Assembly: GCF_000022265.1 (NCBI RefSeq)
Contig: NC_011979.1
Span: forward strand, 4,140,001-4,172,000
From: Geotalea daltonii FRC-32
Lineage (GTDB): Bacteria; Desulfobacterota; Desulfuromonadia; Geobacterales; Geobacteraceae
Direction: 5' to 3'
Length of the DNA: 32,000 nucleotides
A model generated the notes under the pieces. It saw nothing but the letters and a program-made list of their open reading frames with translations. It made no database searches and was not told the origin of the DNA. Below are positions 1-32,000 of the stretch, piece by piece (position 1 is the first letter of the stretch; every line of letters begins with the position of its first letter). A program made the position numbers and the translations under genes.

Positions 1-1223
1 GTGAGCGCATTTCCAAGGAACTGGCGGTGGGTAAACCAACTACGGCAGATCTGGACGAAGCGTTGAATTTCATTGGCAACGGCATTACCGCCGCTGAAGA
101 GAAAAGCCTCGACCTGGAGATGGAGAAGGCTAAGGTCAAGGAAAAGATCGATGCCCTGACCAGTGAGCTGGAAGCCGGCCGCGGTACTGCCAGGAAAGAG
201 GCGAAGGTGGTGGAAGTAACGGTGGAAGTCGCAAAGGCTGGAAGTCTTACCCTTGAGCTGTCCGGGGTTGTAAGCCATGCCGGATGGGAGCCGGCCTACG
301 ATGCACGATTGGCCGGTGATGCAAAATCAGTAGAGTTTACTTTTAAGGGCCAGGTCCGGCAGCAAACCGGCGAGGACTGGAATAATGTGGATCTATACCT
401 TTCCACGGCACGACCGGCCATTGGGGGGAATCCCCCCTCCCTCTATCCGTGGCGCCTGTCCTTTTATCGCCCCATGCCAGTATATCCCGCGGCAGCAGCC
501 ATGGCAGCGCCTGCCTATAGAAGTAAGGCTCAGGTGCTGAAAGAAGAAAGATTTGACGAGGCGCCGGAGGCTGAGGAACAGGCACAGCATTTGACAGCCG
601 ATGTGGGTCAAGAGCAGACTTCGCTCCTCTTTCATATCCGCCGCCCTGTAGATATTCCCTCCGACGGCACCAGCCATGGGACGACGGTGGCCATTGAAAA
701 ACTGCCGGTGCAGGTGGATTACCTGGCGATCCCCAAACTTTCCCCATATGCCTACCTCAGGTCCCAGATCATCAACGGTGCTGCCTATCCTCTTCTTCCC
801 GGCAAGGTCAATATCTTCACCGGGGGTAATTTCATCGGCTCCGGACACCTGCGGAAGGTGGCAGCCGGTGAGAAGTTCGAGCTGTTCTTCGGGGTGGATG
901 ATCAGGTTTCCATCAAGCGGGAAGAGTTGAAGCGCCACAAGGAGGCAGGGCTGTTCGGCAAGAATCGCCAGACATACGGCTATAAAATCGAGGTCACCAA
1001 TTATCGCAGGGAAGCAACTACCATCGTCATTAACGATCAACTACCCTTACCCGGCGATGAGGAAATAAAGGTCACCCTTGGAGAGCCCAGCATAAAGCCA
1101 GAAGAAATAAAAACGGACGGAACCCTTGTCTGGAAACTGCCGGTTGATCCTGGAACAAAGCGGGAAATATCCTTCAGCATTCAGGTGGAATATCCGAAGG
1201 ATCGGGAGGTAAGCGGCTTGTAG
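1..1223 (+). CDS. DUF4139 / MuiA (mucoidy-inhibitor)-like family protein, 5'-truncated by the window edge
   Basis: The frame-3 reading frame is open from nt 3, with no stop before the listed Met at 27, so the gene enters from the left edge. The stop is TAG at 1221-1223. A coiled-coil-like stretch (EEKSLDLEMEKAKVKEKIDALTSELE) is followed by a beta-rich region with WEPAYDARL and YLSTARPA, which I recognise as DUF4139/TIGR02231-type architecture. The assignment is from memory, not a search. Confidence 0.7.
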   Translation, partial: ERISKELAVGKPTTADLDEALNFIGNGITAAEEKSLDLEMEKAKVKEKIDALTSELEAGRGTARKEAKVVEVTVEVAKAGSLTLELSGVVSHAGWEPAYDARLAGDAKSVEFTFKGQVRQQTGEDWNNVDLYLSTARPAIGGNPPSLYPWRLSFYRPMPVYPAAAAMAAPAYRSKAQVLKEERFDEAPEAEEQAQHLTADVGQEQTSLLFHIRRPVDIPSDGTSHGTTVAIEKLPVQVDYLAIPKLSPYAYLRSQIINGAAYPLLPGKVNIFTGGNFIGSGHLRKVAAGEKFELFFGVDDQVSIKREELKRHKEAGLFGKNRQTYGYKIEVTNYRREATTIVINDQLPLPGDEEIKVTLGEPSIKPEEIKTDGTLVWKLPVDPGTKREISFSIQVEYPKDREVSGL

Positions 1224-1253
1224 AAAGCCAGACATCGGTAACCGTAACCTGCA

Positions 1254-1287
1254 AGAAAAAAAAGGGTCCGGAAAACTTCCCGGACCC
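1254..1287 (-). terminator. Rho-independent terminator closing the hdr-flx operon
   Basis: Read on the minus strand, the sequence is GGGTCCGG-GAAGTTTT-CCGGACCC followed by TTTTTTTT. That is a perfect 8-bp GC-rich stem plus a U-tract, about 33 nt downstream of the flxA-like stop at 1320. Confidence 0.75.
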
Positions 1288-1319
1288 AAACCCCTCCAAC
1301 AAACTCTCAGTCACCAGCC

Positions 1320-2165
1320 TCAGAACTCCTGAGGCATGGCCTTGACCTGGGCAGCAGTGAATACTGGTCCATCCTTGCAGACGTAGACATTGCCCACATT
1401 GCACCGGCCGCATTTCCCCAGTCCGCATTTCATACGATTTTCCAAGGTCGTATAAATGGCGTCATCCTTGAAGCCCAGCTTTTCCAGCACCGGCAGGGTA
1501 AATTTGATCATAATCGGCGGGCCACAGACCAGGCCAATCGTGTTTTCTGCGGCAGGGGCGGCCTCTTCCAGGATGGTGGGCACAAAGCCGACCTTGCCGT
1601 CCCATTCAGGGCCATTTCCACCCGGATCCACCGTCTTCACCAGCTTCACGTCCCCCCGCTCCTGCCAATCCTTCAATTCCTGCTTATAGACAAGATCGGC
1701 CTCGGTGCGGGCACCATAGACTATGGTGATGTCGCCGAACTTGTCACGCCAGTCGAGACAGTTCCAGATCACTGTCCGTAAGGGGGGAAGCGCTATTCCT
1801 CCCGCCACAAAAACCAGGTTCTTGCCGAAGAACTGCTCGATGGGAAAGGAGTTGCCGTAGGGGCCGCGCACGCCGATGGTTTCACCCACCTCAAGCCGGC
1901 GCAGGGCTTCGGTAACCCTACCGGTGGCCCTGAAACAACACTCGACGAAACCCTTGCGGGTGGGGGAAGAGGCGATGCAGAAAGTGGACTCGCCGGCGCC
2001 AAAAGCAGAGTACTCGGCGAACTGGCCGGCGCGGAAGGAAAATGTATCCCTTACCTGCTCGTCCTGGAACACCAGCCGCAAGGTGCGCACGTCCGGGGTT
2101 TCATCGATGATCGATTCGATGGTGACGAGATACGGTCTATAGATATTTTTGTTGTGATCGCACAT
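1320..2165 (-). CDS. flxA: FAD/NAD(P)-binding oxidoreductase with C-terminal [2Fe-2S] site (FlxA-like; AsrB / hydrogenase-gamma / PyrK family)
   Basis: It has a ferredoxin-reductase-type layout: RAGQF..S FAD motif, FVAGGIALPP nucleotide-binding motif, and a C-terminal Cys cluster CGLGKCGRCNVGNVYVC. It is the last gene of the co-directional hdr-flx cluster. I prefer ATG at 2165 (AAGG about 7 nt upstream) over the track's GTG at 2183, because 2183 lies inside the palindromic repeat element 2178-2312. Confidence 0.85.
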   Translation of the reverse strand: MCDHNKNIYRPYLVTIESIIDETPDVRTLRLVFQDEQVRDTFSFRAGQFAEYSAFGAGESTFCIASSPTRKGFVECCFRATGRVTEALRRLEVGETIGVRGPYGNSFPIEQFFGKNLVFVAGGIALPPLRTVIWNCLDWRDKFGDITIVYGARTEADLVYKQELKDWQERGDVKLVKTVDPGGNGPEWDGKVGFVPTILEEAAPAAENTIGLVCGPPIMIKFTLPVLEKLGFKDDAIYTTLENRMKCGLGKCGRCNVGNVYVCKDGPVFTAAQVKAMPQEF

Positions 2166-2177
2166 AAGATGCCTTTT

Positions 2178-2312
2178 CACCACGAAGGCACGAAGGGCAA
2201 GAAGAAATCATCTCAGGATAAAAACAAATGTCAAAACGGTTTTGCCTTTGATCCTGATTGTCCTGAATTGTGTCTTTCGTCTTTCCTTTGTGCTCTTCGT
2301 GTCTTCGTGGTG
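2178..2312. repeat. Palindromic intergenic element with CACGAAG-repeat arms, copy 1 (MITE/REP-like, no coding capacity)
   Basis: The left arm is caccacgaaggcacgaagggcaagaag. The right arm ends ...ctcttcgtgtcttcgtggtg, which is its imperfect reverse complement. It fills the flxB-flxA spacer and belongs to the same family as the elements at 4885, 5188 and 5491. Confidence 0.75.
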
Positions 2313-2315
2313 GAT

Positions 2316-3320
2316 TTATTGTTTTTGAATCTTCTCCAGGACCGCCTTGATATCGATCCCCACGGGGCAATGCCGGATGCATCTGCCACAGCCGGTACAG
2401 AGGGTCTGGCCGAACTTGTCACCGTAGTACTTGAATTTGTGCATGATCCGGTTTCGGTAGCGCTTGTTCTGGATATCGCGGGGATTGTGGCCCGAGGCGT
2501 GGTTGGTGAACTTGCCGAAGCCGCAGGCATCCCAGCTCTTCCGCCGTGCTCCCTTGGCATCAGTCCCCTCATCGACGATATCGAAGCAATGGCAGACCGG
2601 GCAGAGGAAGGCACAGGCGCCGCAGCCGGCACAGCGATCGGCGATCTCCTGCCAGAGAGGGCTTTCAAAGTTTTCAGTAAGCCAGGTCTTGATCTCGGCC
2701 AAATCCAGGCGAAACGCCACAGGTTCCGACACAGGCAGCGGCTTTGTTTCCCCCTGCTCACCGAAAAGCGATGCATATCGACCCAGAAAAGCCTTCCCCT
2801 TTTCCGTGAAACCATCACAGGCATAGCCTCCTTCGGTCAAGGGGGTAAGAAAAAGATCCGACCCTTTGCTGTCCTGGGGAGAGAGTCCTGTAGCCGTACA
2901 GAAACATGCGTCGTCAGCAGTGGCACAGGCCAACCCGATGATGGTGGTCTTACGGCGGCGCTCAAGGAAAAACTCGTCGTTGTAATCCCAGGTGAAAACG
3001 GCATCGAGAATGGAAGGCGCAGCAGCATCGCAGGGACGCGCCCCAACAAGAACGGTCTCGGGAAAAGCGGCCACATCCACATCTGCCACCTTTACCCCAT
3101 CACAGTTTCTCTCATAGGTGAGGATGGTTTCGCAGAGGGGGAAGAAGGTCTCCTTGGCCGAGCGTCGTGGCAGAGTGCCAAGTGCCAGTTGCTCGCCACT
3201 GTCAAGCGGCTCGTAAAGGATTATGCTGCCGCTCTGCCTGGGCGCAACAACGCGTGTCCCCTCTTTGATGAGGATATCGATAAGGATACAGAGGTTCTGG
3301 TCAGTAATCGTTTTCTGCAT
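2316..3320 (-). CDS. flxB: Iron-sulfur protein with two 4Fe-4S ferredoxin motifs (FlxB-like; AsrA / hydrogenase-beta-like)
   Basis: 334-aa ORF with CAGCGACAFLCPVCHC and CTGCGRCIRHCP cluster motifs. AGGAAACAAA precedes ATG 3320. It sits between the flxC-like and flxA-like genes. Confidence 0.85.
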   Translation of the reverse strand: MQKTITDQNLCILIDILIKEGTRVVAPRQSGSIILYEPLDSGEQLALGTLPRRSAKETFFPLCETILTYERNCDGVKVADVDVAAFPETVLVGARPCDAAAPSILDAVFTWDYNDEFFLERRRKTTIIGLACATADDACFCTATGLSPQDSKGSDLFLTPLTEGGYACDGFTEKGKAFLGRYASLFGEQGETKPLPVSEPVAFRLDLAEIKTWLTENFESPLWQEIADRCAGCGACAFLCPVCHCFDIVDEGTDAKGARRKSWDACGFGKFTNHASGHNPRDIQNKRYRNRIMHKFKYYGDKFGQTLCTGCGRCIRHCPVGIDIKAVLEKIQKQ

Positions 3321-3330
3321 TTTGTTTCCT

Positions 3331-3388
3331 GTAGGGGCAACCCCCTGTGGTTGCCCGGATGATGGGCGGCTACGGGTAGCCGCCCTAC
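3331..3388. repeat. REP-like double-hairpin element (GTAGGGGC...GCCCTAC type), copy 1
   Basis: The sequence is gtaggggcaaccccctgtggttgccc...gggcggctacgggtagccgccctac. It has two internal GC-rich hairpins (GGGCAACC/GGTTGCCC and GGGCGGCTAC/GTAGCCGCCC) bracketed by GTAGGG/CCCTAC. It occupies almost the whole 72-bp flxC-flxB spacer. Confidence 0.7.
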
Positions 3389-3392
3389 GAAA

Positions 3393-4340
3393 TTATTTGA
3401 TGAAACTCTGGTCGTCATTATCTTTATACTCTGCCAGCGGCCCCTTCTCCACTGGAGTGAGCCCAGCCTCGAAGTCATAGAGTGCCTTCAGCTCCTTGGC
3501 CATTTTCCGGTTAAGGAGGTTCAAGGGGATATCCATGGGGCAGGCCCGTTCGCATTCGGCACAACCGGCGCAGCGTCCTGCCAGGTGCATGGCACGGACG
3601 ATGTGCCAGGCTGTGTTCCCTGCCGGACGAGGTGTTGTCTCCACTGCCTGTGGACGGTTACGGTCGCACATGCACTGCTCGCAGTAGCAGAAAGGGCAGA
3701 CCTGGCGGCAGGCCAGGCAGCGAATGCAGCGGGAAAAGTGCTCCTTCCAGAAGGCCCAGCGCTCCCCAGGGGTCATCGCCTCCAGCCGTGCCAGCTCTTC
3801 GCCCTCCAGCGGGGTCAGTTCCGGCAGGTCAGGGGTTGTTCCCACAATGAGATCAGCCCCTTCAGGTGTATGGACGGAGCACTCGCGGCACTTGCGCGAA
3901 ATGTTTCCGGCGGTAAGCGGCTCACTGTTCGCAGGTCCGTTCCCTTTTACCCCGGCGCAGGCGACGCCAATGATATAGAGATCCTCCCTTTTGAGCTGTG
4001 ATTCACCCAAGAGCCCTGCCAGGGCCCGCATGTCGCATCCCTTGGCGACGATGGCTATCTTGCCGGCTCGGCGGATCTCTTTCTTGGCCTTGGTCAGGTA
4101 GAGGGCCAGGTTGTTGACGCAAGCCGGCGAGAAGATGAGTTCACTGGCCTTAGCCGGATCGGTAATGATATGGGGGATTGCGGTGCCGGCCAGGCGACCG
4201 GCCTTATAGCCGATGACGGCTGTGACGCTGCCGCCGGCAAGCAGTTTGGCCGCTTCCTTCCCGATGATTTCGCTGGTGGCGGCGTACCCGGTGGTATCGA
4301 TGGAGGGGGTTACTGCGATTTTTTCTGCCGTATTGTTCAT
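3393..4340 (-). CDS. flxC: Iron-sulfur protein with two 4Fe-4S motifs (FlxC-like)
   Basis: 315-aa ORF with CIRCLACRQVCPFCYC and CAGCAECERACP motifs. GAAGG lies 6 nt before ATG 4340. It is positioned between the mvhD-like and flxB-like genes. Confidence 0.85.
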   Translation of the reverse strand: MNNTAEKIAVTPSIDTTGYAATSEIIGKEAAKLLAGGSVTAVIGYKAGRLAGTAIPHIITDPAKASELIFSPACVNNLALYLTKAKKEIRRAGKIAIVAKGCDMRALAGLLGESQLKREDLYIIGVACAGVKGNGPANSEPLTAGNISRKCRECSVHTPEGADLIVGTTPDLPELTPLEGEELARLEAMTPGERWAFWKEHFSRCIRCLACRQVCPFCYCEQCMCDRNRPQAVETTPRPAGNTAWHIVRAMHLAGRCAGCAECERACPMDIPLNLLNRKMAKELKALYDFEAGLTPVEKGPLAEYKDNDDQSFIK

Positions 4341-4370
4341 GTATAACCTTCAGTACGAGTCTTTCCAGCT

Positions 4371-4871
4371 TTAGATGCTACCATAGGCCTCTTGCAGCTC
4401 CGGTGTGTCCAGTGCCCCTGACCAGTGTTCCTCTGTCTCCAGTTCCTTGAATTCGGTCATCGGCCCCAGCACTCTGATTCGCTCGGTCAGTTCCGTTACC
4501 ACCTCCACCCATTTCCCCCCCTCGGCAGCCGATACCCAGGAAAACTGGAGACGATTGAGATCGACACCGACAAACTCCAGCAGTTGACGAAAGGCGGCAA
4601 AGCGGCGGCGGGCATGAAAATTCCCCGCCATGTAATGGCAGTCGCCAGGATGGCAGCCGGAGACCAGCACCCCATCAGCACCGCGCTGGAAGGCACGAAG
4701 GATAAAAACCGGATCGATGCGCCCCGTGCAGGGGAATTTCAGCACCCGGACGTTGGCCGGATACTGCATGCGGCTTGTCCCCGCCAGGTCCGCCCCGGCG
4801 TAGGTGCACCAGGTGCAGACGAAGGCGACGATTTTTGGTTCGAGCTCATGATGTTGTTTTTCTGGATGCAT
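4371..4871 (-). CDS. flxD: Methyl-viologen-reducing hydrogenase delta subunit (MvhD) family protein (FlxD-like)
   Basis: 166-aa ORF with the MvhD Cys pattern (VCTWCTY, FPCTGR, VSGCHPGDCHY), immediately downstream of hdrA in the operon. Its first ~32 codons are part of the 303-bp tandem repeat. Confidence 0.9.
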   Translation of the reverse strand: MHPEKQHHELEPKIVAFVCTWCTYAGADLAGTSRMQYPANVRVLKFPCTGRIDPVFILRAFQRGADGVLVSGCHPGDCHYMAGNFHARRRFAAFRQLLEFVGVDLNRLQFSWVSAAEGGKWVEVVTELTERIRVLGPMTEFKELETEEHWSGALDTPELQEAYGSI

Positions 4872-4884
4872 GATTAAAACCTTT

Positions 4885-5011
4885 CACCACGAAGACACGA
4901 AGGACACGAAGAAATCAAAAACTTTTTAGGTGTAAAGCCAAGCCATAGGATCTATCCGGCTTTTTGTTCCGTCTTTCGCCTTCCTTCGTGCTCTTCGTGC
5001 CCTTCGTGGTG
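4885..5011. repeat. Palindromic CACGAAG-arm element, copy 2
   Basis: The arms are caccacgaagacacgaaggacacgaag ... cttcgtgctcttcgtgcccttcgtggtg. They are about 28 nt long, nearly complementary, and each is built from about three 8-9-nt CACGAAG units. Confidence 0.8.
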
Positions 5012-5036
5012 GATTTGTTATCTTACAACGCCTCTA

Positions 5037-5174
5037 TCATGGCAATGATCTGTTCATCGGTATAGCCGTCCAATTCCATGTCCCCGCCAGGTCCGCCCCG
5101 GCGTAGGTGCACCAGGTGCAGACAAAGGCGACGATTTTTGGTTCGAGCTCGTGATGTTGTTTTTCTGGATGCAT
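5037..5174 (-). pseudogene. Chimeric 45-codon ORF: mvhD codons 1-32 fused out of frame to a duplicated hdrA 3' end
   Basis: My hand translation of the minus strand gives MHPEKQHHELEPKIVAFVCTWCTYAGADLAGTWNWTAIPMNRSLP*. ATG is at 5174-5172 and TGA at 5039-5037. It is below the ORF-track length cutoff. It is a product of the tandem duplication. Confidence 0.55.
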
Positions 5175-5187
5175 GATTAAAACCTTT

Positions 5188-5313
5188 CACCACGAAGACA
5201 CGAAGGACACGAAGAAATCAAAAACTTTTTAGGTGTAAAGCCAAGCCATAGGATCTATCCGGCTTTTTGTTCCGTCTTTCGCCTTCCTTCGTGCTCTTCG
5301 TGCCTTCGTGGTG
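5188..5313. repeat. Palindromic CACGAAG-arm element, copy 3
   Basis: Near-identical to copy 2 and located within the second 303-bp unit. Confidence 0.8.
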
Positions 5314-5339
5314 GATTTGTTTTTCCTACAACGCCTCTA

Positions 5340-5477
5340 TCATGGCAATGATCTGTTCATCGGTATAGCCGTCCAATTCCATGTCCCCGCCAGGTCCGCC
5401 CCGGCGTAGGTGCACCAGGTGCAGACAAAGGCGACGATTTTTGGTTCGAGCTCGTGATGTTGTTTTTCTGGATGCAT
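5340..5477 (-). pseudogene. Chimeric 45-codon ORF (second copy): mvhD 5' fragment fused to a duplicated hdrA 3' end
   Basis: Same predicted peptide as 5037-5174. ATG is at 5477-5475 and TGA at 5342-5340. It lies directly downstream of the real hdrA stop and element copy 4. Confidence 0.55.
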
Positions 5478-5490
5478 GATTAAAACCTTT

Positions 5491-5601
5491 CACCACGAAG
5501 ACACGAAGGACACGAAGAAATCAAAAACTTTTAGCTCAGGATCTATCCGGCTTTTTGTTCCGTCTTTCGCCTTCCTTCGTGCTCTTCGTGCCTTCGTGGT
5601 G
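5491..5601. repeat. Palindromic CACGAAG-arm element, copy 4 (central deletion)
   Basis: The arms match copies 2 and 3. The central loop is 16 bp shorter (aaaaacttttagctcaggatc versus aaaaactttttaggtgtaaagccaagccataggatc). Confidence 0.8.
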
Positions 5602-5613
5602 GATTTGTTTTTC

Positions 5614-7611
5614 CTACAACGCCTCTATCATGGCAATGATCTGTTCATCGGTATAGCCGTCCAATTCCACACTCTTGGACGGACAGGTGGCCTGGCAGGT
5701 GCCGCAGCCGCCGCAGACGCCGGGATTAACATAGGCGACGACCCTTATCAGGTTCCCCTGGCGGTCCCTGATTTCCTTCTCTTCGATGGCGCCATAGGGG
5801 CAGACTTTCTTACAGTAAAAACAGCCGACACAATTTTTCTCGTTGACCCGGGCCACGATCGGCTCCCGCTCCAGCTGATCCTTGGCGAAAAGGGTCATCA
5901 CCTTGGCCGCTGCTGCCGAAGCCTGACTCACCGTATCGGGTATATCCTTCGGCCCCTGGCAGGCTCCGGCCAGATAGATGCCGGCCGTGGCGCACTCCAC
6001 CGGTCTGAGTTTCGCGTGGGCTTCGGAGTAGAAATTGTATTTGTCGTAGGAAATACCAAGCTTCTGGGCCAGGCTGTCAGCGCCGGGCTGGGCCTGGACT
6101 GCCGTCGCCAATACCACCAGGTCGGCCTCGATTTCCACCTGTACCCCGACCAGGGTATCGCTCCCCATAACCACCACCTTGTCCCCCTTCTGGTAGAGCC
6201 GGGAAACCATGCCGCGTATATAGACCGCCTCCTCTTCCTCCACCGCCCGCCGCCAAAACTCATCATAGCTCTTGCCGGGGGTGCGGGCATCCATATAGAA
6301 GACGTAAGCCTGGCCGTCGTGAACCTTGTGGTGGTAAAGCATGGTATGCTTGGCAGTGTACATGCAGCAGATCTTGGAGCAGTAGGAAATGCCCTTTTCC
6401 CTGGCCCTGCTGCCAACGCACTGGATGAAAACCACCTGCTTAGGTTCCTTGCCGTCTGAAGGACGGAGGATTTTTCCGCCCGTAGGGCCGGATGCACTGG
6501 CGAGGCGTTCGAAAGTCAAGCCGTCGATGACATCAGGGATGGTGCCGTAACCGAATTCGCCATAACCTTCGATGGGGCTTACTTCCGGCTTCCGATCAAT
6601 GGAGTAGAGGTCGAACCCGGTGGCAACAACGATGGCGCCGACCGGCTCCATTACAAGCTGGTCCTGCTGTTCGAAATCTATGGCCTGGGGTCCGCATACC
6701 TTGGCACAGAGGCCGCATTTACCGGCTCTGAACTTGAGGCAGTTTTCCCGGTCGATTACCGGCGTATTGGGTACCGCCTGGGGAAAGGGGACATAAATGG
6801 CAGAGCGCAGGCCCAGATCCTGGTCGAATTTGTTGGGGATTTTCTTCTGCGGGCATTTGGCCATGCAGATACCGCAGCCGGTGCACGTATCCTCATCAAC
6901 AGAGCGGGCCTTTTTGCGGATGGTGACGGAGAAGTTGCCGATATAGCCATCGATGCTTTCGATCTCCGACCAGGTGTAGAGCTTTATGTTGGGATGATTG
7001 GCGGCATCGACCATCTTCGGCGTCATGATGCATTGGGAACAGTCAAGGGTGGGAAAGGTCTCGGAAAGCTGGGCCATATGGCCACCGATTGAAGGCTCGC
7101 GCTCGACGAGCACCACCTGGTGTCCGGCGTCGGCGATGTCCAGGGCAGCCTGGATGCCGGCAATACCGCCGCCGATGACCAGCGAACGCTTGGTGACCGG
7201 GACGGTGATCGGTTCCAATGATTTTCCCCGCTTCACCCGCTCCACCATCAGCCGGACCATATCGCTCGCCTTGGCCGTCGCTTCTTCCCGGTCCTCATGA
7301 ACCCATGAGCAGTGCTCGCGGATGTTGGCCATGTCGCACATGAACGGGTTGAGGCCAGCTGCCTGGGCCGCCTTGCGGAAGGTCTTCTCATGCATGCGCG
7401 GACTGCAAGCCGCGACGACGATACCGGTGAGTTTGTGCTCGGCCACGGCCTTTTTCAGCAAGTTCTGCCCAGGATCGGAGCACATGTACTTATATTCGGT
7501 GGCGTAGGCAACGCCGGGCAGCCTGCCTGCAGAAGCTGCAACCCGCTCCACGTCTACAGTTCGGGAGATGTTCTCTCCACAGTGACAAATGAATACGCCG
7601 ATTCTTGACAT
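5614..7611 (-). CDS. hdrA: Heterodisulfide reductase subunit A (HdrA), FAD- and FeS-containing
   Basis: 665 aa. It has the N-terminal CHCGENI motif, the dinucleotide fold VIGGGIAGIQAALDIA, and four ferredoxin-type motifs (CTGCGICMAKCP, CGLCAKVCGP, CVGCFYCKKVCP, CGGCGTCQATCP). GAGGA lies 8 nt before ATG 7611. Confidence 0.95.
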   Translation of the reverse strand: MSRIGVFICHCGENISRTVDVERVAASAGRLPGVAYATEYKYMCSDPGQNLLKKAVAEHKLTGIVVAACSPRMHEKTFRKAAQAAGLNPFMCDMANIREHCSWVHEDREEATAKASDMVRLMVERVKRGKSLEPITVPVTKRSLVIGGGIAGIQAALDIADAGHQVVLVEREPSIGGHMAQLSETFPTLDCSQCIMTPKMVDAANHPNIKLYTWSEIESIDGYIGNFSVTIRKKARSVDEDTCTGCGICMAKCPQKKIPNKFDQDLGLRSAIYVPFPQAVPNTPVIDRENCLKFRAGKCGLCAKVCGPQAIDFEQQDQLVMEPVGAIVVATGFDLYSIDRKPEVSPIEGYGEFGYGTIPDVIDGLTFERLASASGPTGGKILRPSDGKEPKQVVFIQCVGSRAREKGISYCSKICCMYTAKHTMLYHHKVHDGQAYVFYMDARTPGKSYDEFWRRAVEEEEAVYIRGMVSRLYQKGDKVVVMGSDTLVGVQVEIEADLVVLATAVQAQPGADSLAQKLGISYDKYNFYSEAHAKLRPVECATAGIYLAGACQGPKDIPDTVSQASAAAAKVMTLFAKDQLEREPIVARVNEKNCVGCFYCKKVCPYGAIEEKEIRDRQGNLIRVVAYVNPGVCGGCGTCQATCPSKSVELDGYTDEQIIAMIEAL

Positions 7612-7624
7612 TTATACGTTCCTC

Positions 7625-7698
7625 GTAGGGGCGACCCTGTGTGGTCGCCCTGCCCATGCGGTCGACCGTTCAGGGCAGGCACACGGGCCTGCCCCTAC
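7625..7698. repeat. REP-like double-hairpin element (GTAGGGGC...GCCCCTAC type), copy 2
   Basis: The sequence is gtaggggcgaccctgtgtggtcgccc ... gggcaggcacacgggcctgcccctac, with hairpins GGGCGACC/GGTCGCCC and GGGCAGGC/GCCTGCCC. It fills the hdrB-hdrA spacer, and the hdrB stop codon (7695-7697) lies inside its last arm. Confidence 0.7.
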
Positions 7699-8585
7699 AG
7701 TAATTTCTTTTCCTTCAACAGGGGCAACGGGCTGACCATCATGCTTTCCAGTCCCAGGCGGCTGGAGGATAATCCGACCGCCAGCCCCACCATCTGGGTG
7801 ATATAAAAGACAGGCATGCCATACTGGACCTTATACCCTTCCTCGATCTCCTGCTGACGGATGTCCAGGTTACCGTGGCAGAGCGGGCAGGCGACCATGA
7901 CGCAGTCGGCGCCTGCAGCCTTGGCCGAGGCAAGTATGGCATTTGAAAGCTGCAGGACAACGCCGGGGCGCGACAGGGTGAAGTTGGCGCCGCAGCATTC
8001 GAGACGGTGCGACCAGGAAACAGGTTCGGCTCCAAGAGCAGCCAGGACGTTTTCCATAATGCTCGGGGCTTCACAGTCATCCAGCTCCGGCACCTCAGGA
8101 GGACGGGTCAGCAGACAACCGTAGTAGCAAGCGACCTTGAGGCCGTTCAATGGTTTGGTTACCGCCTGTTCAAGTTTATCCAGGCCAAAATCCCTGGCCA
8201 GGATCTCCAGCAGGTGTTTGACCTTCTTCTCCATTGGCGCCGGGGCGGCAATAGCCTTCTCCACCTGTTTGCGCTGGATATCGTTGTGCCTCAGATGATG
8301 CTGGGTAGTCTTGAGCCGCGAAAAACAGGCGGCACAGGCCACGGCCAAATCCCCCTTTACCTCTTCGGCCAGAGAAAGATTCTTGGCACACAGGGAGAGG
8401 GAGAGCAGTTCATCCACGTTGTGGGCCGGAGTCGCACCGCAGCAGAACCAGTCTGGCACTTCCTCCAGTCCGATTTTTAGCGCCTTGCAGACACCGCGGG
8501 TGGAGATATCATATTCCTTGGCCGAGGCATGGAGGGAACAGCCGGGATAATAGGCGTAACTGAGGATCTTTTTACCGGGGGTCAC
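7695..8585 (-). CDS. hdrB: Heterodisulfide reductase subunit B (HdrB), two CCG domains
   Basis: 296 aa with two CCG motifs (DWFCCGATP and LECCGANF). The GTG start overlaps the hdrC stop in the sequence GTGA, which indicates translational coupling. Confidence 0.93.
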   Translation of the reverse strand: MTPGKKILSYAYYPGCSLHASAKEYDISTRGVCKALKIGLEEVPDWFCCGATPAHNVDELLSLSLCAKNLSLAEEVKGDLAVACAACFSRLKTTQHHLRHNDIQRKQVEKAIAAPAPMEKKVKHLLEILARDFGLDKLEQAVTKPLNGLKVACYYGCLLTRPPEVPELDDCEAPSIMENVLAALGAEPVSWSHRLECCGANFTLSRPGVVLQLSNAILASAKAAGADCVMVACPLCHGNLDIRQQEIEEGYKVQYGMPVFYITQMVGLAVGLSSSRLGLESMMVSPLPLLKEKKLL

Positions 8586-9166
8586 GGCGCCTCCCCTTTG
8601 TTCCGCATGGTTTCAATGCGGCTGAAGATGTTTTCTATTTCAGAGATGTTCCTGTTTTTCGAATGGAACATTTTCAGCTTGCCCCGGGAAAGGAGCTTGG
8701 GGCCGAGCAGCAGGTCCTTCATGAACTGACCGCTCTTGACATTGAAGACGGCGCCAAGGCGCATTTCGTACTGGCGGCCATAGGTACGGATGTTATCAAT
8801 GAAGAGCCGGTTGGCCAGCTGAACGAAACTTTCCTTCGAGGGCCCGTCAGCATCCCACGAAAGCTTGCGCAGGGCATCCATGATGGCTGCCAGATTGACT
8901 TTGTTGGGACAGCGGGTGGCACAGGTCTCACAGGATGCGCAGTACCAGATGGAACGCCCGGCCAGTATCCGCTCCCACTGGCCCAGCTGAAGCAGGCGAA
9001 CCACCCGGTTAGGGGGATGTTCCATGAAGCTGGCCATGGGGCATCCGGCCGAGCATTTACCGCACTGGAAACAACGGCGGACCGAGGTGCCGGAGAGGGC
9101 CTCGACTTTATCGACGAAACCGATGTTCATGGTTTCGTTGGACAGGAGCATTTTTTTGCGTTTCAC
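8582..9166 (-). CDS. hdrC: Heterodisulfide reductase subunit C (HdrC)
   Basis: 194 aa with two 4Fe-4S motifs (CFQCGKCSAGCP and CASCETCATRCP). The GTG start at 9166 is preceded by AGAGGTGGAG. It is the first gene of the cluster. Confidence 0.9.
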   Translation of the reverse strand: MKRKKMLLSNETMNIGFVDKVEALSGTSVRRCFQCGKCSAGCPMASFMEHPPNRVVRLLQLGQWERILAGRSIWYCASCETCATRCPNKVNLAAIMDALRKLSWDADGPSKESFVQLANRLFIDNIRTYGRQYEMRLGAVFNVKSGQFMKDLLLGPKLLSRGKLKMFHSKNRNISEIENIFSRIETMRNKGEAP

Positions 9167-9449
9167 CGCTCCACCTCTTTTTATCTTTCAAATCATTTTT
9201 TAAAAAAGAACATTTTTAGCAAGGTTAAAATATCTTGCAAGCAATAGCCATATAAAATAACTAGTTAGGCAATAAAATTTAATATCGATAAAAATTGAAT
9301 AACATACTGGAAAGCGCTTTGTCAACATTAATGGCATGATGGCCTGATAAAAATAAAACAGTGTACGCTATCGACAGCAATCAGGCTGATCAGGAGCCCT
9401 TCGAGTATAGTTCACGGGCCTGGGAAATAGCAACCGTATCTGTTTCGGC
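9167..9449. promoter_or_regulatory. A+T-rich divergent intergenic region, expected to carry the hdr-flx and ABC-transporter promoters
   Basis: This is 283 bp of strongly A+T-rich non-coding DNA between divergently oriented operons. The best minus-strand sigma-70-like candidate is TTGCAA (9235-9240), a 16-nt spacer, then TAAAAA (complement of 9213-9218). A short inverted repeat GCAAG-N9-CTTGC overlaps it. No promoter is firmly identifiable by eye. Confidence 0.4.
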
Positions 9450-11273
9450 TTGAAACTCATTTTGACAGCCGGAGTAAAAAAGAATAAAAATGAACCCTTC
9501 CACTATTTTTCATCTTCCGAGGTCTGTATCAGCGAGCTTTCCAGACTATACCGTTATGTAGCAACCTGCCGCGGTGCTTATTTTACCGGGTTATTCTGGC
9601 TTTTCGGCACCAACGGCTTTGCCCTGCTCATTCCGTGGCTGCTTAAACTGGCCATCGACAGCCTGGGCAAACAGGGAACACCCATGCACAGCCCCGCCTG
9701 GTATGCGCTGCTGATCATGGTTTCGGCCCTGCTCCAGGGGGTGATCCGCATTTTTTCCAGGACTACCCTCCTCCACGCCGGCCGCCGCATCGAATACATG
9801 ATCCGCGAAGACCTCTATGCAAAGCTCCTCACTCTGGATCTGCCCTATTTTTCCCGTGAGCGTACCGGCGACATCATGTCCCGCTTTGCCAACGATCTGA
9901 CCAATGTCCGCATGCTTCTGGGTTTCGGCATGCTCAATGTCATCAATACTGCCATCGTCTATGTGGCGGCCCTCTCCCTGATGGGGCACATCAGTATCCA
10001 TCTGACCCTCTGCGCCATCATCCCTTTTCCCCTGACCATTCTCATCGTCAAGCGTATGAGTGCCTCCATGTTCAGGCGTTCACAAATTATTCAGGAAGAA
10101 CTGTCGCGACTGACTAGCAAGGTAGAAGAAAATGTTTCTGCTGCCATGGTAATCAAGTCCTACTGCCGGGAAGATGCTGAAACCGGCTCATTTGCAAAAA
10201 TCAGCAGCAGTTATCTGGAAAGCAACATGGGCATGGCCAGGATTCGAGGCGCCATGATACCGATCATGGCCGCCAGCGGCGCCATGGGAACGCTGATCGT
10301 GCTTTTTGTCGGCGGCAGCCGGGTTATCTCCGGAGAACTGACTTTGGGAGACTTCGTCGCTTTCAATGGCTATCTGGCAATGCTGGTCTGGCCGACCCTG
10401 ATGTTGGCCTGGATTCTCAACCTGTTGCAGCGGGGTGCTGCCTCCATGTCACGACTCAACGAGGTGCTGGAGGCAAAGGCGACCGTCCGGGAACCAGCTC
10501 AGCCGGCACCGGTGACAATTAACGGCAACATAGAGATAAGGGATCTTTCCTTCAGCTATAATGACAATCCCCTCTCTCCAGCCCTCTCCCATATCAGCCT
10601 CCATATTAGTAAAGGGATGCGCCTGGGCATTGTCGGCCCCATCGGCAGCGGCAAGTCCTCGCTGGTGCGGCTGCTCCCGCGCCTTTATCCTGTTGCCGAC
10701 GGCAAGATCTTCATTGACGGCACCGACATCAACCAGATTCCACTCAAGCAGCTACGTGAGGCCATCGGTTTTATCCCCCAGGAAAGTTTTCTCTTCTCCC
10801 GGACTATCGGCGCCAACATCGCCTATGGCAAAGAAGGGGCAACCAGGGAGGAGATAGAGAACAGCGCGCGATTGGCAGGGATTGCCCCGGACATTCTGCG
10901 CTTTCCCGACAGCTATGAAACGCTGGTAGGGGAGCGGGGGGTAACCCTTTCCGGCGGACAGAAACAGCGCACTGCCATCGCCCGGGCGCTGCTGAAGAAT
11001 CCGGCAATCCTCATCCTGGACGATCCACTGTCGGCAGTGGATGCCCGCACCGAGGAGGAAATACTGGCCAACCTGGCGGATTACTATGGTGAGCGGACGG
11101 TTATCATCGTCTCCCACCGTCTTTCGGCCCTGCGGAAATGCAACCTGATCCTGGTCATGGATGAAGGGCGCATCGTCGAGCAGGGAAACCATGGAGAACT
11201 TCTGGCATTACAGGGGCGATATGCGGCCATCCACCGCGAGCAGCTGCTGCGCATGGAAATAGAGGGGTATTGA
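9450..11273 (+). CDS. ABC transporter permease/ATP-binding fusion protein (exporter half-transporter, MdlA/MsbA-like)
   Basis: It has an N-terminal six-helix-type transmembrane domain. The nucleotide-binding domain carries Walker A GPIGSGKSS, signature LSGGQKQR and Walker B ILILDDP. The start is uncertain. There is no in-frame ATG upstream of the conserved LSRLYRYV segment, only TTG at 9450 or 9462, and neither has a clear RBS. Confidence 0.85.
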   Translation: MKLILTAGVKKNKNEPFHYFSSSEVCISELSRLYRYVATCRGAYFTGLFWLFGTNGFALLIPWLLKLAIDSLGKQGTPMHSPAWYALLIMVSALLQGVIRIFSRTTLLHAGRRIEYMIREDLYAKLLTLDLPYFSRERTGDIMSRFANDLTNVRMLLGFGMLNVINTAIVYVAALSLMGHISIHLTLCAIIPFPLTILIVKRMSASMFRRSQIIQEELSRLTSKVEENVSAAMVIKSYCREDAETGSFAKISSSYLESNMGMARIRGAMIPIMAASGAMGTLIVLFVGGSRVISGELTLGDFVAFNGYLAMLVWPTLMLAWILNLLQRGAASMSRLNEVLEAKATVREPAQPAPVTINGNIEIRDLSFSYNDNPLSPALSHISLHISKGMRLGIVGPIGSGKSSLVRLLPRLYPVADGKIFIDGTDINQIPLKQLREAIGFIPQESFLFSRTIGANIAYGKEGATREEIENSARLAGIAPDILRFPDSYETLVGERGVTLSGGQKQRTAIARALLKNPAILILDDPLSAVDARTEEEILANLADYYGERTVIIVSHRLSALRKCNLILVMDEGRIVEQGNHGELLALQGRYAAIHREQLLRMEIEGY

Positions 11274-13060
11274 TGCACTTCGGCGGCATCTATGAAGACG
11301 AAATAGTCGGCAAAGCCTATGATCGAAAGTTGATGGGGCGGTTTCTGCGCTATCTTCTGCCGTACCGGCGGCTGGTGGCGGGAACGCTGGTCGTGCTGCC
11401 TCTGGTGGCTGCCTGCAGGCTTGCCCAGCCCTGGCTCCTGAAAGTAGCCATCGATAATCACATCGTCGCCGGCAAGATGGAGGGACTCCCGGTCATTGCC
11501 GCCTCATATCTGGGGCTGATTCTTGCCGAGGCCGCATTCACCTTTATCCAGGTTTACCTGCTCCAGTATCTGGGACAGCGGGTCATGTTCAACCTGCGCA
11601 TCGAGTTGTTCAGCCACGTCCAGCGGCTCTCCACCCGCTTTTTTGACCGGACCCCGGCGGGAAGTCTGGTTACCCGGCTGACCAGCGATGTGGAGGCCCT
11701 TGGGGAAATGTTTGCCGCGGGCATCATCACCATTGTCGGTGACATCCTGGTCCTGGCCGGTATCATCGGCATCATGCTCTGGATGAACCTGCGCCTGTCG
11801 TTGGTCACCTTTTCCGTGCTGCCGGTGCTGTTCTGGGTCGCCTTCACCTTCCGTAACCGGATGCGCACCGCCTTTCGCCAAGTCAGGGCCCGGCTGGCCA
11901 ACCTCAACACCTTTTTGGCCGAAAGCATCGGCGGCATGGCAATCGTGCAACTTTTCAACCGCCAGCGTGGCGAGCAAGAGGAATTCCGCCGTCTCAACAG
12001 GGAGTACCGTGACGCCAACCTGCCGGTAATAACCTGGGACGCCTCCCTTTTCGCCGGGGTAGAGGCGATTTCAGCCGTAGCGGTCGGTCTGATCATCTGG
12101 TACGGAGGGGGGGAGATCGGCCGCGGCACCCTGACCTTCGGTGCATTGGTGGCCTTCATTCAGTATATCGAGAAATTCTTCTCCCCCATCCGCGATCTCT
12201 CAGCCAAATACTCGGTGATGCAAGGTGCCATGGCCGCCCTGGAGAGGATCTTTCAGCTGCTGGATACTGAAAAACCAGCATCTGATTCTCCCCCCTCTCT
12301 CCAGCAGTCTCCCCTCACGGGAGAGGATGTACATTCACCCTTCATCGAGTTTAAGAATGTCTGGTTTGCCTATCAGGGAGAAGAGTATGTCCTCAAGGAT
12401 TTCAACCTGCAGCTTAGGCGGGGGGAAAAGCTGGCTTTGGTGGGTGAGACCGGCGGCGGGAAAACTACCGTTACTCGGCTGCTGTCAAGACTTTATGAGA
12501 TTCATCGCGGCTCCATCACTCTCGGCGGTACCGATATACGGACCTTGCCCCTGGCAACCTTGCGGCACAAAATAGGCATCGTGCTTCAGGACCCCTATCT
12601 TTTTACCGGCACCATTGCCTACAACATCACCCTTGGCGATCCCGCAGCCGCAGCACGCCTTGAACAGGCTGCCACCATGGTCGGCGCCGATCGTTTTATC
12701 CATCGTCTGCCCAAGGGCTTTAACGAGGAAGTGCGGGAACGGGGGGTTAATTTGTCGGCAGGGGAGCGGCAGCTCATCTCCTTTGCCCGCGCCGTTGCCT
12801 TTGATCCGGAAGTACTTGTCCTCGATGAAGCCACTGCCAGTGTAGACAGCGAGGCGGAGCGTCTCATAGAGGAAGGCCTCAAAGGACTCCTCTCCGGCCG
12901 CACTTCCCTGGTGGTTGCCCACCGCCTCTCCACCATCAGGGATGCCGACCGCATCGTCGCCATCCATCGCGGCGAAAAAATGGAGGAAGGAAACCACCAG
13001 GAGCTGATGGCGGCCAGGGGGCTTTATTACCGGCTGTACCAGCTGCAATTCAGGGATTGA
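11273..13060 (+). CDS. ABC transporter permease/ATP-binding fusion protein (partner half-transporter, MdlB-like)
   Basis: Walker A GETGGGKTT, signature LSAGERQL, Walker B VLVLDEATA. ATG 11273 overlaps the upstream TGA in the sequence TGATG, with AGAGGGG 5 nt upstream. This suggests a heterodimeric pair with the preceding gene. Confidence 0.9.
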   Translation: MHFGGIYEDEIVGKAYDRKLMGRFLRYLLPYRRLVAGTLVVLPLVAACRLAQPWLLKVAIDNHIVAGKMEGLPVIAASYLGLILAEAAFTFIQVYLLQYLGQRVMFNLRIELFSHVQRLSTRFFDRTPAGSLVTRLTSDVEALGEMFAAGIITIVGDILVLAGIIGIMLWMNLRLSLVTFSVLPVLFWVAFTFRNRMRTAFRQVRARLANLNTFLAESIGGMAIVQLFNRQRGEQEEFRRLNREYRDANLPVITWDASLFAGVEAISAVAVGLIIWYGGGEIGRGTLTFGALVAFIQYIEKFFSPIRDLSAKYSVMQGAMAALERIFQLLDTEKPASDSPPSLQQSPLTGEDVHSPFIEFKNVWFAYQGEEYVLKDFNLQLRRGEKLALVGETGGGKTTVTRLLSRLYEIHRGSITLGGTDIRTLPLATLRHKIGIVLQDPYLFTGTIAYNITLGDPAAAARLEQAATMVGADRFIHRLPKGFNEEVRERGVNLSAGERQLISFARAVAFDPEVLVLDEATASVDSEAERLIEEGLKGLLSGRTSLVVAHRLSTIRDADRIVAIHRGEKMEEGNHQELMAARGLYYRLYQLQFRD

Positions 13061-13135
13061 GTTTACACAGCAAAGGGCGCCTTTGAGGTAATTATGCTGT
13101 TAGCTCGTCACGTCTCATAAAATATTAAACCAATT

Positions 13136-13175
13136 AAAGAAAAGCCCTGAATGATTACAGGGCCTTCCTTTCTTG
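13136..13175. terminator. Candidate bidirectional terminator between convergent genes
   Basis: The hairpin GCCCTG-aatgatta-CAGGGC (13144-13163) is flanked by AAAGAAAA on the left and CTTCCTTTCTT on the right. It lies between the ABC gene (+) and the CARDB gene (-). The stem is short (6 bp). Confidence 0.5.
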
Positions 13176-13212
13176 TTGTCAAAACTATATTTTACTTTCG
13201 TTTGTGATCTAC

Positions 13213-16122
13213 CTATAAAATTATTGCGTTGCCGACTCTGCTGTTATTGCTCTCGGCATCCACCGGGGGATTCCACTCAGGGATTCTATTGTCATAGTCA
13301 GCTATCGCACCAACATAATAGGTTCCGGTCATATTTGGTGGCAGATAATTTGATCCGGTAATAGTCACTATATCACCACCCCGTATCGCACCATTGTAAT
13401 AGGCCATGGCAACCCACGTGTCAGCCCCATTTGTTATCACTTCGTCCTGAGAAAGGTAAATTCCTGCATAATTGACGGATGCATTACCGTTACCCAAATT
13501 CTGGACCTTCAACGAGCATGTTAACATGCCGTTTGCTACGCTGCCGGACACACTGTCAGCTACTACCACCAAATCATTAGTGATCGTCACTTGGTTGCCG
13601 ACTCTGCTGTTATTGCTCTCGGCATCCACCGGGGGATTCCACTCAGGGATTCTATTGTCATAGTCAGCTATCGCACCAACATAATAGGTTCCGGTCATAT
13701 TTGGTGGCAGATAATTTGATCCGGTAATAGTCACTATATCACCACCCCGTATCGCACCATTGTAATAGGCCATGGCAACCCACGTGTCAGCCCCATTTGT
13801 TATCACTTCGTCCTGAGAAAGGTAAATTCCTGCATAATTGACGGATGCATTACCGTTACCCAAATTCTGGACCTTCAACGAGCATGTTAACATGCCGTTT
13901 GCTACGCTGCCGGACACACTGTCAGCTACTACCACCAAATCATTAGTGATCGTCACTTGGTTGCCGACTCTGCTGTTATTGCTCTCGGCATCCACCGGGG
14001 GATTCCACTCAGGGATTCTATTGTCATAGTCAGCTATCGCACCAACATAATAGGTTCCGGTCATATTTGGTGGCAGATAATTTGATCCGGTAATAGTCAC
14101 TATATCACCACCCCGTATCGCACCATTGTAATAGGCCATGGCAACCCACGTGTCAGCCCCATTTGTTATCACTTCGTCCTGAGAAAGGTAAATTCCTGCA
14201 TAATTGACGGATGCATTACCGTTACCCAAATTCTGGACCTTCAACGAGCATGTTAACATGCCGTTTGCTACGCTGCCGGACACACTGCCAGCTACTACCA
14301 CCAAATCATTAGTGATCGTCACTTGGTTGCCGGCTCTGCTGTTATTGTTCTCGGCCGACTCAGGGACTATATTGTCATTGTCAACTATGGCACCAACATA
14401 ATAGGTCCCTGTCATATTTATCGGAATGTATGACCATGAGGTTAGAGTGACTGAGGAGCCGCCAGGAATACCACTAGGATAGTAATATGCAGAGTTAAGC
14501 GTGTCCTCTTTTGTTATGAGTTGATCGGTGGAGAGGTAAATGCCGATAGAATTAGCACCTGCCGTTTTGATCCCCTGATTTTTGATTGTTACCGAGTACG
14601 AAAGCTTCCCTCCGCTGGCCGTGGCGGTAACACCCGTCACCACCAAATCAGGTTCGATAGAAGAAATCCTGATGACATTCCCTGTCGTGCAATTGTTGTT
14701 TTCATCAGTCTCGGGGACAAGGTTAGTATAGTCGGCACAGGCTTTGATGTAATATTCGCCAGTTTGGATTGACGGGATAGTGACCGTGGTACTGGTCGAA
14801 TCTGACATACCTGGCCCTAGTGAGGGGACGGTCCTCTCACCTAGTGGATAATCTACGCCATCTCTAGTGAGATAGAAACCGACCTTTGAGCTATCTGCTG
14901 CACCTGCGCCCTGATTCTTTACCTCGTATGATATGTCTATTGTGCTTTCAATAGTACCTGTTGCAGGCCCCGTCACCCTGGTTATAGCCAGATCAGCGTA
15001 AGACTCGTATCCAAGCATCACCGAATGTAGCACCGGTGTGCTTAGCCCGTCCGAAGAAAGCTTTACCTGTATCTCAGCCGCCGGGGTGAAAGAAACGTTG
15101 AGAGGAACAGAAGTCGTTACGCTGCCGTCCGTTTCGGTTGTGGTTTCCGAGCCGGATGTAGAGACGTCGTACCAAGTGTCGGCTGACCCGTCAGGGCCTT
15201 TATAGGTTGCACCATCGAGCGACAAAACATCCGGCGCAGTTCGTATCTGGAACTGGATCTTCTGGTTTGCGCCAGGGGTGGCGTAATTCCAGGATAGGTG
15301 TATGGCATTGGCGTTGTTAATTCCCATTACGGGAGCATCGACGCGAAGCCCGATATTTCCAGGAGCCTGACCGCCAAGGAGGTTGAGTGGTGGATCGATT
15401 TCAACGTCTTTTATAACTTGGTCTGTCACACCGTCAATGACAGTCATATACTGATTGGACTTACTGGTCAGATAAACTTTATTATCTACCGCATTGAATG
15501 AGGCAGTCGTCGCGCCTGCCGCTACTGGCACGGTAATCAGCGCGGAGTCGGAGACTCCATCAAGAATGGTGACGGTCTGGTCAGCAGTGTTTGCAATATA
15601 AGCCTTATTGCTTTTGGGATTGTAAACGGCGGCATAGGCTCCGTTGCCAACTGTGAGGGTGTGGGTGATGGTATCGGTAGTGACATCTATCACCAGAACC
15701 TTGTTGTCGTTGTATTGCCCAACATACAGCTTGTTGCTCTGGGAATTGTAAACAACACCAGCTGCCCTGCCAGGAAGTGATATGTTCGGCATCAATGTGT
15801 TGGATCTTGCGTCAATAACCGCTATCGAAGTACGATCAACCCCAGTGGTGTAAATCTTATTATTCAACGTCACGCAGGTTATGGTCGCAGAGGTCACGAA
15901 ATCTTTTGTGACACCTATCATGACATCTCCAGGCGACGTAGTAGTATCGATATTTAGCCTGGTGGCCTTTTCCCAATCTTCTTTGTTGTCCCATTTCACC
16001 GGGGTTATTGTTGACGCCTGCGCAGTTACTGAGATGCCAGCAATTCCCACCACTAATCCCATGAACATAACTGCCGTTATTGTTTGCCTCATCACTCTGT
16101 CCAATTTCTTTAAGCAGTCCAT
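13213..16122 (-). CDS. Secreted repeat protein: signal peptide, YVTN/YncE-type beta-propeller repeats, then five CARDB-like domains
   Basis: I prefer ATG 16122, which has GGAGGG 4 nt upstream, giving MDCLKKLDRVMRQTITAVMFMGLVVGIAGISVTAQA as a signal-like N-terminus. The track start is 16158. YVTN-like repeats are present (NKLYVGQYNDNKVLVIDVTT, NKAYIANTADQTVTILDG, NKVYLTSKSNQYMTVIDG). CARDB-like modules are present (DLxV..V......L...V.N.G......V.YLS.D....D ... GTYYV.A..D.....PE..E.NN). Confidence 0.85.
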   Translation of the reverse strand: MDCLKKLDRVMRQTITAVMFMGLVVGIAGISVTAQASTITPVKWDNKEDWEKATRLNIDTTTSPGDVMIGVTKDFVTSATITCVTLNNKIYTTGVDRTSIAVIDARSNTLMPNISLPGRAAGVVYNSQSNKLYVGQYNDNKVLVIDVTTDTITHTLTVGNGAYAAVYNPKSNKAYIANTADQTVTILDGVSDSALITVPVAAGATTASFNAVDNKVYLTSKSNQYMTVIDGVTDQVIKDVEIDPPLNLLGGQAPGNIGLRVDAPVMGINNANAIHLSWNYATPGANQKIQFQIRTAPDVLSLDGATYKGPDGSADTWYDVSTSGSETTTETDGSVTTSVPLNVSFTPAAEIQVKLSSDGLSTPVLHSVMLGYESYADLAITRVTGPATGTIESTIDISYEVKNQGAGAADSSKVGFYLTRDGVDYPLGERTVPSLGPGMSDSTSTTVTIPSIQTGEYYIKACADYTNLVPETDENNNCTTGNVIRISSIEPDLVVTGVTATASGGKLSYSVTIKNQGIKTAGANSIGIYLSTDQLITKEDTLNSAYYYPSGIPGGSSVTLTSWSYIPINMTGTYYVGAIVDNDNIVPESAENNNSRAGNQVTITNDLVVVAGSVSGSVANGMLTCSLKVQNLGNGNASVNYAGIYLSQDEVITNGADTWVAMAYYNGAIRGGDIVTITGSNYLPPNMTGTYYVGAIADYDNRIPEWNPPVDAESNNSRVGNQVTITNDLVVVADSVSGSVANGMLTCSLKVQNLGNGNASVNYAGIYLSQDEVITNGADTWVAMAYYNGAIRGGDIVTITGSNYLPPNMTGTYYVGAIADYDNRIPEWNPPVDAESNNSRVGNQVTITNDLVVVADSVSGSVANGMLTCSLKVQNLGNGNASVNYAGIYLSQDEVITNGADTWVAMAYYNGAIRGGDIVTITGSNYLPPNMTGTYYVGAIADYDNRIPEWNPPVDAESNNSRVGNAIIL
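13228..14325. repeat. 3 x 366-bp near-perfect tandem repeat (122-aa CARDB-like module) at the 3' end of the gene
   Basis: The unit starts gttgccgactctgctg at 13228, 13594 and 13960. Copies 1 and 2 look identical by eye. Copy 3 differs by one substitution near 14288 (Asp to Gly). A diverged fourth unit begins at 14326. Confidence 0.95.
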
Positions 16123-16522
16123 TTTCCCTCCAATCAATATATGCACAATTCCAATCAACCCTGCATCAAAGGTCCTTTACCCTCCTTTCCTGCTCGGTTA
16201 AAAAAGCAAATGCAATGCTAGCTGCTTTTAATCATATATTACATATTAATGCAAGCTGTTTATCTACTTTCCCCTTTTCCTCCGGCCATTTTACTGGATA
16301 GACGTGAGATGAAAATTTAAGAGGTACCTCAATCAAACAAGTTATATCCCCCACAGGATAGGAGTCCACCTGCTCAAGATGAGGCCAAGATCATCCGTAA
16401 CAAATCTTGCCTTGACCTCATTCAGAGTAATTTAGTAATACTGCTGTGGTTACTCCTGAGCATCTATATCAAATTCCGTTTTCTCCATCTCTACGTATTG
16501 CAATAGTAAGAGGATTGCTATC

Positions 16523-18433
16523 ATGAAACATCTCATTCTCGGCACTGCAGGACACATCGACCATGGCAAGACCTCGCTGGTCAAGGCTTTGACCGGCATC
16601 GACACTGACCGGCTCAAGGAAGAAAAGGCGCGTGGCATTACCATCGAGTTGGGCTTTGCCCATCTGGAACTGCCGGAAGGGATACAGTTCGGCATCGTCG
16701 ACGTTCCCGGCCATGAAAAGTTCGTCAGGGCCATGGTGGCCGGAGTCGGCGGCATGGACCTGGTGATGCTGGTCATTGCCGCCGATGAGGGGATTATGCC
16801 CCAGACCAGGGAACACCTGGAAATTTGCCAGCTCCTGGGGGTGAAGAAGGGGCTGGTGGCCCTGACCAAGACTGATATGGTGGACAGCGAATGGCTTGGT
16901 CTGGTGACGGAAGAGGTGCGGGAATACCTGTCCGGCAGCTTCCTGGAAGATGCGCCCATAGTCCCGGTTTCCTCGCGCACCGGTGCAGGACTTGATGAGC
17001 TGAAGGGGGAGCTGGCACGGCTGGCACTGGAGGTGGAGGAGAAGCGGCACGATGGCCCCTTTCGCCTGCCGGTAGACCGGGTCTTCACCGTGACCGGCTT
17101 TGGAACGGTTGTCACCGGAACGCTCCTTTCCGGTGAGATCCAGGTTGGGGATGAGGTTGAATTGCTGCCGGCCAGTCGCGAATGCAGAGTCCGCGGCATC
17201 CAGGCCCATGGCGCAAAAACCGACCGTGGTCTGGCCGGGCAAAGGCTAGCCGTAAACTTGCAGGGGGTTGATCACGACCAGGTTTTGCGGGGCGATGTGG
17301 TGGTGCCCAAGAACCTGTACCGGCCGACCCGGGTCGTGGACGTACGCCTCAACTACCTGAGTTCGGCACCGAGGGAGCTGAAGCATCGTGCCACCCTGCG
17401 TCTCCATTCGGCCACCTATGAGGTGCCGGCACAGGTCATTCTTCTGGATCGGGACACGCTCAAGCCGGGAGATACCGCCTGTGCACAGCTGCGTCTTGCC
17501 AATCCGGTACTGCTTCTTCCCGGTGACCCATTCGTCCTGCGAACCTATTCACCCCAGGCTACCCTTGGGGGTGGCAGCATCCTCGATCCGGATCCACCTC
17601 GCCGTCGCCGGCGTTCCGAAGAGGCCATTGCACTCCTTGAGGCCATTGAAGCGGGCAACGAGGCGGATAAGGTCAGGATGATGGTCGCCGCCAGTCTCCT
17701 GTCAGGCCTCCCTCTCAATGAAATCATCAACCGTACCGGCATGTCGGTAAAAAGAATCGATGCAGCTCTGGCAATCCTTCTTACCTCTGGAGACGTGCTG
17801 CAGGTGGTACGCGAACCCAGGATTTTTCTCGGCAAAGCTGCCTTCGAAGGGCTGAAGGCGAAGTTGATGGAGGAACTGCAGACCTATCTCCGCGACAATC
17901 CCATGAAAGACGGCATCAACAAGGAAGAACTCAAGTCTCGCATACCCAGGCGCAGTGACCCCCGTTTTTTCGGCCCGATCCTGGCTGCCCTTGAGAAGGA
18001 AGGAAAGGCGGTCTCGGAGCGGGATATTATCAGGCTGCCGGGACGCAAGGGGGAGGCAAGCATCGATCAGGCCGGCATCCAGGAAAAGATTGCGGCTGCC
18101 CTGCAGAAGGGTGCAATGGAGCCTCCCACCATAAAAGAATTATGCAATGACTGCAAATGCTCAGAGAAACAGGTACTTGAGCTTCTAAATCTCCTGGTGC
18201 GAGATCACAAAGCGGTGAAGATCAAAGGTGATGTTTTTTACGCACCTGATCCCATTGTGACAATACGGGAAAAGCTGACTGCATATCTCAAGGAAAAGGG
18301 GGAAATCGCCCCGCCTGAGTTCAGGGAACTTACCGGCCTTTCTCGGAAATTCATGATCCCTCTTCTGGAGTATTTTGATCAGGAAAAGCTGACCATCCGT
18401 GTTGGAGATAAGCGTGTCCTGCGCAAAGGTTAG
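16523..18433 (+). CDS. selB: Selenocysteine-specific translation elongation factor SelB
   Basis: 636 aa. GTPase motifs [14 protein letters not shown] and TKTD sit in an EF-Tu-like N-terminal half. The long C-terminal extension is typical of the SECIS-binding winged-helix domains. AAGAGGA lies upstream of the ATG. Confidence 0.93.
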
Positions 18434-18458
18434 CAGCCAACCTATCGAATGCTTTAAT

Positions 18459-18493
18459 AGCAAAATAATAGAACCCTGTTCTTTTTATTGCTA
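18459..18493 (+). terminator. Weak candidate terminator after selB
   Basis: An imperfect hairpin with core AGAAC-cct-GTTCT is followed by TTTTT, 26 nt after the selB stop. The stem is short and A+T-rich. Confidence 0.35.
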
Positions 18494-18569
18494 TTTTCCC
18501 CTTGCGGGCTCCCAATGCTTCATCTAATATGCAATGAGTTTCATATTTAAGTTTGTCAAGGAAAACAAT

Positions 18570-20279
18570 ATGGCTAGAAATCTCAGGTTCGGCTCCAGCT
18601 TTATCCGTTTTTCACTATTTTGCGGTTTTGTCGCTTCTTTGTCCGGTATTTACATCAGCATGAAGATGGATCGGTCAGCTTCAGCTTCTCATATATATGC
18701 CATTCTTGCCGGCGTTGCTTTCTCCGTGAATGCCCTGGTTGCTCTGACTGTGTTCCTGATGCTGGCCGCCCGAAAAATGGTCAAAAGGGTACATATTATA
18801 GCCGATGCCATGAACCGTGGGGCAGACGGGGACCTGACCGCCAGGGTGCAGGTGGATTCAGGGGACGAGCTCGGAATTCTCGGCAGCAGCTTCAATGTCA
18901 TGCTGCAAAATCTGTCGGGGATGGCTGGAAGGGTTAAGATTACCATCCACGAACTGAGCAGGATGGCTGTGGACATCAAGGAAGTTTCCAGGCGTGGGGT
19001 CACCGTCGCCGAAGTTCAGTCCCAAGGGGTCAAAGGGACGACCATTGCCGTCCAGGAGATTAATCAATCCATAAATGACGTTGCCCAGGGAGTGGAAAGC
19101 CTTTCCAGATCCTCGGCGGAAAATGCGTCATCCATCCTGGAGATGTCGGCCAGCATCGAAGAGGTGGCAAAGCATGTCGAGGCCCTTTTTGAGGCAGTCG
19201 AAGAGGTAAGCAGTTCCATCATAGAAATGGCATCTGCTGAGAAGGAGATTGGTCGCAGCGTCAACAGCCTCATGTCCGATTCCACGACTACGGCCAAGCT
19301 GGTGACGGAAATGGGAGACTCCATCAAGCAGGTGGAGAGGAATGCCCTGAATACAGCAGCCATTTCCGAAGAGGTGCGAAACGATGCCGAATCGGGGCGT
19401 GCTTCGGTGGAGGCGACCATTTCCGGAATCGAAGAAATCCGCCGCGCTTCCCGGACCTCCTTTGAATCCATAGAGAATCTAGCAATGCGGGCGGGCAACA
19501 TCGGCAAAATTATCCAGGTGATAGACGAAATCGCCGAACAGACCAACCTGCTGGCTCTCAATGCTTCGATCATCGCTGCCCAGGCCGGCGAGCACGGCAA
19601 GGGATTTGCCGTCGTTGCCGGAGAGATAAAAGAACTTGCCCAGCGTACCGGCAATTCCACCAGGGAAATCACGGATATCATCAAAGGGGTCCAGGAAGAG
19701 ACCCAGCGGGCTGTAAAGGCATTCAACCTTGCTGAGCAGCGCATCGGTGAAGGTGAGAAGCTTTCCCAGCGTTCTGGGGAAATGCTGGAAAAAATCGTCT
19801 CCGGAGCCCAGATGGCTACGGAACAGGTAAACCAGATCGCCCGGACGACGGTGGAACAGTCCCAGGGGAGCCAAGAAATCAGCGGGGCAATGGACCGGGT
19901 TGCCGACATGGTCAAGCAGATTGCCAAGGCCACCAGGGAACAGGGCAAGGGGAGCGAGCTGATCATGTCTGCCGCAGAGCGCATGAAAACCCTGACCAGC
20001 CAGGTTAAATCATCCTCTCAGGAACAAAGCAGCTCAAGTAGCCTTATTGTCCGCTCGACTGAGGGTATCTCCTCTATGATAGAAAACATCAAAAAAGCAT
20101 GCGGAATGCAGGCGGAAAGCAGTTGTCGTATCGTTCAGGCAATTGAAGATATCGCCGAGTCCACGAAAACGACAGTGGATGCCACCAGAGTAATGGATGG
20201 CGTTGCTGCGGGTCTTTCCCAGCAGATAGGGGTCCTGAGCAAGGAAATGTCGATCTTTAAAATAGAATCGGGAAAATAA
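18570..20279 (+). CDS. Methyl-accepting chemotaxis protein: two TM helices, HAMP domain and an unusually long signalling domain
   Basis: It carries the conserved hairpin-tip region [38 protein letters not shown] and a HAMP-like segment ([30 protein letters not shown]). I prefer ATG 18570 (AAGGA about 7 nt upstream). The track's ATG 18534 has no RBS and overlaps a TAATAT -10-like box. Confidence 0.9.
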
Positions 20280-20293
20280 TTATAATCAATTCA

Positions 20294-20321
20294 TTGACAA
20301 ATACGAGCTTAGTGTTATAAA
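20294..20321 (+). promoter_or_regulatory. Sigma-70-type promoter candidate for the response-regulator gene
   Basis: TTGACA (20294-20299), a 16-nt spacer, then TATAAA (20316-20321), about 110 nt upstream of ATG 20434. This is a motif match only. Confidence 0.4.
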
Positions 20322-20433
20322 AGGTACTTCAGCTAATTATATCAGAAGGTTAGTAGATCGGCATGCCTGGGAGGTGCCCCCCACAAGGAACTATTCCGTA
20401 ATAAACTACTCGAATCTGGCAACGGAGGTTTTA

Positions 20434-20892
20434 ATGTACGAGCATCATGTTATGGTGGTTGAAGATAATCCTGATGATGAACTCCTTACCTTGAGGGCCC
20501 TCAAGAAATGCAATATCCGTAACGTGGTAGTGACCCGTGACGGAGCAGAAGCCCTTGATTATTTATTTTCAGCTGTCGATGCCGATGGCCTTTCCGTCAA
20601 GGTGAAACCAAGCTTCATTCTGCTTGACCTCAAGCTGCCCAAGATAGATGGTCTGCAATGCCTGCTGGCAATCAGAGCTGATGAAAGGACCAAGGACATC
20701 CCTGTTATTATTGTCACCTCTTCCAAAGATGATAAGGATGTTAACCGTTGCCGGACCCTCAGGGTTAAAGGCTACCTTAACAAGCCTCTGGATGCCAGAG
20801 AACTAGCCGAAACACTGCAGGAACTGGGGTTCCAGATAAACTTGCCCAGCAGCATCCCAGCTCCGGCTCCACGGCCATCATCCCTGATCTGA
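20434..20892 (+). CDS. Stand-alone CheY-like response-regulator receiver protein with Pro-rich C-terminal tail
   Basis: Receiver signature: VEDNPDDE acidic pocket, ILLDLKLPKIDG phospho-acceptor Asp, VTSS, and KP. ATG 20434 is preceded by GGAGG. The track's upstream start at 20374 lacks an RBS. Confidence 0.9.
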   Translation: MYEHHVMVVEDNPDDELLTLRALKKCNIRNVVVTRDGAEALDYLFSAVDADGLSVKVKPSFILLDLKLPKIDGLQCLLAIRADERTKDIPVIIVTSSKDDKDVNRCRTLRVKGYLNKPLDARELAETLQELGFQINLPSSIPAPAPRPSSLI

Positions 20893-20895
20893 CCG

Positions 20896-21390
20896 TCACC
20901 TGGGGGGGGCGGCGCAATCCCTGGTACTACCCTGGATTTTTTCCACAGCATGCGGTACCGCCGGCCAAACAGCTTCAATATTCTCCACAGCCCCTTTCGG
21001 GCTGCCGGGCAGATTGATGATCAGGCTCCTGCCCCGGATGCCGGCTATGGCTCGCGAAATCATGGCATGCGGCGTCTTTTCCAGGCTTCTTGCCCGCATT
21101 ACCTCACCAAAACCGGGTATGACACGGTCCAAAACAGCCATGGTTGCTTCGGGAGTCACATCCCGTGGCGAAACGCCTGTTCCTCCTGTGGTCAGAATCA
21201 GGTCAACCCCACCGCTGTCCGCCCATTCCTTCAATATGGACACAATTTCTTCATGCTCATCGGCAACAATGGCGCTTTTAACAATGGCTACCTCATGTGC
21301 CGCCAACCAGTTCTGCAGCGCCGGCCCACTGCCGTCTTCACGTTCTCCGCGGGCGCCCTTGTCGCTTAAAGTCAAAACTGCCGCCTTCAT
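20896..21390 (-). CDS. mogA: Molybdopterin adenylyltransferase / molybdenum cofactor biosynthesis protein (MogA/MoaB family)
   Basis: 164 aa with LSDKGARGEREDGSGPAL, LTTGGTGVSPRDVTPEAT, PGFGEVMR and INLPGSPKG, which closely parallel E. coli MogA motifs as I recall them. AGGAGG lies upstream of the ATG. Confidence 0.88.
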   Translation of the reverse strand: MKAAVLTLSDKGARGEREDGSGPALQNWLAAHEVAIVKSAIVADEHEEIVSILKEWADSGGVDLILTTGGTGVSPRDVTPEATMAVLDRVIPGFGEVMRARSLEKTPHAMISRAIAGIRGRSLIINLPGSPKGAVENIEAVWPAVPHAVEKIQGSTRDCAAPPR

Positions 21391-21579
21391 TCACGCCTCC
21401 TAAGCTGATTCTTTTATCTTCTTGTGATACCATAACACGCCCTGAAGGTAAGTCTCAAGCACCGTTTATGACGAAATGGAAGGGCTATTCAAATCGGTGA
21501 TGCGACAATAGCGACCGGGGAAATATGGTAAAATTATCAAGGGCAGAATCAGCTGTCGCCCTCTGAAAGGTATTCATCG

Positions 21580-22296
21580 ATGAATCTTTTAAGCATAAGC
21601 GAAACTCTGGCAGAAAAGCTTGACCGGCTGGAATTCTCCCGTCCGGTTGCCCATGTGTACAACCCGTTGCGTTATGCCTGGCGGCCACACCGGGAGTACC
21701 TGAACCGCTATGGAGGAACAGGGAAGAAAGCGGTGCTGGTCGGGATGAATCCCGGGCCGTGGGGCATGACCCAGACCGGTGTGCCGTTTGGCGAGGTGGC
21801 GGTGGTGCGGGACTGGCTGAGAATAGCCGATCCTGTAGAAAGGCCAGGTCTTGAACACCCCAAAAAGCCGGTCCAGGGTCTGAACTGCCCCCGCAGTGAG
21901 GTGAGCGGCAAGCGTCTATGGGGCATGATCCGTGAGCGCTTTGAGACACCTGCACAGTTTTTCAAGGATTACCTGGTCCTTAACTATTGTCCGCTGCTCT
22001 TTCTCGATGCCCAGGGGACCAACCTGACCCCGGACAAGCTTCCGAGTGTGGAACGTCATGCGCTTGAGGATGCCTGCAACGGGGCATTTCGTCATATGAT
22101 CGAATATCTCAAACCTGAATTTGTTGTAGGGGTTGGTAATTTTGCTGCAATTCAGGCAGAAACCGCTTTACAGGGGCTGCCGGTAAACGTAACCAAGATC
22201 CTCCACCCAAGCCCCTCCAGTCCGGCTGCGAACCGGGGATGGAGTGAGGTTGCACTACGGCAGCTGTCTGAAGCGGGGATTGGATTCCAGCCGTAG
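21580..22296 (+). CDS. SMUG1-family (family 3) uracil-DNA glycosylase
   Basis: It has the GMNPGPWGMTQTGVPF motif and the C-terminal HPSPSSPAANRGW motif characteristic of SMUG-type UDGs. 238 aa. Confidence 0.85.
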   Translation: MNLLSISETLAEKLDRLEFSRPVAHVYNPLRYAWRPHREYLNRYGGTGKKAVLVGMNPGPWGMTQTGVPFGEVAVVRDWLRIADPVERPGLEHPKKPVQGLNCPRSEVSGKRLWGMIRERFETPAQFFKDYLVLNYCPLLFLDAQGTNLTPDKLPSVERHALEDACNGAFRHMIEYLKPEFVVGVGNFAAIQAETALQGLPVNVTKILHPSPSSPAANRGWSEVALRQLSEAGIGFQP

Positions 22297-22329
22297 CTAC
22301 CTTGTTTATATGCCTGTCCAGAGGTGACC

Positions 22330-22944
22330 ATGATAATTGAGCTTCATTGTCACACGAAGGAACATTCCCCCTGCAGCAGGGTACCAGCCATGGAGCTTGC
22401 TGCCGCTGTCAGGCACAGGGGGAGCGACGGCCTGGTCATCACCGACCACCATTATATGTGGCCGACAGAGGAACTTGCAGAATTGAAAAGAGAAAACCGC
22501 TTGCCTGGCAACTTCATGATCCTGTCAGGCCAGGAGGTACTTACAGCCGATTTTGGTGACGTGCTCGTTTATGGAGCTGCCAGATCCATCCCCCATGGCA
22601 TGTCCCTTGCCGCACTGAGGAAAAATCATCCCCATGTGGCACTGGTCTGGGCCCATCCTTACCGTTACGGCCATCTTCCAACCGCTGTGGAGCTTATGAA
22701 TACAGATTTTGACGCCATAGAAATTGTCAATCCTCACCACAGCGAAGAGGAAAATTACCGAGCCGTTTCGGACTGGCAGCGGTGGAAATACCGGGCCAGC
22801 AGCGGTTCCGATATTCACAGAATCGACTTCAGCGAATTCTATCCGGTACAGTTTGACTGCCAGATAGGAAGGATCGAAGAGTTGGTAGCCTGCATAAAAG
22901 CAGGCCGAATTTCTCCCCGGATCGGCAAATACGCTGAACACTGA
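22330..22944 (+). CDS. PHP (polymerase/histidinol-phosphatase) domain metal-dependent phosphoesterase
   Basis: N-terminal IELHCHTKEHSPCS and VITDHH His-rich motifs. I prefer ATG 22330 (AGAGG upstream) over GTG 22324. It lies 34 nt downstream of the UDG gene on the same strand. Confidence 0.8.
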   Translation: MIIELHCHTKEHSPCSRVPAMELAAAVRHRGSDGLVITDHHYMWPTEELAELKRENRLPGNFMILSGQEVLTADFGDVLVYGAARSIPHGMSLAALRKNHPHVALVWAHPYRYGHLPTAVELMNTDFDAIEIVNPHHSEEENYRAVSDWQRWKYRASSGSDIHRIDFSEFYPVQFDCQIGRIEELVACIKAGRISPRIGKYAEH

Positions 22945-23000
22945 TAAAGAAGTTTCCTTCTGCTCGTAGAAAATTTTGTCGAATCAGAAAAAAATCCCCC

Positions 23001-23042
23001 TATGAAAAAAGAAGGGCCAGGGTATTGTCATATGCCCTGGCC
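23001..23042 (-). terminator. Rho-independent terminator for the 116-aa orphan gene
   Basis: The stem is GGCCAGGG/CCCTGGCC (23015-23042) with an 11-12-nt loop. On the minus strand it is followed by CTTCTTTTTTCA. It lies 27 nt downstream of the stop at 23069. Confidence 0.6.
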
Positions 23043-23068
23043 ACAGTGTCTTTCCCTGGAATTGCCAA

Positions 23069-23419
23069 TCATGAGTCGACCGGGTTGCCCCGTGTTTCGG
23101 CATCCAGTATGGTCAGCAGGTTTTCCGGGGTGAAACTGCAGACATCCTCTTTGCCCTTGTGAGCCCATTTGATCCGGTCGCCCCCGGTATCGTGCACCAG
23201 ATTAACCCGCGTGCCACCGACCTTTTTCACCACCGACCACATGTCCTCCATGCTCAACAAGTCAAGGCCGCCGATTTCCTCGGTGCCTGAGCTCTCGGCT
23301 TCGAAGCGTTCAATCAGGTCGTAGTCGAGGAAATCCTCCTCTTTGCGCCACCACCTTACAAACCGATCTTTTTCGGTACGCCGTTCCTTCACTGCTTTTA
23401 CAGCTTCCAGTCCTGTCAT
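23069..23419 (-). CDS. Hypothetical acidic protein (116 aa), no family recognised
   Basis: It has a strong RBS (AAGGAGGTG) upstream of ATG 23419 and its own terminator. Its non-repetitive, charged composition looks like real coding sequence. I recognise no motif. Confidence 0.65.
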   Translation of the reverse strand: MTGLEAVKAVKERRTEKDRFVRWWRKEEDFLDYDLIERFEAESSGTEEIGGLDLLSMEDMWSVVKKVGGTRVNLVHDTGGDRIKWAHKGKEDVCSFTPENLLTILDAETRGNPVDS

Positions 23420-23638
23420 GGCACACCTCCTTGCCCATTGTCATCATTTCCGGGGATTTTCATCCCCACCTGAATTAATTATACTCCCGTCTCGGCCAAG
23501 GGATATCCTTTAATTGCGATTTCTGCAGCTTGAATTTGGACAGGACATGGTGGCGAAGAAAGGACGGAAATATCCTGAGATTTCAATTGAATTCATTAAT
23601 CTGATGTTGTAGCCTAATCAGATGCTGCGAACGCCAGT

Positions 23639-23668
23639 TAACGGGGCAAAAGCAAATCTGCCCCGTTA
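23639..23668. other. Perfect 10-bp-stem hairpin / palindrome in the 338-bp divergent intergenic region
   Basis: The sequence is TAACGGGGCA-aaagcaaatc-TGCCCCGTTA. There is no flanking U-tract on either strand, so it does not look like a classical terminator. It lies about 90 nt upstream of the SPFH gene start. Confidence 0.4.
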
Positions 23669-23757
23669 CAGTCAGCAGATCTAGTTCCAGCAGTCGCTGG
23701 TTCCCGGCAGTATCGAGAACTAAGCCATTGCCTATTACCAAGTATCAGGGGGAAACC

Positions 23758-24861
23758 ATGACATTGTGGGAAAAAGCCAAAGCAGAATTCATCGACATCA
23801 TTGAGTGGATTGACGATTCGAGCGACACCATGGTCTGGCGGTTCCCTCGCTATGAGAACGAGATCAAGTATGGGGCTCAGCTGGTGGTCAGGCAGGCCCA
23901 GGCGGCGGTCTTCGTCGACAGGGGAGAGATTGCCGATGTATTTACGCCTGGACAGTACCGGCTGGAAACGCAAAACCTACCCGTGCTGAGCACCCTGAGG
24001 GGCTGGAAATACGGCTTCCAAAGCCCGTTCAAGGCCGAAGTTTATTTCGTCAACGTCAGAAGCTTTACCAACCTGAAATGGGGCACCAAAAACCCGGTCA
24101 TGCTCCGGGACCCTGAATTCGGCCCGGTACGCCTCAGGGCCTACGGCACCTACGTGGTTCGGGCCAGCGATCCGGCAAAATTCATCAGGGAGATTGTCGG
24201 CACCAGCGGGCATTTCACCCTCAACGATGTATCGGACCAGCTGCGAAACCTTATCGTGACAAGATTCTCGGACATGCTTGGCGAGCACCGCATACCCGTT
24301 CTTGATCTGGCCGCCAGATACAATGAACTCTCACTTTATCTCACGGAAAAGGTTGCTCCCGAATTCAATGAATACGGGCTGGAAGTGACCAAGCTCCTGG
24401 TGGAGAACATTTCCCTGCCGCCAGAGGTTGAGGAGGCGCTGGATAAAAAGAGCAGCATGGGCATCATCGGCAACCTGGACGACTTTACCCGCTTCCAGAC
24501 CGCCAACGCCATGGAGGCCGCGGCACAAAACCCGGGGGGCGATGCCTCGGCAGGCATAGGTATGGGCATGGGCTTTGCCATGGCCAACCAGATGGGAAAA
24601 GCGGTCGCCGCTCCCCAGGCAGCGGCGCAGACTGTCCCGCCCCCCCTTCCTGAAGCAGAGAGCTGCAAGTACTACGTAGGAAAAAATGGTAAGCAGGCCG
24701 GGCCATTCGATGGGGATGCCATCATCGCCTACATAAGAAAGGGCTCCATCACCAGGGAAACCCTGATGTGGAAAGAGGGGATGGACAAGTGGCAACCAGC
24801 TGAATTATTTCCCGAGTTTGCCGGCGAAATGAAAGCAACCCCGCCACCTCTGTTCGAATAA
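23758..24861 (+). CDS. SPFH/band-7 (COG4260-type) protein with C-terminal GYF_2 (DUF4339) domain
   Basis: The N-terminus WEKAKAEFIDIIEW..D....MVWRFP and the body are typical of the virion-core-like SPFH subgroup. A low-complexity Ala/Gly/Met/Pro linker follows. The C-terminal YYVGKNGKQAGPFDGDAII.YI..G.I...TLMWKEGMDKWQPA matches the GYF_2 pattern. ATG 23758 follows GGGGGA. Confidence 0.88.
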   Translation: MTLWEKAKAEFIDIIEWIDDSSDTMVWRFPRYENEIKYGAQLVVRQAQAAVFVDRGEIADVFTPGQYRLETQNLPVLSTLRGWKYGFQSPFKAEVYFVNVRSFTNLKWGTKNPVMLRDPEFGPVRLRAYGTYVVRASDPAKFIREIVGTSGHFTLNDVSDQLRNLIVTRFSDMLGEHRIPVLDLAARYNELSLYLTEKVAPEFNEYGLEVTKLLVENISLPPEVEEALDKKSSMGIIGNLDDFTRFQTANAMEAAAQNPGGDASAGIGMGMGFAMANQMGKAVAAPQAAAQTVPPPLPEAESCKYYVGKNGKQAGPFDGDAIIAYIRKGSITRETLMWKEGMDKWQPAELFPEFAGEMKATPPPLFE

Positions 24862-24875
24862 GGGAGAAACACAGC

Positions 24876-25571
24876 ATGGCCAACTGTTCCAACTGCTCTG
24901 CACCACTGCTGTCAGGTTCGATCAAATGCGAATACTGCGGTAGCCGCAACGATATCGATCTCAAAGGCATCAATTACTACACGACCAACGAGCCCGATTC
25001 GGAACGGATCTGTCCGCGATGCAACATAAGGCTCAAGACCATTGACCTGAAGGTCGAAGGGAAATTCCTCGTCGAAAGATGTGATGAGTGCCTGGGGCTG
25101 TTCTTTGATCCGGGGGAACTGGAAGCGCTTCTCCAGGCAACGGTGACCAATGTCTTTGCCATCGACCGAAGCAGGCTGAATGCCATCAATGCAACCAGAA
25201 GAGCCGAAAACTACGCCATCACCTACCTCAAGTGCCCCATCTGCAGCACAATGATGAACCGGGTCAACTTCGGCGCCAAGAGCGGAGTCGTCGTCGATAT
25301 CTGCAAAGACCACGGCGTCTGGCTCGACGGCGGGGAGCTGCGGCATCTGGCCGAATGGATGAAGGCCGGCGGCAAACTGCTCGACCAGGAGCGTCAGGAA
25401 GAGCGGAAAAGGCAAGAGGCTGAAGCCCAGCTGGAACTGCTGAAGCAACGTTCCAAATCGTCGACCGGCGGAGAATTCAGCGAGTATGGCGGCTTCAGAA
25501 ACTATGATGGCAATGATACTGATGATCTTTTCGAGCTGCTGAAAAAAGCTGTTATCTTCTTTACCAGGTAG
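24876..25571 (+). CDS. Zinc-ribbon protein with N-terminal CxxC ribbon plus two zf-TFIIB-type domains
   Basis: CSNCSAPL...CEYCGS is followed by CPRCN...ERCDECLGLFFDPGELE and CPICS...DICKDHGVWLDGGELRHL. These have the CPxC...C..C.G.W.D.GEL pattern of PF13453-type domains. The C-terminus is a charged coiled coil. The gene starts 14 nt after the SPFH gene. Confidence 0.85.
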   Translation: MANCSNCSAPLLSGSIKCEYCGSRNDIDLKGINYYTTNEPDSERICPRCNIRLKTIDLKVEGKFLVERCDECLGLFFDPGELEALLQATVTNVFAIDRSRLNAINATRRAENYAITYLKCPICSTMMNRVNFGAKSGVVVDICKDHGVWLDGGELRHLAEWMKAGGKLLDQERQEERKRQEAEAQLELLKQRSKSSTGGEFSEYGGFRNYDGNDTDDLFELLKKAVIFFTR

Positions 25572-25575
25572 ACAA

Positions 25576-25809
25576 ATGGCACCTGATAAAACCACCCCGA
25601 TAACGCCCGGCCGGTACCGGCACTACAAGGGCAACTATTATGAAGTGATCGGCATCGCCAGGGACAGTGAGACCGAGGAGCCTTTCGTTGTCTACCGTTG
25701 CCTCTACGGCGATTATTCCCTCTGGGTAAGGCCCCTATCCCGGTTCGCCGATACCGTCACCATTGAGGGGCAAGATGTGCCGCGTTTTCGACGCTCTCAC
25801 CCTTTTTAA
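25576..25809 (+). CDS. DUF1653 domain protein
   Basis: 77 aa with GRYRHYKGNYYEVIGIARDSETEEPFVVYRCLYGDYSLWVRPLSRF, which matches the DUF1653 consensus as I recall it. The gene starts 4 nt after the upstream stop. Confidence 0.85.
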   Translation: MAPDKTTPITPGRYRHYKGNYYEVIGIARDSETEEPFVVYRCLYGDYSLWVRPLSRFADTVTIEGQDVPRFRRSHPF

Positions 25810-25837
25810 TTATCCTCCTATTGGATGCTCGTCATCA

Positions 25838-28800
25838 TCAATATTTACCCCCTGGTGTGTAACTACCCATACTGTTGCTGCAGGGGCTGCCTCCGCCTGA
25901 CGTCGTGCACGTCGCACTTCCCGATGTCAATTCGTTAACTGCCGTCAATGGCCGGTGATTTGTCAGGGAAAGCGGCGTTACCGTGTTTCTTATGAATGCA
26001 TACGGTCTGCTGGTCTCGGTTGTACCTCGGGGCCACTTGGAATCAGTTCCCGTGCCGGCCAGCCTATTGAAGCCGTGAACGTTCTCGCCACGTGTCGGAC
26101 GACTGGCGGTAATGCTGCTGGAGTGGCAATAGTTGCACCCATAACGCAGATAGGTGACCATGCTGCTGTGCGTACTTGATGCAAGTGCAGAACCGGTGCC
26201 GTGATGTTGAGAGGTGCTCGTGTTATATCCGGCATGGCAGATTTTACAGAGTGTCGTTTCGTTGGTGCTGGCCGCAGGGGTCCCTGTGACTGTTGCCGTG
26301 CCTCGAAGGGTGGCTTGTGCGCCGTGGGCCGTTACGGTACTGGTCTGAACCCCGGATGCACCAACAGGTGCATGGCAATCCCAGCAGGAAATCAGTGGCC
26401 CCCAGCTCGTTATGTCAACGCTACTACCCCTGGTCGCACCGTTCCATGGATTGACCATTCTGGTGGTTTTGGCATACCAGTTATTCTGTTTGCCCATAAC
26501 AGGGTGATAGGATGAGTTGCTTGTGGCAAACGCCGCTGCAATATTGGTGACACCGCCGGTTACCCCGTTAGCGGTTATCCCGGCCCCTGTATATCCTGCT
26601 TCCGCAATGGTAGTGGCAAAGGGCTTTTCTGCAGTCCCACCGGGTACCTGTGCTGTGGTACTTACGGCACCGTTCCCATCATGGCACTTGAGGCAGAAGT
26701 TGATCTGAATAGCGGCCACATCAGCCTCGACGTTCGGGCTACCCAGATCCCGACTGAATCGGGGCGGTTTTGCATCAACAGTGGTGCTCGTATAGGAACC
26801 GGGAGTCCCGCTGAAGGTTACACCTTTGATGGTAGAACCGGTATCCGGATCGCGAAGCTCTATCAGTCCGTTTTGGTGATATGAAGTAGGTTTCCCTGTG
26901 GACATCTCCCCTTCCATGTGGCAGACGATACAGTCGTACTGGGTGACTGCACCACCTGCGGAGCGCTTGTGAGACCAGGTGTTGTTGAATTCAAGGGAAA
27001 CTGCCCTTCGTGAACCATTATTGGCCAGAGGACCCTGTTTTATATCCACAGTTTTACTATGACAAGAGACACAGCTCGGTCCTTCGATGCTGCCGTTCAG
27101 GTGCAGTTGGAAATTCAATATGGTCCCGGTCGCAGAAACGTTGTTGTGACAGCCGCTGCAGGAGGTTGTTGGCACCTGACCACGATGGGCCGACGAAGAT
27201 ATGCCGTAAAGCGGAGGATTGCCGTGGCAGACACCGCAATTGCTTCCCGATCTGGCTGCGGTCCAGGTTACGGTTGCCGTACGCGCTGCTCCGCCACGGC
27301 CGTCCTGGTGGCACTGGTTGGTGGAGCAGGTGCCCCCCGATGAGTAGGGATAGCCCTTGCTGTCTGTTGTATTGGTAGAACCAAAGGTATAGTTGACAAC
27401 AGCAAGGATATCGGCCTTGCCGTCCTCCTCATTATGCAGGTTTGCAGGATGGCAGTTTTTGCAGGCAAAGCCGTAGGCAGTGGCAGTTGTTTTATTGCTG
27501 CCGGTCAGGTTATTAAAGACGGTCCCCTGGTTGTAATGCAGAGCATGTCCTGCCGTTGTACTCACAGAAAGCTGGCCGTTATTGCTGCCGCCATGGCAAC
27601 CATCGCAAATCTTGGGCTCTCCTTTATAGGCAAAGCCGTTATAGGTTGTATCGGAGCTATGGAGATGACACTGGGTGCATACCGTGCCTGAGTTATGGCT
27701 GTCTGAGCTGGTGGCAGTATAGTGTACCATCTTGTTGGGATCTGCATTTTTATAGGTATGGCAAACGTTACAGATACCATTGAAAGGAGCCGCCGTCTTA
27801 GCCCAGTTTGAGGCAGCAGCCTTTGCTACAAAGGAAACATTATTAGTGGTAAAGCTGGACGGCACTCCAGTTGTTCCATCAGAGGTCATTGACGGCTTCA
27901 GGTGTACCATGGCAATGGGTCCTGCATTGGTGCTGGTCCGGTCTCCGTGTGAGTCATGGCAATCCCAGCAGAACTGGCCGCCATTGAGTGATGTGGAATG
28001 CTTGCTGCCGAAGTGATATTTATCCACCTTGCGCTGAGTCGCTGTCTTGGCGGTATATCCGGGCCCTGGCGTTACCCCGGTTGCGCCGACGGAGGCATGA
28101 CAGACAAGACAGACACCATTCCTGCCCCAAGTTGCATGATCGAAATTGCGCAAACGCATCGGATTATTGGTGTCCCCATGGCTGACACTGCTGTATTCAT
28201 GGCAGTACAGACATGGATCGCCTGCCCCACCAGCCGTGGCTGCAGCCGAGGAGAATCCGGCAAAGGCCGCTCCGGTAACGTCATAGGAGCCGGATTGCCT
28301 GCCGTGGCCCGACCAGCTCCATTCAGCCCGGGCAATCTTTGCCATGGTGCTGTTTTTGAAAGCGTAATTGACGGTATCGGCAGTGGCAAAGTGACAATCA
28401 CCGCACTTGTTGGTGCCGCCCCAGGTGAATACCGTTGAAGCATTGCCGCCATGGCAATTGACATTACTACAGCTGGTTTTGGTCGTCGGAGGGTTTGCAG
28501 ACGTGGGGGTAAAGGTATTTGGCAAGCCGATAAATGTTTTCGTGCCGTTGGCAACGACATTGTAATTCTTGTTTACATGGTTTCTCACGCTGGAAATGGT
28601 ATTGCCGCCACTGCCAACCGTGCCGTTGTGGCACCAGTCGCAGGTAAAGCCCCAGAAGACCGCATGCTTGGGATGGCTGTTGGCCTTGCCCTTGTAACCG
28701 TTCTGGTAATCAGGCCCTGTCGGATAGGCCGTATGACAGCTGCCGCAATGAACGTTCGCCTGTACCGTATCCCATTTGATCCAGGGAGTTGAGTAATCGG

Positions 28801-31800
28801 TGAAAGAAAAGGCCCGACTGTGGCAGTAACCGTTTTTACACTGATTATTTCCGGCATCCCAACGGAAAGCTGCAGAGCCGACCGTACTGCTGGCGGAAAT
28901 ATTGCGAAAACCATTGGGATGCTTGGCACGACTGCCGGAAAGAAGCGCAGTATTGCTGGTTGTCGTAGACGCATGACAGGCGGCACAGGTTACCAGGGTG
29001 TTGTTTGTGGAGGTATTGTTGCTGCCGATGGTCCCACCATTGCCATAGGTGTTGGCATGCTTGTTGTGGGGTTTTGACCAGGTGGTGTGCTGAGAGTTCG
29101 GATCATCGGCTGCCTTGTTATGGCAATCCCCACAGGCGGCGGCTCTGCCGGTCCAGCGCAGCACACTGGTCATTGGGGACTGGATCAGATCCAGAGTATT
29201 CGCATAGTTACGTTTGCCCAGGCCGCCGCGTCCGTCCGAGTGGCAGTAGGTGTCGCAGGAAGTGCCGGTTGAATACCCATATCCGCGTCCGTCATAGATC
29301 AAGCCTGTGCCGCGGTAGACCACCTCCGGCCTGCCTGCCCCTGAAGGAATATTGTTGAACGGTGGGCGCATGATGACTTCAGCAACAGAACCATTTGTCA
29401 CGCCGGCAGGAGGCCCATTGAGATGGCTTTCGGTCGGACTGCCGGGATGGCAGACGCCACACATGAAGACGTTGGTGCTGCTGGAAAGATTGACATTGGT
29501 CCATCCTTGTTCGGTTGTACTGGACGGGCGGGTAGAGCGGTTGTAATGCTTACGGTGGGCGGGTGAAAGTGTGGCTGTCGATGTAGTGGTGTTATTGGCC
29601 TCATGGCAGTTGCCGCAGGTGTTAATCGTAGAGGTGTCCCAGTCCCGACTTTGGGTGGTGGAATTGTTGCCGTGGCAGTAAGTATTGGAGCAGACGTGGG
29701 TAGAAGCAAAGCTGCCCGAGAAATTGGCCATCTTGATGAAGTTAATGTCAATCGCACGGTTGATGTGCTTGACGTCGGTGCCGTTGAAGACAGACCGGCC
29801 ATTGGCAGCGACTGTATTCACGTGGCACCAGTTGCAGGTAACCGGCTTGTGTGGCAAGGGCCCGGCACTTATGTGGTTCAGGTGCCGCCCCGAGCTCATC
29901 TGTCTTTGAACGCCAGCCAGGCCGTTGTGACAGTAATTGCACTCGATGGTCCCCTGCTGACCGGCAGCGATGTTGTTCCAGGTCGTAGGAGGCGCCTTGT
30001 AGACACCTGCCCCGTTGGAGTGACAGTAGATCTGGGTACAGCCGTTGGCGGCATAGGCCAACCCGCCGGTCGATTTAGGCCCCCATGCCACGTTGTTCAC
30101 CCTGTTTGCGTGAAGCGAAAAAGCGGTGACATTATCAAAGGCATTTACCGTCGAGGCATGGCACTCGTTGCACTTGAAGTTGAAACCGCTAAAACTGCTG
30201 CTGGTATTGTTCACATGTGCAGTATGACCTTTGGTGGCAATCGGATCGGCTGAGGCTGCATTGTAACCATGACAACCGGCGCACCCCCCCGACAGCGAGC
30301 CTCCCCAGGTAACCGGTTTATTGAAATGGCAGTAGACATTGGTGCACTGTTGGGCACTACTGTCCCAGCGAATTGCCCCGGCGATGCTGTTGCCGGTAAC
30401 GTTGCGGAAGCCATTGGGATGCCTGTCGCGTCTGTTGGCAATAAGAGTAGTATTGTCGGCTGCGGTCGCTGCATGGCAGGCGTTACAGGTGGCATTGGCA
30501 CTGCGGGAGCCGGAAAGGTGCTTAGAGTGGGAACCGGACCAGGTGGGGTTGGCATCACCATACTGGTTGTGACAGTTGCCGCAGACGACCCCGGTTGAGG
30601 TTGTCCACTCCAGTCTTGGCGCCGATGTGCTGTTGCGTTTCCCCGGGTTGCCACGCCCATCGGAGTGGCAGTAGGTATCACAGGTGGTCCCGGTGGAATA
30701 ACCATAGCCGCGGCCATCGTAATTTACGCCGGTGCCACGCGTCACTGTCTCCGGTCTCGTTGCCCCCACAGGAGGTGTAAACGGCAGGCGCAAGGCGACC
30801 TCGGCCACCGAGCCATTGGTAACGCCTGCCGGCGGCCCGCTCAGATGGCTGGTGGTCGGGCTGCCAGGGTGACATACCCCGCACATGAAGACGTTGGTTG
30901 AAACTGAGCGATTTACATTGGCCCAGCCATCCTCCGTGGTATTTGCCGGCCGGCTGCTCGTATTGTAATGCTTGCGGTGGGCCGCTGAAAGGGTGGCTGA
31001 GGTCGTGGTCGTGTTGTTGGCCTCATGGCAGTTACCGCAGGTATTGAGGGTTACCGTATCCCAGTCGCGGGTGGAGGTGGTGGCATTGTTGGTATGGCAG
31101 TAAGTGTTGGAACAGACATGAGTGGAAGTACTGTAGCTACCGGAGAAGTTTGCCATTTTTATGAACGACACATCGATGGTGCGGTTGATGTGCTTGACAT
31201 CTGTACCGTTGTATACCGATTGACCGTTAGATGCCACCGTATTCGAGTGGCACCAATTACATGAGACGGGTCGATGCGGCAGGGGGCCGCCATTGATATG
31301 GTTCAGGTGCCGCCCGGAGCTCATCTGATTCTGGATTCCTGCCAAACCGTTATGGCAGTAATTGCACTCGATTACCCCCTGCTGGTTGTCACCGATGGTC
31401 TTCCATGTCTGGGGAGGGGCTTTATACCTTCCCTTGCCGTTGGAATGGCAGTACACCGTACATGTCTTGGCAGGGTCGTAGGAAAGGACACTGGTCCCCC
31501 CGGTTGGCACATACGCGGCATCGGGGCCCCAGTTCACATCGGCTGCGCCATTGACATGAAGGGAAGTAGAAATCAGCCCGGTGTCGGAGGAATTCACCGT
31601 CGAATTATGACATTCCTGACAACGGAAATTGAACCCGCCAAAACGGACACTGGTGTTGTCGACGTGGGCTTTGTGACCATTGCTGGTAATGGTTGAAACC
31701 GCATCCGCATTGTTACCATGGCAATTTACACAGCCGGTTGAGTAACTGCTGTCACCCCAAGTCGGGTTCTGTCGAGGTGGTTTTCCTTTTCCGTCGCTGT

Positions 31801-32000
31801 GACAGTAAAGATTGGAACATTCTCCATAGGCCGCGCTTGGCGCCATATCACCAGTGGAACCTGCAGCTGCCGGAGTCAAGGAACCGGCCGCCTGGTACCC
31901 GGCTGATGATCCTACCAGAGGGTCCGTCGTTTTCATTGCCCAGCGCACATTCCCCTGGACATGGGAAACATCAATAGCCGGATGACAGAGATCACAGGAG
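25838..32000 (-). CDS. Giant multihaem c-type cytochrome (more than 2050 aa, N-terminus outside the window), at least 46 haem-attachment motifs
   Basis: The 2036-aa track ORF holds 34 CXXCH plus 11 CX3CH/CX4CH motifs by my manual count. The listed GTG at 31948 is not the start. The frame stays open to nt 32000 and encodes a further CDLCH (SCDLCHPAIDVSHVQGN-VRWAMK). The stop is at 25838. The composition is extremely Thr/Ser/Asn/Gly-rich with many HxxH pairs. Confidence 0.95.
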   Translation of the reverse strand, partial: SCDLCHPAIDVSHVQGNVRWAMKTTDPLVGSSAGYQAAGSLTPAAAGSTGDMAPSAAYGECSNLYCHSDGKGKPPRQNPTWGDSSYSTGCVNCHGNNADAVSTITSNGHKAHVDNTSVRFGGFNFRCQECHNSTVNSSDTGLISTSLHVNGAADVNWGPDAAYVPTGGTSVLSYDPAKTCTVYCHSNGKGRYKAPPQTWKTIGDNQQGVIECNYCHNGLAGIQNQMSSGRHLNHINGGPLPHRPVSCNWCHSNTVASNGQSVYNGTDVKHINRTIDVSFIKMANFSGSYSTSTHVCSNTYCHTNNATTSTRDWDTVTLNTCGNCHEANNTTTTSATLSAAHRKHYNTSSRPANTTEDGWANVNRSVSTNVFMCGVCHPGSPTTSHLSGPPAGVTNGSVAEVALRLPFTPPVGATRPETVTRGTGVNYDGRGYGYSTGTTCDTYCHSDGRGNPGKRNSTSAPRLEWTTSTGVVCGNCHNQYGDANPTWSGSHSKHLSGSRSANATCNACHAATAADNTTLIANRRDRHPNGFRNVTGNSIAGAIRWDSSAQQCTNVYCHFNKPVTWGGSLSGGCAGCHGYNAASADPIATKGHTAHVNNTSSSFSGFNFKCNECHASTVNAFDNVTAFSLHANRVNNVAWGPKSTGGLAYAANGCTQIYCHSNGAGVYKAPPTTWNNIAAGQQGTIECNYCHNGLAGVQRQMSSGRHLNHISAGPLPHKPVTCNWCHVNTVAANGRSVFNGTDVKHINRAIDINFIKMANFSGSFASTHVCSNTYCHGNNSTTQSRDWDTSTINTCGNCHEANNTTTSTATLSPAHRKHYNRSTRPSSTTEQGWTNVNLSSSTNVFMCGVCHPGSPTESHLNGPPAGVTNGSVAEVIMRPPFNNIPSGAGRPEVVYRGTGLIYDGRGYGYSTGTSCDTYCHSDGRGGLGKRNYANTLDLIQSPMTSVLRWTGRAAACGDCHNKAADDPNSQHTTWSKPHNKHANTYGNGGTIGSNNTSTNNTLVTCAACHASTTTSNTALLSGSRAKHPNGFRNISASSTVGSAAFRWDAGNNQCKNGYCHSRAFSFTDYSTPWIKWDTVQANVHCGSCHTAYPTGPDYQNGYKGKANSHPKHAVFWGFTCDWCHNGTVGSGGNTISSVRNHVNKNYNVVANGTKTFIGLPNTFTPTSANPPTTKTSCSNVNCHGGNASTVFTWGGTNKCGDCHFATADTVNYAFKNSTMAKIARAEWSWSGHGRQSGSYDVTGAAFAGFSSAAATAGGAGDPCLYCHEYSSVSHGDTNNPMRLRNFDHATWGRNGVCLVCHASVGATGVTPGPGYTAKTATQRKVDKYHFGSKHSTSLNGGQFCWDCHDSHGDRTSTNAGPIAMVHLKPSMTSDGTTGVPSSFTTNNVSFVAKAAASNWAKTAAPFNGICNVCHTYKNADPNKMVHYTATSSDSHNSGTVCTQCHLHSSDTTYNGFAYKGEPKICDGCHGGSNNGQLSVSTTAGHALHYNQGTVFNNLTGSNKTTATAYGFACKNCHPANLHNEEDGKADILAVVNYTFGSTNTTDSKGYPYSSGGTCSTNQCHQDGRGGAARTATVTWTAARSGSNCGVCHGNPPLYGISSSAHRGQVPTTSCSGCHNNVSATGTILNFQLHLNGSIEGPSCVSCHSKTVDIKQGPLANNGSRRAVSLEFNNTWSHKRSAGGAVTQYDCIVCHMEGEMSTGKPTSYHQNGLIELRDPDTGSTIKGVTFSGTPGSYTSTTVDAKPPRFSRDLGSPNVEADVAAIQINFCLKCHDGNGAVSTTAQVPGGTAEKPFATTIAEAGYTGAGITANGVTGGVTNIAAAFATSNSSYHPVMGKQNNWYAKTTRMVNPWNGATRGSSVDITSWGPLISCWDCHAPVGASGVQTSTVTAHGAQATLRGTATVTGTPAASTNETTLCKICHAGYNTSTSQHHGTGSALASSTHSSMVTYLRYGCNYCHSSSITASRPTRGENVHGFNRLAGTGTDSKWPRGTTETSRPYAFIRNTVTPLSLTNHRPLTAVNELTSGSATCTTSGGGSPCSNSMGSYTPGGKY
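28841..31819 (-). repeat. Diverged tandem duplication of a ~475-500-aa, 12-haem module inside the cytochrome gene
   Basis: Module A (aa 44-534 of the track ORF; 30347-31819) and module B (aa 535-1036; 28841-30346) carry the same ordered 12 motifs. Module A has CSNLYCH, CVNCH, CQECH, CTVYCH, CNYCH, CNWCH, CSNTYCH, CGNCH, CGVCH, CDTYCH, CGNCH, CNACH. Module B has CTNVYCH, CAGCH, CNECH, CTQIYCH, CNYCH, CNWCH, CSNTYCH, CGNCH, CGVCH, CDTYCH, CGDCH, CAACH. The CNYCH Cys codons at 31364-31366 and 29939-29941 are 1425 nt apart. Confidence 0.85.

What the first reader, a model, noticed from the sequence alone, without database searches (positions are those of the whole stretch)
4777..5669. 303-bp tandem triplication of the hdrA/mvhD gene junction inside an operon, creating two chimeric 45-codon ORFs
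The segment from mvhD codon ~32 to the last ~18 codons of hdrA, including the intergenic palindromic element, is present three times head to tail (starts 4777, 5080, 5383). On the mRNA, the real hdrA stop is therefore followed by two copies of an ORF with a perfect mvhD start region and first 32 codons. These include the first Cys pair, CTWC. Each then runs out of frame into the duplicated hdrA tail (MHPEKQHHELEPKIVAFVCTWCTYAGADLAGT-WNWTAIPMNRSLP*). Only after them does the full mvhD follow. The copies are not identical. Copy 1 differs from copies 2 and 3 at two positions that are synonymous in mvhD (TTC/TTT and CAT/CAC). It also differs in the spacer and stop region (TAA versus TAG). Copy 3 alone has a 16-bp deletion in the element loop. 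This mosaic argues against a trivial assembly stutter. It suggests a real, somewhat aged duplication or ongoing gene conversion. Possible consequences are decoy translation starts, altered HdrA:MvhD stoichiometry, or extra mRNA structure.
Basis: seen in the sequence. Interest (0 to 1): 0.75.

Follow-up and report, generated by a model that had tools for sequence, protein, structure and literature searches.

The report
Tandem triplication of hdrA–mvhD junction
A 303-base piece of DNA spanning the end of one redox-enzyme gene, a hairpin-forming repeat element and the start of the next gene is genuinely present three times in a row in this Geobacter-family bacterium. It is best read as an ordinary, fairly recent local duplication with no demonstrated function.

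Summary
Window 4776-5669 holds three head-to-tail copies (303, 303 and 288 nt, 96% matches). Each unit contains the last 18 codons of hdrA, a 150-nt palindromic spacer element and the first 32 codons of mvhD. This yields two identical 45-codon chimeric ORFs.

It is not an assembly stutter. Short-read contigs from three SRA runs are 100% identical to the window and stop exactly 30 nt inside the repeat at both edges. That is the k=31 graph signature of a real duplication joint. A 99.7%-identical metagenome strain also breaks inside the repeat.

The core hairpin belongs to a dispersed family of palindromes built from inverted octamer arrays, common in Geobacteraceae. It resembles elements described in G. 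metallireducens in 2009. The hdrA-mvhD spacer is a hotspot for them.

The closest relative found, Geotalea toluenoxydans, has its own 169-nt tandem array at the same junction. Its endpoints differ and it has no decoy ORFs.

Copy differences polarised with that outgroup fit this order: duplication, about 2% divergence, a second very recent duplication, then a loop deletion.

Nothing indicates selection on the decoy peptides. Verdict: a real, near-neutral local amplification around a REP-like palindrome, of modest interest.

The parts
5614..7611 (-). hdrA (665 aa). Its last 56 nt, 5669-5614 including the TAG stop, form the first part of repeat copy A.
   Evidence: ORF list. Pfam FAD/NAD plus 4Fe-4S domains. 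NCBIfam HdrA2 profile positions 1-639, E=7e-237, below the equivalog cut-off.
5382..5669 (-). Repeat copy A (hdrA-proximal, 288 nt): real hdrA tail, spacer palindrome with a shortened loop, and the first 96 nt of a truncated mvhD'.
5079..5381 (-). Repeat copy B (middle, 303 nt): pseudo hdrA tail (5381-5326), palindrome with a full loop, and truncated mvhD' (5174-5079).
4776..5078 (-). Repeat copy C (mvhD-proximal, 303 nt): pseudo hdrA tail (5078-5023, TAA stop), palindrome with an extra G in the left arm, and the genuine first 96 nt of mvhD.
5340..5477 (-). Chimeric 45-codon ORF 1: mvhD codons 1-32, then 13 out-of-frame codons read from the duplicated hdrA tail.
   Evidence: Pfam FlpD matches residues 14-34 only.
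5037..5174 (-). Chimeric 45-codon ORF 2, identical in sequence to ORF 1.
5372..5391 (-). Novel joint 1 on the gene strand, ...GGCGGGGACA|TGGAATTGG...: mvhD codon 32 joined to hdrA codon 648, with no microhomology.
   Evidence: Read directly from the sequence. Branching at both flanks in independent k=31 assemblies.
5069..5088 (-). Novel joint 2, identical to joint 1.
5491..5601 (.). Palindromic element of copy A: arms of three tandem octamers, CACGAAGR on one side and YCTTCGTG on the other.
   Evidence: Inverted repeat I5. RNA fold -57.9 kcal/mol.
5188..5313 (.). Palindromic element of copy B.
   Evidence: Inverted repeat I3. RNA fold -63 kcal/mol, z=-6.7. DNA fold -33.9 kcal/mol, z=-5.95.
4885..5011 (.). 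Palindromic element of copy C.
4371..4871 (-). Full-length mvhD/flxD (166 aa). Its first 96 nt lie inside copy C.
   Evidence: Pfam FlpD E=3e-53. NCBIfam HdrA2 profile positions 642-774 and VhuD.
2181..2309 (.). A further single copy of the same palindrome family, two genes downstream in the operon. It shows the element is dispersed and is not itself duplicated there.

Best explanation
This is a genuine, evolutionarily recent, two-step local tandem amplification of the hdrA-mvhD gene junction, centred on a long REP-like palindrome.

Step 1 (inferred): a homology-independent join linked mvhD codon 32 to hdrA codon 648 and duplicated a 303-nt segment containing the hairpin. Stalling or template switching at the roughly 30-bp-arm palindrome is the likely trigger.

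Step 2 (inferred from the pattern of differences): the two copies diverged by about 2%.

Step 3: unequal homologous recombination or slippage between the 303-nt repeats duplicated the hdrA-proximal copy very recently.

Step 4: the loop of the first copy suffered a 15-nt deletion with substitution, as palindrome centres often do.

The two 45-codon ORFs and the two extra hdrA tails are by-products. The mRNA now carries 742 nt, three strong hairpins and two extra mvhD ribosome-binding sites and start codons between hdrA and mvhD. There is no evidence that this is selected. The most likely status is a near-neutral or mildly expression-modifying structural variant, in effect a young minisatellite.
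For: Shown:
- The three-copy array and its identical joints are in the sequence.
- Three Logan (k=31) contigs from SRR29904085, SRR9436587 and SRR9436588 are 100% identical to the window over 6.2-7.6 kb and all end at 5640, exactly 30 nt inside the hdrA-side edge.
- Two Logan contigs start at 4805, exactly 30 nt inside the mvhD-side edge.
- The same k-1 behaviour appears at the unrelated CARDB repeat, where L082 starts at 13257.
- A MEGAHIT contig from a 99.67%-identical metagenome strain starts 39 nt inside the repeat.
- Differences between copies are structured and can be polarised with G. toluenoxydans as outgroup.
- G. toluenoxydans has a separate 169-nt, 2.4-copy array at the same junction with different endpoints. 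Its middle copy has the left arm of copy 3 and the loop and right arm of copy 1, exactly the product expected from unequal crossover.
- The palindrome is a dispersed family: 121 octamer-array arms and 41 paired elements in 841 kb of relatives, against 0 in shuffles.
- Its hairpin is kept by compensatory changes in 8 of 23 pairs, and it is very stable as RNA or DNA.
- Among 79 relatives, none has a second mvhD N-terminus, and the spacer ranges from -1 to 261 nt (486 nt in L001), against 742 nt here.
Against: - The copy number of exactly three cannot be verified from contig ends. Copies A and B differ only in the loop, so a two-copy genome with population heterogeneity in the loop is not excluded.
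- No microhomology is seen at the joint, so the mechanism of the first step is inferred, not shown.
- Two tandem arrays at the same junction in two sister species, while none was found elsewhere in about 800 kb of related DNA holding tens of such elements, is more coincidence than a purely neutral model predicts. It could indicate selection for several hairpins, or an older shared duplication.
- No expression data are available.
Confidence: 0.72

Rival explanations
1. Functional intercistronic regulatory array. Multiplied hairpins, with or without decoy mini-cistrons, are maintained because they tune expression of mvhD and the downstream redox genes relative to hdrCBA. They could act through mRNA stabilisation or processing, ribosome sequestration at decoy starts, or protein binding (IHF/HU) to the octamer arrays. 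RecA-dependent copy-number changes might make the effect variable.
For: - Two related species each carry a multi-hairpin array at this same junction.
- The junction is normally tight: the genes abut in 9 relatives, and hdrA and mvhD are fused in Methanosarcina HdrA2, whose profile is matched end to end by the two proteins.
- The decoy starts keep the complete mvhD ribosome-binding site (AAAGG) and ATG.
- Hairpins at this spacer are conserved in architecture across many lineages, with compensatory change.
Against: - The G. toluenoxydans array has no decoy ORFs.
- The two decoy ORFs are identical, so they carry no signal of purifying selection. The synonymous differences are derived in the real gene.
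- No promoter-like or terminator-like sites were found.
- No Rfam family matches.
- Hairpin stability shows no sense-strand bias across 70 spacers (39 versus 31, p=0.48), so an RNA-level role is not indicated.
- Most relatives manage with one hairpin or none.
Confidence: 0.15
2. Partial assembly artefact. A real duplication of two copies was inflated to three because loop variants present in the sequenced population were laid out in tandem.
For: - Copies A and B are identical except for the loop complex.
- The independent contigs prove only that each edge branches, meaning at least two copies.
- Exact look-ups of MvhD and the 45-aa ORF found no full-length contig through the array.
Against: - A de Bruijn or overlap assembler does not normally convert an allelic bubble into an extra tandem unit.
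- The window carries three distinguishable haplotypes in a consistent order.
- The other long repeat in the window (CARDB domains) is resolved coherently.
Confidence: 0.1
3. Element-driven duplication. The octamer-array palindrome is a mobile element (MITE or REP mobilised by a transposase) and the repeat arose by repeated insertion next to itself.
For: - The family is dispersed and repeatedly occupies this spacer in different lineages, with different octamer subtypes.
- The 2009 G. metallireducens paper notes IS elements at fixed distances from similar paired sites (PMC2700814).
Against: - The repeat unit extends 56 nt into hdrA and 96 nt into mvhD. Both joints are identical fusions of unique flanking coding sequence, which insertion of an element cannot create.
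- No transposase gene lies in the operon region.
Confidence: 0.03

Closest known systems
Paired tandem octa- or heptanucleotide repeat sites of Geobacter metallireducens ('predicted global regulator binding sites', classes 1-3; class 2 consensus TCTCCGTS[Y] x3 on opposite strands), Aklujkar et al. 2009, PMC2700814
   Same: - Same architecture: three tandem ~8-mers on each strand forming a long imperfect palindrome with a variable AT-rich centre.
- Multicopy and intergenic, including between genes of one operon.
- Relatives L019 and L025 carry exactly the CACGGAGA/TCTCCGTG type at this very junction.
   Different: - The window's octamer is CACGAAGR, not the published consensus.
- The paper does not describe tandem duplication of an element together with flanking coding sequence.
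- The proposed IHF/HU binding was a hypothesis, never tested.
REP/BIME and ERIC-type extragenic palindromes of enterobacteria (comparison from general knowledge)
   Same: - Dispersed imperfect palindromes sitting between genes of operons.
- Able to form stable stem-loops.
- BIME clusters vary in unit number between strains, and REPs can lie at duplication joints.
   Different: - No sequence similarity.
- The arms here are internally repetitive octamer arrays.
- The duplication joints lie outside the element, in unique coding DNA.
- No RAYT-type transposase was examined.
MIRU-VNTR loci of mycobacteria (comparison from general knowledge)
   Same: Tandem units located between genes of an operon, containing small ORFs, and behaving as minisatellites.
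   Different: - MIRU units are 46-101 nt, dispersed at many loci, and their ORFs overlap the stop and start codons of the flanking genes.
- Here the unit is 303 nt of purely local DNA.
- Its ORFs are truncated copies of the downstream gene, separated by hairpin spacers.
Spontaneous tandem duplication followed by RecA-dependent expansion in bacteria (Roth/Andersson duplication-amplification framework; from general knowledge)
   Same: A first join without homology is followed by expansion through unequal recombination between the new repeats. The joint sequence is diagnostic.
   Different: - Classical cases span kilobases to hundreds of kilobases, include whole genes, and are unstable without selection.
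- This one is 303 nt and contains no whole gene.
- It has persisted long enough to accumulate about 2% divergence and to be shared by a 99.7%-identical strain.
Methanosarcina HdrA2 (natural HdrA-MvhD fusion; Yan et al. 2017, PMC5296606, listed; NCBIfam NF040770)
   Same: The window's HdrA and MvhD together match the fused profile end to end, positions 1-639 and 642-774. The duplicated junction is therefore the fusion point of a tightly cooperating pair.
   Different: Here the two are separate genes, pushed 742 nt apart rather than fused. All scores are below the family cut-offs, so they are homologues and not equivalogs.

Membership tests
Tandem duplication / minisatellite locus | Head-to-tail copies of one unit with the same novel joint at each boundary | tested here: met
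   Three copies with spacings of 303 and 288 nt. Both joints read GGGGACA|TGGAATTGG.
Tandem duplication / minisatellite locus | The joint is supported by sequence data independent of the assembly in hand | tested here: met
   Five Logan contigs from three runs stop exactly 30 nt inside the repeat, at 5640 and at 4805. A MEGAHIT contig from a second strain stops 39 nt inside.
Tandem duplication / minisatellite locus | Copy number differs between strains | not testable with these tools
   No contig spans the array. The junction 22-mer has 0 hits in JGI metagenomes. No sister-strain genome is available.
REP/BIME-like dispersed extragenic palindromes | Many copies dispersed in intergenic DNA | tested here: met
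   121 arm arrays and 41 paired elements in 841 kb of related loci plus the window, against 0 in shuffled sequence. There is an extra copy at window 2181-2309.
REP/BIME-like dispersed extragenic palindromes | Stable imperfect hairpin maintained in evolution | tested here: met
   RNA fold -63 kcal/mol, z=-6.7. DNA fold z=-5.95. 8 of 23 pairs show compensatory double changes across 15 homologous elements.
REP/BIME-like dispersed extragenic palindromes | Associated RAYT/TnpA-REP transposase, or demonstrated IHF/gyrase binding | not tested
   No whole genome is available and no binding data exist.
G. metallireducens class 2 paired sites (Aklujkar 2009) | Three tandem repeats on each of two opposite strands at a variable distance | tested here: met
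   CACGAAGR x3 and YCTTCGTG x3, with 51-66 nt between the arms. Description in PMC2700814.
G. metallireducens class 2 paired sites (Aklujkar 2009) | Repeat consensus TCTCCGTS[Y] | tested here: not met
   The window has TCTTCGTG / CCTTCGTG. The consensus type is present at the same junction in L019 and L025, and the elements align as homologues.
MIRU-like intercistronic repeats | Unit ORFs whose stop and start codons overlap those of the flanking genes; the unit is dispersed at many loci | tested here: not met
   Each decoy ORF is separated from its neighbours by a hairpin spacer. The unit is local coding and spacer DNA found nowhere else in the window or in the 80 related loci.
Intrinsic terminator / known structured RNA | GC stem followed by a U-run, or a match to an Rfam family | tested here: not met
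   0 terminator-like and 0 promoter-like sites in 4300-6000. No Rfam hit at gathering threshold. Only sub-threshold generic long-hairpin (plant miRNA precursor) matches appear.
HdrABC-MvhD type heterodisulfide-reductase-like module | HdrA (FAD plus FeS), HdrB (CCG domains), HdrC (2x[4Fe-4S]) and MvhD (FlpD domain) encoded together | tested here: met
   Pfam and NCBIfam hits for all four. All are below equivalog cut-offs, so the substrate is unknown.

The most novel reading that the evidence does not exclude
In Geotalea, the hdrA-mvhD junction is a recurrently expanding, copy-number-variable intercistronic module. RecA-mediated gain and loss of hairpin units, here with decoy mvhD start cistrons, would act as a heritable but reversible dial on the ratio of the HdrCBA module to the MvhD/NAD(P)H-side module of an electron-bifurcating complex. 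The octamer-array palindromes would be the agents that both nucleate the duplications and exert the effect.
Probability: 0.1. Interest if true: 0.55.

Novelty: new member of a known kind. Interest (0 to 1): 0.3.

Why it matters
If it is only what it appears to be, it is a clean, datable example of how a long palindrome in an operon spacer seeds a small tandem duplication that then expands. The example includes an outgroup, a parallel event in a sister species and read-level confirmation. That is useful for annotation, because the two 45-aa ORFs and the extra hdrA tails should be flagged as remnants and not as genes. It is also a caution that short-read assemblies will break here.

It would matter more if copy number turned out to vary and to set the relative expression of the two halves of a flavin-based electron-bifurcating Hdr complex whose HdrA and MvhD parts are normally translationally coupled or even fused.

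The wider unsolved item is the octamer-array palindrome family itself. It is abundant in Geobacteraceae and evolves with compensated arms. It has had no tested function since it was first catalogued in 2009.

Tried and rejected
- Exact-sequence look-ups of MvhD (166 aa), the 45-aa chimeric ORF and the FAD/NAD subunit found nothing. This is expected, because short-read contigs break in the repeat and gene starts differ.
- The metagenome scan for the joint 22-mer gave 0 hits. A scan for a 21-mer of the hairpin loop gave one unrelated chance hit, L081.
- A search of about 5.8 billion proteins with MvhD found no full-length protein closer than 88% identity. The 91-93% partial hits are frameshifted C-termini, not N-terminal variants.
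- Rfam gave no family at gathering threshold. At E<1 it returned only generic hairpin look-alikes (plant miRNA precursors), which I reject as meaningless.
- The promoter and terminator scan found nothing.
- I tested for RNA-level selection by comparing sense and antisense fold energies and G-U counts over 70 spacers. There was no asymmetry (p=0.48), so I do not claim an mRNA-specific role.
- TRF over all 80 related loci found only L001 with a long-period array, so a general tendency of these elements to duplicate their flanks is not supported.
- I looked for microhomology at the joint and found none. GGAC occurs near both breakpoints but does not fit the joint.
- I considered that the L001 array derives from a window-like 303-nt unit by deletion of the mvhD'-hdrA' segment. 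This is formally possible, since deleting TCATG...GAACA reproduces its joint GGTTTTAA|GATC. However, the window copies are far more alike (98-100%) than the two species are (about 90% in the same 96 nt), so I treat the events as independent while noting the ambiguity.
- Literature searches for the octamer strings and for the SRA/ENA accessions found nothing relevant.


Full report
**What is in the sequence**

Tandem Repeats Finder reports one array at window 4776-5669 with period 303, 3.0 copies, 96% matches and score 1632. The gap-free repeat finder places the copies at 4776, 5079 and 5382, with spacings of 303 and 288 nt.

All genes here are on the minus strand:
- an HdrC-like gene, 9166-8582
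- hdrB, 8585-7695, with two CCG domains
- hdrA, 7611-5614
- mvhD, 4871-4371 (Pfam FlpD, E=3e-53)
- an FrhB-like FeS protein, 4340-3393
- an AsrA/HydB-like FeS protein, 3320-2316
- a HydG/AsrB-like FAD/NAD(P) protein, 2183-1320

From general knowledge, this gene set resembles the NAD(P)H-linked Flx-Hdr type of electron-bifurcating complex. That assignment is an inference.

Read on the gene strand, each repeat unit has three parts:
- the last 56 nt of hdrA (…VELDGYTDEQIIAMIEAL, then stop)
- a spacer of about 150 nt that is almost entirely one long imperfect palindrome
- the ribosome-binding site, the ATG and the first 32 codons of mvhD

Both joints are identical, GGGGACA|TGGAATTGG. Two identical 45-codon ORFs result, at 5477-5340 and 5174-5037. 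They carry the mvhD N-terminus, including CTWC, and then run out of frame through the duplicated hdrA tail.

The corrections are small. The unit starts at 4776. The loop change in the hdrA-proximal copy is a net 15-nt deletion plus substitution. The mvhD-proximal copy also has an extra G in one hairpin arm.

**Is it real DNA or an assembly stutter?**

The window's own MvhD and the 45-aa ORF are not on record as exact proteins. HdrC, HdrB and the FrhB-like protein are.

They lead to short-read contigs from three SRA runs assembled by Logan with k=31 (SRR29904085, SRR9436587, SRR9436588). These contigs are 100% identical to the window over 4.2-7.6 kb.
- All three hdrA-side contigs end at window 5640, exactly 30 nt inside the repeat edge at 5669.
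- Both mvhD-side contigs start at 4805, exactly 30 nt inside the other edge at 4776.

In a k=31 de Bruijn graph, a unitig stops k-1 bases into a sequence that has two different neighbours. The first 30-mer inside the repeat must therefore be preceded in the reads both by hdrA (…AGAGTG) and by something else. Likewise, the last 30-mer must be followed both by mvhD (AGCCGC…) and by something else. A single-nucleotide variant would instead have broken the contig 30 nt upstream as well, and it did not.

The same k-1 behaviour is seen where contig L082 starts, at 13257, 30 nt inside the window's other long repeat.

A MEGAHIT contig from an ENA metagenome (ERZ27250632) is 99.67% identical to the window and starts 39 nt inside the repeat. 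That fits a k=39 stage, which is my inference. It suggests the joint also exists in a slightly different strain.

The duplication joint is therefore real. What contig ends cannot prove is the exact number of copies.

**History of the copies**

I call the copies A (next to hdrA), B (middle) and C (next to the mvhD body).
- B and C differ by four substitutions and two single-base indels: TAG/TAA, the spacer, the extra G in the arm, CAC/CAT and TTT/TTC.
- A and B are identical except for the loop complex.

I used the orthologous element of Geotalea toluenoxydans (L001 copy 3) as outgroup. CAT and TTC are derived in C, which is the real mvhD. TAG is derived in A and B.

The simplest order of events is:
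1. one duplication
2. about 2% divergence
3. a second, very recent duplication of the hdrA-proximal unit
4. a loop deletion in A

The two coding differences arose in the functional gene, where only synonymous changes survive. They therefore give no evidence that the decoy ORFs are under selection. The decoys are identical to each other and carry no further signal.

**What the palindrome is**

The spacer element has arms made of three tandem octamers, CACGAAGR on one side and YCTTCGTG on the other, around an AT-rich centre.
- It folds at -63 kcal/mol as RNA (z=-6.7).
- It folds at -33.9 kcal/mol as DNA (z=-5.95).
- A further single copy lies at 2181-2309, between two downstream genes.

I fetched 80 related loci, all Geobacteraceae. 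The best is G. toluenoxydans at 92% MvhD identity.

Across 79 relatives, the hdrA-mvhD spacer ranges from abutting genes (-1 to +1 nt, nine loci) to 261 nt, with 486 nt in L001. Here it is 742 nt.

Most of the occupied spacers that I could inspect hold a strong hairpin, and many have this same architecture with a lineage-specific octamer. Variants include CACAGAG, CACGGAG, CGCGGAG, CACTAAG, GCGGAT and GATCGG, with arms matching to within a few mismatches. Part of that output was cut off. Some spacers instead hold a different palindrome or, as in L065, a small ORF.

A pattern for three CRC-NN-AG octamers finds 121 arm arrays and 41 paired elements in 841 kb, against none in shuffled sequence.

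Fifteen of these elements align as homologues. Of 23 consensus pairs, 8 show compensatory double changes.

Aklujkar et al. (2009, PMC2700814) catalogued the same kind of object in G. metallireducens. They described paired sites on opposite strands, each of three or four tandem octa- or heptanucleotides. Their class 2 consensus, TCTCCGTS, is the L019/L025 type. They guessed these bind IHF/HU-like global regulators, and nothing has been tested.

Rfam has no family for it. No promoter or terminator consensus is present. Sense and antisense folds are equally stable across 70 spacers (39 versus 31, p=0.48). I therefore cannot say whether it acts as RNA or as DNA.

**A parallel in the closest relative found**

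G. toluenoxydans has a 169-nt, 2.4-copy array at the same junction (L001 5503-5904). Its unit runs from the last ~27 nt of hdrA to just before the mvhD ATG. It therefore multiplies the hairpin and the ribosome-binding site but creates no decoy ORF.

The three L001 elements are:
- copy 1: CACTAAG type on both arms, loop X
- copy 2: CACGAAG left arm, with loop X and a CTTAG right arm
- copy 3: CACGAAG type on both arms, loop Y

Copy 3 is the orthologue of the window's element. Copy 2 is exactly the product expected from an unequal crossover between copies 1 and 3.

The endpoints differ from those in the window. The window's copies are also much more alike than the two species are. I therefore treat the two arrays as independent events, although descent from an older shared duplication cannot be excluded.

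No other long-period array exists in the 80 loci, and no relative has a second mvhD N-terminus.

**How it most likely works**

- Shown: the structure, the reality of the joint, the order of events implied by the differences, and the dispersed and compensated nature of the palindrome.
- Inferred: the first join was an illegitimate, homology-free event, since there is no microhomology at the joint. It was probably promoted by polymerase stalling or template switching at the palindrome. The second step was homologous unequal exchange between 303-nt repeats. The loop lesion in A resembles the centre-of-palindrome deletions known from hairpin processing.
- Consequences on the mRNA: three hairpins and two extra mvhD start sites lie between two genes that elsewhere overlap, or are even fused. 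The window's HdrA and MvhD match the Methanosarcina HdrA2 profile at positions 1-639 and 642-774. These features follow from the sequence, but their effect is unknown.

The sister array lacks the ORFs, and the ORFs show no selective signal. I therefore regard the 45-aa peptides as by-products. I put about 0.72 on a near-neutral structural variant and about 0.15 on a selected multi-hairpin regulatory array. I put about 0.10 on the third copy being an assembly inflation of a true two-copy locus. Element transposition is excluded by the joint structure.

**Novelty and score**

This is a new member of a known kind. It is a small tandem duplication that has become a young minisatellite, nucleated at a REP-like palindrome of a family already noted in Geobacter genomes.

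It is well documented and slightly unusual in three ways. It sits at a normally tight gene junction, it copies a functional translation start twice, and it has a parallel in a sister species. A specialist would not be greatly surprised, and no open question becomes testable because of it.

Interest is 0.3. The more novel reading is a copy-number-variable dial on the stoichiometry of an electron-bifurcating complex. I give it about 0.1 probability.

Noticed in passing
window 13228-14355 (inside ORF 13213-16158, minus strand): A second long tandem array: period 366 nt (122 codons), 3.1 copies, 99% identical. It lies in frame inside a 981-aa protein with five CARDB domains. Logan contig L082 starts exactly 30 nt inside it, so short-read assemblies break here too.
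   Followed up: partly
window 2181-2309: A single copy of the same octamer-array palindrome (CACGAAGA CACGAAGA GCACAAAG … CCTTCGTGCCTTCGTG) between the AsrA/HydB-like and HydG/AsrB-like genes of the same operon. G. toluenoxydans has its counterpart at L001 8546-8695.
   Followed up: partly
L034 743-993: In one relative, the left arm of the spacer palindrome has expanded to about ten tandem GGCCGGATCT/GGGCGGATCT units (spacer 249 nt). This shows that the octamer arrays themselves behave as microsatellites.
   Followed up: no
L007, L021, L027, L058, L068, L078 (hdrA-mvhD spacer): These relatives carry a different palindrome at the same spot: TGAACGAGCG … GGCGTAGCGCTGCTACGCC … CGCTCGTTCA. [quoted passage not shown] L078 additionally keeps an orphan CTTAGTG-type right arm.
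   Followed up: no
L065 2982-3203 (similar spacers in L063, L069, L070, L074, L076): Some relatives have a small ORF with a lipoprotein-like signal (MLARLLMLAMLLTMFLYSGCSS…, about 64-73 aa) inserted between hdrA and mvhD instead of a palindrome.
   Followed up: partly
window 25838-31948 (minus strand): A 2036-aa multihaem cytochrome with Geobacter CxxxxCH…CxxCH motifs, cytochrome c7 repeats and MtrC/MtrF-like domains. Elsewhere in the window are SelB (16523-18433), a chemotaxis receptor and an SPFH/GYF protein.
   Followed up: no
L001 5515-5657 versus 5850-6000: Within one genome and one locus, all three octamers of both arms differ in the same way (CACGAAG/CTTCGTG versus CACTAAG/CTTAGTG). That makes six parallel changes. 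It implies concerted evolution of the arms, or replacement by another family member, rather than independent point mutation.
   Followed up: partly

What the first reader, a model, noticed from the sequence alone, without database searches (positions are those of the whole stretch)
25838..32000. Giant multihaem cytochrome with at least 46 haem-binding motifs, still incomplete at the window edge
One uninterrupted minus-strand frame of more than 6.1 kb encodes 35 CXXCH motifs (including CDLCH upstream of the track's nominal start) and 11 CX3CH/CX4CH motifs. That is about one site per 45 residues. Proteins with this many c-type haems are rare. In Geobacter-type organisms they are candidates for long-range or extracellular electron transfer or for charge storage. 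The N-terminus, and therefore the signal peptide or lipobox, lies outside the window, as do the upstream neighbours. Localisation and partners are therefore unknown. I cannot tell from the sequence alone whether this exact protein has been characterised.
Basis: partly seen in the sequence, partly recalled or inferred. Interest (0 to 1): 0.8.

Follow-up and report, generated by a model that had tools for sequence, protein, structure and literature searches.

The report
Known 53-haem Geotalea daltonii cytochrome gene
The open frame is real, but it is the already annotated 53-haem cytochrome gene of Geotalea daltonii FRC-32, a member of a known family of giant "haem wire" proteins whose function is still untested; its tail domain was replaced by recombination relative to a sister species.

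Summary
The minus-strand frame is open from the stop at 25838-25840 to the window edge. It covers 2053 codons with 35 CXXCH, 3 CX3CH and 8 CX4CH motifs.

The window is 100% identical to Geotalea daltonii FRC-32. The full gene encodes 2427 aa and is already in GenBank as ACM22077.1, "cytochrome c, 53 heme-binding sites". It matches the curated family TIGR01904 (CxxxxCH/CxxCH) in ten stretches.

The missing N-terminus carries a cleavable-type signal peptide. The gene is the last of a three-gene, cytochrome-only operon (44 + 35 + 53 = 132 haems). A sigma-54-type element lies upstream and is conserved in three orthologous operons.

The gene is under purifying selection: dN/dS is 0.085, all 159 motif residues are conserved, and 65 of 68 other His are conserved. 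Relatives carry up to 94 motifs, so 53 is not exceptional.

- The body is a run of about 12 triads (CXXCH, CX3-4CH, CXXCH), including a roughly 480-aa tandem duplication.
- The last roughly 400-830 residues are a recombination mosaic. The sister species G. toluenoxydans is 97% identical in DNA until window position ~28300, then about 75%, then about 50%.

The C-terminal six-haem domain always lies at the C-terminus of otherwise variable relatives. Function, most likely a periplasmic or extracellular electron conduit or store, remains inferred.

The parts
25838..32000 (-). The 3' 6.16 kb (codons 375-2427 plus stop) of the gene for the 2427-aa '53 haem-binding sites' cytochrome c of Geotalea daltonii FRC-32 (ACM22077.1). 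The remaining 374 codons, including the signal peptide, lie beyond base 32000.
   Evidence: Open frame and 46 motifs. Full gene recovered on identical contigs. Exact match to the NCBI protein. TIGR01904 and PF09698 hits.
28382..31705 (-). Nine of the twelve tandem three-haem units (residues 473-1580). Each is about 105-145 aa with the pattern HxxH ... CXXCH ... H ... CX3-4CH ... W ... CXXCH.
   Evidence: Motif map. Unit extraction and alignment A2, with the motif Cys/His and one Trp invariant. In module alignment A1, 12 invariant non-motif His accompany 12 motifs.
30326..31822 (-). Copy A of an internal tandem duplication of about 480 aa (residues 434-932, four three-haem units).
   Evidence: Self-comparison gives an offset of 475-491 aa and 72-81% identity in the core. 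Core copies are 76% identical.
28820..30349 (-). Copy B of the internal tandem duplication (residues 925-1434).
   Evidence: Orthologues carry 1, 2 or 3 such copies.
27062..28351 (-). Middle region (residues ~1591-2020), with mostly plain CXXCH motifs. This is the first recombinant block relative to G. toluenoxydans.
   Evidence: DNA identity to G. toluenoxydans falls from about 97% to 71-78% at window ~28300. dS is 1.24 here against 0.09 upstream.
25841..27154 (-). C-terminal six-haem domain (residues 1990-2427), ending in the motif YTPGGxY. It has no CX4CH motif and no specific curated model. Its last ~1.2 kb (25841-27061) is a swapped cassette, only 32-46% identical in protein to the sister species.
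   Evidence: Identity profiles. Alignment A3 with six invariant CXXCH. The domain is always at the extreme C-terminus of relatives. Pfam gives only a borderline PF22113 hit, 32.3 against a cutoff of 30.

Best explanation
The region is the larger part of an intact, selectively maintained gene for a 2427-aa Sec-exported c-type cytochrome with 53 haem-attachment motifs. The holo-protein would be about 281 kDa. It is the protein already annotated in Geotalea daltonii FRC-32 and belongs to the CxxxxCH/CxxCH (TIGR01904) family.

Shown:
- It is the last gene of a three-gene operon made only of such cytochromes (44, 35 and 53 motifs, 132 in all).
- A conserved sigma-54-type -24/-12 element lies upstream of the operon.
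- The protein is modular. It has a signal peptide with an AXA-type cleavage site before a conserved DL(M/L)HNS start. An N-terminal region follows. Then come about 12 tandem three-haem units, including a 480-aa tandem duplication, then a middle region, and then a conserved C-terminal six-haem domain.
- There are enough conserved non-motif His for bis-His ligation of essentially every haem.
- The C-terminal third has been replaced by recombination relative to the sister species.

Inferred:
- After export and haem attachment, the closely spaced low-spin haems form a continuous electron path tens of nanometres long. That is longer than the periplasm is wide. The protein would therefore act, alone or with its two operon partners, as a conduit and/or store for respiratory electrons beyond the inner membrane, most likely at or outside the cell surface.
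- The N-terminal units set the length of the wire. The exchangeable C-terminal domain would be the end that contacts a partner or acceptor.
For: Identity: 0 mismatches to contigs that carry the full gene. 100% match to ACM22077.1 / WP_012648803.1, 'cytochrome c, 53 heme-binding sites'. My count is 41 CXXCH + 3 CX3CH + 9 CX4CH = 53.

Family: TIGR01904 at 252.6 bits in 10 stretches. PF09698, PF14522 and PF22113 also hit.

Operon: c44, c35 and c53 lie on one strand. c44 and c35 overlap by 14 nt as called, and c35 and c53 are 11 nt apart. The same three-gene cassette occurs in L008, L009 and L010.

Promoter: TGGCAT-N5-CTGCT lies 196-206 nt upstream of the first start codon in three orthologous operons. 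The chance expectation is 0.02 per 25 kb.

Selection: against the L009 orthologue dN/dS is 0.085, 159 of 159 motif residues and 65 of 68 other His are conserved.

Export: residues 29-52 are the only strongly hydrophobic segment. Orthologues keep small residues at -3 and -1 before (V/A/I)DL(M/L)HNS.

Ligands: 12 invariant non-motif His accompany 12 motifs in a four-unit module.

Modularity.

Mosaic.

C-terminal domain family: 276 cluster representatives at E<=1e-30. In every one of the 150 listed proteins the best stretch ends within one residue of the protein's C-terminus, apart from one partial match (P0236). The listed proteins are 359 to 3717 aa long.

Literature: related long Geobacter cytochromes are predicted to be extracellular linear haem wires about 350 Angstrom long for 27 haems (PMC11492766). 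Large G. sulfurreducens cytochromes (27-35 haems) are expressed on electrodes and predicted to be extracellular, with unknown function (bioRxiv 10.1101/2022.05.22.492868; PMC10599522).
Against: There is no expression, localisation or haem-occupancy data for this protein. No paper in the library mentions its accessions.

Both structure predictions were poor (pLDDT 44.8 and 53.3). The fold search found nothing. The wire geometry is therefore borrowed from published models of relatives.

There is no lipobox and no adjacent porin or secretion gene. Passage across the outer membrane is unexplained, so a purely periplasmic location cannot be excluded.

I recovered no accessory genes beside this operon. 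In most other genomes a beta-propeller protein and a ResB/CcsA pair follow genes with this C-terminal domain; they are absent here.

Deleting one large G. sulfurreducens cytochrome (omcN, 34 haems) gave no reduction phenotype, according to bioRxiv 10.1101/2022.05.22.492868.
Confidence: 0.75

Rival explanations
1. Periplasmic electron store (capacitor) rather than an extracellular wire. The three proteins stay in the periplasm and hold up to 132 electrons per set, buffering respiration when no external acceptor is in reach.
For: The signal peptide has a signal-peptidase-I type site, there is no lipobox and no further membrane segment. No porin or secretion gene lies next to the operon in any of five loci. 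Charge storage is one of the two roles the literature proposes for very haem-rich cytochromes (PMC11492766; PMC2825233 conclusions).
Against: Published models of relatives are longer than the periplasm is wide and are predicted to be extracellular (PMC11492766). A C-terminal domain that is swapped between close relatives is easier to explain for an exposed, interacting end than for a passive store. Neither point is direct evidence.
Confidence: 0.2
2. The conserved C-terminal six-haem domain is a catalytic or terminal-reductase module. The N-terminal haem units only feed it electrons, as the accessory haems do in octahaem and MtrC-type reductases.
For: The domain is conserved as a unit at the C-terminus of proteins with 8 to 71 motifs. 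It has many invariant charged and polar residues beside the haem ligands (E55, D74, E81, R101, R135, D259, R352, R389 in A3). Only five invariant non-motif His accompany six motifs inside the aligned block. It gives a borderline match to the MtrC/MtrF haem domain PF22113.
Against: The sixth distal His may lie just upstream in the poorly aligned start of A3 (the LHxNG motif). I did not test this. There is no match to any solved enzyme by sequence or by fold (on a poor model). A protein identity of 32-46% between sister species is unusual for a conserved active site.
Confidence: 0.1
3. The long frame is a pseudogene, a silent relic, or several ordinary cytochrome genes joined by an assembly error.
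For: None found.
Against: Three independent data sets give the same sequence. The frame is intact in four species or lineages. dN/dS is 0.085 with all 159 motif residues kept. The start codon follows a strong ribosome-binding site (AAGGGGAAGG, 4 nt before the ATG).
Confidence: 0.02

Closest known systems
CxxxxCH/CxxCH-domain c-type cytochromes (NCBIfam TIGR01904, Pfam PF09698), first defined in Geobacter sulfurreducens
   Same: Direct member: ten matches to the domain model. The motif pairing is the same, a CX3-4CH followed 21-41 residues later by CXXCH. The taxonomic range is the same (Geobacteraceae and relatives)..
   Different: It is larger than the G. sulfurreducens examples discussed in the literature (27-35 haems). 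It also carries a distinct C-terminal six-haem domain without the CX4CH motif. Larger members exist in metagenomes, up to 94 motifs in 3889 aa.
GSU1996, the dodecahaem 'nanowire' cytochrome of G. sulfurreducens built from four c7-type three-haem domains (PDB 3OV0)
   Same: One polypeptide built from tandem three-haem units. The ligand and motif order HxxH...CXXCH...H...C(X)nCH...CXXCH resembles cytochrome c7. The Pfam Cytochrome_C7 model matches at 101.6 bits.
   Different: Homology is not demonstrated. The middle haem uses CX3-4CH. The units are about 110-145 aa, against about 70-80 aa for c7 domains (from memory). From my own knowledge, GSU1996 has one His-Met haem in each c7-type domain. 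Here 12 invariant non-motif His accompany the 12 motifs of a four-unit module, consistent with bis-His ligation throughout.
Polymerising cytochrome nanowires OmcS, OmcE and OmcZ
   Same: The proposed job is the same: a continuous chain of stacked haems carrying electrons over tens of nanometres or more outside the cell.
   Different: Those wires reach their length by polymerising small subunits (4-8 haems), with a His shared between subunits. Here length comes from repeats within one chain. There is no sequence similarity to any solved structure.
MtrC/OmcA/MtrF outer-surface decahaem cytochromes and porin-cytochrome complexes
   Same: Weak matches to the MtrC/MtrF haem-domain model PF22113 (91.7 bits over the whole in-window protein; 32.3 bits for the C-terminal domain). 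A role at the cell surface is conceivable.
   Different: No lipobox, no beta-barrel domains detected, no adjacent porin or periplasmic decahaem partner. The fold search gave no match.
Other very haem-rich Desulfuromonadia cytochromes (69 motifs in Desulfuromonas soudanensis, 53 in D. versatilis), as cited in PMC11492766
   Same: Same order of haem number, same class of organisms, and function equally unknown.
   Different: I did not compare the sequences. Whether they belong to the same family or carry the same C-terminal domain is untested.

Membership tests
TIGR01904 / PF09698 CxxxxCH/CxxCH-domain cytochromes | Score above the curated cutoff of the family model | tested here: met
   TIGR01904.2: 252.6 bits against a cutoff of 27, E=1.1e-76, 10 stretches. 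PF09698: 103.7 bits against 21.7, 9 stretches.
TIGR01904 / PF09698 CxxxxCH/CxxCH-domain cytochromes | Paired motif: CX4CH (or CX3CH) followed at short distance by CXXCH | tested here: met
   All 12 CX3-4CH motifs of the full protein are followed by a CXXCH 21-41 residues downstream.
c-type cytochrome (covalent haem, matured outside the cytoplasm) | N-terminal export signal | tested here: met
   The single hydrophobic segment is at residues 29-52, preceded by basic residues. Small residues at -3 and -1 precede a conserved (V/A/I)DL(M/L)HNS in eight orthologues. This was read from the sequence; no dedicated predictor was available.
c-type cytochrome (covalent haem, matured outside the cytoplasm) | Haem actually attached to the motifs | not testable with these tools
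   Needs haem staining or mass spectrometry. Indirect support: 159 of 159 motif residues are conserved at 78% overall identity.
Cytochrome c7-type domain polymers (GSU1996-like) | Units homologous to the three-haem c7 fold | tested here: inconclusive
   PF14522 matches at 101.6 bits and the ligand order resembles c7. However, 3OV0 is hit only at E=0.11, hhalign against PpcA gives 4.6%, and the AlphaFold model is unusable.
MtrC/OmcA-type outer-surface decahaem cytochromes | Lipoprotein signal (lipobox) for surface anchoring | tested here: not met
   There is no [LVI][ASTVI][GAS]C motif at the end of the signal segment. The only Cys there sits in WAIC.
MtrC/OmcA-type outer-surface decahaem cytochromes | Two pentahaem domains alternating with beta-barrel domains; match to PF22113 | tested here: inconclusive
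   PF22113 is just above the cutoff for the C-terminal domain (32.3 against 30). No beta-barrel domain model matched. Foldseek found no match with a poor model.
Porin-cytochrome trans-outer-membrane conduits (Mtr, Pcc, Ext) | [quoted passage not shown] | tested here: not met
   The called genes on the cytochromes' strand are only cytochromes. The flanks are a contractile-injection-system cluster and convergent DUF1653, Zn-ribbon and SPFH genes. The same holds in the orthologous loci, whose flanks differ in L007 and L008.
Polymerising cytochrome nanowire subunits (OmcS/OmcE/OmcZ) | Sequence relationship to a solved nanowire subunit | tested here: not met
   phmmer of the full protein against all PDB chains found no hit at E<=0.01.
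Cytochromes with the conserved C-terminal six-haem domain (no curated model found) | Domain of about 430 aa with six invariant CXXCH, ending at the protein's last residue with YTPGGx[YF] | tested here: met
   A3 shows invariant C28/C31/H32, C75/C78/H79, C154/C157/H158, C257/C260/H261, C303/C306/H307, C340/C343/H344, Y432 and G435. There are 276 representatives at E<=1e-30, with a C-terminal position throughout the listed hits.
Cytochromes with the conserved C-terminal six-haem domain (no curated model found) | Followed on the same strand by a PD40 beta-propeller gene and a ResB/CcsA cytochrome-synthase pair | tested here: not met
   Of 61 species loci, 43 carry ResB/Ccs-type neighbours and 39 carry a PD40 neighbour. 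The G. daltonii, G. toluenoxydans and L009 operons are instead followed by convergent unrelated genes.

The most novel reading that the evidence does not exclude
The protein is a length-adjustable haem wire carrying an exchangeable end piece. The tandem three-haem units set the reach, with copy number varying from 1 to 3 blocks among orthologues. The C-terminal six-haem domain is a specificity module that is swapped by recombination between lineages. The G. daltonii version is closer to homologues in a Desulfuromonadaceae genome (58%) and in Anaeromyxobacter and other Myxococcota (53-56%) than to its sister species' allele (43%). The domain would decide which partner, mineral surface or docking site the wire connects to. 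The three operon products might join end to end into a 132-haem conduit more than 100 nm long.
Probability: 0.15. Interest if true: 0.7.

Novelty: already known. Interest (0 to 1): 0.3.

Why it matters
As a finding it mostly re-discovers an annotated gene in a curated family, so it adds little by itself. The wider question is still open: what do cytochromes with dozens of haems in a single chain do, and how are they exported? The useful by-product is a natural experiment. G. daltonii and G. toluenoxydans are, from my own knowledge, both cultured isolates. They carry nearly identical operons (97% in DNA), and the two 53-haem proteins differ almost only in their C-terminal third. Comparing or swapping these alleles could show what the terminal domain does. 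The conserved sigma-54 element gives a handle on regulation.

Tried and rejected
- AlphaFold2 of the four-unit module (residues 420-935, 21-sequence alignment) gave mean pLDDT 44.8 and was unusable.
- AlphaFold2 of the C-terminal domain (17 sequences) gave pLDDT 53.3 and pTM 0.57, with only residues ~20-185 moderately confident. Foldseek against the PDB returned only chance matches at E>7.
- phmmer of the full protein against PDB sequences found nothing.
- A profile of the three-haem units against the PDB gave only motif-level hits. I therefore do not claim c7 homology.
- Sigma-70 promoter and intrinsic-terminator scans upstream of the operon and downstream of the gene found nothing above chance.
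- No DNA-level tandem repeat was found in 25500-32000. The internal duplication is visible only at the protein level.
- Literature searches by accession and by guessed locus tags found no relevant paper. The supplements of PMC11492766 are not held.
- The context of a second G. daltonii family member (P0102) could not be retrieved. I therefore could not check whether the beta-propeller and ResB/CcsA accessory genes lie elsewhere in this genome.
- GC and GC3 along the gene show no clear compositional break at the recombination points.
- I rejected the ideas that the adjacent contractile-injection-system cluster is functionally linked and that the internal duplication is recent. The cluster is absent beside the L008 cassette. 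Both copies of the duplication have separate orthologues in L009.

Full report
**Observation.** On the minus strand, the frame that starts at base 31999 has no stop until 25838-25840, a run of 2053 codons. Its translation holds 35 CXXCH, 3 CX3CH and 8 CX4CH motifs. All 46 Cys-His dipeptides sit in such motifs, and 92 of the 94 Cys are used by them. Shuffling the same residues gives a mean of 0.64 motifs and a maximum of 5.

**Source and full length.** The neighbouring Zn-ribbon gene (24876-25571) led to two Logan contigs that match the window with 0 mismatches over 17125 and 7948 bases and extend past its edge. There the gene is 2427 codons long, starts at an ATG 4 nt after AAGGGGAAGG, and carries 41 CXXCH, 3 CX3CH and 9 CX4CH motifs, 53 in all.

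The protein is 100% identical to ACM22077.1 / WP_012648803.1 / UniProt B9M756, annotated [quoted passage not shown]. The window is therefore a piece of a published genome, and the haem count is already in the public record. No paper in the searchable library mentions these accessions.

**Family.** NCBIfam TIGR01904 (CxxxxCH/CxxCH domain c-type cytochrome) matches at 252.6 bits in ten stretches. Pfam PF09698, PF14522 and PF22113 also match.

Among the 120 best relatives, 22 have more than 53 motifs. The largest have 94 motifs (3889 aa) and 93 motifs (3810 aa). The literature reports 69-haem proteins in Desulfuromonas and up to 116 motifs in peat metagenomes (PMC11492766; bioRxiv 10.64898/2026.05.27.727921). 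Within its family this protein is large but not exceptional.

**Context.** Downstream, the neighbours are convergent: DUF1653, a Zn-ribbon protein and an SPFH protein. Upstream, outside the window and on the same strand, are two more family members: 1453/1462 aa with 35 motifs (ACM22078.1) and 1785 aa with 44 motifs (ACM22079.1). They are separated by 11 nt and by a 14-nt overlap as called. The operon thus encodes 132 haem sites and nothing else.

Further upstream there is a 557-nt AT-rich spacer and then contractile-injection-system genes. The same three-gene cassette occurs in four other places:
- G. toluenoxydans (L010), syntenic.
- A metagenome relative (L009), syntenic downstream of the operon; the contig ends just upstream of it.
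- A more distant Geobacteraceae genome (L008), with unrelated flanks.
- Geobacter sp. DSM 9736 (L007), which has five such genes in a row.

No porin, lipoprotein or isomerase gene accompanies any of them.

**Promoter.** Sigma-70 and terminator scans found nothing. An element TGGCAT-N5-CTGCT, with the GG-N10-GC spacing of sigma-54 promoters, lies 196-206 nt upstream of the first start codon in G. daltonii, L009 and L008. In L008 the surrounding spacer is not visibly similar to the other two. The pattern is expected 0.02 times per 25 kb by chance. I infer a sigma-54-dependent promoter; this has not been tested experimentally.

**Is the gene functional?** Against the L009 orthologue (78% identity) dN/dS is 0.085. 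All 159 motif residues and 65 of the 68 other His are conserved. Three independent data sets agree on the sequence. The pseudogene and assembly-error alternatives are therefore rejected.

**Export.** The only strongly hydrophobic segment in 2427 residues is at 29-52. In eight orthologues, variable signal regions end in small residues at -3 and -1, followed by the conserved (V/A/I)DL(M/L)HNS. The two operon partners have the same arrangement. There is no lipobox. This fits Sec export and signal-peptidase-I cleavage, giving a soluble holo-protein of about 281 kDa. Whether it crosses the outer membrane is unknown.

**Architecture.** From residue ~237 to ~1580, and once more near residue 1900, the motifs form triads of CXXCH, CX3-4CH and CXXCH. 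There are twelve triads, each preceded by HxxH and containing one more conserved His.

In an alignment of a four-triad block with 20 homologous blocks, 12 non-motif His are invariant alongside the 12 motifs. This fits bis-His ligation of every haem. The full protein has 68 non-motif His for 53 haems.

Residues 434-932 and 925-1434 are a tandem duplication, 76% identical in the core. Both copies have their own orthologues in L009, so the duplication is old. Other orthologues have one, two or three copies.

The ligand order resembles cytochrome c7, and Pfam's c7 model matches. A profile of the units hits the c7-polymer GSU1996 only at E=0.11, and hhalign against PpcA fails. I describe the resemblance but do not claim membership.

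The middle operon protein is itself a chimera. Its first ~1200 residues resemble c53 (37% identity) and its last ~1030 resemble c44 (52%).

**Mosaic C-terminus.** Between G. daltonii and G. toluenoxydans the first two proteins are 97% identical, but c53 is only 87% identical. DNA identity changes in steps along the operon:
- About 97% for 14.7 kb.
- 71-78% from window ~28300 down to ~26900.
- About 50% from ~26900 to the stop codon.
- 93% again in the downstream genes.

Synonymous divergence by residue range confirms this:

| Residues | dS |
|---|---|
| 1-1590 | 0.09 |
| 1591-2020 | 1.24 |
| 2021-2427 | 2.3 (saturated) |

Only recombination with diverged alleles explains such steps. The breakpoints fall at the end of the triad array and at the start of the C-terminal domain.

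Three close lineages (daltonii, toluenoxydans, L009) carry three different C-terminal cassettes. In G. toluenoxydans a toxin-antitoxin pair is inserted just downstream. In a scan of one genome per species, the closest relatives of the G. daltonii cassette are in a Desulfuromonadaceae genome (58%) and in Anaeromyxobacter and other Myxococcota (53-56%). The sister species' allele is only 43% identical.

**The C-terminal domain.** Residues 1990-2427 hold six CXXCH motifs and no CX4CH motif. The domain has many invariant charged residues and ends in YTPGGxY. Pfam gives only a borderline MtrC/MtrF haem-domain hit, and NCBIfam reported nothing besides TIGR01904.

A profile search of 1.84 billion representatives found 276 proteins at E<=1e-30. 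In nearly every listed case the domain ends at the last residue, on proteins from about 400 to 3717 aa. In species genomes the carriers have 8 to 71 motifs. The picture is one conserved end piece carrying N-terminal haem arrays of very different length.

In 43 of 61 such loci the gene is followed by ResB/CcsA-type cytochrome-synthase genes. In 39 it is followed by a PD40 beta-propeller gene. Radical-SAM, LuxE-like and PMT/TPR glycosyltransferase genes often accompany them. Dedicated ResB/ResC pairs beside multihaem cytochrome genes were already noted for G. sulfurreducens and G. metallireducens (PMC2700814). The G. daltonii operon lacks these neighbours. I could not check the rest of the genome.

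**Mechanism.** The following are shown: an intact, conserved, exported, modular multihaem protein in a cytochrome-only operon.

The rest is inferred. After haem attachment the chain would form a continuous electron path. Published models of a 27-haem relative span about 350 Angstrom and are predicted to be extracellular (PMC11492766). Scaling by haem number gives several tens of nanometres here, longer than the periplasm is wide.

The most likely role is a conduit and/or store for respiratory electrons beyond the inner membrane, with the exchangeable C-terminal domain as the interacting end. A purely periplasmic store and a catalytic C-terminal domain remain possible. Both of my structure predictions were too poor to help.

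**Verdict.** The object is an already annotated member of a known, curated family whose members are uncharacterised. Interest is low to moderate. The mosaic C-terminus and the conserved sigma-54 element are the only points that go beyond the public annotation.

Noticed in passing
window 4776-5669: A 303-nt tandem repeat in 3.0 copies with 96% matches lies between the HdrA-like gene (5614-7611, minus strand) and the FlpD/MvhD-like gene (4371-4871, minus strand). Each copy repeats the last ~17 codons of the HdrA-like gene (ELDGYTDEQIIAMIEAL*) and the spacer that follows; the array runs into the 5' end of the MvhD-like gene.
   Followed up: partly
window 25170-25185 (minus strand): A second exact match to the sigma-54-like pattern TGGCATNNNNNCTGCT lies inside the Zn-ribbon gene 24876-25571, on the opposite strand to that gene. 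It is probably chance.
   Followed up: no
L006 1-9443 (upstream of the operon, outside the window) and L010 1-4185: Genes of an extracellular contractile injection system (CIS_TMP, AAA, eCIS_core) lie directly upstream of the cytochrome operon in both G. daltonii and G. toluenoxydans. Nothing suggests a functional link.
   Followed up: no
L010 22030-23268 (G. toluenoxydans): A PhdYeFM/ParE toxin-antitoxin pair and two small ORFs are inserted between the 53-haem gene and the DUF1653 gene, right next to the recombined 3' end. They are absent in G. daltonii.
   Followed up: partly
L061 12720-17962; L018 11418-19466; L076 11315-19373 and about 40 other loci: In most other genomes, genes that end in this C-terminal domain are followed by a conserved accessory set: a PD40 beta-propeller, ResB-like and CcsA-like cytochrome synthases, a small unknown protein, a B12-binding radical-SAM protein, a LuxE-like acyl-protein synthetase and a PMT/TPR-type glycosyltransferase. 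This hints at dedicated haem attachment and possibly glycosylation or acylation. The set is absent beside the G. daltonii operon.
   Followed up: partly
L004 5601-9989 (35-haem gene, outside the window): The middle operon protein is a chimera. Residues 10-1225 align with the N-terminal 1300 residues of the 53-haem protein (37% identity). Residues 436-1462 align with the C-terminal 1030 residues of the 44-haem protein (52%).
   Followed up: partly
window 25841-32000 (protein composition): The protein is rich in Gly, Thr, Ser and Asn (42% together) and has 56 N-x-S/T sequons in 2427 residues. Together with the glycosyltransferase genes found beside relatives, this raises the untested possibility of glycosylation.
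   Followed up: no
window 1320-9166 and 16523-18433: The window also holds a heterodisulfide-reductase/hydrogenase-like cluster (FAD/NAD-binding protein, FrhB-like, FlpD/MvhD, HdrA-like, CCG-domain and 4Fe-4S proteins) and a selB gene for the selenocysteine elongation factor. No in-frame UGA continuation was evident after the HdrA-like ORF.
   Followed up: partly
(genome-contig scan): The scan with the C-terminal domain did not return G. daltonii itself; the best hit was 58% identical. Either the genome is not the species representative in that collection or the stretch is masked.
   Followed up: no

What the first reader, a model, noticed from the sequence alone, without database searches (positions are those of the whole stretch)
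28841..31819. Hierarchical repeat architecture in the cytochrome: haem triads, 12-haem modules, and a duplicated module
In the N-terminal ~1100 residues the motifs follow a strict order of one CX3-4CH followed by two CXXCH. The triads start at aa 44, 163, 279, 423, 535, 637, 753, 898, 1037 and about 1110, so they are spaced about 100-145 aa apart. Four triads form a 12-haem module, and that module occurs twice in tandem. The period is 1425 nt at the CNYCH landmark, and the copies are clearly diverged at the DNA level. The design resembles dodecahaem proteins built from four trihaem c7-type domains in Geobacter sulfurreducens, as I recall them. Here, however, each triad is considerably larger and begins with a non-canonical site. 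This suggests growth of a haem wire by module duplication.
Basis: partly seen in the sequence, partly recalled or inferred. Interest (0 to 1): 0.65.

Follow-up and report, generated by a model that had tools for sequence, protein, structure and literature searches.

The report
Duplicated 12-haem cassette in giant cytochrome
The repeat pattern is real: a 53-haem secreted cytochrome of Geotalea daltonii is built from three-haem units, and a four-unit (12-haem) cassette in it was duplicated long ago, which is an ordinary way for this already catalogued family of predicted "electron wire" proteins to grow.

Summary
On the minus strand, 28841-31819 encodes two tandem copies of a 12-haem cassette. 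Each cassette has four triads of CX3-4CH, CXXCH, CXXCH. The copies are 60-66% identical in protein (BLASTP E=0), 66% in DNA, and spaced 1425 nt apart.

Two corrections:
- The ORF is open at the window edge.
- The tenth triad starts at reader aa 1160, not about 1110.

The triad is the known CxxxxCH/CxxCH domain (TIGR01904/PF09698). Each unit also carries three invariant extra histidines (HxxH plus H) and one Trp.

The duplication is old, because synonymous sites between the copies are saturated. Both copies are under purifying selection (omega 0.17 and 0.03 against G. toluenoxydans). Homologues carry 1, 2 or 3 cassettes. A bootstrapped NJ tree points to repeated gains, or to early homogenisation.

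Homology to c7/GSU1996 could not be shown. Pfam c7 scores per unit are below threshold, no PDB match appeared, and the AlphaFold models are low-confidence.

The gene is third in an operon of three giant paralogues (132 haem motifs in all).

Verdict: correct and well supported, but a new member of a known kind. Interest is modest.

The parts
25838..32000 (-). Partial CDS: the C-terminal 2053 codons plus the stop codon of the 2427-aa 53-haem c-type cytochrome of Geotalea daltonii FRC-32. The frame is open to the window edge. The window part holds 45 CXnCH motifs from the GTG at 31948, plus CDLCH upstream of it.
   Evidence: 100% match to P0001 over the whole query. Full sequence.
31982..31996 (-). 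CDLCH, the third haem motif of the upstream triad T0. The rest of T0 lies beyond the window.
30347..31819 (-). Cassette (module) A: 12 haem motifs in four triads (full-length aa 435-925, reader aa 44-534).
28841..30346 (-). Cassette (module) B: the tandem duplicate of A (full-length aa 926-1427, reader aa 535-1036).
31463..31819 (-). Triad A1: CSNLYCH, CVNCH, HkaH, CQECH, H.
   Evidence: 50% identical to B1.
31115..31462 (-). Triad A2: CTVYCH (CX3CH), CNYCH, HlnH, CNWCH, H.
   Evidence: 77% identical to B2.
30683..31114 (-). Triad A3: CSNTYCH, CGNCH, HrkH, CGVCH, H, followed by a Gly/Tyr-rich insert of about 50 aa.
   Evidence: 78% identical to B3.
30347..30682 (-). Triad A4: CDTYCH (CX3CH), CGNCH, HskH, CNACH, H. 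This is the internal-junction type.
   Evidence: 41% identical to B4. A4-type and B4-type follow position in homologues.
30041..30346 (-). Triad B1: CTNVYCH, CAGCH, HtaH, CNECH, H.
29693..30040 (-). Triad B2: CTQIYCH, CNYCH, HlnH, CNWCH, H.
29258..29692 (-). Triad B3: CSNTYCH, CGNCH, HrkH, CGVCH, H.
28841..29257 (-). Triad B4: CDTYCH, CGDCH, HnkH, CAACH, H. This is the terminal type, which precedes C1.
28472..28840 (-). Triad C1, not duplicated and conserved in all members of the subgroup: CKNGYCH, CGSCH, HpkH, CDWCH, H.
28214..28471 (-). C2: CSNVNCH and CGDCH only. With the last motif of C1 it forms the best Pfam c7-like stretch.
27146..27328 (-). Isolated further 4-2-2 triad: CSTNQCH, CGVCH, CSGCH.
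25841..28213 (-). C-terminal region with 23 more haem motifs. It includes the Pfam MtrC/MtrF domain II/IV-like stretch (about 26675-27175). It is mosaic and exchanged between close relatives.

Best explanation
The region is the middle of a secreted giant multihaem c-type cytochrome of the CxxxxCH/CxxCH-domain family. The polypeptide is a chain of trihaem units of about 100-150 aa. Each unit supplies three covalent haem-attachment motifs (one CX3-4CH, two CXXCH). Each also has three further invariant histidines (an HxxH pair and a single H) and one invariant Trp. The repeated part most likely carries about 36 bis-His low-spin haems packed in series, as a single-chain electron conduit or store.

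Four diverged units form a cassette of about 490 aa and 12 haems. That cassette was duplicated in tandem a long time ago, and both copies are kept by purifying selection. Cassette number (1, 2 or 3) varies among homologues through repeated gain, and possibly loss. This would change the number of haems in 12-haem steps, and hence the presumed length or capacity of the conduit.

Shown: the anatomy, the homology of the copies, their age, the selection on them, the copy-number variation and the family membership. Inferred: haem occupancy, bis-His ligation, linear wire geometry, extracellular location and the electron-transfer role.
For: - Identity of the gene: 100% match to 'cytochrome c, 53 heme-binding sites [Geotalea daltonii FRC-32]', 2427 aa.
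- Family: TIGR01904 scores 252.8 bits (cut-off 27) in 10 stretches. PF09698 scores 103.9 bits (cut-off 21.7) in 9 stretches.
- Duplication: A against B gives E=0 and 60% identity. Per-triad identities are 50/77/78/41%. DNA repeats are spaced 1425 nt.
- Unit signature: H, H, CxxCH, H, Cx4CH, W and CxxCH are invariant or nearly so in 32 units of the three G. daltonii paralogues and in 104 family units. In 120 family proteins, 1220 of 1311 CX3-4CH sites flanked by CXXCH have the HxxH.
- Age: pS between A and B is 0.63-0.83 everywhere, which is saturated. pN is 0.15 in triads 2-3 and 0.30 in triads 1 and 4.
- Recent constraint: against G. toluenoxydans, cassette A has dS 0.079 and omega 0.17; cassette B has dS 0.104 and omega 0.03.
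- Copy number: 1, 2 or 3 cassettes in homologues.
- Tree: m1 and m2 clades have 100% support within groups, and P0004 m2+m3 has 100%.
- Not an assembly artefact: the same protein is found in the NCBI genome and two independent Logan assemblies. G. toluenoxydans is colinear.
- Secretion: the only hydrophobic stretch is the N-terminal signal sequence, and N+T+S+G make up 42% of residues.
- Context: three tandem giant paralogues with 44+35+53 haem motifs, and five such genes in tandem in Geobacter sp. DSM 9736.
- Literature: long single-chain 'nanowire' multihaem cytochromes are predicted to be extracellular in Desulfuromonadia (PMC11492766). Cytochromes with 30-53 haems were predicted extracellular or of unknown location, never periplasmic (PMC7399161).
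Against: - No structure is available. AlphaFold2 gave pLDDT 52 for the cassette and 62 for one unit, and Foldseek found nothing. Haem-haem geometry and linearity are therefore unverified.
- No expression, haem-content or localisation data for this protein turned up in the searchable literature.
- The tree is distance-based. It cannot separate independent duplications from early gene conversion.
- The single-cassette proteins nest inside two-cassette clades with only moderate support (55-86%). The direction of change (gain or loss) is not settled for them.
Confidence: 0.8

Rival explanations
1. The units are true c7-type trihaem domains. The protein would then be an enlarged homologue of the Geobacter sulfurreducens c7 polymers (GSU1996 type), with a 12-haem cassette equivalent to GSU1996 itself.
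For: The order of ligands and motifs in the re-phased unit (HxxH, CXXCH, H, CXnCH, CXXCH) is the order in c7 as I recall it. The whole-protein PF14522 score is 102.6 bits.
Against: Single units score 16-25 bits against a cut-off of 24.8. Unit profiles of 32 and 104 sequences find no c7, PpcA or GSU1996 chain in the PDB; the best hit is cytochrome c554 at E about 3e-4. hhalign against PpcA gives 3% probability over 20 columns. Units are 98-157 aa rather than about 70-80, and one motif is CX3-4CH. Multihaem HMMs cross-match any CXXCH-rich sequence.
Confidence: 0.25
2. The repeated region is mainly a conserved conductive stalk or spacer. Specificity would lie in the exchangeable C-terminal head, and cassette number would adjust reach rather than add function of its own.
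For: Against G. toluenoxydans the gene is 96-100% identical in DNA through the triad array (down to window position about 28410). Identity then falls to 73-87%, and to about 50% below about 27057. dS is 1.04 in the tail against about 0.09 in the cassettes. Homologues share the array but have different tails. The last ~400 aa (20% of the query) are 55% identical to Anaeromyxobacter oryzae P0024.
Against: This reading is compatible with the main explanation rather than exclusive of it. No functional assignment exists for the C-terminal part beyond a Pfam MtrC/MtrF domain II/IV match.
Confidence: 0.3
3. The haems serve as an electron store (a capacitor) rather than a directional wire. Duplication would then raise capacity.
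For: Electron storage is one of the two rationales proposed for very haem-rich cytochromes (PMC11492766, section 5). The operon encodes 132 haem motifs.
Against: Nothing in the sequence separates storage from transport. The elongated repeat design and the extracellular predictions for such proteins favour transport (PMC11492766, PMC7399161).
Confidence: 0.15
4. The apparent duplication is an assembly artefact, a very recent duplication, or a product of ongoing gene conversion.
For: Tandem repeats are prone to misassembly. The two cassettes of P0005 are 80% identical, and they group together in 26% of bootstraps.
Against: The copies are only 66% identical in DNA, with saturated synonymous sites and no long identical tract. 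The same arrangement is seen in a complete genome, two other assemblies, G. toluenoxydans, two MAGs and Geobacter sp. OR-1. P0001 m1+m2 are never sisters (0 of 100).
Confidence: 0.02

Closest known systems
CxxxxCH/CxxCH domain c-type cytochromes (NCBIfam TIGR01904, Pfam PF09698 'Geobacter CxxxxCH...CXXCH motif')
   Same: The repeat unit is this domain. The protein passes both curated cut-offs many times over. All 252 homologues at E<=1e-10 are of this family, the listed ones by their Pfam content.
   Different: The family models describe only the paired CX4CH...CXXCH motif. Three things seen here are not part of the family description as returned by the tools: the full trihaem unit with its HxxH, H and W signature; the four-unit cassette; and its copy-number variation.
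GSU1996-type dodecahaem and c7-domain polymers of Geobacter sulfurreducens (described in PMC11492766 as arising by duplication and concatenation of c7 modules)
   Same: Twelve haems arranged as four trihaem units in one chain. Growth is by duplication of trihaem modules. The presumed role is as a wire or store.
   Different: No detectable sequence or profile match. Units are about 41 aa per haem, compared with about 25 in c7 (from memory). One motif per unit is CX3-4CH. All three distal ligands appear to be His. Here the 12-haem block is itself a repeat unit inside a 53-haem protein.
Predicted single-chain 'nanowire' multihaem cytochromes of Desulfuromonadia (27-haem G. metallireducens cluster, GSU2884/OmcA, OmcH, OmcG; PMC11492766)
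   Same: Very long, haem-dense, secreted polypeptides with little secondary structure. They are predicted to be extracellular and are not encoded next to porin-cytochrome genes.
   Different: Whether those proteins are homologous to this one was not tested here. None has a solved structure.
Polymerising cytochrome filaments OmcS, OmcE and OmcZ
   Same: Long-range electron transfer along stacked haems, outside the cell.
   Different: Those proteins reach length by polymerising 4-8-haem subunits. This one would do it by repeating units within one chain. No PDB sequence match was found.

Membership tests
CxxxxCH/CxxCH domain cytochromes (TIGR01904 / PF09698) | Score above the curated HMM cut-off | tested here: met
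   TIGR01904 scores 252.8 bits against 27. PF09698 scores 103.9 bits against 21.7. All ten single units match PF09698 (18.0-42.5 bits, E 1e-10 to 5e-3); eight of them clear the 21.7-bit cut-off.
CxxxxCH/CxxCH domain cytochromes (TIGR01904 / PF09698) | Repeated pairs of a CX4CH motif followed by a CXXCH motif within one protein | tested here: met
   11 such pairs lie in the window part and 12 in the full protein.
c7-type trihaem domain polymers (GSU1996 type) | Each domain recognisably homologous to cytochrome c7 (Pfam PF14522 per domain, or a match to solved c7 chains) | tested here: inconclusive
   The profile aligns end to end on 8 of 10 re-phased units, but at 16-25 bits against a cut-off of 24.8. 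There are no c7 or GSU1996 hits in PDB profile searches. hhalign gives 3%.
c7-type trihaem domain polymers (GSU1996 type) | Three CXXCH motifs in a compact domain of about 70-80 residues | tested here: not met
   Units are 98-157 aa and contain one CX3-4CH.
c7-type trihaem domain polymers (GSU1996 type) | c7/c3 fold with its characteristic haem core | tested here: inconclusive
   AlphaFold2 models reach pLDDT 52 and 62. Foldseek against the PDB gives no match with E below 3. The models lack haems.
MtrC/OmcA decahaem outer-surface cytochromes | Family HMM (TIGR03507) above its cut-off | tested here: not met
   14.6 bits against 209.3. Only the generic domain model PF22113 matches (94.2 bits), with its best stretch in the C-terminal part outside the finding.
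Filament-forming cytochromes (OmcS/OmcE/OmcZ) | Sequence similarity to the solved filament subunits | tested here: not met
   phmmer of the whole protein against the PDB returns only three hits, all marginal (E 0.03-0.14), to c3 and NrfB.

The most novel reading that the evidence does not exclude
The 12-haem cassette is a length-setting element, a molecular ruler. Lineages of Geobacteraceae would repeatedly add or drop whole cassettes (1, 2 or 3 copies, with at least two independent gains). This would tune in 12-haem steps how far a single-chain haem wire reaches from the cell. The trihaem CxxxxCH/CxxCH unit may also be a fold of its own rather than a c7/c3 derivative.
Probability: 0.25. Interest if true: 0.55.

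Novelty: new member of a known kind. Interest (0 to 1): 0.3.

Why it matters
If the haems do form a continuous chain, this family shows a second way to build long biological conductors: repeating units within one polypeptide instead of polymerising small subunits. The natural one-, two- and three-cassette versions then offer a ready-made series for testing how conduction length, haem number and fitness relate. As it stands, the finding documents the internal anatomy of an already annotated protein from a known domain family. Module duplication in multihaem cytochromes is an established idea. The result is useful for annotation and for choosing constructs for structural work, but it is not surprising.

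Tried and rejected
- AlphaFold2 of cassette B with a 41-row alignment gave pLDDT 52 and pTM 0.44. Foldseek against the PDB found 0 hits.
- AlphaFold2 of one unit (the A4-B1 junction) with a 104-row alignment gave pLDDT 62 and pTM 0.49. Foldseek found nothing with E below 3. The fold question stays open.
- PDB sequence search with the whole protein, and profile searches with two unit alignments, returned only marginal generic multihaem hits.
- Tandem Repeats Finder does not see the duplication.
- The idea that the high identity of triads 2-3 reflects recent gene conversion was rejected. Synonymous sites there are as saturated as elsewhere.
- The draft genome of G. toluenoxydans could not be used for protein-level comparison, because single-base deletions break the frame. 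DNA-level and codon-level comparison worked.
- Literature searches for the domain names, for G. daltonii cytochromes and for '53 heme' found no description of this protein's repeat architecture. The '53 heme-binding motifs' mentioned in PMC11492766 cites other organisms.
- The whole-library search with cassette B found only 348 representatives at E<=1e-3. It does not give clean copy numbers, because any four consecutive units match weakly.


Full report
**What is at the coordinates.** The only long ORF over 28841-31819 is on the minus strand (25838-31948 as listed, 2036 aa). A scan for CXnCH motifs finds 45 sites. From reader aa 44 to 1107 they follow one CX3-4CH then two CXXCH, nine times without exception. 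The triads start at 44, 163, 279, 423, 535, 637, 753, 898 and 1037. The next CX4CH is at 1160, not about 1110, and only one CXXCH follows it before the pattern changes. CNYCH occurs at window 31366 and 29941, which is 1425 nt apart. The described pattern is therefore present.

**The ORF is cut by the window.** Upstream of the GTG at 31948 the frame stays open to base 31999 and contains another CDLCH. A search with the open frame gives a 100% match over its full length to a 2427-aa protein. NCBI names it 'cytochrome c, 53 heme-binding sites [Geotalea daltonii FRC-32]' (sequence). The missing N-terminus holds a Sec-type signal sequence, which is the only hydrophobic stretch in the protein. It also holds five CXXCH motifs and most of one more triad, T0. 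The repeats are thus in the middle of the protein, not at its N-terminus.

**The duplication.**
- Reader aa 44-534 against 535-1036 gives BLASTP 563 bits, E=0, 60% identity.
- Position by position, the triads are 50%, 77%, 78% and 41% identical between copies. Triads at different positions are 22-47% identical, most with E between 1e-3 and 1e-10.
- At DNA level there are five direct-repeat blocks, 72-78% identical, spaced 1425, 1422 or 1500 nt. Overall nucleotide identity is 66%.
- High similarity stops at the cassette borders. The flanks (T0 tail against A4 tail, B1 head against C1 head) share only the generic motif residues.

**The unit.** The triad is the known CxxxxCH/CxxCH domain. TIGR01904 scores 252.8 bits (cut-off 27) and PF09698 scores 103.9 bits (cut-off 21.7). 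I aligned 32 units from the three G. daltonii paralogues and 104 non-redundant units from 120 family proteins. Both alignments show a fuller signature:

HxxH, 10-25 residues, CxxCH, about 15, H, a variable loop, Cx3-4CH, 7-14, W, about 10, CxxCH.

Each set of three haem motifs thus comes with exactly three further invariant histidines. I read this as bis-His ligation of all three haems, which is an inference. In the 120 proteins, 1220 of 1311 CX3-4CH sites flanked by CXXCH have the HxxH.

**Age and selection.**
- Between A and B, the proportion of synonymous differences is 0.63-0.83 in every triad. That is saturated.
- Non-synonymous differences are 0.15 in triads 2-3 and 0.30 in triads 1 and 4.
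- The higher identity of the middle triads therefore reflects stronger constraint, not recent conversion.
- A usable estimate of constraint comes from the close relative G. toluenoxydans JCM 15764. Its locus is colinear with this one. Cassette A has dS 0.079, dN 0.013 and omega 0.17. Cassette B has dS 0.104, dN 0.003 and omega 0.03. Both copies are maintained.

**Copy number in relatives.** The motif strings of the 25 best homologues share one plan: 22222, T0, then n cassettes of 422-422-422-322, then C1, C2 and a variable tail.

| Cassettes (n) | Homologues |
|---|---|
| 1 | P0008 (Geobacter sp. DSM 9736), P0012, P0013, P0019 |
| 2 | P0001 and most others, including two Geobacter MAGs and Geobacter sp. 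OR-1 |
| 3 | P0004 |

These counts rest on classifying every triad against the G. daltonii triads and on an HMM of the cassette. The fourth triad comes in an internal type (A4) and a terminal type (B4), and the type follows position in every homologue.

In a bootstrapped NJ tree of 41 cassettes:
- First and second cassettes form separate clades with 100% support within each of two protein groups. The duplication therefore predates those proteins.
- P0001 m1 and m2 are never sisters.
- P0004 m2 and m3 are sisters in 100% of replicates, which marks a later extra duplication.
- The two groups separate as wholes in 100% of replicates. This is incompatible with a single ancestral duplication without homogenisation. 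It means either at least two independent duplications or early concerted evolution.

In 1.84 billion representative proteins, only 348 match the cassette at E<=1e-3 and 73 at E<=1e-30. The family is small.

- In favour: if the unit is phased to start at HxxH, its order of ligands and motifs is that of c7.
- Against: those unit scores are 16-25 bits, at or below the 24.8-bit cut-off.
- Against: unit profiles find no c7, PpcA or GSU1996 chain in the PDB. The best hit is c554 at E about 3e-4.
- Against: hhalign against PpcA gives 3%.
- Against: units are 98-157 aa long, about 41 aa per haem.
- Uninformative: AlphaFold2 gave pLDDT 52 for the cassette and 62 for a unit, with no Foldseek match.

The fold is therefore undetermined. 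'Begins with a non-canonical site' is a choice of phase, not a property of the unit.

**Context.** The gene is the last of three tightly packed, co-oriented genes for giant cytochromes of the same family. They are 1785, 1462 and 2427 aa long and carry 44, 35 and 53 haem motifs. The first two lie outside the window. Those two have their own super-repeats of period two units, meaning 6 haems, present three to four times. In Geobacter sp. DSM 9736, the one-cassette orthologue lies in an array of five such genes. Downstream genes in the window are convergent and unrelated. No porin-like gene was seen in the DNA examined.

**How it most likely works.** It is probably a secreted, probably extracellular, single-chain haem conduit or store. 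Serial trihaem units hold bis-His haems close enough for electron hopping. Cassette duplication would change the haem count in 12-haem steps.
- Published surveys predict extended wire-like models and extracellular location for such very haem-rich Desulfuromonadia proteins. They also discuss modular growth of multihaem cytochromes (PMC11492766). Cytochromes with 30-53 haems were never predicted to be periplasmic (PMC7399161).
- The wire region is nearly identical between G. daltonii and G. toluenoxydans, while the C-terminal third has been exchanged. This suggests a conserved stalk with a variable head.
- These functional steps are inferred. None is shown.

**Novelty.** The protein is annotated, the domain family is curated, and growth of multihaem cytochromes by module duplication is established. 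The four-unit cassette, its 1-3 copy variation and the full unit signature were not found in the literature I could search. This is a correct and well-supported observation of modest interest: a new member of a known kind.

Noticed in passing
window 31949-32000 and beyond (L001:10001-11122): The cytochrome ORF runs off the window. The GTG at 31948 is not the start codon. The true N-terminus (374 residues beyond the window end, 391 upstream of that GTG) has a signal sequence, five CXXCH motifs and most of one more triad.
   Followed up: yes
L001:257-5614 and L001:5601-9989 (upstream of the window): Two more giant CxxxxCH/CxxCH cytochromes (1785 aa with 44 motifs, 1462 aa with 35 motifs) precede the gene in the same orientation, with a 14-nt overlap and an 11-nt gap. 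Their units alternate between two types, which gives a 6-haem super-repeat present three to four times.
   Followed up: partly
window about 25841-28410: Mosaic C-terminus. DNA identity to Geotalea toluenoxydans is 96-100% down to about 28410, 73-87% down to about 27060, and about 50% below that. dS is 1.04 in aa 1551-2020 against about 0.09 in the cassettes. The last ~400 residues (20% of the query) are 55% identical to Anaeromyxobacter oryzae P0024. This suggests exchange of the C-terminal 'head' by recombination.
   Followed up: partly
L003:7261-12193: The G. toluenoxydans JCM 15764 draft has single-base deletions at positions equivalent to full-length aa 923, 941, 1227, 1593 and 1721. They split the gene into many ORFs. 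Whether these are sequencing errors or a pseudogene is not resolved.
   Followed up: partly
window 31445-31462 (CTVYCH) against 30020-30040 (CTQIYCH): The second triad has a CX3CH site in cassette A but CX4CH in cassette B. In P0004, P0007, P0009-11 and P0014, the CX3CH version sits in the second (and third) cassette instead. Orthology of cassettes across groups is therefore not simple.
   Followed up: no
L021:1-18736: In Geobacter sp. DSM 9736, the one-cassette orthologue lies in an array of five tandem CxxxxCH/CxxCH cytochrome genes (over 2000, 1268, 1438, 1925 and 942 aa). The four complete genes carry 29, 35, 41 and 23 motifs.
   Followed up: partly
window 30683-30880 and 29258-29458: The third triad of each cassette carries a conserved insert of about 50 residues, rich in Gly and Tyr (…GVTNGSVAEV…YDGRGYGYSTG…). 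The low-confidence model places short beta strands there. Its role is unknown.
   Followed up: no
window 9450-25571: Other genes in the window, from Pfam: two ABC exporter genes (9450-13060); a CARDB-repeat protein (13213-16158, minus strand); selenocysteine elongation factor SelB (16523-18433); a methyl-accepting chemotaxis protein (18534-20279); a response regulator; a UDG-family protein; an SPFH/GYF protein (23728-24861); and a zinc-ribbon protein (24876-25571). None is evidently linked to the cytochrome.
   Followed up: partly
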